IMG/VR virus record: IMGVR_UViG_3300006879_001214
Span: 1 to 38,900 of that record
Length of the DNA stretch: 38,900 nucleotides
Strand: one strand, 5' to 3'
From: a virus
Taxonomy: Duplodnaviria > Caudoviricetes
In this document: piece by piece, positions 1 through 38,900 of the stretch
How the letters are laid out: each line of letters opens with the position of its first letter
Position numbering within the stretch: the stretch's first letter is position 1
Program-made: the position numbers and the translations under genes
The notes under the pieces: model-generated
Told to the model about the DNA's origin: nothing
What the model saw: only the letters and a program-made list of their open reading frames with translations
Database searches by the model: none

Positions 1-912
1 GTGCTGTTAGAAGATATTTTGGAAGAGTATCGTTACCATTGTTTAGCCCGTAATTTCACCACTAAAACAATGAAGAACAAGAGGCAAGAGTACAAGCAGT
101 TGTTAGAATTTCTACAACAAAGAAGAGCAATCACAAAATTAGAAAGTATAACCTCTCACGATCTTGATGCTTATATTCGCACGAAACGTCAAAAAGGGTT
201 GAAACCCCAATCTATTGTGTCGATGGCTAAGCAAGTGAAAGCATTTTTTAGTTGGTGTGTAAGAGAAGATTATTTGACGGAAAATCCGATGGATAAAGTT
301 ACTCTACCAAAACTACCTAAAGTATTATTAACCGGGCTGACAACTAAAGAAGTAGTTAGCATGATGGATTCTTTCAACAATAAGAAGTATTTAGAAGTAA
401 GAAACAAAGCAATTATTGCTATGATGGCAGACTGTGGGCTAAGAGCCATGGAAATAGCAGGATTGAAGGAAGATGATGTACGTGAGACCGATATTAAGGT
501 ATTTGGCAAAGGAAATAAGGAACGCATTGTATTTATCAGTCCAGCATTAAAGAAGATACTTATACGCTATGAACGATTGAAAAGACAATACTTTAAAAAC
601 AAGATCAAGTATAGCGATAATTATTTTCTTGCTTACCAAGGCAAAGCATTGTCAACTGTAGCTGTTTATAATCTGGTTGTTGAAGCAAGTAAGCGTGTAG
701 GAATAACAGGTAAAAGAGTATCGCCGCATATGTTCAGGCATTACTTTGCTGTTCAATCAATCGTTGCAGGCATTGATGTATACAGTTTATCTAGGCTGCT
801 TGGACATTCTGATCTATCAACTACACAACGTTATTTACAGTCTTTGCAGAATGATGAATTAAATGTAAAAGCAACGTCAAGCAGTCCATTGATGAATCTT
901 AACAAAAATTAA
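1..912 (+). CDS. Tyrosine recombinase/integrase (XerC/D-like, no arm-binding domain)
   Basis: Catalytic motifs GLR, GKGNKER, HMFRH, LLGH, TQRY; N-terminal SAM-like core-binding domain; 303 aa. Confidence 0.95.
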   Translation: MLLEDILEEYRYHCLARNFTTKTMKNKRQEYKQLLEFLQQRRAITKLESITSHDLDAYIRTKRQKGLKPQSIVSMAKQVKAFFSWCVREDYLTENPMDKVTLPKLPKVLLTGLTTKEVVSMMDSFNNKKYLEVRNKAIIAMMADCGLRAMEIAGLKEDDVRETDIKVFGKGNKERIVFISPALKKILIRYERLKRQYFKNKIKYSDNYFLAYQGKALSTVAVYNLVVEASKRVGITGKRVSPHMFRHYFAVQSIVAGIDVYSLSRLLGHSDLSTTQRYLQSLQNDELNVKATSSSPLMNLNKN

Positions 913-922
913 AGATGAACAT

Positions 923-962
923 AAAAAAATGGCTCGGAGAGTGCTACCAACACTTCCAAGCC
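923..962 (-). terminator. Intrinsic terminator of the antisense RNA
   Basis: Minus strand GGCTTGGAAGTG-TTGGTAG-CACTCTCCGAGCC then ATTTTTTT; no U-run follows on plus strand. Confidence 0.8.
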
Positions 963-1020
963 TAAGCAATATCAAAGCACCACACCAATAATTGAATAAC
1001 AATTAAATAGGCTCTGATGC
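923..1020 (-). ncRNA. Candidate ~97-nt antisense (countertranscript) RNA
   Basis: Lies between a consensus minus-strand promoter (1026-1054) and a minus-strand terminator (923-962); folds into two stem-loops (971-978/1011-1018 and 931-962), terminator loop UUGGUAG. Confidence 0.7.
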
Positions 1021-1025
1021 CTTGT

Positions 1026-1054
1026 ATTATACCATTTAAAGGGTTGTCATGCAA
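1026..1054 (-). promoter_or_regulatory. SigA-type promoter with extended -10
   Basis: Minus strand TTGCAT-17 nt-TATAAT with TG at the extended -10 position. Confidence 0.8.
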
Positions 1055-1059
1055 GGTGT

Positions 1060-1600
1060 TAACCAAGTTGAGGACAGCCAGAAGCTCAACTATAAAATAA
1101 AACTGATAGCCATGACTCAGGCGATGCAGATAAATGAGGATAGGATACATAAACACTTCCCTATTAGTGTGGTATCTGAAATGTGAAAGCTACATTAGTG
1201 CTGACGAAGGAAGGGTATGTGTCTACGGACACGTAGGACAAGCCACAGACGTTTATATTGTTAACCAGATATAAAACTAACCATCAAGGGATACTTGCGA
1301 TGTGTAGGCTTGTCGTGGAGAAATCTACCGACAAATAGGGGTCACGCATACGGAGACCTTAAATGCGATATACGATGATTGATGTTGTTACCTATTTTCA
1401 ATTGATAATTTTTTGTCAGCTGAAAATAGGTAACAACTTTGTCGTCAGCCGTTTTCCTTTTTGCTCAACCGATGATTGGGGAGTTCGAGAGCAAAGTCAA
1501 GTAATAACAACCAATTACAGCAAATTATCTCAGTGATTTAGTCTGCTGGCGTAGTCAGATGTCAGCTAGCTAGCGCAAAGGTTTGGGAAATAAACTACAT
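1060..1600 (+). ncRNA. Candidate large structured non-coding RNA downstream of integrase
   Basis: No credible ORF; many hand-paired helices incl. C(UACG)G loop 1216-1235, GAAA loop 1315-1328, multiloop 1237-1244/1307-1314, long-range 1200-1207/1442-1449, perfect 17-bp stem 1384-1400/1421-1437. Strand inferred from tetraloops and G-U pairs; ends uncertain. Confidence 0.6.
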
Positions 1601-1603
1601 AAT

Positions 1604-1637
1604 AAAAGACTGAGCAGCATAAGCCACTCAGTCATCT
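1604..1637 (-). terminator. Terminator of repressor gene, possibly bidirectional
   Basis: GACTGAG...CTCAGTC stem with A-run on the left (U-run on minus strand) at the repressor stop. Confidence 0.6.
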
Positions 1638-1861
1638 TTGCTAAACTCAATCAATTGATCAGCAGAATCCAACTCTAATGCATTACAAAGTAAATCTAAT
1701 GTATCAAACTGTATGCCATTGCTATTTCCATTTAACAGTTTGCTTATAGTATTACGATGTACACCCTTCCCATCAGGATCTAACTGTTTAGTTTTCTCGA
1801 CTAAGTCAGCAGTACTTATATCGTTTTTATCCATGTGATATCGCAAATTAAATTTAATCAA
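1628..1861 (-). CDS. Cro/CI-type (XRE) HTH repressor, no peptidase domain
   Basis: ISTADLVEK...VHRNTISKLLNG...IQFDTLDLLCNAL pattern; start placed at TTG downstream of AGGAG (track start 1870). Confidence 0.85.
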   Translation of the reverse strand: MIKFNLRYHMDKNDISTADLVEKTKQLDPDGKGVHRNTISKLLNGNSNGIQFDTLDLLCNALELDSADQLIEFSKDD

Positions 1862-1881
1862 AATGATCAACTCCTGAAATT

Positions 1882-1969
1882 AGTATACATCATAATGTGC
1901 AAAAGTTTCAATATCCTCTTGACAGTGCATATCATAATGTGCAATAATTAATGCATACTAAGATATGCA
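1882..1969. promoter_or_regulatory. Divergent promoters with three 18-bp operators TGCAYA-N6-TRTGCA
   Basis: Operators 1884-1901, 1926-1943, 1952-1969; leftward TTGAAA(1911-1906)-18-TATACT(1887-1882); rightward TTGACA at 1919-1924 with weaker -10. Confidence 0.75.
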
Positions 1970-1980
1970 GGAGGGATTGA

Positions 1981-2070
1981 ATGAGATCCTTAACACTAAC
2001 AGATATATTTTATTTGGTTGCTTTTGGATTAACATTAGGTTTTTTATATTTTTCTTTGATCAATGCATAA
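1981..2070 (+). CDS. 29-aa hydrophobic single-TM peptide (not in ORF track)
   Basis: RBS AGGAGG; MRSLTLTDIFYLVAFGLTLGFLYFSLINA. Confidence 0.6.
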   Translation: MRSLTLTDIFYLVAFGLTLGFLYFSLINA

Positions 2071-2097
2071 AATTTGAAATAAGGTGGCGGTGAGCAA

Positions 2098-2196
2098 ATG
2101 GACGATTACGATGAGTGGATTCATCTAATGCAGCAGGCTAAGAAAGAAGGTGTTACAATAGAAGAAGTCAGAAATTTTATTCAACAAAATAAGTAA
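2098..2196 (+). CDS. SinI-family anti-repressor peptide, 32 aa (not in ORF track)
   Basis: MDDYDEWIHLMQQAKKEGVTIEEVRNFIQQNK matches the SinI pattern D-x-EW-x-x-LM-x-x-AK-x-x-x-I/V-S/T-x-EEI/VR-x-F/Y; RBS GGCGGTGA. Confidence 0.8.
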   Translation: MDDYDEWIHLMQQAKKEGVTIEEVRNFIQQNK

Positions 2197-2219
2197 AAGG
2201 TAAAAGGGGAGATATTAAA

Positions 2220-2924
2220 ATGAAATTATCTAAAGCAACTTTATCATTATTGTTGGCAAGTGGAATTGTATTAGCTGGATGTGGGGATCAGGCAGAAGAG
2301 GCAGAGGATAACACTAAGCCAGATGGTGAAGTAAGCCAAGCAGATGTCCGAGAGACAACAGATGACCCACTAGAGTTTATCGACAAGACAAAAGATGAGA
2401 TGATCTTCATAGATGGTGCCAATGAGTATATAATAAAAAGCTATTACGTTAGTGATGAAACGGATGAACAGGGTTTCAATATTTATGAAGAGGATGGATT
2501 CACGTTTCGGTATGCCTTGGTTGAAACAGAAAATATAGCCAATGTAGATGCGGAGGGTAGCGAAGAAGTACAAATTTATGGTGAGATTATAAATGACACA
2601 GATGATACCTATTACTTTATGGAACGTATGCTAATCAAAACAGACGACAAAGAAGTATCAGAGGTTCAATTTGGGTTAAATGGTGCAGGTGCTGCCGATC
2701 AGAAGAATAAATTTATTGATTACTTTCCATTAGATTATGAGAATCCAGACAGCTTCACATTCGTATTAGCTGATCCATCTTTCCAAGGCGACTTCAAGGA
2801 TGATTTTGAAGAAGGGTATTTAGTGGAATATACCGATGAGGAATACGAGAAATACGAGGGAAATTTCAAGGGGTACATGAAAGATCACCTAGTAGTAGAG
2901 ATGGAGTTTCACAAAGAAGACTAA
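2220..2924 (+). CDS. Acidic lipoprotein of unknown function
   Basis: Signal peptide with LAGC lipobox; very D/E rich; 234 aa. Confidence 0.8.
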   Translation: MKLSKATLSLLLASGIVLAGCGDQAEEAEDNTKPDGEVSQADVRETTDDPLEFIDKTKDEMIFIDGANEYIIKSYYVSDETDEQGFNIYEEDGFTFRYALVETENIANVDAEGSEEVQIYGEIINDTDDTYYFMERMLIKTDDKEVSEVQFGLNGAGAADQKNKFIDYFPLDYENPDSFTFVLADPSFQGDFKDDFEEGYLVEYTDEEYEKYEGNFKGYMKDHLVVEMEFHKED

Positions 2925-2968
2925 ATATTTCTAAGCAAACTAATATAATCACAAAAGGGGATACGACA

Positions 2969-3202
2969 ATGACAACAGCAATAACAAATCCAACTATCAG
3001 CAAAACTGGCACTAAATATTGCGGTGAGATTACATTATCGGTGGCTTTGAGCAGTCCTGAGTCTATTCGATACATTCAGTCTATGTTGGACTCGGATGGT
3101 CTCACAGGTAGCTTAAAACTAACCACAGTAGATGGCCTGAGCCATAGCACAGAAGTGTTAGACATACATCAAACCGACTGGCAATCATTCGACGACATAT
3201 AA
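2969..3202 (+). CDS. Hypothetical protein
   Basis: 77 aa, RBS AAGGGG. Confidence 0.65.
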   Translation: MTTAITNPTISKTGTKYCGEITLSVALSSPESIRYIQSMLDSDGLTGSLKLTTVDGLSHSTEVLDIHQTDWQSFDDI

Positions 3203-3265
3203 AATTTAATTTGTCAGTGTTAATGGGGAAAATGTACCAATCAGAAAAATAGTTTGAAAACTAGG

Positions 3266-3294
3266 TTGTCTAATCTATCAAAATGTTATATAAT
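3266..3294 (+). promoter_or_regulatory. SigA-type promoter for early operon
   Basis: TTGTCT-17-TATAAT; AAATGTTATA (3281-3290) recurs inverted at 3365-3374 within palindrome ATGTTATAACAT. Confidence 0.6.
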
Positions 3295-3440
3295 GTATAT
3301 AGAAGTATATTTAAATTTGTGCATAAGTATAGCATTTTAATCTAACTTGATCCAGTTATTATGTTATAACATTTGTTATCTATTGTCAAGCACATTTAAG
3401 CATATTTCTAAAATAAAATTTTAAAAAGGGGAAATGTAAA

Positions 3441-3704
3441 ATGTTTACAGTTAACGGATTTAATTTTGATTCAGCGGCAGATTATATTAAGGCGCTTGAG
3501 GAACAGATTGAAGCATTCCATGAGCTCGTGCATAAGGAGGATTTACAGGAGGACTTACTGTACCACTTAGTGAACAATGACAGGCCTACTATGAACATTG
3601 GTGAGGCTATGCTTGAGGATTGTTATCTTGAGGTTACGATAAAGAAGCGTGAGCGTGATGATGTTGTGGAAATACAGGCAGCACAACCGAAGGATTTAAT
3701 CTAG
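3441..3704 (+). CDS. Hypothetical protein
   Basis: 87 aa, RBS AAGGGG, followed by GC-rich hairpin at ~3712-3734. Confidence 0.7.
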   Translation: MFTVNGFNFDSAADYIKALEEQIEAFHELVHKEDLQEDLLYHLVNNDRPTMNIGEAMLEDCYLEVTIKKRERDDVVEIQAAQPKDLI

Positions 3705-3770
3705 GATTCACAGGGGGCAGTTAACAGCTGTCCCATACTTATTATACATAATCAAAGGGGAGATTAAGCG

Positions 3771-4961
3771 ATGAACGAATTGACATTATCAGATGATTTG
3801 AACGTCATCACAGCGGAGATTAAAAATTACCAACAAAATATTGGTCAATCCATATTTGAAATTGGTAAACGCCTAAAACATGTTAAAGAAAATGATCTTG
3901 CTCATGGGGAATGGGGCAAGTGGTTAGAAAACATTAAAATGAACGATAGCTATGCTAGAAAATACATACACATATCCACTGAATTATGGGAGAACCGTTC
4001 AACGTTGAACGATTTGGGGATGTCAGCATTATACGAAATCTCTACGATGTCAGAAGAGGAGAGGGAAAAGGAGTACTCTCTTTCAAATGGAAAGATTAAA
4101 AAGCCAGTTGATATGACTGTTAAGGAGATCCGTCAGACTAAGCGTCAACTTAGCAACGAAGCACTGGAGGCAGCAATAAAATCAGTTGAGGCTGAATCAA
4201 TTGAACCTGAATCAATTGAAGGTGAAGAAGATAAACAAGAAATGTACGACGAATATCAAGCTCACATTGATCACTTGAATCAAGTAGAAGACGAAAACGA
4301 CAATTTTACACAGCAACTGGATAATATTAACCGAAAACTTTACGGTAAATTAAGAGACTTAAAGTTTTACGACCACTTAAACATTGCTTACTGGCTTTCC
4401 AAATTTACCAAAGAGAAGCAAAAGCAAATAGAGGATATTGAACTAAGCAGTAAATTTAAAGTCACCTTTTCTGATATCGATTCTTTTTATCAGCGTTACA
4501 TAAATTATACACCGATTAACGGAAAACAGATAAATAGGCTCAACCAGTTACAGTGGAAAAACGAGCAGTCCAGTTTCTTTGATAAAGTAAGCTTTTATGA
4601 TGACGATAGTTTTCATTCTAAAATAGGCAGTGCAAAAACAACAAATGAGATTGATAGTATTCTAGACGAATTTGAACAAGTGATTGAACAAAGTAGTAGG
4701 AAGAAGACAAACCAATCGAATAGTAATAACTCAAACTTTGATTGGAGTAGTTTATTTGGGAACACATCTACATCATCTATAGTCAACTACCGTGAAGAGT
4801 TGGGATTGTCTTCTACAGCATCAAACGATGAGGTGAAAAAAGAGTTTCGCAACTTAATGAAAGTTCTTCATCCTGATCATGGAGGCAATGCAAGATTACA
4901 GCAAAAATATAAAGAAATGTATGACGATTGGAGAAAAAGTATTAAAAATAAGTCGGCGTGA
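3771..4961 (+). CDS. DUF3102-like protein with C-terminal J-domain
   Basis: N-term EIGKRLKHVKENDLAHGEWGKWL typical of DUF3102; C-term LGLSSTASNDEVKKEFRNLMKVLHPDHGG with HPD motif. Confidence 0.8.
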   Translation: MNELTLSDDLNVITAEIKNYQQNIGQSIFEIGKRLKHVKENDLAHGEWGKWLENIKMNDSYARKYIHISTELWENRSTLNDLGMSALYEISTMSEEEREKEYSLSNGKIKKPVDMTVKEIRQTKRQLSNEALEAAIKSVEAESIEPESIEGEEDKQEMYDEYQAHIDHLNQVEDENDNFTQQLDNINRKLYGKLRDLKFYDHLNIAYWLSKFTKEKQKQIEDIELSSKFKVTFSDIDSFYQRYINYTPINGKQINRLNQLQWKNEQSSFFDKVSFYDDDSFHSKIGSAKTTNEIDSILDEFEQVIEQSSRKKTNQSNSNNSNFDWSSLFGNTSTSSIVNYREELGLSSTASNDEVKKEFRNLMKVLHPDHGGNARLQQKYKEMYDDWRKSIKNKSA

Positions 4962-5000
4962 AGCTTCGGCGAAAAGAAGGAATTAATCGCCCACAAAGTC

Positions 5001-5088
5001 TCTCTATATATTGAGGGGATATAAATTGCAAATAATAATGGAAATAATTGGTCACCAATTGTCTCTATATATTAGAGAGGTATAAATT
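5001..5088 (+). repeat. Imperfect 27-bp direct repeat TCTCTATATATT-R6/7-TATAAATT
   Basis: 5001-5027 and 5062-5088, with palindrome AATTGGTCACCAATT (5046-5060) between. Confidence 0.75.
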
Positions 5089-5109
5089 TAAAAAAGGAGA
5101 TGGAATGAG

Positions 5110-5295
5110 ATGGATAATAAACAATTTTTGTTTTGCTACAACTCAAGTTTATTTAGATATCTTACGGAAGAAAATAATTTCAATTACATAACAATTGCCA
5201 GAGAGCCTAAGAACAACAAAATGTTTTCATTATTTTACCGGTCGGATTCCCTCAACAGGAAACTAGCAGAATATAAGGGTCAGAAAAATGGGTAA
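5110..5295 (+). CDS. Small phage protein (DUF5659-like)
   Basis: 61 aa; F-x-CY...LFRYL...F-x-F-x-RS-x-x-L pattern; RBS AAGGAG. Confidence 0.6.
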   Translation: MDNKQFLFCYNSSLFRYLTEENNFNYITIAREPKNNKMFSLFYRSDSLNRKLAEYKGQKNG

Positions 5296-5479
5296 CAAAA
5301 GTTACTCTAATTCCGAGGGGTTCGGAATATGGGTAACAATAATTACCGTAATTTCTAACTGGTTCGGAATTAGGGTAAAAAAAGTTACCCGATTTACATA
5401 GATTACAGATAAGACCTTTGTTACAGATAAGACTATATATACAGATAAGATTACGCCAGCCCCGTTGGGGACTGGACGT
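5290..5479. repeat. Iteron array, candidate replication origin
   Basis: GGGTAAC-N4-GTTACCC-like palindromes at 5290, 5331, 5373; TACAGATAAGA at 5404, 5422, 5440; GC hairpin 5453-5479. Confidence 0.75.
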
Positions 5480-5528
5480 GTGAACGATTAACTCAAACTA
5501 TACTATTAAACTATGCGGAGGAATTAAC

Positions 5529-6272
5529 ATGCTACAAAGAAACTATTCAGACAAGCTACATATTAAAATTTACAACTCGATGATTGATGACAAGTCAGAT
5601 ATTAAACTAACACCGAGCGAGCTATACATCTATGCGCTGCTTTGTATTAATGCTACTTCAGATGATGACAGAATGATGCCTACTAGCGTTGATATGATTA
5701 ATTACATGTCACCATTCAGGTTTGCCACAAAGGATAATAACAATAAGAATCACATTAAAAAGGCGCTCACTGAACTAATGAGAAAAGATTATCTGCTGAT
5801 TGTCGATGATGGTATTCAGATAGATGACATTAAAAATAATACATTTCTTACATTGGAAATCAATCACGAAGCGTTAGATAACAAGTATGAACCACTTTAT
5901 TACAATGAATTTCGATTCTTGAGTAATCCTGATGAGGTATTCATTTACATAATATCAAAACGATTTACAGCCTTCTCAGAGGGATTTAAGGCTAGTTACA
6001 ACAGATGGGGAAGGTTACTCAATGTGAGTGACAAAACAGCGTCAAACAAGCTCAATGATGCTGAGAAAAACGGAGTTATCGAGGTTATCCGAGGTAAGTA
6101 TGAAGAGATCAACAGGCAGGAAATCAACTTATATTGTCATGTGGACTTGATGGGATTGAAGGATTTTGACGATGATGCTCAGGAAGAAGTTATGCAACCA
6201 AAAGTTAAGAAGTTGGCAATTGGTGAGAAGAAGATAAGTCCAGAGGAAGAAGCTAGAAGGGCATTTGGGTAA
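5529..6272 (+). CDS. Winged-HTH protein, putative replication initiator
   Basis: LTPSELYIYALL...IKKALTELMRKDYL and SYNRWGRLLNVSDKTASNKLNDAEKNGVI HTH-like segments; directly downstream of iterons. Confidence 0.55.
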   Translation: MLQRNYSDKLHIKIYNSMIDDKSDIKLTPSELYIYALLCINATSDDDRMMPTSVDMINYMSPFRFATKDNNNKNHIKKALTELMRKDYLLIVDDGIQIDDIKNNTFLTLEINHEALDNKYEPLYYNEFRFLSNPDEVFIYIISKRFTAFSEGFKASYNRWGRLLNVSDKTASNKLNDAEKNGVIEVIRGKYEEINRQEINLYCHVDLMGLKDFDDDAQEEVMQPKVKKLAIGEKKISPEEEARRAFG

Positions 6273-6377
6273 TTGGGTTAGGAGTAGACATACATAAAAG
6301 GTCAAGGTCAGTCAAAGTCAAACTTTAAGCATTACATAAAAAACTAAACTAACAAACTAAAAAGGGGAAATTTAATC

Positions 6378-9002
6378 ATGGCTAACAATATCAATCAAAA
6401 CGTATATATTCAATCAATCGAGGCAGCTTCAATCTATACTCATACCACACGATCAACTAAAATTGATCCATCATACGTGGGTATGATTCCATATAGCTTA
6501 GAATTAATTAAATTACATAAAGTAGGATTAACTACAAGCAGCACAAAGACTAATTCTAAGATACTCAGCGATGACATAATCAACGTTAAATTTAATCAAA
6601 AAGTAAAGTCGGGCACTGAGATAATCAATATCTATGAAAATAAAATAGATGAGTTAACCGTACATAGCGAACTAACCGATCAAGAAGAAGCTTATCAGAT
6701 ATACTTAGAGGACAGCATGCAAGCGATTAGACAAGAGTTACATGAAGACAAATGGAATCAACTTAGCAATGATGAATTAAGGCAGGAAATGTATCTAAAT
6801 GGCTTTATGTTGGATGGTGTACAATATGTTGTGTACAAACGGTCATCATCTAAAAGTAGAACAGGCCAGTGTTTATTTATCCGCAAAGAGCTACACGATG
6901 AGATGATTGATTGGAGCAGAATGTATTTGCCATTCGCAGAAGATCAGGAGGTTGATTTGGCTAGTCTGTTAGCTTATGAGTCATTAGTAGGTAGTAGCAT
7001 TGAGGGCACGGTTAAAATCAATCCTAAGCATATTTTGTTGGTTGATGATGTGGACAGCAAATTTACTCAAAAGGCAAATGTAGTTAAAGCTGGAAGCAAT
7101 GGATATTTAGATAGTGTGACTGACGATAATGCAGAGATGAGTAATAGTTTATTTGATGGAGAATCATTGTTGGAATCTGAGTATTTTCCAGAAGGTAAAA
7201 GTATGATATTGCTTAGAAATCATATGATGAAGTCAGCAGCATTTAACACTAATATTCAACAGTTTCTTAAAGATAATTGTCCAGAAGGGATCAACTTTGA
7301 TGAGTGGGAAATAGAAGATATGTACGGGGATACTATATTGGCATCATCTATCCATATGATAACAACTCCTTCTTCCATTAAAGCATTAAAATTTGCTGAT
7401 GTGATTGGCTCTGAGCAGGACATGTGGAATTACTGGAAGGAATTAGTTGAGTTTGAAGGAAGCATATTTGGAGTCTGTAAAACTGAATCAGAAAGCACTA
7501 GAGGCTATGATGCGGAAGGTAATGTGTTACAGCAGACTAGCTACCAAATGCTTAACAGTATGCCCCTGAGCAAGGATGATGTTGCTAATTTGAGTCAGTT
7601 TGAAAAGGACTACATAGATGGATTAAAGAATGATGATGATAAATTTATTGAGCATATTAGCAAAGGGATAAATGAAGTTAATAGCAATAAGATGTTTGTG
7701 GATCTGGTTGCTGTCAATAAGAAGATCGTTAATACTAAGGTGTTTAGAGACTTCAGGAAAGCTGAGATTAACAGGCATGTTACTCATGTAAAGAAAGGTA
7801 AGTTAAGGCTGAATGGAGACTACTGTGTGATGTTGGGCAATCCAATGGAGATGTTGAAGCATAGTATTAAGAAGTTTGATGTAAACAGCTCAGGGTTAGC
7901 TCTAAATGACAATCAGATACATACTAAACTATTCGATTATGATAAAGAAATAGTTGGCTTCAGGAATCCTCATACTAGCCCATCAAACGTGCTAGTAGCT
8001 GAGAATGTGGCTAATGAAGATATAGACAAATATTTCAACTTAAGCAAGAATATTGTTGTGGTCAATGCTGTTAGATTCGCTATACAAGACACGCTAAGCG
8101 GTGCGGACTATGATAGTGATACGGTTATGTTAGTTGATGATAAAAGGTTACTCAGTGTGGCTAAGAGTTGCCTACAGTACCCAGTATGTATAAATGAGGT
8201 AGACAGTGAGAAAAAGACTTATACATTGAGCAAGGTTGATATGGTTGTTATCGATAACCAACTTTCATTAAGCCAAAAATACATAGGCCGAGTGGTCAAC
8301 TTAGGGCAAGAATTGATGTCATTATACTGGGATGGATTAGCAAATGGGAGTAGTAAAGATGACGTGGTTGATTTAATGGGCAAGGTTGATGTTATGACGG
8401 TGTTAAGTGGAATCGCTATTGACTTGGCTAAGAAAATGTACAACTTGGATATTGGAAAAGAGATTGCGTATGTGGAAAAGGTTGCAGATATGAGGAAGAA
8501 TAAGCCTGCATTCTTTAAGTTTATCAGTCAAAGTAAGACGATCAATAGTCGAGTTGAATTGTATGATTGTCCAATGGATTATTTGGGTGAGATGATGACT
8601 GGCTTACCCGATGCTAAGCGTAGAGAAAATATTAATCTGATTGATCTGTTGGTTAAAAAGAATGCTCAAAAGGGTAACAGGACTCAGCAGAAAAACATTA
8701 TAGATTATGTGGAAAAGATGAACAAGAAAATTAGTGAGATCCATTTATCTGAAGAGGATAAAGAAGAAAGGTTTGAGGCATTAGACGACACTGTTAAGTA
8801 TTATGAGTATTTTATTGAGAAAATGAAAGTCAATGAGAATACAATGTTCTCGGTATTGAGTAGTATGATTAAAAAGAATAGGTCAAATGTAACTGTAAGA
8901 CTCATGAATGTACTGTTTGTGACACAGAAAGAAACATTCTTGAAAGCATTCAAAGATGATGGGAAAGAAAACATTAACTTAATATTTTCTGAGATTGCAT
9001 GA
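6378..9002 (+). CDS. YonO-like single-subunit (double-psi beta-barrel) RNA polymerase
   Basis: 874 aa; YKRSSSKSRTGQCLFI, FDGESLL, LRNHMMKSAAF, FRNPH and metal-binding LSGADYDSD (DxDxD, nt 8106-8120). Confidence 0.88.
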   Translation: MANNINQNVYIQSIEAASIYTHTTRSTKIDPSYVGMIPYSLELIKLHKVGLTTSSTKTNSKILSDDIINVKFNQKVKSGTEIINIYENKIDELTVHSELTDQEEAYQIYLEDSMQAIRQELHEDKWNQLSNDELRQEMYLNGFMLDGVQYVVYKRSSSKSRTGQCLFIRKELHDEMIDWSRMYLPFAEDQEVDLASLLAYESLVGSSIEGTVKINPKHILLVDDVDSKFTQKANVVKAGSNGYLDSVTDDNAEMSNSLFDGESLLESEYFPEGKSMILLRNHMMKSAAFNTNIQQFLKDNCPEGINFDEWEIEDMYGDTILASSIHMITTPSSIKALKFADVIGSEQDMWNYWKELVEFEGSIFGVCKTESESTRGYDAEGNVLQQTSYQMLNSMPLSKDDVANLSQFEKDYIDGLKNDDDKFIEHISKGINEVNSNKMFVDLVAVNKKIVNTKVFRDFRKAEINRHVTHVKKGKLRLNGDYCVMLGNPMEMLKHSIKKFDVNSSGLALNDNQIHTKLFDYDKEIVGFRNPHTSPSNVLVAENVANEDIDKYFNLSKNIVVVNAVRFAIQDTLSGADYDSDTVMLVDDKRLLSVAKSCLQYPVCINEVDSEKKTYTLSKVDMVVIDNQLSLSQKYIGRVVNLGQELMSLYWDGLANGSSKDDVVDLMGKVDVMTVLSGIAIDLAKKMYNLDIGKEIAYVEKVADMRKNKPAFFKFISQSKTINSRVELYDCPMDYLGEMMTGLPDAKRRENINLIDLLVKKNAQKGNRTQQKNIIDYVEKMNKKISEIHLSEEDKEERFEALDDTVKYYEYFIEKMKVNENTMFSVLSSMIKKNRSNVTVRLMNVLFVTQKETFLKAFKDDGKENINLIFSEIA

Positions 9003-9133
9003 TTTGATAGTATTTATGGGCAAAAAGTAGGATTGTTGAAAGTTTCCATATGATAGGGAACTGGAATGCAAGTGTATACCAATTTGTTGCAGCATTGAAT
9101 GCCAAAGAGCAAAGTAGATGACTTTTCCTTATG

Positions 9134-9180
9134 AAAGGAGTGGGTGATTAATTCATCTGCTCCTTTATTTTATTATTTCT
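9134..9180 (+). terminator. Intrinsic terminator downstream of RNA polymerase
   Basis: AAAGGAGTGGGTGA-TTAAT-TCATCTGCTCCTTT followed by T-rich tract. Confidence 0.65.
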
Positions 9181-9269
9181 TTTTAAAATTACATAATAAT
9201 ATCCATTTTTATCATAACATAATGTATATACAATAGTCAAGGGTAAACTGTAATATACATTTAACATAG

Positions 9270-9487
9270 TTTATAAAAGGATCGGCGAACGCTGACATTG
9301 ATGAGCATTGTTGCCAGCCGATTCCTTTAAATATATTTTTTCTTTATTGATTTTATATATATTCCTCCATGAATATTTAAATCAATATTTCCCCGTAACA
9401 CACTACGCAAGATTTCCCCAAATTTAATAGTCAATAAATTGGCAACTAACATTATCCCCTTTTGTTGGTTGCTTTTTTGTTGACTAA
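9270..9487 (+). ncRNA. Candidate sRNA with exposed C-rich motifs
   Basis: Hairpins 9276-9328, 9345-9387, 9394-9407, 9428-9486; CUCC/UCCCC motifs in loops and linkers; U-run at 9473-9478. Confidence 0.45.
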
Positions 9488-9509
9488 AAAAATTTAAGGA
9501 GATAAGAAA

Positions 9510-10088
9510 ATGAACGAGAAAACAGCAGAAGTAGAAAAATTTAGAGATGATTTAATCACAGTAGATGGAGCGGAACTATATCCAGTGCCGGGACACAGTA
9601 ATTATTATGTAGACTTGGAGGCAGGCAGAATATGGAATAATAAGAAGGAGTTTTGGTTGAGAGCTAATCCGAATAGTCTGGGATATTGTTATGCTACCAT
9701 TTCCAGTGATTTTGGTGAATCTGTAAGGATCAGCGTACACAACATTATAATGATGGCTTACATGGGCTGTGACAAGTCGGCTTGGAGAGCTAAGGGATTA
9801 GAAGTGCATCATATAGACAATGTAACATCAAACAACTCAGTATTAAATTTGGCTCTAGTGACTAGGGCTCAGCAATATCAGTGTCCGAAAACTAAGCAGA
9901 CATTGGCTAACAGAAGCACTAAGCGATTGACTAAAGATGATGTGATTGCTATTAAGACTGATTTTGCAGATTGGGAAGGTACAAAAGGTGCTTTTTACAA
10001 CAAGTGGGCAAGTGAGCTGGGTATGCATTCGAGAGCTATTCAGGATGTTGTATTGGGAAATTCACATAAGGATGTTGAAGTCTGCTAG
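9510..10088 (+). CDS. HNH endonuclease-domain protein (NUMOD4-like N-term, HNH_3, C-term HTH)
   Basis: VPGHSNYYV...GRIW; VHNII; EVHHIDNVTSNNSVLNL; distal N/H position looks degenerate (RAQQY). Confidence 0.8.
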   Translation: MNEKTAEVEKFRDDLITVDGAELYPVPGHSNYYVDLEAGRIWNNKKEFWLRANPNSLGYCYATISSDFGESVRISVHNIIMMAYMGCDKSAWRAKGLEVHHIDNVTSNNSVLNLALVTRAQQYQCPKTKQTLANRSTKRLTKDDVIAIKTDFADWEGTKGAFYNKWASELGMHSRAIQDVVLGNSHKDVEVC

Positions 10089-10227
10089 TTAATTGATACA
10101 TACATAAAAGGGATTGGGGAAAAGCGATCTCCTTGGTAGTAGAGTTTATTACTGTTTTTAGTATTTTGTAGTATAATGAAAATAAATGGTTAAACTTTAC
10201 TACACATTATCAGGGGGATTAGTGTTA

Positions 10228-11016
10228 ATGCATTCGTTTTTCGGGTTTATTAAGAAGTATTGGAGTGTTGGTTGGAAAGCGCTTAGGGAGTGGAGAAAAA
10301 CCTGGGGAAGTATTATAAGTCTACTTATCCCTGTCGTCATTACATTTCCTAGTATAAATGAGTATTTAGATGGAAGCGGTTATCTTATTGCTCTTGTTAT
10401 TCTTTTGGTATTAATTGGATGGTTACAATCCAATAAGAATATCTTGGGACACTCTGAACTTGAAAGTCAATTGGATCGAATTGAAAATCAACGGGATACT
10501 CTTGAAGCGAATCTACAGTCTGTCCCGACCCGGATTGTAAAGCACATGTTTCAAGATATTGGTCTTAATTCTAAAGATAGGATTACCATTTATAGATATC
10601 ATGATGACCAGTTTATAAATATTGGCAGACACTCAGATAATGTTGAATTTGCAAAAAAGGGTAGGTCAGCATATCCTAAAGATGAAGGGTTTATTGGTCA
10701 ATGTTGGCGGGAAGATTATGTGTATGTTGAAAGGCTTCCTATCTATGACAAAAAACCAGAAAGATACATTACTCAAGTGTCTAAAAAGGCTGATATTAAA
10801 AAAGGTGTATTGAGAGAAATGCCTATGAAAAGTAGATGCTATTATTGTAAAAAAATTTTTGATACAAAAGGTATCGCATTTGCGGTGATTGTCGTTGAAA
10901 CCACGAAATATTCACTTGGTGATAAAAAAGACAAAGTGGATCAAATTTTAAATGATCAGTTTGGAAAGCTTCTAATTGAATCAATTGAAATCAATCTACC
11001 TCTAGGGAAAGGGTGA
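10228..11016 (+). CDS. Two-TM, coiled-coil, GAF-like protein; putative toxin/effector of Panacea module
   Basis: Two hydrophobic segments, heptad region, RITIYR...EGFIGQCW...AVIVVE; start moved to ATG after AGGGGG (track 10186); overlaps next gene. Confidence 0.6.
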   Translation: MHSFFGFIKKYWSVGWKALREWRKTWGSIISLLIPVVITFPSINEYLDGSGYLIALVILLVLIGWLQSNKNILGHSELESQLDRIENQRDTLEANLQSVPTRIVKHMFQDIGLNSKDRITIYRYHDDQFINIGRHSDNVEFAKKGRSAYPKDEGFIGQCWREDYVYVERLPIYDKKPERYITQVSKKADIKKGVLREMPMKSRCYYCKKIFDTKGIAFAVIVVETTKYSLGDKKDKVDQILNDQFGKLLIESIEINLPLGKG

Positions 11017-11492
11017 TGAAAATGGCAAAGATTAAAGAAGTTATTTATTATTTCTTAATAAACTATCCTTATAAAGATGAATTATCTAAAACAAGACTTA
11101 CAAAAATGATTTATTTGGCTGACTGGGAAAGTGCTAAGAGGTGCGGAAAACAGATAACTAAAATTAATTGGTATTTTGACCATTACGGCCCTTATGTCCC
11201 AGATGTTTATCAAGTTGCTTTAAAGGATAAAAAAATAAATATAAAGAAAGGATTTTCAGCGTTTGGGAGTCCTAAAGAAACGATTGAGTTTGATAAGGGG
11301 TATGCTGATTACTCAGTCGATAACGTGAGATTGAATATAGAACAAGTAGAAATTTTAGATAAGGTTATTGAAGACACCAAGTATCTAAATTGGAATGATT
11401 TCATTAGTTATGTTTATTCCACAGAGCCAATTGAATCACAAGAAAAATACAAAAAACTGGATTTAGTTAAACTTGCTGAAGAACCGATGTAA
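11013..11492 (+). CDS. Panacea/SocA (DUF4065) antitoxin-family protein
   Basis: KTRLTKMIYLADW...GKQIT...W-x-x-x-HYGPY signature. Confidence 0.85.
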   Translation: MMKMAKIKEVIYYFLINYPYKDELSKTRLTKMIYLADWESAKRCGKQITKINWYFDHYGPYVPDVYQVALKDKKINIKKGFSAFGSPKETIEFDKGYADYSVDNVRLNIEQVEILDKVIEDTKYLNWNDFISYVYSTEPIESQEKYKKLDLVKLAEEPM

Positions 11493-11521
11493 AGTAAAAC
11501 CAAATAGGAAATAGTTATTTT

Positions 11522-11550
11522 GACACTTACTTAATTGTGAGTGTCTTTTT
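11522..11550 (+). terminator. Intrinsic terminator
   Basis: GACACTTAC-TTAATT-GTGAGTGTC-TTTTT. Confidence 0.8.
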
Positions 11551-11579
11551 ATTATGCACAGAATGAGGCGAGGTAACAA

Positions 11580-11681
11580 ATGGCGAAGCAAACAGGTAAT
11601 GGTGAGGAAGTCATGTGGAATGGTGAAGAGGTTAGTACATTTTGGTTAGTACATTTGATTTTGAGTGGCAGGATAGGATAG
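11580..11681 (+). CDS. Possible 33-aa peptide
   Basis: RBS GAGGCGAGGT; MAKQTGNGEEVMWNGEEVSTFWLVHLILSGRIG. Confidence 0.3.
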   Translation: MAKQTGNGEEVMWNGEEVSTFWLVHLILSGRIG

Positions 11682-11794
11682 TTGAGGAGTACATTAAATA
11701 GTTACATAGTATTACATAGAAAAAGCAGGAGTATAGTCATGCCTTGTCGAATATTGAAAGTGTGAGTAAATATTTAATGAAGGGTGTTAGACTT

Positions 11795-12301
11795 ATGGAA
11801 ATTAAAAGCATAAAGTTTGGAGATTTTGACATTAAACCGTATAATGCTTTTAAAGAAGATGATGCCTTATTATACATCTTTAATTATAAAGCTTCTCATG
11901 GAGAATTTGAAAAATTCAAGGAATACGTCTTAGAAAATGATTCAAGATCTGAGAAATATTTTCAAGTGCGCATAAATAATGATGATTTTACAATGAGGTT
12001 TGGAATCATCGGATATTCAGAGCATGAAGAGTATTATAAAATCCATGTTGCTTTAGTAGATCAAAGAGTAGATGAGGAGGAAAAACCAGCATTATATCTG
12101 CATAAAGAAGTGCAACCTAACTTGATAAAAGATTATGTAAAACAGAAGATAGTAATAGGAAAATTAATTGATACATTAAAGGAAAACAAAATTCTTACTG
12201 ATGAGCAGGTTGATGAAATATTCAATGTTCCTACAAAGGAAATTCGGAGTAATCATTTAGACTTATATAAAGTGGATGATGTTGATGATTATGAAATGTA
12301 A
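11795..12301 (+). CDS. Hypothetical protein (moron-like)
   Basis: ATG after AAGGGTG (track start 11744); flanked by near-identical terminators. Confidence 0.7.
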   Translation: MEIKSIKFGDFDIKPYNAFKEDDALLYIFNYKASHGEFEKFKEYVLENDSRSEKYFQVRINNDDFTMRFGIIGYSEHEEYYKIHVALVDQRVDEEEKPALYLHKEVQPNLIKDYVKQKIVIGKLIDTLKENKILTDEQVDEIFNVPTKEIRSNHLDLYKVDDVDDYEM

Positions 12302-12333
12302 TCAGTAAAGGCGAAAAAGGGATATATCAATGG

Positions 12334-12366
12334 AAAGACACTTACATAATTTGTGGGTGTCTTTTT
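12334..12366 (+). terminator. Intrinsic terminator
   Basis: AAAGACACTTAC-ATAATTT-GTGGGTGTCTTTTT. Confidence 0.8.
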
Positions 12367-12463
12367 ATATTATATTTTGTTTTATATAACGAACGAAAAT
12401 GACGATTGCTCACACGGTGAATAAACTTTATAACGAACAAATTTAATTGAAGGGGAATGAATA

Positions 12464-12580
12464 ATGAAATCATTTATTAATTTTATGATCAATACATTTA
12501 GTAACAAAAAGTATCAAGCAGACAAGAAAATGATCCGGGAGAATATAGAGGAGCTGGAAGAAATGAAGGTGAAGCAATGA
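12464..12580 (+). CDS. 38-aa hypothetical protein (not in ORF track)
   Basis: RBS AAGGGG; ATGA overlap with next gene. Confidence 0.55.
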   Translation: MKSFINFMINTFSNKKYQADKKMIRENIEELEEMKVKQ

Positions 12581-12834
12581 TATTACTTTTAATCGCAGGA
12601 TTTATACATTGGATAATACGATTAGCAGTAGCAGAAGGAATAGCGTTAGGCATAGTGTTTTTGATTAATGTGCTATTTGGAATAAGTATAAGCTATGTGA
12701 TTGCAGCGAGTGTTGTAGGAGCGTTGATGATACTGGGATTGGTTTATCCTACTCTTGTCGTTATTGGCAGCTGGCAGACGCTAAAGAAGACAGTGGACAA
12801 GTTTGATGCGAATGCTTGGGATGATTTGCTGTGA
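12577..12834 (+). CDS. Small membrane protein
   Basis: Hydrophobic segments over most of 85 aa; coupled overlaps both sides. Confidence 0.7.
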   Translation: MILLLIAGFIHWIIRLAVAEGIALGIVFLINVLFGISISYVIAASVVGALMILGLVYPTLVVIGSWQTLKKTVDKFDANAWDDLL

Positions 12835-13157
12835 AAGATAATGTGACGGTATGTGATGTGTGTGAGAATGAGTTTGTTATTGAGCTACATGTTAAAGAAT
12901 ATGCAGAGGGCGTAGAGGAAACTTATTTCAGATGTACACATTGCGGTGAGAAATATACAGGTGTTGTAACTGATCCAGAGATCAGGAAGCAGCAGAGAGT
13001 GATTAAGAAGATGTTGGATAAAGTTGCCAAGGCAAGGAGTACAGCTGAGAGTAAGAAACAGTTTGCTCAAATTAAATTGGCAAAGAGAAGTTTGAATAAG
13101 AAGATGAAGAAGCTAAGGAAGCGATTTGAGAAGTCGAAACATTTGCATAATGATTGA
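12831..13157 (+). CDS. Zinc-ribbon protein with basic coiled coil
   Basis: CDVC and CTHC pairs, K/R-rich C-terminus. Confidence 0.75.
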   Translation: MKDNVTVCDVCENEFVIELHVKEYAEGVEETYFRCTHCGEKYTGVVTDPEIRKQQRVIKKMLDKVAKARSTAESKKQFAQIKLAKRSLNKKMKKLRKRFEKSKHLHND

Positions 13158-13171
13158 GAGGAGATGGGAAG

Positions 13172-13315
13172 ATGAGTAAGGAAGTAACAATGGAACAGAT
13201 GATGGATAAGCTGAATGAGATTAGTGAGAAGGTTGATGTGTTGATTGAGGAGTATGATCATCTCAATCGTGAGATATATGGAACAGATGATATTGAGTAC
13301 AGGGTGTTGAGATAG
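13172..13315 (+). CDS. 47-aa hypothetical protein (not in ORF track)
   Basis: RBS GAGGAG; MSKEVTMEQMMDKLNEISEKVDVLIEEY... Confidence 0.55.
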   Translation: MSKEVTMEQMMDKLNEISEKVDVLIEEYDHLNREIYGTDDIEYRVLR

Positions 13316-13423
13316 ATGGCTGAGGTAATGGTTGCAATAGGTTGGGTACTAATTATGTATGTTACTGTGCCTATCCTTATTGTTGCTGTGATCATATGGT
13401 TAGTAATGAGAAGGTATAGATGA
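13316..13423 (+). CDS. 35-aa single-TM protein (not in ORF track)
   Basis: MAEVMVAIGWVLIMYVTVPILIVAVIIWLVMRRYR; abuts previous stop, ATGA overlap with HNH. Confidence 0.55.
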   Translation: MAEVMVAIGWVLIMYVTVPILIVAVIIWLVMRRYR

Positions 13424-13785
13424 GACCACAGAAGAGATGTGCCAAGGCTGGGTGTCGTACACTGATTGACTATGATAAGAGATACTGCGATGAGCATAGG
13501 AATGATAATCATAAGCAATACAATAAGCATAGGAGACAGTATGACAGGGAGTATGTGAGCTTCTATTCTTCGTCTGACTGGAGAAAAACTAGGTATCAAG
13601 CAATGCTTAAGACAGGCTTCCAGTGTGTTAGATGTGATGATGATAGCATAGTTACTACAGCTGTTATGGTTCACCACATTCAGACAGTGAAGGATAGACC
13701 AGACTTGAAGTTGGATATGGATAACCTAATGCCGTTGTGTAATGAATGTCATAACAAGATACATAGTGAGATGGATAGAGAATAG
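13420..13785 (+). CDS. Terminase-associated HNH endonuclease (HK97 gp74-like)
   Basis: CAKAGC, FYSSSDW, CVRC, VHHI, NLMPLCNECHNKIH; upstream of terminase. Confidence 0.9.
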   Translation: MRPQKRCAKAGCRTLIDYDKRYCDEHRNDNHKQYNKHRRQYDREYVSFYSSSDWRKTRYQAMLKTGFQCVRCDDDSIVTTAVMVHHIQTVKDRPDLKLDMDNLMPLCNECHNKIHSEMDRE

Positions 13786-14019
13786 TAAGTACAGTTAGAA
13801 CATAGATGAAAAACGGATCACACAGATAGACGTGGTAAGGTTAAAGAGTAGTAGATTGTATGTGAATGTAGGTAAACATCTGTGTGAGTCTGTAAATGAA
13901 TTTGGTGACGTTTGGGTGATTATAGACAAGGTGATACAGGAAAAATCTGTTGTAATATATAATGATACAGATGGGTGAAAATAGTGAAACAGTAAAAATG
14001 AAAATTGTATTATGTAGTA

Positions 14020-14120
14020 TCTATGGGAAAATAAGTCCCTCCATCTGTTTCAACCCGACCGATTTAAAATTAAAATTATACGATGCGAAGTTTTCTTTTC
14101 ATTTTCCTCGGAAAAATAAG
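14020..14120. other. Probable cos packaging site region
   Basis: Position between HNH and terS; purine-rich to pyrimidine-rich switch around AAGTCCCTCCATC; exact cohesive end not determinable. Confidence 0.35.
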
Positions 14121-14279
14121 TGTTTCACGGTCTACAAAGCCTGCCATATCAACCTTCTAAAAATTACATGTTAATTTGTCCCTAAAAGTATCTATTCTCA
14201 TAGCATTATCAATTAAAATTTAATTGTTATTTTCTGTACATAATCAAACAAACAAAATGTAAAAAAAGTAGGTGAAATT

Positions 14280-14777
14280 ATGGGAAGGGGTAGACCAAGA
14301 AAATTAACCACAGATGAAACTATAGAATCGAGTCATCTGACTAAAGCTGAAATCGCTCAACGAAAAGCTGAAGAAGCCAGACTAGACGACTTTGATAAAA
14401 TACAGACTAATCCTCCACACTATCTTCCATACATGGCTAAGATTGAATGGAAACGTGTTATTCCACTGATTCAAGAATTACCAATTGCTGATTTAGATTT
14501 AACCTTAGTTGCTTCTTATTGTCAGTTATATTGTCACTGGAGACAACTCAACAATGATCTAAATAAAAATGGTCAGGTTATCGTTTACAAGGATAAAGAC
14601 GGAATTGAAACCAGTAGAAAACTTAATCCATCATGGAACGCAATGTTAGGTGTACAAAAGGAGCTCAGAGCGTTGTGTGGACAGTTAGGTATGACTGTTA
14701 ACTCACGCTTACAAATGGTCGTGCCGGAATCAGGGGAAGAAGAGGATGAGTTCATGAAGGTTTTAAAAGGAGGATAA
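14280..14777 (+). CDS. terS: Terminase small subunit (P27 family)
   Basis: GRGRPRK, PPHYL...AKIEWKRV, NPSW, QLGMTVNSR. Confidence 0.92.
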   Translation: MGRGRPRKLTTDETIESSHLTKAEIAQRKAEEARLDDFDKIQTNPPHYLPYMAKIEWKRVIPLIQELPIADLDLTLVASYCQLYCHWRQLNNDLNKNGQVIVYKDKDGIETSRKLNPSWNAMLGVQKELRALCGQLGMTVNSRLQMVVPESGEEEDEFMKVLKGG

Positions 14778-14795
14778 AAGAATCGGGTGAATTAA

Positions 14796-16511
14796 ATGAA
14801 GAATATTGATCACACAACTGAATATGCGAAGTCAATAGTCAATGGTGACACATTAGCTGGTAAGTCAGTTATTGCAGCTTGCAAAAGGCATCTTAATGAC
14901 TTGGACAACTTAAAAGGTTATTACTGGGATTATGAAAAGGCTAATAGGATATTAACCTTTATTGAAATGTTACCAAATACCACAACAGGCAAGAATTTAT
15001 CATTAGCACCTTTTCAGAAGTTTATTATAGGATCTATATACGGTTGGTATCAAGAAGATACAGGTTACCGTAGGTTTAATAAAGCTACAATATCACTCAG
15101 CAGGAAGCAAGGGAAGACACTAATCAACGCAGGAATGGCTATTTTTGAATTGATAGCAGGTGAAAGTCCTTCCATTAATAGACAGATATTCCTGTCATCC
15201 AACTCAAGAGAACAATCCATGATTTTATTTAAAATGGTTAAGCAACAGGTGGATGCACTAATGAGTAAATCCCCTGCGATTAGAAAAGAAATACGACAGG
15301 TTAGGAATGAAATCACACATAACCCCTCATACTCAATCATCAAGCCCACTAGTGCAGATTACAGCACCATGGACGGTAACGAGGTATCATTTGGTATTAT
15401 AGATGAGTATGCAGCATCCCCAACAACTAGGCTACTAGATGTTATTGAGTCCTCACAGATACAGTTAGACAATCCACTAATCGTAATTATAAGTACAGCC
15501 GGATATGATATCAATGCACCATTTTATGTTGAGCGAAAGTATGCGATTGATATTGCAAATGGTGATGAGGTAAATGACAACTACTTTAGCTACGTTGCCA
15601 TGCAAGATAGTGAAGATGAAATAAATGATCCAGATACATGGATAAAAAGTAATCCGTTGTTAGAGCTACCTGAGCTGAAAAATAAGATGTTAAAAAATCT
15701 TAAACAACAATTAACAGAGGCACAAGCAAAGAATGACACATTAGAATTTAGAATTAAAAACCTAAATTTATACGTGAAAGGCTCAGTCAATAGCTACATT
15801 GACGTTGCTGATTGGGAAGCGTGTAAAGTGGATCAGCCAATAAATATACAAGGTAAAGATGTGTATTTTGGAATTGACTTGGCAAGGGCGAATGACCTCG
15901 CGGCAGTAAGTATGCTTTATCCTACAGATGATAATAAGCTATACGTGGACAATCACTCATTTGTTGGAACAAAGGGTGGGCTAGAAAACAAGTCGATGCG
16001 AGATAAGATTGATTATCAGATGCTGGCCAACAAAGGATATGCAACAATAACTGACTTGGAGAGTGGAATCATTAATTATTCACTTATCATGGACTTCATT
16101 GTCAATCACATCAAAGAAAATAATCTCAATGTAAAAGGTGTTATGTATGACAACTGGGGATCAGATGTATTCCTAGCTGAGTTTGAAAAGAGATACGGAC
16201 ATATGGACTTACCATTTGTCGAAGTTGGACAAGGATTTAAGAATCTGTCTGAGCCAATTAAACAGTTTAGGTTAGAAGTTTACGAGAAAAATATCTTACA
16301 TAACAACAACCCTAACTTAAATATTGCAGTTAATAATGCAATCGTAAAGTACGATAACAACGCTAATATTATGCTTGTTAAAGATAAGGCAAGGGAAAAG
16401 ATTGATCCAATTGTAGCGCTTGTTACAGCATATAGTCAGGCTATGTTTCATGAATACGACAACAGCAGAGATATGGAAGAATATATACTTTCAGATGACT
16501 TTGGATTTTAA
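14796..16511 (+). CDS. terL: Terminase large subunit
   Basis: SRKQGKT Walker A, IIDEY Walker B, ISTAG, GIDLA, KIDPIVA. Confidence 0.96.
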   Translation: MKNIDHTTEYAKSIVNGDTLAGKSVIAACKRHLNDLDNLKGYYWDYEKANRILTFIEMLPNTTTGKNLSLAPFQKFIIGSIYGWYQEDTGYRRFNKATISLSRKQGKTLINAGMAIFELIAGESPSINRQIFLSSNSREQSMILFKMVKQQVDALMSKSPAIRKEIRQVRNEITHNPSYSIIKPTSADYSTMDGNEVSFGIIDEYAASPTTRLLDVIESSQIQLDNPLIVIISTAGYDINAPFYVERKYAIDIANGDEVNDNYFSYVAMQDSEDEINDPDTWIKSNPLLELPELKNKMLKNLKQQLTEAQAKNDTLEFRIKNLNLYVKGSVNSYIDVADWEACKVDQPINIQGKDVYFGIDLARANDLAAVSMLYPTDDNKLYVDNHSFVGTKGGLENKSMRDKIDYQMLANKGYATITDLESGIINYSLIMDFIVNHIKENNLNVKGVMYDNWGSDVFLAEFEKRYGHMDLPFVEVGQGFKNLSEPIKQFRLEVYEKNILHNNNPNLNIAVNNAIVKYDNNANIMLVKDKAREKIDPIVALVTAYSQAMFHEYDNSRDMEEYILSDDFGF

Positions 16512-16524
16512 AGAAGGTGACAAA

Positions 16525-16725
16525 TTGAATATACAAAGGGTAACAGACGGATTAAAAGCAATCGGTCTTTTTGTGCTGTCAAATTTAATAGCGATATTAT
16601 TTTTAATTGGATTAGGGTCAATCGTGTATGCAGTGTTTTTAGTATCTACAATATATGGATTAGTTGCTGCAGGTATTGCACTAATACTAGTCGCATTAAT
16701 CCTGAGTAATGAGCAAAGAGGGTGA
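16525..16725 (+). CDS. Small two-TM phage protein between terL and portal
   Basis: TTG after AAGGTGA (track start 16420); hydrophobic. Confidence 0.7.
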   Translation: MNIQRVTDGLKAIGLFVLSNLIAILFLIGLGSIVYAVFLVSTIYGLVAAGIALILVALILSNEQRG

Positions 16726-16747
16726 CGTGAGGAGGTGAATAACGTAA

Positions 16748-18022
16748 ATGAGAATATTCAATCAAAAAGAAACACGTAGCTACACAGAAGAAGAGAAAGA
16801 AGTGTTAATAAGCACATTGCCGAACTTTGTGGGCTTGTCGAGTGGTAGTTATACTTCAGCTAAAGCAATTGAGAATAGTGACGTGTTTACAGCTGTGCAT
16901 ATGGTTGCAAGTGATATCGCAAGCCTATCTATTCAGAAGCATGTAAACAATGTCAATGATCCTACAGATAACCTATCCAAGCTGATCAATATTAAGCCTA
17001 ACCCTTACTATAGTGGGTATCAATTTAAGTTTATATTGGTAGCTAACAGCTTATTGAATGGCGAATCTTTTGCAGAGGTTGTGCGAGATGAAAAGGGTAA
17101 TATTGTTGAGTTATATCATGTTAAGAATAGTGAGATAAGCTACAAACAAGATGAATCCACTAAATATAAGTTGGTGTACGAGATACGTAATGGAAGCAAG
17201 ACAAGACGTTTACCATCTACGGATATACTTCACATAAAATTCTTCACGCTCGATGGGATAAAAGGTATTAGTCCACTATGTGCATTGAAAGATGACATGG
17301 ATACTCAGAGGAATAGTAAGAAATTCTTATCCAACTTCTTTAAAAATGGTACTCAAAATGGTGGAAAACTTATCTATAAAGGTGGAAAATTGTCTGTAGA
17401 AGCTAGAGAGAAACTTAAGGAAGAATGGCAGAAGACTAACAGTGGTACAGATCAGGCACATAAAGTTGTCGTATTAGATGAAACCATGGAGTATGAGCCA
17501 ATTGAAATTGATACTGAAATCCTCAAACTGATTAACACATCGAACCACTCCACAATGCAAGTGGCTAAGGTATTTAAGATCCCCCGGCACAAATTTGGAT
17601 TAGAGACCGCTAATATGAACACAGAACAAATGTCTATGGATTATCTGGTAAGTACACTGTCCCCATATTTAGAAAGTATTGTAAATGAGATAGCTTTCAA
17701 ATTGATTCCAGACAATATGCTAGATGTAGTGAGGTATAGATTTAATACTGACAACTATAAGCAAATTGACTCTGAGACTAAGGTCAAGAATACTAAGACA
17801 CTAGTTGAAACTGGAATATTTAGTCTTGACGATGCACGTGCCGAGTTTGGTAAGGAAGCATTACCAGATGGAATGGGAGACAAGCATTTTGTCAGCTTGA
17901 ATTATACGACATTGGACAACCTCGAAGATTACCAAATGGCAAAGGCAACGAACCTTCCAATAAGTAAGCCAACAGAAGATGATGGCTTGGAAGGAGGTGA
18001 CGATGATGGAGAAAGAGATTAG
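16748..18022 (+). CDS. Portal protein, HK97 family
   Basis: NSDVFTAV, KPNPY, ILHIK...DGIKGISP, VAKVFKIP. Confidence 0.95.
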   Translation: MRIFNQKETRSYTEEEKEVLISTLPNFVGLSSGSYTSAKAIENSDVFTAVHMVASDIASLSIQKHVNNVNDPTDNLSKLINIKPNPYYSGYQFKFILVANSLLNGESFAEVVRDEKGNIVELYHVKNSEISYKQDESTKYKLVYEIRNGSKTRRLPSTDILHIKFFTLDGIKGISPLCALKDDMDTQRNSKKFLSNFFKNGTQNGGKLIYKGGKLSVEAREKLKEEWQKTNSGTDQAHKVVVLDETMEYEPIEIDTEILKLINTSNHSTMQVAKVFKIPRHKFGLETANMNTEQMSMDYLVSTLSPYLESIVNEIAFKLIPDNMLDVVRYRFNTDNYKQIDSETKVKNTKTLVETGIFSLDDARAEFGKEALPDGMGDKHFVSLNYTTLDNLEDYQMAKATNLPISKPTEDDGLEGGDDDGERD

Positions 18023-18602
18023 ACAGTTAAACGTTGATGAGCTAAGGGTTAAGCAAGAAGATGATAAGCCTACTATTTTTGAAGGTTATGTCAGCAAGTT
18101 TAATGAACGCTCACAATTCATGGGATTTTATGAGACTGTACATAGAGATGCATTTAATAGCTCACTTGAATCAGGCAATAATATATTTGCTTTATACAAT
18201 CATGATGCAGATAAGATACTTGGATCAACAAGAAATGAGAGTTTGAAGCTATCTACAGATGAGACTGGATTACGATTCCAATTACAGCCAAATTTAAACA
18301 TATCATACGCAAAAGATGTTGCTGAATTGATTCGCTCAGGTGAGATTAGAGGCTGTTCATTTGGCTTTAGAGTTAACAAAGATGAATGGACAACCAAGGA
18401 TGGGCATGACTACAGGACACTGTTAGATGTTGATCTCATGGAAATTACAGTTACCCCTATGCCTGCTTATGAAAGTAGTGAGGTTAGTTGTAGAAGCTAT
18501 GAGCAATTTAAAGAAAAACAGAAACAACAGGAACAACGTAACAAAGATTTAGAATTACTAAAATTACAGATGGATTTACTCAAATCAACTTACGACAAGT
18601 AG
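18006..18602 (+). CDS. Prohead protease, HK97 family
   Basis: LYNHD...ILG, GCSFGF, LMEITVTPMPAY; RBS GGAGGTGA. Confidence 0.93.
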   Translation: MEKEIRQLNVDELRVKQEDDKPTIFEGYVSKFNERSQFMGFYETVHRDAFNSSLESGNNIFALYNHDADKILGSTRNESLKLSTDETGLRFQLQPNLNISYAKDVAELIRSGEIRGCSFGFRVNKDEWTTKDGHDYRTLLDVDLMEITVTPMPAYESSEVSCRSYEQFKEKQKQQEQRNKDLELLKLQMDLLKSTYDK

Positions 18603-18645
18603 GTTGTTTTTTTATGTCCAAATTTACCAAGAAGGAGATACAAAA

Positions 18646-19878
18646 ATGGATTTGCTAGATGCAAAAATTAAATTAAAAGAAACACGTTCCCTATTTAACG
18701 AGAAACGTGATGAAACTGAGGAAGCTATTGAGGCTGGTGATGTTGACAAAGCTAAAGAATTAAAGGCAGAGGTAGATAAGATTCGCACTGATTTGGATGA
18801 ATTGACTACCAAAGTTGAAGAGTTAGAAGCAGATAAAGACGAGGACGAACAAGAGGAACAAGATGATGAACAAACAGATGAAACAAATACTAACGAAGGT
18901 GGAGAAGAAAGAATGGAAAATCGACAAATTTTAGGTGGTAATAATGAAGTAAGTGAGGAAGTACGAGCGTTTCAAAATTTTGTAGAGACACGTGAAATTG
19001 ATGGTGACAATTTAAAAACTGACTCAGGCTATGTTGTTGTACCAGAGGAAGTGGTTAACAACATCCTAAAAATTAAACAAGCAGAGTTTAACTTAGATAA
19101 ATACGTCAATGTTAAGCCAGTTGGAAATGGCGCTGGTAAGTATCCAGTTATTCGTGAGGGAGCGGTTCAAGGTTTACCGACAGTAGAAGAGCTACAAGAG
19201 AACCCAAAACTTGCTGTATCTCCGTATTTTGAATTGGCATACGACATTAAAACACATCGTGGATTCTTTAGAGTTTCTCAAGAATTAATCGAAGATGCAG
19301 CAGTTAACGTGCTTGCTGAGTTGAATGAGTATATCGGTAAACTAGTTGCAGCTACTCGAAACAAAGCTATTTTAGATGCAATTGAAAAAGGAACACAAGG
19401 TGAAGGCGGAACAAATGTTAAGTTCAAACGTGTGTCTGCTGAAGGTGTAGATGGAATTAAGGATGTACTTAATTTACAAGTATCACCTAACTATACTAAT
19501 ACGGTTGCTATCATGAACCAATCAGCTTATAACGAGATCGACAAGCTTACAGACCGAAATGGAAGGTATTTACTACAAGACAATATCTCTGCACCATCTG
19601 GAAAGCAATTGCTAGGCGCACCAGTCGAGGTCATCAGCGATAAAGTTTTGAAGTCTAAAGCAGACAAGCACCCTGTCATTGTTGGTGATTTGAAATCTGG
19701 TATTACCTTGTTTGAACGTAGCCAATATCAAGCTAAATGGGAAGATTATATGCATTTTGGAACAGGTGTAATGGTATCTGTACGTCAAGATTGTCGTATT
19801 GCTGATAAAGAGGCTGCAATTGTAATTGACTTCTCTGCACCAGTTGAACAAGAGCCAGAAGAACCAGCAAGTAAATAA
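18646..19878 (+). CDS. Major capsid protein, HK97 fold
   Basis: Coiled-coil delta domain, GYVVVPEE, LTDRNGRYLLQ, LLGAPV; RBS AAGGAG. Confidence 0.95.
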   Translation: MDLLDAKIKLKETRSLFNEKRDETEEAIEAGDVDKAKELKAEVDKIRTDLDELTTKVEELEADKDEDEQEEQDDEQTDETNTNEGGEERMENRQILGGNNEVSEEVRAFQNFVETREIDGDNLKTDSGYVVVPEEVVNNILKIKQAEFNLDKYVNVKPVGNGAGKYPVIREGAVQGLPTVEELQENPKLAVSPYFELAYDIKTHRGFFRVSQELIEDAAVNVLAELNEYIGKLVAATRNKAILDAIEKGTQGEGGTNVKFKRVSAEGVDGIKDVLNLQVSPNYTNTVAIMNQSAYNEIDKLTDRNGRYLLQDNISAPSGKQLLGAPVEVISDKVLKSKADKHPVIVGDLKSGITLFERSQYQAKWEDYMHFGTGVMVSVRQDCRIADKEAAIVIDFSAPVEQEPEEPASK

Positions 19879-19953
19879 TCTATCACATTGAAACACAGTA
19901 GCCATCTATCATTAGGTGGCTTATTAGTGTTATGAAAGGAGAGGATGTGATTG

Positions 19954-20271
19954 ATGGATTTAGCAATGATTAAGACACATCTAAGGCTTAGTCATGATCT
20001 CGAAGATGAATTAGTACAAATGTATATGGAATGGTCTAAAGACACTGTGCTATCCTCTGTATCAACCTCTGAAGACATTGACACAGACTATTTAGAGTCT
20101 AATAAGCAATTTCAAAAGGCTGTTATCATGCTGACTAGCTTCTACTATGAAAACAGGTTAACTATATCAGACAAGAGGCACATTGAAATGCCTTATGGTG
20201 TATTAGATGCAATCCAGAAACTACGTGGCGACTCTAAGGTATTTTTAGAGGTGACAGAAGATGAAGTTTGA
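19954..20271 (+). CDS. Head-tail connector (gp6-like)
   Basis: IKTHLRL...EDELV, AVIMLTSFYYENR. Confidence 0.88.
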   Translation: MDLAMIKTHLRLSHDLEDELVQMYMEWSKDTVLSSVSTSEDIDTDYLESNKQFQKAVIMLTSFYYENRLTISDKRHIEMPYGVLDAIQKLRGDSKVFLEVTEDEV

Positions 20272-20587
20272 TTACTCTAAGTTAAAAACTCCAGTAACAT
20301 TCTACAAAATGAAATCAACCTCAGAAAATGGTATGCCGTCTAAGCCTAAACCAGTTAAATTTTATCAATGTTGGGCACATATAGAAACTGTTAGTTTAAA
20401 GGATTACCAAACTGCTATCAGCAACAATACACAACATCATATCAAGATATTTATTCGTGATTATGATGGAATTGATAACAAAATGCAGGTTAAGTATAAC
20501 AACAAATTCCATAATATTGTGTCTATAATGCCTAGTTATGGTAACAGTAATTTTACAGTTGTCGTAGCAGAGGCGGTGGATGTATGA
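20261..20587 (+). CDS. Head closure/head-tail adaptor
   Basis: Position; CWAHIE, IFIR, MQVKY motifs. Confidence 0.82.
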   Translation: MKFDYSKLKTPVTFYKMKSTSENGMPSKPKPVKFYQCWAHIETVSLKDYQTAISNNTQHHIKIFIRDYDGIDNKMQVKYNNKFHNIVSIMPSYGNSNFTVVVAEAVDV

Positions 20588-20976
20588 GCGTAAAAATTAC
20601 AGGAGTTAATGAGATTATAGCAGCTTTAGCTAAGAAGGAAGCCGATATACGTAAAGCAGGTTTAAAAGCTAACACAGCTGGTGCTAAGATAGTTGCGGCA
20701 GAGTTGGAGAAGACTGTGCCAAGAAGTGGAATAACAGAATCAAAGTTGCCATTTTTGAAGGATACGGTATCTATAAGTAACAACAGAACAGATAGATATA
20801 CTATGCAATCTTATGTTGCTGTAGGCTTTCCAAAGAGTACAAGTTATCGTGTTCACTTTGTGGAGTTTGGGACAATTAAGCAATCGCCATACGGATTCAT
20901 GACAAAAACTGTACAAACCACTGCTAAAGATGTTCAAAAAGCTATGATAGCTGAAGTTAAGAAGGTGCTTAGATGA
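20584..20976 (+). CDS. HK97 gp10-like tail completion protein
   Basis: ITGVNE, HFVEFGT...PYGFM. Confidence 0.85.
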   Translation: MSVKITGVNEIIAALAKKEADIRKAGLKANTAGAKIVAAELEKTVPRSGITESKLPFLKDTVSISNNRTDRYTMQSYVAVGFPKSTSYRVHFVEFGTIKQSPYGFMTKTVQTTAKDVQKAMIAEVKKVLR

Positions 20977-21368
20977 GTGAACAGATGTATTTAAGAGATA
21001 TAGGAACAGAGGTATATCAGCTAATCGTCAACGATGAACAGTTGAAAGAGTTATTACCAGCAGATCATGTATTTCAATATCACATACCGGAAGAGTTTCA
21101 GGAGAAGTCACCTATTGTTCGTATCACAATGATCAATATGCTACCTAACAATTATGCTGACAATGAGCAATTAGCATGGGACTATACGATACAGATTGAT
21201 GTGTGGAACGAAGGTAGTCCATTCATTATTGCACAGCACATTAACAGGATAATGAAGGGACTTAACTTCCGGCAATCAACTCCGATATTTGAGTTTGATA
21301 TTGATACAGCAATGCTTAGAGATGGCAGACGATACGAAGGAAAAATAATGATAAATGAAGATATGTAA
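20973..21368 (+). CDS. Tail terminator (DUF3168-like)
   Basis: Position before major tail; IQIDVW. Confidence 0.78.
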   Translation: MSEQMYLRDIGTEVYQLIVNDEQLKELLPADHVFQYHIPEEFQEKSPIVRITMINMLPNNYADNEQLAWDYTIQIDVWNEGSPFIIAQHINRIMKGLNFRQSTPIFEFDIDTAMLRDGRRYEGKIMINEDM

Positions 21369-21438
21369 AAGAAGGATTCACTCAATCGGGTGAGTCTTTT
21401 TTATGTAAAAAATTAAAATGAGAAGGAATGATTTAATA

Positions 21439-22026
21439 ATGGCTAAAGAGAAAAATAAGTATTCAGGTAAAGTTGGAATTAAAGGATTTACATACGCTAT
21501 CCAAAATAGTGACAGCAAAGATGGTGTTACATACGGTGAGCCTAAATACGTTCAATATGTCCAATCAATTGGAATTGAGACTGAGCAAGAAATTGTAAAG
21601 GCTTATGGAGATAATACTGTAGCAGAAATGGTTACATCGACTGGGGTAACAACTCTAAACATGGGATTCCATTCACTTCCACTGTCAGTTAAACAGGAAT
21701 TACTGGGACTGGAAGAAGAGGACGGATTAACCATTCAAAAATCAAATGTAACAGCTCCATACGTGGCAATTGCGCTTGAGCAAACTAAAGCTGATGGATC
21801 ATCTGAATTCGTTGGATTGACAAAAGGAATGTTTACTCTTCCGGGAACAGAAGGGGCTACAAAAGAAGATACAACTGAGTTTCAAAATGAAGAAATTGAA
21901 GGTGAATTCTCAGCACGTCAATTTGATGATATTGCCCAGATTTTTGCAGATGTTCCTAAGGACGATGCAGAAGATTTGAAAGAAAAGTTCATGGCAAAAT
22001 TATTTCAGACTGAGGTGTCTCCCTAA
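21439..22026 (+). CDS. Major tail protein (phi13 family); ends in CCC-TAA
   Basis: AYGDN, APYVA, GLTKGMF, TKED...FQ. Confidence 0.9.
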   Translation: MAKEKNKYSGKVGIKGFTYAIQNSDSKDGVTYGEPKYVQYVQSIGIETEQEIVKAYGDNTVAEMVTSTGVTTLNMGFHSLPLSVKQELLGLEEEDGLTIQKSNVTAPYVAIALEQTKADGSSEFVGLTKGMFTLPGTEGATKEDTTEFQNEEIEGEFSARQFDDIAQIFADVPKDDAEDLKEKFMAKLFQTEVSP

Positions 22027-22197
22027 CCCCGATGAGGGCGATGAGGACAAACTTGAAGAAGTTGTAGAGCTTGACACAGAAGAACAATACAATTTACTAG
22101 ATTGATACAAGGGGGCTACAAAGCCCTCTTTCTTAATGTAAACAATAATGTACACACTATTAAAATAATTACAAAAAATAAGGGAGTATGAAGAAAT

Positions 22198-22551
22198 ATG
22201 GCTAAGAAAACACTCACATTGGTGACTGGAATTGATGAAGAAAAGAACGAATTGATTACACAGGATTATCCGTATCCTATTTTTGTTAAAGGCAGCTTAG
22301 TTAAAAAAGCAATTGATCTAGGTGCCCAATTAGAAAAATTAGGTGAGGAAAATGTAGACAGTGGAATTGTAGATGATCTAGCAGACTTTGCAGTTGAGTT
22401 ATACAACAAACAATTTACACGTGATGAGTTGATTGATGGTACAGATGCTTCAGATTTGTTTACAAAGCTAACCGGTATTCTAGGCTCAGTAATGGGCGGA
22501 GATGAGGGAAACGCTCAGACAAAAAAGTTTATCGAGGAGAAGAAAGCTTAA
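22198..22551 (+). CDS. Tail assembly chaperone (gpG-like)
   Basis: Between major tail and tape measure; LYNKQFTRDELIDG. Confidence 0.85.
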   Translation: MAKKTLTLVTGIDEEKNELITQDYPYPIFVKGSLVKKAIDLGAQLEKLGEENVDSGIVDDLADFAVELYNKQFTRDELIDGTDASDLFTKLTGILGSVMGGDEGNAQTKKFIEEKKA

Positions 22552-22739
22552 CAGAAGAAGACTTTTCATGGGTTAAGCAGAAAAAAGCTTTTGATGCATT
22601 AGTTAAGAATTTGCTAACCGATGGAGGCTATAAAATGCATGAAATTTACGAGATGGATGTCTTTTATTTTATGGATGTCCTGCAAGAAGAAAAAGAAGAG
22701 GTGCAAGAACGCTCATTATTTGCAGCGTTTGGCAAGTAG
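22521..22739 (+). CDS. -1 frameshift extension of tail chaperone (gpGT-like)
   Basis: A AAA AAG at 22521-22527; -1 frame open to TAG 22737-22739 (...HEIYEMDVFYFMDVL...SLFAAFGK). Confidence 0.8.
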   Translation, partial: KKVYRGEESLTEEDFSWVKQKKAFDALVKNLLTDGGYKMHEIYEMDVFYFMDVLQEEKEEVQERSLFAAFGK

Positions 22740-22799
22740 TAGCTACTCAATTTTATTGGGTGGCTATTTTTATTTTATCACAAGAAAGGAGGGCGTTAA

Positions 22800-25700
22800 A
22801 TGGCAAGCCCTATTGGTGATATGATAATCAAGGTTGATTTAGACTCATCTGGTGTAAACAAATCCATGACAGGGATAAATCGACAGTTAAAAAGTGTTAA
22901 CAGTGAAATGCGAGCCAACTTATCTTCATTTGGTAGAGCTGAAAAGTCTACTGAGAAATATGGAGTTAAGATTGATGGCTTAACAAAAAGACAAAAACTA
23001 CAAAAAGAATCAGTAGAACAAGCTAGAAAAGAATATCAGGAAATGGTTAAACAGCATGGAGAAAACTCTGCAAAGGCTGAAGGAGCAGCAATCAAGCTTA
23101 ATGAACAAATAGCCTTGTATGAAGAGACTGGACGAGAGTTATCCAATTTGTCATCTGAGTTTGAAGAGTTTCAAAGGCAACAAGAGATACAAGCATCCAA
23201 ATGGCATAAAGTGGGCTCAGCATTAGATGGCATTGGAGACAAGATGCAGGCTATTGGTGGCAAAATGCAGGATGTCGGGAAATCTATGTCGATGAAAATA
23301 ACGGCTCCTATTGTTGCGTTAGGTGGATTGGCAGTTAAGACTGGGTTGGACTATGAGGCTAGTATGAGTCGGGTAGCGGCTACAAGTGGCGCTACTGGTA
23401 AAGACTTGGATAACTTGAAGGATAAAGCAAGGGAAATGGGTAGAACCACACAATTTAGTGCGAGTGAATCAGCAGAAGCTATGAATTTTATGGCTATGGC
23501 AGGTTGGGATGCTGAAGAAATGATGGGCGGTATCTCGGGTGTAATGGACTTAGCGGCTGCATCAGGTGAAGATTTAGCATCTGTGTCAGATATTGTAACT
23601 GATGGACTTTCAGCATTTGGATTACAAGCAGAAGACAGTGGAAGATTTGCAGATGTATTAGCTTCAGCGTCATCCAACGCAAATACTAACATAGGTATTA
23701 TGGGTGAAAGCTTCAAAAACGTAGCACCTGTTGCAGGGGCTATGGGATATAGCATAGAAGATACATCGGTCGCACTAGGACTCATGGCAAATGCTGGTAT
23801 CAAAGGATCTAAAAGTGGTACAGCATTGCGTAACATGATGACCAATCTTGCTAAGCCTACTGATCAGATGAAGGGTGCAATGGATGAACTAGGCTTATCT
23901 CTGAAAGATAGCGATGGAGAAATGAAGTCGTTTGATGATATTATGCAGGATTTACGTGGCTCATTTGCGGATTTAGATGAGGGACAAAAAGCACAATATG
24001 CCTCAACTTTATTCGGTAAAGAGGCTATGTCGGGTGCATTAGCAGTTATTAATGCTTCAGAGGAAGATTATAACGATTTAGCAGGTGCAATTGATAACTC
24101 AGAAGGTGCAGCTAGTGACATGGCTGATATCGTAAACGACAATTTAAAAGGGTCGTTAAAAGAAACAATGTCAGCAATTCAAGACTTGGGTATATCCATC
24201 TACGAGATACTTCAGCCTGCTTTAATGAAGGTATCGGAAAAGGTGAGAGAGGCTGTCAATTGGATTAACAACCTATCCCCAGCAATGAAAACGACAATAG
24301 TTGTATTAGCAGGAATTGCAGCAGCAATCGGGCCTGTTTTATTGGGATTAGGCACGCTAATCAAAACGTTTGGGTTAATCACCTCAACCATAGGTGTCGC
24401 TATGAAAGGAATAGTTGGCATGGGTGGTGCAATGACATTGCTGAGTAACCCTGTGGGATGGGTGATAGCAGCAATAGCAGCACTTACAGCAGGATTTGTA
24501 TTATTATATAAAAAATCCGAGACATTCAGAAACTTTATACATAAATTAGGTGCAACTCTAAAACAAGTTTTCCACACGATTATGGATGCAGTCCAACCTA
24601 TGATAGATAAAATAGTAGGTTTCTTTCAGGATAATATTCCCAAGCTCATAGAGGGTGTCAAAAATTTATTAAGTAGTGTGGCAAAGTTTATAAAGCCAGC
24701 AATTGATGGAATCGTATCATTTTTTCAGGGCATCATTTCGACACTGAAATCCTTCTGGGATAAAGAAGGAAAGCAAATTATGAAGGCTGTACAGAACATA
24801 GCTGACTTTATAATTGGTTACTTTAAGTTTGCTTTTGGGATTTGGGAATCGATAGTAAAATCCTTGTGGACAGTGGTTAAATGGGCATTTGATAAGATAC
24901 TATCAATCATTGATTTCATCATGCCAGCAGTGCTTTTTATTATAGAAACCGTGTGGGGTAATATCAAGGGTGTTATATCAGGCACACTAGATGTGATTAT
25001 GGGTGCAGTGAAGGTATTCTCAGGCATGTTTACTGGTGACTTTTCCAAAATGTGGGAAGGTGTCAAACAAATGTTCACAGGCGCTATCAAAGCAGTCTGG
25101 AATTATATTCAATTGTTATTTATAGGTAGAATCCTTAAGGCAATAGGAAGCTTTGTAAGCCTATTTAGTGGACTCATTAAAAGCATGTGGACAGGTATAA
25201 AGTCTGTATTTTCTACGGTCATAAAATGGATAGTAGAATTTGTTAAAAATCGCTTTACGGCAATGGGTAATACGATTAACACAATCACAACAACAATCAG
25301 AAATATTATTTCCAAAATATGGAATGGAATACTTTCATTCTTCAAAACGGTAATAAAGGGTATTGTCGATTTTGTGAAGCAACGATTTACAAATTTGAAA
25401 AATAATACTACAAATATTTTCACTGGCGTACGTGACATGGCTAAACGAGTCTGGAATAAAACGAAAGATAACATTGTCAATCCCATCAAAAATGGCGTTA
25501 ACTGGGCGATTAAGAAATTTAACGGATTCAAAGATAGCGTGACTGAAACTTTTAAAAATATCAAGGATAACGTATTTGGTTATGTTTCCGATATGATTCA
25601 GAAGGTCAAGGATATGCCGGGCAACATGAAGGACAACATTGTCAAAGGCGCTGGAAAAGTGAAGGACGGCATGTTGGAAATTGGACGTAAGATGGTTGAC

Positions 25701-27092
25701 GGAATCGCAAGCGGAGTAAATGGAGTAATTTCTGCTGTTGAATGGGTGTTGAAGAAGTTTGATTCTGACAAAACACTAGGTAGATGGAAACCAGCCGATA
25801 CATTTAAGTGGTACGCTCACGGCACAAAAGGAGCACATCCCGGAGGCCCGGCTGTTGTAGGTGATGGCAAAGGCTCAAACGCAGGTTCTGAATTGATGCA
25901 AGATCCGAAAGGTAATTTTTCATTAAGTCCTGCTAAACCAACATTAATCCCAAACATGCCAAAGGGTACCCAAGTATGGTCTGCAACCGAAACAAGGGAA
26001 GCATTAACTCCTCAATATGCTTGGGGTATAAATTTCAAAGACGTTGCTAAAGCCTTAAAGCTTGGAGGAGAAGCTATGACTTACTCCGATTCCAAGACTA
26101 ATAGAGTACTAGGAAAAGCGGCGGAAGGAATCGGAACAGGAATAGACGTTTACACTGATGCACCCAAGACGTTACTAAATGCAGGGTTAAAAGCAATGGG
26201 TGTAGAGGTACCTAATTTTCCTGCTGCAATCGGTGATATGGCTAAAGGAGGCTTCAATTACGCTAAGAAAAAGGCTGTCAGTTTTATAAAGAGAACACAA
26301 GATGATGAATTAGAAAGTGTTGCCAGTCCTGTGTCTGGTGGAGCTTCTGCTTGGAGATCTCATATTAAAAAAGCCGCAGCAAGAATGAATGAATCTATAA
26401 CAAATACTCATATTAATGGTATTATCGCTCAAATCAATCGTGAGTCTGGCGGTAATGAGAAGATCACACAATCACCTCAAGTTGTAGACGTTAACACATT
26501 AGCAGGGAACCCTGCACGAGGTTTATTGCAGTATATTCCACAAACTTTTGCTGCATATAAAATGAAAGGCCATAACAATATTTACTCAGGTTATGATCAG
26601 TTGCTAGCTTTTTTCAACAACAAAAATTGGAGAAAAGATTTACCATATGGCACACGAGGGTGGGGGCCTACTGGTGTACGTAAGTTTGCTACTGGAGGCT
26701 TAATTAAAAAGAAACAGTTAGCAATGTTGGCTGAAGAAGGGCATCCGGAAATGGTCATTCCCACAGATCCTAAGCGTAGATCAGATGCTATGAAGCTACT
26801 AGCGTTAACTGGCAAGATGCTGGGTGTAGGTGAAGATGATAGTGGAAGCGTTAGACCAAATAGATTACCTAATGTTAGACAAAGAGACAATAGCAGTCAA
26901 AGTGATGAGATTGCATATCTGAATAAGAGTGTAGAGTTGCTAACAGAAATGATGGGGCACTTAGTAAATGGCAAAGGGTTTAAAGACATTAATCAGCATA
27001 TTACCATAAACAGTCCTGATGCAACATCGCCAGCAGACAATGCAAGAAAAATTAAACAAGCTAGTCGTCAATTAGCAGCAGAATGGAGGTGA
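22800..27092 (+). CDS. Tape measure protein with C-terminal lytic transglycosylase
   Basis: 1430 aa; TP901-type core, W/F-spaced repeats, INRESGGN...GLLQYI SLT motif. Confidence 0.95.
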   Translation: MASPIGDMIIKVDLDSSGVNKSMTGINRQLKSVNSEMRANLSSFGRAEKSTEKYGVKIDGLTKRQKLQKESVEQARKEYQEMVKQHGENSAKAEGAAIKLNEQIALYEETGRELSNLSSEFEEFQRQQEIQASKWHKVGSALDGIGDKMQAIGGKMQDVGKSMSMKITAPIVALGGLAVKTGLDYEASMSRVAATSGATGKDLDNLKDKAREMGRTTQFSASESAEAMNFMAMAGWDAEEMMGGISGVMDLAAASGEDLASVSDIVTDGLSAFGLQAEDSGRFADVLASASSNANTNIGIMGESFKNVAPVAGAMGYSIEDTSVALGLMANAGIKGSKSGTALRNMMTNLAKPTDQMKGAMDELGLSLKDSDGEMKSFDDIMQDLRGSFADLDEGQKAQYASTLFGKEAMSGALAVINASEEDYNDLAGAIDNSEGAASDMADIVNDNLKGSLKETMSAIQDLGISIYEILQPALMKVSEKVREAVNWINNLSPAMKTTIVVLAGIAAAIGPVLLGLGTLIKTFGLITSTIGVAMKGIVGMGGAMTLLSNPVGWVIAAIAALTAGFVLLYKKSETFRNFIHKLGATLKQVFHTIMDAVQPMIDKIVGFFQDNIPKLIEGVKNLLSSVAKFIKPAIDGIVSFFQGIISTLKSFWDKEGKQIMKAVQNIADFIIGYFKFAFGIWESIVKSLWTVVKWAFDKILSIIDFIMPAVLFIIETVWGNIKGVISGTLDVIMGAVKVFSGMFTGDFSKMWEGVKQMFTGAIKAVWNYIQLLFIGRILKAIGSFVSLFSGLIKSMWTGIKSVFSTVIKWIVEFVKNRFTAMGNTINTITTTIRNIISKIWNGILSFFKTVIKGIVDFVKQRFTNLKNNTTNIFTGVRDMAKRVWNKTKDNIVNPIKNGVNWAIKKFNGFKDSVTETFKNIKDNVFGYVSDMIQKVKDMPGNMKDNIVKGAGKVKDGMLEIGRKMVDGIASGVNGVISAVEWVLKKFDSDKTLGRWKPADTFKWYAHGTKGAHPGGPAVVGDGKGSNAGSELMQDPKGNFSLSPAKPTLIPNMPKGTQVWSATETREALTPQYAWGINFKDVAKALKLGGEAMTYSDSKTNRVLGKAAEGIGTGIDVYTDAPKTLLNAGLKAMGVEVPNFPAAIGDMAKGGFNYAKKKAVSFIKRTQDDELESVASPVSGGASAWRSHIKKAAARMNESITNTHINGIIAQINRESGGNEKITQSPQVVDVNTLAGNPARGLLQYIPQTFAAYKMKGHNNIYSGYDQLLAFFNNKNWRKDLPYGTRGWGPTGVRKFATGGLIKKKQLAMLAEEGHPEMVIPTDPKRRSDAMKLLALTGKMLGVGEDDSGSVRPNRLPNVRQRDNSSQSDEIAYLNKSVELLTEMMGHLVNGKGFKDINQHITINSPDATSPADNARKIKQASRQLAAEWR

Positions 27093-27099
27093 TAGATAA

Positions 27100-27948
27100 A
27101 TGAGACGATTGACTTATGAAAACAGTCGAGGTGAACAGGTTGAGTTTTATCTGTCACCTCTGATCATTGAATCATTAGAAGGAATTGGCGAGGTTGATGC
27201 AGACATACAAAGTCAGCAGTCACCTTATCAAGACGGAGATAATTATATAGATACATTATTACAACCTAGATTTATTGAGTTAGAAGGTTCTATTTTAAAG
27301 ACTGATCTAACAGATATCAAACAGTACAGGAAGCATATATTACGTGTATGTAATCCAAAGCTGGGATTGGGTAAGATTACACTAGAATTAGATGGCGATA
27401 TTAAGGAGATAATGGGAGTGCTTGATGGCTCACCAGTATTTCCAGAACGCTCACAGGATGTATGGCAAAAGTTTATGATCGATTGGAAGTGTCCTGATCC
27501 ATACTGGAAGGATCTGAATAGCACTTCTAAGCCATTGCAGTCTTATGTAGGCAATTTTAAGCTACCAACAACCTTTCCTATTCAATTGGGGATAAGTGGT
27601 GACAGGACACTGTTAATCAATGAAGGTGATGTACCAACTCCAGTTAGAATTGATGTCAGCGGACAAACAACAAATCCACAAATCATCAATAGAACAACAG
27701 GAGAATATATCAGAATTAACCGTACAATCGCAGATGACGAAATACTACATATCAATACAGCAAGTGGACAACAACGCGTGGAAGTATATCGAGACAATAC
27801 GATTGAGCAGGGATTTGGATATTTGGATCATAACTCTGAATTATTTATGTTAGAAGTTGGAGAAAATGAGATTGAACATATTGCGGATGCAGGCAATGCT
27901 AAAGCAATGGTAGCTGTTAGTTGGCAAAGCAGATATACAGGAATGTAA
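27100..27948 (+). CDS. Distal tail (Dit) protein
   Basis: SPYQDG, CPDPYW, NEGDVPTP, LEVGENEI. Confidence 0.88.
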   Translation: MRRLTYENSRGEQVEFYLSPLIIESLEGIGEVDADIQSQQSPYQDGDNYIDTLLQPRFIELEGSILKTDLTDIKQYRKHILRVCNPKLGLGKITLELDGDIKEIMGVLDGSPVFPERSQDVWQKFMIDWKCPDPYWKDLNSTSKPLQSYVGNFKLPTTFPIQLGISGDRTLLINEGDVPTPVRIDVSGQTTNPQIINRTTGEYIRINRTIADDEILHINTASGQQRVEVYRDNTIEQGFGYLDHNSELFMLEVGENEIEHIADAGNAKAMVAVSWQSRYTGM

Positions 27949-28007
27949 TAGTAACGCAGAAGCACTCCATTCGGGGTGCTTTTTATATTGAGAAAGGAAA
28001 TGATTAG

Positions 28008-28976
28008 ATGGAAAAAAGTTATTTTTTCGATAGTACAGAAGATGACCAGCGAATTTATCAAGCAGCAGACTTTGCAAGATTCCATGCTCAAATTATCGGC
28101 AATGGTGTATCCAATACAACCAATTTACCCGACCTCACTGTATCAGCAAAAACAAACATGGATGTATCTTTAGGTGCTGGCTACATGTTCGCAAATGGGT
28201 ACATGTACGAAAACTCATCCACAATGAACATGAAGCATGATATCGCTGATCCAAATAATGATCGCATAGATAGAATTGTTATTAGGTTTGATAATGATCC
28301 TGCGGAAAGGAAAATATATGCAGTGATTAAAAAAGGGACAGCAGCAAGGAATCCAGCACCTCCATCTGTTTCACGTACTAGCTATGTGCATGAGATGAGT
28401 GTAGCGCAGATAAGAATTAAAGCAGGTAAATCATACATTGAACAGTCTGAGATTACTGATGAACGTGCTAATGATGATGTGTGTGGGTTTATTCCATTGC
28501 ATAATATCTATAGAGGGATGCAGATTAACGAATTGGGCATGGTTACAATGCCAAATCAGTCATTTATTAAAACCCAGAATAATAATGAGCAAACGCTCGG
28601 AAATGATGAATCATTAAGCTCCGCAACTCCAATAAAATTTGGAAATATAATTGAGGATAAACAAAATGAGGTAAGTAGCGATTCTCAATTTACAGCAAAA
28701 GCAGATGGAGTCTATAATTATTGGGTGGAGGTTGCGTTTGACAATGGTGTTATGCCAGCAAACTCGGAGCTGCACATTTACGCTTTTGTGAATGGCAAGG
28801 AAGGTTTCCCTTTGGGCACGAAATTATTCAGTGATCCAAAGGATAATTTTATGGTAGTGAATGGATTTGACAGCTTAAGCAAAGGCGATAAGGTTGATTT
28901 TAGAGTTACATCTTATCAGCTAAGTGGGAATGTTGGTACAAGGTTTTCGCGCGTTCGTGTTGCGAAGTTGGCATAA
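28008..28976 (+). CDS. Baseplate/tail structural protein
   Basis: SYFFDS...DRIDRIVIR...ITDER...CG N-terminal module; beta-rich C-terminus. Confidence 0.7.
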   Translation: MEKSYFFDSTEDDQRIYQAADFARFHAQIIGNGVSNTTNLPDLTVSAKTNMDVSLGAGYMFANGYMYENSSTMNMKHDIADPNNDRIDRIVIRFDNDPAERKIYAVIKKGTAARNPAPPSVSRTSYVHEMSVAQIRIKAGKSYIEQSEITDERANDDVCGFIPLHNIYRGMQINELGMVTMPNQSFIKTQNNNEQTLGNDESLSSATPIKFGNIIEDKQNEVSSDSQFTAKADGVYNYWVEVAFDNGVMPANSELHIYAFVNGKEGFPLGTKLFSDPKDNFMVVNGFDSLSKGDKVDFRVTSYQLSGNVGTRFSRVRVAKLA

Positions 28977-28991
28977 GGAAGGTGAATTATA

Positions 28992-31900
28992 TTGAAAATG
29001 CCTATACGTGTTTACAATGAGTTTTTAGATTTACTATCGGAAACGGACAGTTATCAGTCATTACAGTTTAAACGAAGTTTTCACAGTGTTGGAGACTTTG
29101 AGCTGCATATAAACCGATATATGCACGGTGCCGACAACTTCCAAAAGGGTAACATTATAGCACTTAACAAGCAATCAAACAAAGTGGGTATAATCTTATC
29201 AAAAGAAATAGAACTGGATGAGAGTGGTAAAGAAACGGAGAATTTCAAATTAACGGGTTCTACACTTGATGCCGTGATGAACAGACGTATTACTGTACCA
29301 CCTGCTGATGCATCGCACGATAAGAAAAGTGGAAGTGCTGAAACAGTTATGAAGCATTACGTATATAACAACTTTGTAATTCCTGAAGATCGTGAGCGTA
29401 TATTAGATATCCTTGAGATAGCACCAAGTAAAAACAGAGGTAAACAAGTAACTAGAGAGTCACGTTACAAAGCTGTTTCTGATGAGTTAGAAGCAATATC
29501 CATTGAATCTAACTTAGGTTGGGGAGTATTTGCAGATTTTAACACTAAGAAGCTTATTTTTGATTGCTTTGAATCAAAGGATTTAACACAAGATAACCCC
29601 CAAGGTAATTCACCAGTATTCTTTTCACCAGAATTTGAGACAATTAAATCTCAAGGCTTTATAGACAGTGACTTAGATTTAAGAAATGTTGGTTATGTAG
29701 GTGGGCAAGGTGAAGGTAAGGATAGAAAGATTGTAACCATTGGTGATACTGGTGGTTGGGAGCGTATGGAAACATTCGTTGATGCAAGAGATGTGGGTAC
29801 AGAGGATGAGGACGAGGAAGAAGAGTTAACCGAAGAAGAAATTGTAGAAATGCTTACTGATCGCGGTAATGAGAAGCTAAGTGAAATGGAAACAGTTTTT
29901 TCACTTGAAGCCCAAATACTAACTCCGGTTACTAGGTTGTCATATGATGAAGATACTCAAAACAGTATGCAAAAACAAGTAACACCATTTCAGTATGAAC
30001 GGGATTTCGACTTGGGTGATAAAGTACAAGTTGTTAACAAATCATGGGGACTAACCATGACTGCACCTATCACCGAGTTTTTGGAGGTTCATGAGCAGAG
30101 TGGATTTAAGCTTGAAGCAACATTTGGTCAATCAAGACCAACACTTATCACTAAGATTAAAGATAAGTTTGATGAGTTAGAAGGCATAGAAAAGCAAGAA
30201 GCACCCACAATGGTAGCTGTTGAGAAGATGAAGGAAGCTATCAACTATTCGGACGATAAATTATCAGAAGAAGAGCGCAAACGAATCGAACAAGCAAAAG
30301 CCAACTTGGAATCCTCTAAAGAATATGCTGATGAGCAAGATGTAGTGTATGATGACATAGCTAAAAAAGATGCAAGCGATAAGTCTGAACAGGCTAAAGA
30401 GCACGCTAATGAACAAGATATCATTTACGATGGTATAGCCAAAGAAGATGCTAAGAATAAGGCTAATCAAGCTGAATCTAATGCAAACAACTACACTAAC
30501 ACAGTTGGCGATGAGCTGCGCAAAGGCATAGAAAACACATTAGATGCAATTGATGTAGCAATGAAGCTTGTCGATGCCGATATGGATAGAATAGAAAATG
30601 AAGTTATACCAGAAGTTGAACAAACCATCAAAGAAAATAATATCCCCAAACAAAATAATCCTCCTGAAACTATTCCAGAAAGTGGTCTATGGTGGGACAC
30701 TTCAGTTAAGCCGTCAAGACTTAAGAGATGGGATGATTCAACTGAACAATGGTTTCCACTAGCTCCTACAGATGAAGAGGTTGACAGCCTAATACAAGGC
30801 ATGAGAGACGAAGCAATCCAAGCAGGTAAGTCTTATACTGAGGAAGAGATACAAGCCACTGAGAAAGCTATACTGGATGAATTGAAGAGTCAAACAGGTG
30901 ATATCAATGAACATATTGAAAGCCTTGACGAGCTTGCAGATAGCCTTAAAGATCGTGCCAATCAGATTGATGAATTGATCAATGAACAAGGCGATAAGAT
31001 TAGCAATATGGAATTGGATATTGATGAAGTAGACAATAAAATCACAGCCACAGTGGAAGATATCGAGCGTATAGATGATGTTACTAATGCCAACTCCACC
31101 CAAATCGGAATCCAAGCCGGACTCATTTCTGCCAAGTTAGATTCCTCTACTTACAAGACTGATAAAAGTGGAATTTTATCTGAAATTGAAGCCAATAAAA
31201 CAGCGATAACAGCGACTTCTGAGCAGGTAAATTTGAGAGTTACCAAGGAAGAGTTTGAAAAAGGTATTGATGGAATTGAAATTGGTGGGCGGAACTTAAT
31301 TAGTTCTCACCCAGATAATTGGACTGGCGCTCCCAAGCTAGAAATTGTCAGTGATAATCATTTCGTTGTGTTAAACCCCGAAAATACAACTTGGGGAAGA
31401 GCGGAATCGCAAAGGGTATTGGTGAAAGATGGGGATACGGTAACAGCAGGTATTGAGTTGATTGACTATGAGGGAAGAATAAGCTTTCAAATTAGGAATG
31501 TAGATGATAATAGAGCACCCGCTTCTATGTGGTTCGACAAGGGGGACAAACAGAGAAGACACTCACACACCTGGACAAACGATACAGGGGTGGACGTAAA
31601 CATTGCGATATGGGTAACAGTGTACGGCGATTCCTCGGGCAATGACGGACAACAATATGTCGAAGTAAAAGAGGCAAAAATTGAAAAAGGTAACAAAGCT
31701 ACCGATTGGACGCCTGCACCTGAAGATACATCTGAGCGCATCTCTAAAACAGAAGCAGATATTTCAATATTAGCGGAAGGCATCTCACTCAAGGCAGAAA
31801 AAGATGAAGTCTACACTCGCTCACAGATTGATACCAGCTTAGGTAAAAAGGTGAATGAATCAGTCTACAGTAAGAAAGTTGGTGAATTGACCACCTCAAT

Positions 31901-34367
31901 TAATGGAATTAGCGGACGTGTAAGTGATGTATCCTCTATTGTAGATAAAAATACAGGAGATATAAAATCAGCCAATTCACAGATTTCAGCATTAGATATC
32001 AAAGCTGGAAAAATTGAGTCAAGTGTGAGTGACATCAGTAGTGATTTAACATCTGCTAACAAAGCTATTTCCAAAGTGGAGCAGCGAGCAGGTAGTATTG
32101 AGTCCTCTGTTAGTAAGATTGAAACTGATGTGAGTGGTCTAGAAGGGGAAATGACTGCTGTTCGGACGGATATTAGTCAAATGCCTGATAAGATCGAATT
32201 TGCTGTCAGTGAAGGTATTGATGGCTTGGATATTGGCGGGAGGAATTTAATTTTTAATAGTGACTTCTCCAATAAACTGCAACACTGGAGAATATCAGAT
32301 TCAACTTACGCAATAGATGGAAATGAGATAACCGTGACCAGTGAAAAAAACGGCTCTTGGCCGCGTCTTCACAGTAGGTCAGCTTCCTTACATCATTTAA
32401 AAAAAGGGAGTACTTATACGATATCCTTTGTAGCAAAAGGAGACCCTGGGGGTTCTAATACCGTTAGAATTGCAACAACGAGTGGCAATAATAGGATTTT
32501 TCGATCTCCCACAATTGATTATAATCCTGAAGAATGGCAGTATTACGAATTCACGTTTACAGCGGAGAATAATGCCAACCAAGACACTCAATTAGGGTTC
32601 TGGATTGACGGGAACAAGACAGGTGTTCAAAGAACTAGGAGTTTCAAAGATATCAAGCTTGAAAAAGGTAATAAAGCCACCGACTGGACACCCGCGCCTG
32701 AAGATGGAGTCAATAAAACTAATGTTTTATCTAGTATAAACCTGAGTAAAGAAGGTATTAAAATTGAGGGCGATAAGATTGACATCAAAGGTCTAGTCTC
32801 ATTCATCAACTCAGATGGATCAGCTGGTACAGCCATAGATGGCAGCACTTTAGTCTCTGGTAGTATTACAGCTAACGAACTGAATGTAAATAACATATTC
32901 GGTAACTCAGCTGTAATCGGAAAGATTCAGTCCGACTCTGTGCTAACTGCTAACTTATCAGCCTCACAGATAACCACTGGAACATTTGATGCGGGCAAAG
33001 CTAGCATTATTAATTTAAGTGCCTCCTCTATCATTTCTGGTGAAATAGACGCTGCCAAAGTTAACATCAGAAACCTAAATGCTGAAGAGATTAAAACAGG
33101 TGTTTTAAAGGGTGTGGATATTACTGGTGTTAATATAACTGGTAGTAAACTGGTTAGTGCGTTGGACGCTGACAATTATACTGAGATAACTGGCGGGATT
33201 TTTGAGTCTCGTGGAATATACTCTAGGTCATGGCAAGGCACCACTAAAAAAAGTGATGTTAGAATGATGTTTGAGAGCGGATACCTGCGCGCCAGAAACG
33301 AAACTGAAGATCACTCGCTATACTTTTCCGATTTTGGGATTTCTACCTATGCTAACGGCTCTGGCGACCAAGAAGAGGGTACAGCGAATGTTTCATCTGG
33401 GTCAATTATTTTTCGAGACAGAACCTACAGTTCGGCAAATAGTCTTTTAATGCACTCACATTATGGGGCTGTAGCTTTAAGATCTGAATACAACACAGTA
33501 TTCGTACACGGTGCAAACTCTGTAAACCTAGACAGCGACACTTCAAGTATTTATATGAGACCCATGAAAGAAAATAGAGCAGGAACCAACGAATTTAGGT
33601 TTTGGGTTAAGAACAACGACAGTGAGTTTTACACTGATGGCGTTTTAACCTATGGAAACCCCTCTAGCCAGACCTTTGGGTCAGGATTACGATTTAGCAA
33701 AGAAAGTAATGGGAACACTGTATACGCGACAAATCACAATGGAGACATCGACTCAGGCAATTTCCGTGCCGATCGCTTCATTGGCAACCTAGAAACCTCG
33801 ACTGATAATGCCTACGTGCTCGTTAATGATAGGCTAAGAGTAACAGATAAGAGCGGATACAATAACGGGAGTCCTAATTATAAGGGGATACAAGCACATG
33901 AGTTGATGGCTAACAGTTTGAGAGTTAATTCTGGAAACCTGTTTTTGGGAACTTCCACTGGAGAAGTTCAAGTAACAAACAACCTCCTATACAACGGTGG
34001 TGACATAGGATATAGACCATTAAAAGCGTCTAAGGTAGTAGAGACTTCAAGTGAAAAATACAAGCGTGACATACGCAAATTTGATGATAGTGCGCTTGAT
34101 TTAATTAACCAGTCTGTGATCTATGACTATCAGAAAGATGGCTCGGAGGATAGAGAAATCGGATTAATTATTGAACGTGAAATGCCTAGCTGTATTGTCT
34201 ATGGGGATGATGCGGTCGATGGATATTCTATGCGGTCACTGTCATGGAAAGCCATACAGGAGTTGTCTGAAAGAGACGATGAGAAAGATAAAAAAATCAG
34301 ATTGCAAAATGAAAAAATATTGCAATTGAAGGCTAGAATTGAAAAACTGGAAGAAATATTGAGATGA
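28992..34367 (+). CDS. Tail tip/central fibre: Gp37-like N-term, coiled coil, two carbohydrate-binding-like modules, C-terminal intramolecular chaperone (S74)
   Basis: GGQGEG, DFDLGD; two GGRNL...EKGNKATDWTPAPED units; SSEKYKRDI...IGLIIE; 1791 aa. Confidence 0.85.
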   Translation: MKMPIRVYNEFLDLLSETDSYQSLQFKRSFHSVGDFELHINRYMHGADNFQKGNIIALNKQSNKVGIILSKEIELDESGKETENFKLTGSTLDAVMNRRITVPPADASHDKKSGSAETVMKHYVYNNFVIPEDRERILDILEIAPSKNRGKQVTRESRYKAVSDELEAISIESNLGWGVFADFNTKKLIFDCFESKDLTQDNPQGNSPVFFSPEFETIKSQGFIDSDLDLRNVGYVGGQGEGKDRKIVTIGDTGGWERMETFVDARDVGTEDEDEEEELTEEEIVEMLTDRGNEKLSEMETVFSLEAQILTPVTRLSYDEDTQNSMQKQVTPFQYERDFDLGDKVQVVNKSWGLTMTAPITEFLEVHEQSGFKLEATFGQSRPTLITKIKDKFDELEGIEKQEAPTMVAVEKMKEAINYSDDKLSEEERKRIEQAKANLESSKEYADEQDVVYDDIAKKDASDKSEQAKEHANEQDIIYDGIAKEDAKNKANQAESNANNYTNTVGDELRKGIENTLDAIDVAMKLVDADMDRIENEVIPEVEQTIKENNIPKQNNPPETIPESGLWWDTSVKPSRLKRWDDSTEQWFPLAPTDEEVDSLIQGMRDEAIQAGKSYTEEEIQATEKAILDELKSQTGDINEHIESLDELADSLKDRANQIDELINEQGDKISNMELDIDEVDNKITATVEDIERIDDVTNANSTQIGIQAGLISAKLDSSTYKTDKSGILSEIEANKTAITATSEQVNLRVTKEEFEKGIDGIEIGGRNLISSHPDNWTGAPKLEIVSDNHFVVLNPENTTWGRAESQRVLVKDGDTVTAGIELIDYEGRISFQIRNVDDNRAPASMWFDKGDKQRRHSHTWTNDTGVDVNIAIWVTVYGDSSGNDGQQYVEVKEAKIEKGNKATDWTPAPEDTSERISKTEADISILAEGISLKAEKDEVYTRSQIDTSLGKKVNESVYSKKVGELTTSINGISGRVSDVSSIVDKNTGDIKSANSQISALDIKAGKIESSVSDISSDLTSANKAISKVEQRAGSIESSVSKIETDVSGLEGEMTAVRTDISQMPDKIEFAVSEGIDGLDIGGRNLIFNSDFSNKLQHWRISDSTYAIDGNEITVTSEKNGSWPRLHSRSASLHHLKKGSTYTISFVAKGDPGGSNTVRIATTSGNNRIFRSPTIDYNPEEWQYYEFTFTAENNANQDTQLGFWIDGNKTGVQRTRSFKDIKLEKGNKATDWTPAPEDGVNKTNVLSSINLSKEGIKIEGDKIDIKGLVSFINSDGSAGTAIDGSTLVSGSITANELNVNNIFGNSAVIGKIQSDSVLTANLSASQITTGTFDAGKASIINLSASSIISGEIDAAKVNIRNLNAEEIKTGVLKGVDITGVNITGSKLVSALDADNYTEITGGIFESRGIYSRSWQGTTKKSDVRMMFESGYLRARNETEDHSLYFSDFGISTYANGSGDQEEGTANVSSGSIIFRDRTYSSANSLLMHSHYGAVALRSEYNTVFVHGANSVNLDSDTSSIYMRPMKENRAGTNEFRFWVKNNDSEFYTDGVLTYGNPSSQTFGSGLRFSKESNGNTVYATNHNGDIDSGNFRADRFIGNLETSTDNAYVLVNDRLRVTDKSGYNNGSPNYKGIQAHELMANSLRVNSGNLFLGTSTGEVQVTNNLLYNGGDIGYRPLKASKVVETSSEKYKRDIRKFDDSALDLINQSVIYDYQKDGSEDREIGLIIEREMPSCIVYGDDAVDGYSMRSLSWKAIQELSERDDEKDKKIRLQNEKILQLKARIEKLEEILR

Positions 34368-34531
34368 GTAAAGAGCGACTACTGTGTTAGTTGCTCTTTT
34401 TTCTATCAAAAAGAGAAAGGGTGGTTAGGTGAATATTCCTAAAATATATAATGACCCTGTTGTCGCTAGGATGCGCAGCGGGAGAGCGGGGTCACCGTTT
34501 AACGGCAAAACAATAAGGAGATGGATAAAGT

Positions 34532-34978
34532 ATGCAAGTAAAAATTAAAAATCATTTATTAGAGCAGTCCATTGGGCTGCTTTTTAATTTGTCATTAAAA
34601 GGTAAGCAATCACGACATCGGACTAAGTTTGTCAAACAACTAAACGAACGATTACAAGAAGTAGCCGAACAGGAGAAAGAAGTTATCAAGGAAAATTGTC
34701 ACTTAGATGATGAAGGAAATCCTAAGACAATTAATGATGGTAAGACTTACGATGTAAAAGATATGGATGCATTAGTTAAGGATAAACAGGAGTTGTTAAA
34801 TGAAGAAATGGTTATTGACGGTGGGGACAGTCAGTCTATGTTGATGACTATTAGAACTGTCTTAGATGAATGTGATAAAGAATTTAGCGGTCAGGAAGCC
34901 GTACTGTATGAGTATTTATGTGAACAATTTAAAGTGGATGAAGACATAGAAAATACTAAAGAAAAGGATGATCAATAA
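34532..34978 (+). CDS. DUF1617-like phage protein
   Basis: LSLKGKQSRHRTKF motif, position after tail fibre. Confidence 0.7.
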   Translation: MQVKIKNHLLEQSIGLLFNLSLKGKQSRHRTKFVKQLNERLQEVAEQEKEVIKENCHLDDEGNPKTINDGKTYDVKDMDALVKDKQELLNEEMVIDGGDSQSMLMTIRTVLDECDKEFSGQEAVLYEYLCEQFKVDEDIENTKEKDDQ

Positions 34979-35199
34979 TGGCTAAAATCACAGTGAAGAT
35001 GAATGATGGAACAACTCAAATTGTAGAGGTGGCAGATTATGATGCACAAGAAATTGCAGATATGTTGAACGACAATCAAAACAACATGTGTGCGATTGGA
35101 ACTGGTGCTAGTGCAGTTGTGGTGCAACGTTACTCAGTGGTTAGAGTGACTCCAGTTGATTTAGTAGACGATTCTGACGATGAAGACGGCAGCCTTTAA
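34978..35199 (+). CDS. Hypothetical protein
   Basis: 73 aa, TAATG overlap. Confidence 0.7.
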   Translation: MAKITVKMNDGTTQIVEVADYDAQEIADMLNDNQNNMCAIGTGASAVVVQRYSVVRVTPVDLVDDSDDEDGSL

Positions 35200-35226
35200 T
35201 TAGGTTGCTTTTTTTATTTAGGAGGG

Positions 35227-35523
35227 TTGAATTTGCCAGAGCGAAACGAATGGTACAACAATAAACAACTTTTCGAGCAAATTATAGCAATGCAAGAAGA
35301 GTTCCACGGTCTCAGAGGTGAAATGCGTGAGACACGGATGTTAATGAAACAATACAACGGATTGCGAGAAGAGATAGGTATCGTAAAAGAAAAGGTTGAA
35401 CAAATGGAATTTGAGCAACAAGGCAGAAACTCAGTTGGTGCAGCTATCCGAAATTGGGGTGGATGGATTTTTGCTTTGATTACTTTAATTGTTTTATTAA
35501 TTAAGTTTGGGGGTGGTATGTGA
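35227..35523 (+). CDS. Coiled-coil protein with C-terminal TM (lysis cassette accessory)
   Basis: RBS AGGAGG, TTG start; upstream of holin. Confidence 0.65.
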   Translation: MNLPERNEWYNNKQLFEQIIAMQEEFHGLRGEMRETRMLMKQYNGLREEIGIVKEKVEQMEFEQQGRNSVGAAIRNWGGWIFALITLIVLLIKFGGGM

Positions 35524-35774
35524 TGAATAAAGGAATGATTATCAGAGCTGCAGTGTTAGTAGTGGCTTTACTCAATCAGATACTGGTTATGGCAGGACTT
35601 AATCCACTTCCGTTTGAAAATGAAGAATTGGAAATGGGATTGACAGCAGTATTTACAGTCGCAGCTACATTGTGGAATTGGTTTAAGAATAACTCAGTAA
35701 CTAAAGAAGCAAAGGAAGCAGACGAGTATTTAGCTGAGTTAAAGGAAATCAAGAAGCAAAACAAGCAAGCATAA
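35523..35774 (+). CDS. Holin, SPP1 family
   Basis: IIRAAVLVVALLNQ...NPLP...WNWFKNNSVT. Confidence 0.9.
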   Translation: MNKGMIIRAAVLVVALLNQILVMAGLNPLPFENEELEMGLTAVFTVAATLWNWFKNNSVTKEAKEADEYLAELKEIKKQNKQA

Positions 35775-35853
35775 TTACATAAATTTACATAATTTTAGGA
35801 TTGTCATTAATTTGGCAGTCCTATTTTTTATGGGAAAATGAGGAGAATGTTAA

Positions 35854-37083
35854 ATGGTTAAAATTGCAATAGACGCTGGACATGGTGGTTTCGGGGTAAC
35901 GCCGGGCAAAAGAACGCCAGCAGGAGAATACGAATGGGATTTCAACAATAAGGTTGCTATTGCAGCAATCAATCGTTTGAAACAATACAAAGGCGTGCAG
36001 ATTCTTCGACTGGACGATCCAAGTGGAAAAACAGACATCTCTTTAACAACTCGCACAAATAAAGCGAATAACTGGGGCGCAGATATCCTTGTCTCTTTTC
36101 ACCATAATGCTAACACAGGTGTGTGGGGTAGTTGGACAGGAACTGAGACGTACACGTACAATGGATCGCACCCTAAAGCAGAGAAATTAGCGCGCGCCGT
36201 CCAGAATAACGTATTGAAAGCATATGGACTGCGAGACAGAGGGTTGAAGAAGGCTAACTTCCACATGCTGAGAGAGTCGGGAATGCCAGCTATTTTAGTA
36301 GAGGGTGGCTACATGGATTCAAATATTGACATCAAAAAGCTGCGCAATAACAAAGTGCTTGAGAATGCTGGGCATAAAGCTGCTGATGGTATGGTTGAAT
36401 ACTTTGGATTGAAGAAAGGGTCTTCTAGTTACACTCCGCCTAAGTCTACACCTTCTAAACCTTCACAGAACACCTCTAAACCTTCTACAGGTGGCAGTAT
36501 AGTTGACTGGATGAAATCTAAGGGTATGAATTCAAGCTACTCTAATCGTGTTAAATTGGCTAAACAGTATGGCATTAAAGGCTACTCTGGAAGTCCAAAG
36601 GATAATACAACCTTATTAGCTAAACTAAAAGCAGGTAAGCCATCTACAGGCTCATCTGCAAGTGGAAGCCTAAAATCTAAGGTTAATGGTTTACGATTTT
36701 ATAATAAGCCTTCATGGTCAGATAAGGATGTTGTGGGCACAGTCAATAAAGGTATTGGATTCCCGACAATCGTTAAGAAAATGAAGGTAGGAAATGGACA
36801 TCAATATCAGGTTAAGAATTCTAAAGGCGCTATATATTACATCACAGCTTCATCTAAGTATGTTACAACTAGCGGTAAATCATCATCTAAGCCAAAGCCG
36901 AAAGCTCCATCGTATAAAGTTGGCAGCAAAGTAAAGATTAAATCAACTGCCAAAAAATATACAACAGGTGAGAATATACCTGCAAGGTTTAAAGGTAAGA
37001 GTTATACAATTCAACAGGTAAAAGGGAATCAGATATTGCTGAAAGAATTATACAGCTGGGCTTATAAGAAGGATTTAAAATAA
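35854..37083 (+). CDS. Endolysin, N-acetylmuramoyl-L-alanine amidase (Amidase_3) with cell-wall binding domains
   Basis: IDAGHGG, SFHHNA, PAILVEGGYMD; SIVDWMK...YSG module and SH3-like C-terminus. Confidence 0.93.
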   Translation: MVKIAIDAGHGGFGVTPGKRTPAGEYEWDFNNKVAIAAINRLKQYKGVQILRLDDPSGKTDISLTTRTNKANNWGADILVSFHHNANTGVWGSWTGTETYTYNGSHPKAEKLARAVQNNVLKAYGLRDRGLKKANFHMLRESGMPAILVEGGYMDSNIDIKKLRNNKVLENAGHKAADGMVEYFGLKKGSSSYTPPKSTPSKPSQNTSKPSTGGSIVDWMKSKGMNSSYSNRVKLAKQYGIKGYSGSPKDNTTLLAKLKAGKPSTGSSASGSLKSKVNGLRFYNKPSWSDKDVVGTVNKGIGFPTIVKKMKVGNGHQYQVKNSKGAIYYITASSKYVTTSGKSSSKPKPKAPSYKVGSKVKIKSTAKKYTTGENIPARFKGKSYTIQQVKGNQILLKELYSWAYKKDLK

Positions 37084-37087
37084 CATT

Positions 37088-37128
37088 AAAGGGTACACAT
37101 TCATTAAGTTGGGTGTGTACCCTTTTTT
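37088..37128 (+). terminator. Intrinsic terminator after endolysin
   Basis: AAAGGGTACACATTCA...TGGGTGTGTACCCTTTTTT. Confidence 0.85.
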
Positions 37129-37163
37129 GCGTTTAGACATGTTATTTTGTTTAAATATTCCAC

Positions 37164-37206
37164 TTGAAAGAAAGCAAATCTCCCTATATAATAAGAACAA
37201 ACGTTT
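37164..37206 (+). promoter_or_regulatory. SigA promoter with LexA/SOS box
   Basis: TTGAAA-17-TATAAT (37164-37192); GAAC-AAAC-GTTT (37195-37206) resembles Firmicutes GAAC-N4-GTTC. Confidence 0.75.
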
Positions 37207-37224
37207 CGTGAGGAGTTTGATATT

Positions 37225-37545
37225 ATGAATGTAAATGACAGAGGTACAAAGAAATGGTCATCGATCATGTTACCTGAACATGTAGACGCATTAAAGCAGG
37301 TATTTGCAGAACAAGAATATAAGGAAAAGCCAATACTGGATGATCAGCAGAAGGTTGAAATTGATTTAAAGCTGCAGATTGCAATACAAAATGATCTACC
37401 AATAGAGGTTGAGTATTTTAAAGATCATGATTTCCACAAGATCAAGGATAAAGTATTGACTATCGATTCATTGAATAGATATTTAAGACTAGAAAAAATT
37501 GATAAGTTGCATTTAAATGATATAATAGATGTACAAATATTATGA
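37225..37545 (+). CDS. yolD: YolD-like protein
   Basis: DRGTKKW..IMLPEH...KPILD signature; SOS box upstream. Confidence 0.88.
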   Translation: MNVNDRGTKKWSSIMLPEHVDALKQVFAEQEYKEKPILDDQQKVEIDLKLQIAIQNDLPIEVEYFKDHDFHKIKDKVLTIDSLNRYLRLEKIDKLHLNDIIDVQIL

Positions 37546-37566
37546 TATTTAAATGGAGTTGATCAA

Positions 37567-37791
37567 ATGGAATGGACACTACCTCCGCAATCAGCTAATG
37601 GACAATATAAGTTAGTTGCGACTGATAAAATAAATAGTGAAATCTATTTAGTCTTAATTGGTGATAATATAGGCGCAGTTAAGTGTAGTCTTGATACTAT
37701 CCAAGATCATTCATGTGAGAAATTGCAGGAATACATTTCATCCTTATTACCTGAAATAAAAACTGGATTATATAATCCTTCATTAAATTAG
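37567..37791 (+). CDS. Hypothetical protein
   Basis: 74 aa, RBS GGAG; terminator 37791-37825 follows. Confidence 0.55.
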   Translation: MEWTLPPQSANGQYKLVATDKINSEIYLVLIGDNIGAVKCSLDTIQDHSCEKLQEYISSLLPEIKTGLYNPSLN

Positions 37792-37982
37792 GCTAGTATT
37801 ATCAATCGGTAATACTAGTCTTTTTATGTCCATTATCTCTACTAAGCATAGATCAACAATCCTAAGACATAGTTACTTCAGACTACATTATATTACATTA
37901 GGATAATTCTGATAAAATGAGCAAAATTTCCAGTGATGTGGTAAAATATACCTAATATAATTGAAGTTAGGGGCGATAATCT

Positions 37983-38900
37983 TTGAAAAAGTTTGTAGTA
38001 GTATTGGCATTATTAATGTTTATTTTAGTAGGTTGCAGTGTTAAATCAGAATCCTCATCAGACGAACAAAATGAAGAACCTTCCACTTCCGATGATGAGA
38101 AGTTTTTAGGTTGGATACAAGATTATTATAGTAAATCCGACTACAAGCGTATATTGAGAATAAAAGAACAGGAATATAATAAACTAGAAGACGAAGAAGT
38201 AATAGAGGAAGTACATGAATTAATTAATGATTCTGTTTTAAAAATTTTAAATGGTGAAGGTATCGGTGAATTTGAAAGTTTATTTTTTATTTTATACGAG
38301 CCAAATTCAAATCAAATAAAATACGATGATTTTCTGACAGATGAAGTTAGACAAAAAGTTATTGAAAAAGTAAATCCTATACATTCTGTTATTTTAGAGG
38401 AAGGCTTAGACGTGGAATTTTTAGAAGAATATAATGAAGATGTAAAAAGACTGGCATTAAAATCTGAAGCAATAACTTGGTTAGGTGATAATAATGTTAG
38501 TTATGATTTTATCCATGACACTTGTACAGGATTGTTGGTTATAAATGATGATAACACTATATTTGAATTTGAAAATTTGAAGATTAGGAGAATCTTTAAA
38601 TTAAAGGATGAGAATGGTAATGTAATAAATCCTTATGATCCTCTTGAAGAGGTTGCTTCCAAACTTTCTGAAATTAATAAGCAAGAAGCGAAAGAATCCC
38701 TAGATGAACTCAGAAAAGAACAAGAGGAAAGTAAAAAAATAAGGATTGGTATGTCAAAAGACGAAGTATTGAGTAGATGGGGAGAACCTAAAGACGTAAA
38801 TAAAACAATTACAGTAAACTATGTTAAAGAACAATGGGTTTATGCTGGTAATACATACTTGTATTTTGAAGATGGCATTTTAACAACAATACAAAACTAA
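37983..38900 (+). CDS. Lipoprotein with C-terminal SmpA/OmlA-like domain
   Basis: LVGC lipobox; IGMSKDEVLSRWGEP...EQWVY...YLYFEDG. Confidence 0.8.
   Translation: MKKFVVVLALLMFILVGCSVKSESSSDEQNEEPSTSDDEKFLGWIQDYYSKSDYKRILRIKEQEYNKLEDEEVIEEVHELINDSVLKILNGEGIGEFESLFFILYEPNSNQIKYDDFLTDEVRQKVIEKVNPIHSVILEEGLDVEFLEEYNEDVKRLALKSEAITWLGDNNVSYDFIHDTCTGLLVINDDNTIFEFENLKIRRIFKLKDENGNVINPYDPLEEVASKLSEINKQEAKESLDELRKEQEESKKIRIGMSKDEVLSRWGEPKDVNKTITVNYVKEQWVYAGNTYLYFEDGILTTIQN

Follow-up and report, generated by a model that had tools for sequence, protein, structure and literature searches.

The gene-free stretch behind the integrase of a temperate tailed phage is, by sequence comparison, a distant relative of oriLS20, the Rep-less origin found on pLS20, a plasmid from Bacillus subtilis, and it probably encodes an RNA that initiates replication. 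The window, meaning the whole stretch of DNA that was analysed (38,900 nt), is a 38.9-kb provirus record. We put at roughly 70% the probability that the element specifies an antisense-controlled RNA replication initiator, which would open its origin as an R-loop at a downstream segment termed Y. This model rests on a conserved pseudoknotted fold, an antisense promoter motif upstream of it, a direct repeat whose two copies co-vary, and the homology to oriLS20. The strongest evidence for a replicon is the pLS20 match.

The integrase and the gene-free stretch

An initial annotation of the window had described 715 bp with no credible ORF after the integrase, and positions 913-1627 indeed contain only a 64-aa ORF on the minus strand. 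The integrase was rightly called Xer-like; it scores below the XerC/D cut-offs. As the annotation also claimed, no excisionase is recognised in the window and no plus-strand terminator is found behind the integrase; the latter makes integrase transcription the likely source of read-through into the element. The features discussed below are as follows.

1-912, plus strand: Xer-like tyrosine integrase, with matches to PF00589 and to a SAM domain
923-1019, minus strand: predicted antisense RNA of about 100 nt with two stem-loops, its start placed from the promoter spacing
923-962, minus strand: terminator of the antisense RNA (hairpin 931-962, U-tract 923-929)
1026-1054, minus strand: sigma-A-type promoter of the antisense RNA (-35 at 1054-1049, 17 bp, -10 at 1031-1026)
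1065-1345, plus strand: covarying RNA core of helices and pseudoknots, from an alignment of 35 sequences
1067-72/1085-90, 1143-48/1172-77, 1154-56/1167-69, 1182-85/1191-94, 1219-23/1228-32, 1237-44/1307-14 and 1282-84/1302-04, plus strand: helices of the core
1116-19/1135-38, 1159-65/1334-40, 1188-90/1200-02 and 1213-18/1291-96, plus strand: pseudoknots of the core
1355-1381, plus strand: segment X, the RNA copy of the repeat (core 1373-1381), whose predicted pairing partner is the minus DNA strand of Y
1384-1437, plus strand: long hairpin with 17-bp perfect arms (25 bp imperfect) and a U-rich loop
1446-1478, plus strand: putative origin or site of RNA invasion, made up of a conserved motif (1446-1457) and segment Y (1452-1478, with its core at 1470-1478)
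1472-1500, minus strand: convergent promoter-like site, with a conserved -35 box (1500-1495) and a poorly conserved -10 position (1477-1472) that overlaps the repeat core
1608-1870, minus strand: repressor gene in convergent orientation (1628-1870) with its terminator (1608-1633), both beyond the conserved element

Homologues and their distribution

Homologues were collected through integrase searches, DNA searches of plasmids, motif scans and genome searches, the last with either a 120-position covariance model or one DNA query. Matches were present in 6/246, 8/151, 7/67, 1/49, 2/151, 8/151 and 7/151 genomes of samples that overlap one another; in the class-wide sample, the type A model matched 2 of 151 genomes, both already among the known homologues. 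A profile matched 82 of the loci collected by then, and 51 were non-redundant. Five partial or decayed loci (L151, L157, L179, L181 and L190) were left out, and the final set of 46 comprises 35 sequences of subtype A, including the window, and 11 of subtype B, all 11 of which are found by the subtype A profile.

The element occurs in Bacillales prophages, in phage-plasmids and in more than 100 plasmids. Searching 72,556 plasmid records with subtype B queries gave matches in 103 and in 114 of them. The INPHARED phages gave no match to the window or to L126 and a single match for subtype B. Searched against Rfam 15, which includes large and plasmid RNAs, the window and five homologous loci yielded no match at the gathering score; for the window, only chance matches appeared at E ≤ 5. 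One genome (G397) holds three copies of the element on different contigs (L181, L186 and L187), and L186 and L187 share the same repeat core.

A conserved, pseudoknotted RNA fold

The initial annotation proposed a structured plus-strand RNA of about 550 nt. Its length was not upheld, as the conserved part covers about 440 nt (approximately 1065-1500), while the plus-strand RNA itself is supported by covariation and by strand asymmetry. Compared with shuffled sequences, positions 1050-1600 fold with z = -5.1 on the plus strand and -2.2 on the minus strand, and the plus strand is the more stable relative to shuffles in 30 of the 35 homologues (six shuffles each). The 35-sequence alignment supports 60 pairs in 14 helices, with 94.5% of 2074 cells paired, against 36-42% in slid controls, which flatter the result because the pairs were chosen from the same sequences. 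Two-sided changes are seen at 48 of these 60 pairs among the 35 homologues. All four pseudoknot helices keep compensatory changes. The count of G-U against A-C combinations (213 vs 22) is biased, because the helices were chosen on the plus strand.

Pairing almost end to end had been proposed from the window alone, and 10 of the 11 helices tested do pair fully there; 1103-08/1124-29 forms only three of six pairs in the register tested. When a helix is called conserved in a homologue if at least 80% of it is paired, five of the proposed helices are conserved and five are not. Among the 35 homologues, 1237-44/1307-14 is kept in 33, 1143-48/1172-77 in 32, 1066-72/1085-91 in 29 and the GNRA hairpin in 22. 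The UACG hairpin is kept in 32 as its core (1219-23/1228-32), and in its 8-bp form in 16. The long-range pairing 1200-07/1442-49 and the helix 1460-66/1489-95 are each found in one homologue, 1338-43/1355-60 in three (its CGCAT/ATGCG alternative in two) and 1103-08/1124-29 in none, and the proposed 1545-66 hairpin lies outside the conserved element. The 25-bp inverted repeat at 1384-1437, the four pseudoknots, the antisense module and the co-varying direct repeat were absent from the earlier list.

No conserved small ORF was found in the element, since at most 5 of the 35 homologues share a start with a ribosome site, and a small toxin ORF was rejected on the same count. A mobile insertion with target duplication was also rejected as the origin of the long palindrome, because its arrangement with the repeat is conserved and neither repeat copy lies directly against it. 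An optional inserted domain of about 70 nt with a shared motif sits inside helix 1237-44/1307-14 (alignment columns ~225-310) in L104, L167, L169, L177, L182, L185, L187-L189 and L191.

The leader and its predicted antisense RNA

Promoter and terminator motifs on the minus strand predict an antisense RNA that overlaps the 5′ end of the long RNA, which is a ColE1-type feature. Minus-strand promoters scoring at least 13 are present in 34 of 46 leaders, compared with 17% of shuffles; on the plus strand such scores occur in 9/46, about the shuffle rate, and no sense promoter stands out. Minus-strand terminators are found in 35/46 leaders (28% of shuffles), and a plus-strand terminator lies before the RNA and behind the antisense promoter in 27/46 (22% of shuffles). 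Equilibrium folding predicts a clear attenuation switch in only 6 of the 40 leaders folded; in the window, a U-run is missing at this place. The RNA I region of the ColE1 record (L139) contains two copies, at 659-667 and 692-700, of the nine bases at 943-951. For the homologue L100, two raw-read runs gave 0 reads, and six contig runs, all for this homologue, show presence only; contigs cannot show strand or ends.

A direct repeat that changes in step

Segment Y lies about 97 bp downstream of X, and the two change in step as a direct repeat. Column analysis relates 1364-1377 to 1461-1474 by identity and not by complementarity. Across 35 homologues, X scores 20.3 against its own Y and 14.2 against the Y of others, a difference reached in 0 of 20,000 permutations, and the own Y ranks first in 14/35 and within the top three in 24/35. 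The reverse-complement control has no own-Y effect (12.3 vs 11.9). Subtype B behaves likewise, with 15.7 for own and 12.4 for other Y (9 of 20,000 permutations). The repeat core varies widely between homologues; even the sisters window and L004 (support 100/99, 78% identical) have different cores, altered in both copies. Such changes are as expected if an RNA pairs with the opposite DNA strand; read most simply, X in the RNA would base-pair at Y with the minus DNA strand. The top column pairs include no third RNA partner that would be complementary.

The core of Y is placed at a near-fixed distance from the conserved minus-strand -35 box, at about positions -12 to -5. The repeat overlaps the -10 position in 33 of 45 cases, a figure partly forced by the 17-nt search window. 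A transcript starting at this promoter-like site would exclude the Y core.

Homology to the pLS20 origin

The profile matches pLS20 in two collinear pieces, at about 65,027-65,152 (E = 2.3e-6, 20.1 bits) and 65,332-65,515 (E = 2.1e-4, 13.7 bits), whereas 200 shuffles and the reversed sequence score at most 0.3 bits. We take NC_015148.1 to mirror AB615352, which fits the cat gene and the layout seen. Both matches fall inside bp 64,501-65,745, given as the pLS20 replication module in the available text of PMC8557374, and fill most of its ORF-free stretch; the same text describes the ORF-free module as sufficient for replication. Read by eye, the pLS20 copy keeps the antisense promoter and a terminator with its U-run; of the fold, it retains the first hairpin, the U-loop hairpin and two pseudoknots in which changes are compensatory. 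Its X/Y repeat is identical at 15 of 18 positions.

This class E theta replicon of B. subtilis thus shares with the window collinear homology over both halves, motifs, pseudoknots, the long hairpin and the X/Y repeat. Neither oriLS20 nor the window module (about 1.1 kb) has an initiator gene, and oriLS20, which adjoins alp7A, sits beside a partition cassette like several relatives of the element. In contrast, the two are too diverged for BLAST-level grouping, the window element is in an integrated prophage and not on a plasmid, and a middle domain carrying a perfect DnaA box is inserted in pLS20 and absent from the window. The accessible part of PMC8557374 reports DnaA boxes at conserved positions in oriLS20 and its 35 BLAST relatives. 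Among the 46 homologues, however, perfect boxes occur in three (15% of shuffles have them), with none in the window and one in pLS20, and near-boxes occur at the shuffle rate, so that there is no enrichment in the wider family. The window is therefore a distant relative and not a member of the narrow pLS20 plasmid family.

In 2021, the way in which the pLS20 origin starts was called largely unknown, and DnaA was proposed, not an RNA (PMC8557374, available text). The open literature holds no description of oriLS20 or the element as a structured RNA, as far as the accessible portions of PMC5737381, PMC6199540, PMC5043065, PMC3026805, PMC4412123, PMC8026635, PMC2901330, PMC4490491, PMC9743546 and PMC8557374 go; supplements and subscription papers, which lie outside this scope, may mention hairpins, an antisense RNA or the motif. 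The RNA reading of the oriLS20-type element and its guide-like repeat appear to be new.

Plasmid carriers and other candidate initiators

In ten small plasmid records, 117 of 145 ORFs were scanned, with short ones left out, and 17 were also compared with PHROGs. Among the ORFs scanned, six plasmids (L095, L131, L132, L133, L137 and L138) have no match to a Rep family, and none of the six has a typed replicon. The other carriers have candidates of their own: L097 encodes a Replic_Relax protein, L134 and L136 short HTH_36/DnaD_N proteins, and L135, checked separately, its own replication protein. Replicons typed by MOB-suite are present on pALH1, pLVP1401, pE33L54 and p33. The element adjoins parA on pALH1 and pLVP1401; a phage initiator and loader are encoded elsewhere on pALH1. 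In L013, a related prophage, the position of the element is taken by an initiator-like HTH protein, which speaks for a replicon role; the leader before it shares only the antisense hairpin and is not matched by the leader profile.

Plasmids L095, L131-L134 and L138 form a B. cereus-group family of about 7-8 kb with resolvase and HTH genes and no typed replicon. One of them carries a small-terminase-like gene, and the family may be phage satellites.

A model of RNA-initiated replication and its alternatives

According to the initiator model, a plus-strand transcript, which in the prophage would probably be read through from the integrase, enters the leader, where the antisense RNA would restrict the frequency with which the complete RNA is produced or folds, and thus set copy number. 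The RNA would then fold so that the long hairpin loops out the spacer and brings X beside Y. Pairing of X with the minus strand at Y would form an R-loop over the convergent promoter-like site, with a displaced strand on which the host primosome might load helicase; by analogy with pLS20, Pol I would not be needed. In a prophage, the excised circle could persist or amplify as a plasmid. The initial annotation had offered an RNA pre-primer for replication among its suggestions; the replication role is backed by the oriLS20 homologue and by plasmids without a recognisable Rep. For its further suggestion of a ribozyme-like element, no evidence was found. The RNA's own end might prime rightwards, as in ColE1, or the RNA might hold the site open for a short leftward primer. 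Theta replication of pLS20 is autonomous and independent of Pol I, and the plasmid replicates in a polA mutant (PMC4490491 and PMC9743546, available text), which favours opening for helicase loading. Counted against the model are the sense promoter at shuffle rate, the rarity of the switch, the lack of an observed transcript, the several carriers with other candidate initiators, the window's own possible protein replicon, the L013 leader that the leader profile misses, and the distance of the pLS20 match and its division into two pieces.

The annotation's leading idea, an RNA that serves the integrase as a cofactor or directionality factor, is now very improbable, and so is a guide role. A tyrosine recombinase is the first upstream ORF in 17/46 loci and among the nearest ORFs in 27/46, and the lack of a recognised excisionase would suit such a factor. 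However, the RNA stands behind only two of nine close full-length integrases (52-83% identity) and is absent behind the closest relatives (83% and 71%). Moreover, in 19/46 loci none of the nearest ORFs, up to three per side, is a tyrosine recombinase (some flanks being short), and the RNA occurs on plasmids without one and near a serine recombinase. It is thus not an obligate neighbour of a recombinase, unlike the RNA expected of an RNA-guided recombinase, and the frequent linkage fits an integrase-plus-replicon module. Guidance to att sites was rejected, as the attachment repeats of two relatives, upstream of the integrase, show no more than chance similarity to the RNA (E ≥ 0.21). These repeats, in L018 and L014, are unusually long (144 and 81 bp) and have their far ends in L211 and L212; both cover the same small host gene, presumably yneF-like, at its 3′ end.

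A replication origin that works as DNA, opened by host DnaA or as a folded single strand (sso-like), with the repeat as a pair of protein sites, is an unlikely but more serious alternative. It would account for the DnaA boxes reported for oriLS20 and its close relatives and for the absence of reads, and G-T wobble also occurs in single-stranded DNA. The scarcity of boxes in the wider family speaks against it, the pseudoknots, the UACG and GNRA-type loops and the antisense module point to RNA, and the widely differing repeat core has no shared plasmid protein to read it. Slightly less likely again is an RNA with another maintenance role (incompatibility, partition aid, RNA-only addiction or defence) that merely travels with replicons. 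The antisense partner, the frequent position beside par genes and the other candidate initiators of several carriers would be in keeping with this role; the lack of a conserved small ORF and the varied downstream genes, convergent in the window, are not, and in pLS20 the element fills most of a module described as sufficient for replication.

Relation to known systems

In pT181 and pIP501, antisense RNAs attenuate expression of rep. An antisense promoter followed by a plus-strand terminator, as in these plasmids, is present in the 27 leaders noted above; unlike them, the element would control an RNA and not a rep gene, and it differs in the rarity of the folded switch and the missing U-run in the window. 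ColE1-type (class B) replicons, with RNA II and its antisense RNA I, follow the same Rep-less logic with a folded RNA of several hundred nt. Like the element, as predicted, ColE1 has an antisense RNA of about 100 nt at the 5′ end with the shared 9-base loop motif, a hairpin with a U-rich loop before the origin, and an RNA tract that pairs with template DNA. This pairing is essential in ColE1 (PMC4412123, available text), which needs RNase H and Pol I (PMC5043065, available text), whereas the pLS20 relative is reported to be Pol I-independent. In addition, RNA II has no sequence homology to the element, the profile has no match on L139, and the pairing tract is a G-run in ColE1 and a variable multi-block repeat in the element. 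ARRPOF, GEBRO and PAGEV are likewise structured plasmid motifs tied to replication, and the region around ARRPOF is gene-free and suffices for replication (PMC5737381, Weinberg 2017, available text); these motifs are shorter and belong to other hosts, and the element has no Rfam 15 match.

An RNA initiator, if true, would account for the ability of these origins to function with no initiator protein, and would constitute a Gram-positive RNA-initiated replicon distinct from ColE1. The element gives a structural model for the Rep-less pLS20 origin in a plasmid tractable in the laboratory, and it would provide many plasmids and phage-plasmids of Bacillus that are untyped with a candidate origin; some integrated prophages may keep a plasmid mode, and a compact, orthogonal family of Bacillus vectors could result. 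More tentatively, as a possibility short of an expectation, class E replicons might be RNA-guided origins. In these, a pseudoknotted RNA with a freely re-programmable guide would pair with the -10 region of a convergent promoter and hold it open in place of Rep, perhaps even in trans. Incompatibility would in that case be determined by guide and target, and the family would span pLS20, more than 100 Bacillus plasmids and phage-plasmids, and integrated prophages.

Other features of the window

A gene at 5529-6272 (plus strand) encodes a winged-helix, initiator-like protein and is a possible protein replicon of the window's own; the protein has no detectable relation to the slot protein of L013. 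Upstream, at 5277-5450, lie three palindromic repeats with a spacing of 41-42 bp and three repeats of 11 bp with a spacing of 18 bp, and no similar iteron-like arrays were seen in the equivalent regions of four relatives. Repeats and gene together are perhaps an operator array or a lytic origin.

Between the divergent repressor and early promoters, positions 1882-1969 contain a 26-bp direct repeat and a palindrome, which are likely operators. The window also encodes a DUF3102 protein with a C-terminal DnaJ domain (3771-4961), a Panacea antitoxin-domain protein (11013-11492) and a YolD-like protein (37225-37545). At 6378-9002 (plus strand), an 874-aa protein resembles single-chain RNA polymerases of the two-barrel, RdRP-like type; its acidic motif, at residue 577, is a variant one. 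We would liken the protein to SPbeta YonO. Relatives of this protein occur in several RNA-bearing prophages, and in one prophage without the RNA.

What the first reader, a model, noticed from the sequence alone, without database searches (positions are those of the whole stretch)
9270..9487. Candidate multi-target sRNA displaying anti-Shine-Dalgarno motifs matching early-gene RBSs
Seen: four C-rich motifs in loops or linkers. TATCCCCTTTTGT (9453-9465, mostly hairpin loop) is the exact 13-nt complement of ACAAAAGGGGATA, RBS of gene 2969; ATATTTCCCC (9385-9394) pairs 10 nt with GGGGAAATGT of gene 3441; AGATTTCCCC (9410-9419) pairs 10 nt with GGGGAAATTT of the RNA polymerase gene (one G-U each); ATTCCTCC (9361-9368) matches GGAGGAAT of the initiator. 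Early genes mostly use AGGGGA RBSs, structural genes AGGAG/GGTGA. Established: RNAIII, RsaE/RoxS and FsrA use C-rich motifs on G-rich RBSs. Inference: a late-made RNA shutting off early (and host) translation, giving feedback on the polymerase. Caveat: anti-SD matches are partly generic.
Basis: partly seen in the sequence, partly recalled or inferred. Interest (0 to 1): 0.7.

Follow-up and report, generated by a model that had tools for sequence, protein, structure and literature searches.

The report
Phage RNA throttling its own polymerase
Just after the gene for its own RNA polymerase, this phage carries a predicted folded non-coding RNA whose exposed C-rich loops are complementary to the ribosome-binding sites of the polymerase gene and other early genes, a match that recurs in related phages, so it likely acts as a feedback brake on the polymerase once late transcription starts.

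Summary
9270-9487 folds strongly on the + strand (z -7.3) and exposes four C-rich motifs. 6 of 7 early ribosome-binding sites (RBS) have a perfect complement of 8 nt or more to it, against 0 of 34 later genes and 21 of 267 Bacillales genes. AAAGGGGA occurs five times on the + strand, each at an early RBS.

In 17 of 43 divergent phages with the same YonO-like polymerase, a hairpin with an anti-Shine-Dalgarno loop lies in the same region. Its loop fits its own polymerase RBS better than foreign ones (p 0.0001; 0.006-0.04 in the strictest subset). The fit to other early genes rests mainly on two phages.

Best reading (0.5): the RNA is part of the polymerase-made late leader and represses polymerase translation in trans. 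Expression, discreteness and host shut-off are not shown.

It follows the polymerase gene in 43 loci, behind a candidate polymerase promoter.

The parts
9276..9486 (+). RNA-2, the finding: four-hairpin non-coding RNA (H1 9276-9328, H2 9345-9387, H3 9394-9407, H4 9428-9486)
   Evidence: fold z -7.31 on + against -2.13 on -; single hairpins z -3.6, -4.1, -2.1, -8.6; no Rfam match here
9452..9462 (+). H4 apical loop UUAUCCCCUUU; complement of the AAAGGGGA RBS of genes 2220, 2969, 3441, 3771 and 6378
   Evidence: a nearly identical loop on a different stem in L068
9410..9419 (+). single-stranded C-rich linker; best predicted partner of the polymerase RBS (10 bp, net -10.7 kcal/mol)
9385..9394 (+). 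C-rich linker; 10-bp complement (one G-U) of the RBS of gene 3441
9361..9368 (+). H2 loop motif, half paired; complement of the RBS of gene 5529
   Evidence: net -5.4 kcal/mol, weak
9473..9478 (+). U6 run behind the inner stem of H4; possible 3' end for host-polymerase transcripts
   Evidence: read from the sequence; not listed by the terminator scan, which allows loops of at most 8 nt; function inferred
9053..9132 (+). RNA-1: conserved three-way-junction RNA with a palindromic loop (GUAUAC 9074-9079) and a GAA/AGUA loop-E-like motif (9097-9099 / 9113-9116); the loop-E label is recalled
   Evidence: covariance model, 43 hits; 20 of 20 pairs with double changes; palindromes in 35 of 41 loops
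9042..9058 (+). conserved DNA motif GT-N4-ATATG(G/A)-W-AGRG; candidate promoter of the phage polymerase
   Evidence: best site of the window under a matrix built without the window's site; among the top 3 sites of the locus in 19 of 27 loci that lack RNA-1
9134..9166 (+). intrinsic terminator that would stop host-polymerase read-through from the early operon
9211..9240 (-). sigma-A-type promoter-like site pointing back at RNA-1 and the candidate late promoter
   Evidence: 10 of 12, with TG; a site of 10 of 12 or better in 11 of 43 loci against 3.5 in shuffles, largest 9 of 60
6378..9002 (+). YonO-like single-chain RNA polymerase gene, 874 aa; its RBS (AAAGGGGA from 6361) is the main predicted target
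   Evidence: invariant D577, D579, D581, R529, P531; 23% over 223 aa to SPbeta YonO, E 8e-5; RdRP domain on relatives
2951..2963 (+). RBS of early gene 2969; 13-nt perfect complement of 9453-9465
3425..3437 (+). RBS of early gene 3441
3754..3761 (+). RBS of early gene 3771 (DUF3102 and DnaJ domains)
2203..2210 (+). RBS of early gene 2220
9510..10088 (+). HNH endonuclease gene, first gene behind the RNA; its RBS is not a predicted target (net -0.7 kcal/mol)

Best explanation
The stretch 9276-9486 is a predicted four-hairpin non-coding RNA whose C-rich loops and linkers are complementary to the ribosome-binding site of the phage's own YonO-like RNA polymerase gene and of five other early genes, and it likely represses their translation in trans as a negative feedback once the polymerase starts late transcription. 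Steps: (1) Shown: fold, accessibility and complementarity as computed; enrichment of such hairpins behind the polymerase gene in relatives; better fit to the own polymerase RBS. (2) Inferred: host-polymerase transcripts of the early operon stop at 9134-9175; the phage polymerase starts at the motif near 9050 and reads through RNA-1 and the terminator, so RNA-2 lies near the front of the late transcript and is made in proportion to polymerase activity. (3) Inferred: 8-13-bp loop and linker duplexes cover the Shine-Dalgarno sequence of the polymerase mRNA, which damps accidental polymerase expression in the lysogen and ends the early phase in the lytic cycle. (4) Inferred: this phage has widened the target range because five early genes share the rare RBS AAAGGGGA, while late genes use other RBS words and escape. 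Whether RNA-2 acts as part of the leader or as a processed or terminated small RNA is open.
For: Window: 6 of 7 early, 0 of 34 later and 21 of 267 Bacillales RBS have a perfect complement of 8 nt or more (Fisher p about 2e-6 and 3e-6). Net energies with opening costs are -7.7 to -10.9 kcal/mol for five early genes, the polymerase among them, and 0 to -6.1 for seven later genes. The only C-rich hairpin loops found in the window's intergenic gaps are in this RNA. Family: hairpins of 8 bp or more with a C-rich loop make up 20 of 318 behind the polymerase gene (17 of 43 loci) against 10 of 786 upstream and 7 of 888 downstream; + strand more stable in 15 of 17. Own against foreign polymerase RBS: whole leaders p 0.004 (33 loci), 0.004 and 0.0009 (43 loci); the 17 loops p 0.0001 by length and 0.0015 by energy, and 0.0008 and 0.010 without this window and L068. 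A random other gene of the same phage reached the effect in 0 of 400 draws. Control non-coding DNA, and the next gene in cis, show no such effect. Matching types are scattered over the polymerase tree. L098 has four C-rich motifs around two unrelated hairpins (z -7.35). SPbeta YonO starts late transcription upstream of an unannotated non-coding RNA (PMC5467207, passages).
Against: No expression data. Duplexes in relatives are short (4-9 nt perfect), and 26 of 43 loci have no C-rich-loop hairpin. The own-RBS effect is not seen with a length score that allows G-U (p 0.15) and is not significant in the 11 held-out loci alone (p 0.075 and 0.35). It weakens in the strictest 13-locus set (p 0.006 and 0.044; random own gene 8 and 27 of 400). 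Genes behind the polymerase show a small own-phage effect by energy (p about 0.03), so part of the signal is a phage-wide RBS habit. 25 of 120 host-type RBS also pair at -8 kcal/mol or better. The SPbeta leader is not enriched in C-rich words (9 against 5.8; 32 of 300 shuffles), and the promoter matrix does not rank the SPbeta sites among its top 8. RNA-2 is not conserved in sequence, so no stem covariation could be counted for it. Two earlier scan notes judged similar loops to be generic mirrors of RBS (unchecked).
Confidence: 0.5

Rival explanations
1. General anti-Shine-Dalgarno sponge: the loops mimic the 16S rRNA tail and lower translation of any G-rich RBS, of the host included; the early-gene matches follow from RBS habit.
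For: 25 of 120 host-type RBS pair at -8 kcal/mol or better; small own-phage effect for later genes by energy, p about 0.03; short duplexes; earlier notes e1-5692796 and e1-8234502 (unchecked).
Against: The polymerase-RBS effect exceeds a random own gene in 400 of 400 draws. The window's main loop matches AAAGGGGA, found in 3 of 267 host-type RBS, not the common GGAGG; a general sponge would be expected to use the common word.
Confidence: 0.2
2. Same pairing, other timing: a discrete host-polymerase sRNA of about 260 nt (from about 9222 to the U6 run at 9478) made in the lysogen to keep polymerase and early genes silent, in the manner of phage immunity RNAs (P1 C4, P4 CI; recalled).
For: A weak + strand promoter-like site at 9188-9215 (9 of 12); U6 behind the H4 stem; the targets are lytic genes.
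Against: + strand sigma-A sites are at or below chance in relatives (2 of 43 against 3.65); the long hairpins of most relatives have no U run behind them (by eye). Other sigma factors were not tested.
Confidence: 0.13
3. Cis element of the late leader: hairpins for RNA stability, RNase III processing or protein binding, with C-rich loops as protein sites and no base pairing in trans.
For: Stems of 23-40 bp in nine relatives resemble RNase III substrates (recalled); position in a leader.
Against: Does not explain why loop sequence follows the own polymerase RBS; no fit to the next gene's RBS (p 0.46-0.85).
Confidence: 0.12
4. The motifs are RBS of minus-strand peptides, or chance.
For: A 41-aa minus-strand ORF (9452-9327) starts behind motif 4; some C-rich words between RNA-1 and the antisense promoter in relatives do look like minus-strand RBS with a start codon (by eye).
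Against: The spacing to ATG is 2 nt; 11 of 17 loops have no minus-strand start within 2-11 nt, and only L068 has an ORF of 20 aa or more at a usable spacing; no Pfam match; folding favours +; shuffles 0-4 of 2000.
Confidence: 0.05

Closest known systems
RoxS/RsaE, FsrA and RNAIII (C-rich-motif sRNAs of Bacillota; PMC8464778 and PMC4152353, passages)
   Same: Several unpaired C-rich motifs (RoxS has four) that pair with G-rich RBS of several mRNAs; UCCC loop motif.
   Different: Those are chromosomal, discrete, host-transcribed RNAs that act on metabolic or virulence genes. This one is phage-encoded, has no Rfam match, likely lies in a late leader, and is aimed at the polymerase that likely makes it.
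SPbeta YonO late start and its 'unannotated non-coding RNA' (PMC5467207, passages and supplement passages)
   Same: Single-chain two-barrel polymerase followed by non-coding RNA at the head of the late operon; the paper leaves the promoter sequence undefined.
   Different: YonO is only 23% identical over 223 aa; the SPbeta leader is about 1.3 kb, lies behind yonN and is not enriched in C-rich words; model R1 gives no SPbeta hit; no function was assigned to that RNA in the passages read.
Phage antisense immunity RNAs P1/P7 C4 and P4 CI (recalled; only a search listing seen)
   Same: Phage RNA that pairs in trans through short loops with phage mRNA to control the lytic switch.
   Different: Those act in the lysogen on antirepressor or replication operons of enterobacterial phages; no Rfam match here; the target here is a phage RNA polymerase.
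HIV-1 DIS and oskar palindromic kissing loops (PMC7357161, passages), for RNA-1 only
   Same: A 6-8-nt palindrome behind one or two purines in an apical loop; one phage even has GUGCAC.
   Different: RNA-1 is a bacterial-phage three-way junction; dimer formation is inferred from sequence only.

Membership tests
RsaE/RoxS, FsrA, RNAIII families | match to the family's covariance model | tested here: not met
   no Rfam hit near 9000-9500 at E up to 5; none at gathering score in 7 related loci
C-rich-motif base-pairing sRNAs (working class) | unpaired C-rich motifs in loops or linkers | tested here: met
   three motifs unpaired at their C runs, one half paired
C-rich-motif base-pairing sRNAs (working class) | complementarity to the Shine-Dalgarno regions of several mRNAs | tested here: met
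   6 of 7 early RBS with 8 nt or more; energies; computed only
C-rich-motif base-pairing sRNAs (working class) | discrete transcript with its own promoter and terminator | tested here: inconclusive
   U6 run at 9473-9478 and a weak + promoter-like site; no enrichment of + sigma-A sites in relatives
C-rich-motif base-pairing sRNAs (working class) | repression of target translation through the motif, with compensatory rescue | not testable with these tools
   needs reporters; the own-against-foreign RBS test is an indirect stand-in
Type I toxin-antitoxin antitoxin | overlapping opposite-strand ORF for a small toxin with a usable RBS | tested here: not met
   41-aa ORF with 2-nt spacing, no counterpart at most related loops, no Pfam match
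C4 antisense RNA / P4 CI | match to the curated family model | tested here: not met
   family features recalled
YonO-like single-chain RNA polymerase (gene 6378-9002) | DxDxD catalytic motif and RxP motif; homology to YonO | tested here: met
   invariant D577/D579/D581 and R529/P531 in 37 relatives; weak BLASTP match to YonO covering these motifs, E 8e-5
YonO-like single-chain RNA polymerase (gene 6378-9002) | DNA-dependent transcription of the late genes | not testable with these tools
   position ahead of the terminase-to-lysis cluster fits
Palindromic kissing-loop dimer elements (RNA-1) | apical-loop palindrome kept through sequence change | tested here: met
   35 of 41 distinct loops against 7.3 in shuffles, largest 16 of 3000; control arm 4 of 38
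Palindromic kissing-loop dimer elements (RNA-1) | dimer formation through the loop | not testable with these tools
   needs native gels with loop swaps

The most novel reading that the evidence does not exclude
Phages with single-chain YonO-like polymerases carry a protein-free two-RNA control cassette at the start of the late transcript. RNA-1 dimerises through a phage-specific palindromic loop and so counts late transcripts or licenses the polymerase to read through terminators; RNA-2 shuts off synthesis of the polymerase by masking its RBS. The motif at 9042-9058 is the so far undefined promoter of this polymerase class.
Probability: 0.2. Interest if true: 0.85.

Novelty: new variant of a known kind. 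Interest (0 to 1): 0.68.

Why it matters
How YonO-type polymerases find their promoter was left open by the paper that described them (PMC5467207), and I found no paper on how they are switched off. This locus gives three testable handles within 450 bases: a candidate promoter motif, an RNA family tied to the polymerase gene with a likely dimerising loop, and an RNA whose loops follow the polymerase's own ribosome-binding site across divergent phages. An RNA polymerase repressed by its own transcript through anti-Shine-Dalgarno pairing, with early genes sharing a rare RBS word that marks them for shut-off, would be an unusual design for the early-to-late switch and a compact self-limiting expression module.

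Tried and rejected
- Rfam: five weak hits in the window, none near the finding; none in 7 related loci.
- DNA similarity of 9000-9520 to cultured phages: 6 short chance matches. nhmmer of RNA-2 against 71 loci: one weak hit, L068, E 3.6. The single-protein scan of viral contigs found nothing; the alignment did.
- Sequencing runs: no RNA holder listed, one DNA run that may be the source; no reads were laid. This is no evidence on expression.
- RNAalifold on the plain MAFFT alignment of RNA-1 found only 3 pairs; the structure was then given by hand and the sequences fitted to a model, so the pair counts lean towards it. The window's RNA-1 alone does not fold better than shuffles (z +0.70).
- Cis masking of the next gene's RBS: rejected. 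Minus-strand peptides: rejected.
- The minus-strand columns are confounded by incompletely masked RBS and were not used.
- In one search a spurious minus-strand ORF call masked the L068 hairpin; masking was changed for onward, and L012 was dropped for a miscalled start. L082 and L093 have miscalled starts and were kept.
- SPbeta: C-rich enrichment not significant; promoter matrix and model R1 miss its sites. The by-eye likeness is a lead only.
- L063 and L113 (90% identical polymerases) show no clear paired change of loop and RBS.
- No solved structure matched the polymerase profile.
- Literature: searches showed no paper on either RNA. The supplement of PMC5737381 could not be read, and files 1, 2 and 4 of PMC10690425 were not searched, so either RNA may stand among their catalogued candidates.

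Full report
Setting. The window is a 38.9-kb virus record of a temperate tailed phage: integrase at 1-912, an HTH repressor-like gene on the minus strand (1628-1861), early genes from 2220 to 9002, then HNH, moron-like, packaging, head, tail and lysis genes. Gene 6378-9002 is a YonO-like single-chain RNA polymerase. It has invariant D577/D579/D581 and R529/P531 among 37 aligned proteins, an RdRP domain on several relatives and a weak match to SPbeta YonO, 23% over 223 aa, E 8e-5. Named relatives are mostly from Bacillus, Paenibacillus and Clostridium species at 48-59% identity. The host is unknown.

The observation. The stretch folds at -58.8 kcal/mol, z -7.31, on + and z -2.13 on -. The C runs at 9391-9393, 9416-9419 and 9456-9459 are unpaired; the 9361-9368 motif is half in a stem. 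Six of seven early RBS have a perfect complement of at least 8 nt that includes three G-C pairs (9, 13, 9, 8, 4, 8, 9 nt). Among the 34 called + strand genes behind the RNA none does, and among 267 genes from 18 stretches of five Bacillales genomes that carry related prophages 21 do (Fisher p 1.6e-6 and 3.5e-6). In 2000 dinucleotide shuffles of the RNA, 4 reach a 13-nt match, 3 reach six of seven, and none has four motifs. AAAGGGGA stands five times on the + strand of the window, each time at an early RBS. With opening costs on both sides the best duplexes are -8.4 (2220), -10.6 (2969), -7.7 (3441), -10.9 (3771), -2.9 (5110), -5.4 (5529) and -10.7 kcal/mol (polymerase), against 0 to -6.1 for seven later genes. 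Five of the matches share one word and are not independent, and I chose the early set; three tiny ORFs with 6-7-nt matches were left out.

Relatives. An alignment of the polymerase gave 21 genome loci, 50 viral loci and 29 metagenome loci, and whole-genome searches added more. RNA-2 is not conserved in sequence, but its kind is. C-rich 5-mers stand at 4.19 per kb in non-coding DNA 150-1200 nt behind the polymerase stop, against 1.74 upstream and 1.43 further down (59 loci). I kept polymerases under 70% identical with at least 200 nt of non-coding leader: 32 of 52 representatives, plus 11 loci found later. Among these 43, hairpins of 8 bp or more with a C-rich loop are 20 of 318 in the leader (17 loci), 10 of 786 upstream and 7 of 888 downstream. 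Nine relatives have stems of 23-40 bp, most with loops such as CUUCUCCCUC or CUCUCCCUUU. L068 has nearly the window's loop on another stem, and L098 repeats the layout of four motifs in loops and linkers (z -7.35). The + strand is the more stable in 15 of 17.

Is the match specific? I scored every leader against every polymerase RBS, removed row and column means, and permuted. Whole leaders fit their own polymerase RBS better than foreign ones: p 0.004 by perfect length (33 loci); 0.013 by energy of accessible motifs and 0.15 by length with G-U (32 loci). Control non-coding DNA gave 0.36, 0.81 and 0.46, and late RBS 0.16-0.98. The 11 held-out loci gave a similar effect by energy (p 0.075) but little by length (p 0.35); all 43 gave 0.004 and 0.0009. 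With the 17 loops alone (one per locus, picked by loop composition; for the window and L067 I picked one of two), the own polymerase RBS won at p 0.0001 and 0.0015, and at 0.0008 and 0.010 without the window and L068 (30 tests in all). Other early genes gave 0.013 and 0.022, falling to 0.25 and 0.16 without those two. Later genes gave 0.09-0.22 by length and about 0.03 by energy; the next gene gave nothing. A random other gene of each phage reached the polymerase effect in 0 of 400 draws. In a 13-locus set without the window, L068 and one of each of the two closest pairs, p was 0.006 and 0.044 and the random gene reached the effect in 8 and 27 of 400. On the polymerase tree the matched types (G4 with C4, GGGAG, GGAGG, GAGGAG) are scattered, and the window and L068 are not sisters; no formal phylogenetic correction was made. 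The conserved target therefore appears to be the polymerase mRNA; the wide early range is a trait of this phage and L068. The effect is real in these data but modest, and 26 of 43 loci lack such a hairpin.

When would it be made? A DNA motif GT-N4-ATATG(G/A)-W-AGRG lies a short way behind the polymerase stop. A matrix from 42 other loci ranks 9034-9058 first in the window and ranks a site behind the stop among the top 3 in 19 of 27 loci that lack RNA-1 (the anchor consensus was drawn by eye with the window in view). Earlier scan notes report a conserved DNA signal at this spot (unchecked). A terminator at 9134-9166 would stop host read-through. Sigma-A-like sites between RNA-1 and RNA-2 point backwards in 11 of 43 loci (3.5 in shuffles) and forwards in 2. 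In SPbeta, YonO starts the late operon upstream of an unannotated non-coding RNA and its promoter is undefined (PMC5467207, passages). A word GATAATnGTCAT occurs twice in SPbeta 56-90 kb, behind yonO and between the paper's two PYonO primers, but my matrix does not rank these sites, so that link is a lead only. The eight strongest terminator-like hairpins in 19000-38900 are all on the + strand, six of them between late genes from capsid to endolysin, which suggests that the phage polymerase reads through them (inference). Late synthesis of RNA-2 is thus the simplest reading, not a shown one.

Between motif and terminator (9053-9132) lies a conserved three-way junction. A model from 30 loci found 43 hits in 100 sources (1.69 Mb), one per locus, 13 of them new; 42 start 21-113 nt behind the polymerase stop and one 849 nt behind it, past an inserted gene; none fell in 17 host stretches of 20 kb. 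Pattern scans of all viral contigs hit only contigs already known to hold the polymerase (6 of 6; 2 of 2), and the model hit 2 of 151 genomes, both just behind the polymerase gene. All 20 pairs show double changes; the covariation score is 0.67 against 0.28 in shuffles and at most 0.25 when slid (the alignment was fitted to the structure). The P2 loop holds a Watson-Crick palindrome of 6 nt or more in 35 of 41 distinct loops (shuffles 7.3, largest 16 of 3000), with 13 different central hexamers, of which two (ATTAAT, CAATTG) lie off the usual position; a control arm has 4 of 38. Complementarity kept at the two central bases cannot serve a hairpin within one strand, so loop-loop dimerisation as in HIV-1 DIS or oskar (PMC7357161, passages) is the likely reason; a palindromic DNA site for a protein is the rival. 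Many large Paenibacillus phages keep only a short terminal hairpin. No Rfam family matches.

Comparison and novelty. RNA-2 is predicted to work like RoxS/RsaE, FsrA and RNAIII, which pair C-rich motifs with RBS (PMC8464778 and PMC4152353, passages), but it is not a member of these families by Rfam. The review also notes that the one FsrA pairing shown in vivo did not use the C-rich regions, a caution against reading targets from motifs alone. Ten literature searches showed no phage RNA that represses its own polymerase this way and no description of RNA-1. The library lacks most subscription journals, and the candidate catalogues of PMC5737381 and PMC10690425 (passages seen) could not be searched in full. 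PMC8270828 (passages) adds nothing on the RNA. Earlier scan notes describe anti-SD loops and palindromic loops in other phages, so both devices recur; their joint placement at a YonO-type late start was not among the notes returned.

Verdict. Real feature; new variant of a known kind; feedback on the polymerase is the best reading at 0.5, with a general sponge (0.2), a lysogen-phase sRNA (0.13) and a cis element (0.12) as rivals. Interest 0.68, lifted by RNA-1 and the promoter candidate, held down by the lack of expression data and the short duplexes.

Noticed in passing
window 9053-9132 and 42 related loci: RNA-1: three-way-junction RNA without Rfam match, with a variable but palindromic loop and a GAA/AGUA motif, found only behind YonO-like polymerase genes; worth a study of its own.
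   Followed up: yes
window 9042-9058: Conserved motif behind the polymerase stop, also in phages without RNA-1; candidate promoter of this polymerase class.
   Followed up: partly
window 9211-9240 (minus strand): Sigma-A-like promoter facing RNA-1, enriched in relatives (11 of 43). In several relatives a minus-strand RBS with a start codon and an unconserved very short ORF follows it (L030, L033, L055, L056, L061, L062, L066; by eye). It may keep the late promoter quiet in the lysogen.
   Followed up: partly
L073:5170-5250 and L073:4430-4460 (SPbeta, minus strand): GATAATnGTCAT occurs behind yonO and between the published PYonO primers; behind yonO a hairpin with GAA and AGUA resembles a reduced RNA-1 by eye, but model R1 and the promoter matrix do not find it.
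   Followed up: partly
L004, L020, L026, L029, L063, L076 and others, 10-70 nt behind the polymerase stop: An imperfect DNA palindrome of the type CCYTTGATATATAAGGGTTT just upstream of the promoter-like motif; absent or degenerate in the window.
   Followed up: no
window 19900-37821: Eight strong + strand terminator-like hairpins in or just behind the late cluster, with only one promoter-like motif upstream; suggests that the phage polymerase ignores intrinsic terminators.
   Followed up: no
L004, L028, L038, L047, L112, leader region: A small recurring element CATGTCG(G/T)GA(T)GACAC just before the first leader gene.
   Followed up: no
L001, L032, L043, L122: Reduced RNA-1 that keeps P1 and the GAA/AGUA arm but lacks the palindromic arm; L001 seems to have a second promoter-like motif about 170 nt further on.
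   Followed up: no
window 10186-11492: A 276-aa predicted membrane protein without family match and a SocA/Panacea antitoxin-like gene between HNH and the packaging genes; possible toxin-antitoxin or defence moron.
   Followed up: no
window 5300-5450: Short direct repeats (GGTTCGGAAT, GGGTAA..AA, TACAGATAAG) upstream of gene 5529, which has a weak Rep3_N hit; possible replication origin iterons.
   Followed up: no
L045:5350-5680: tRNA-like sequences directly behind the polymerase gene region of a 112-kb phage (by eye, not scanned).
   Followed up: no
L075:4912-5760: An endonuclease-like ORF (GIY-YIG type by eye) lies between the polymerase stop and RNA-1.
   Followed up: no
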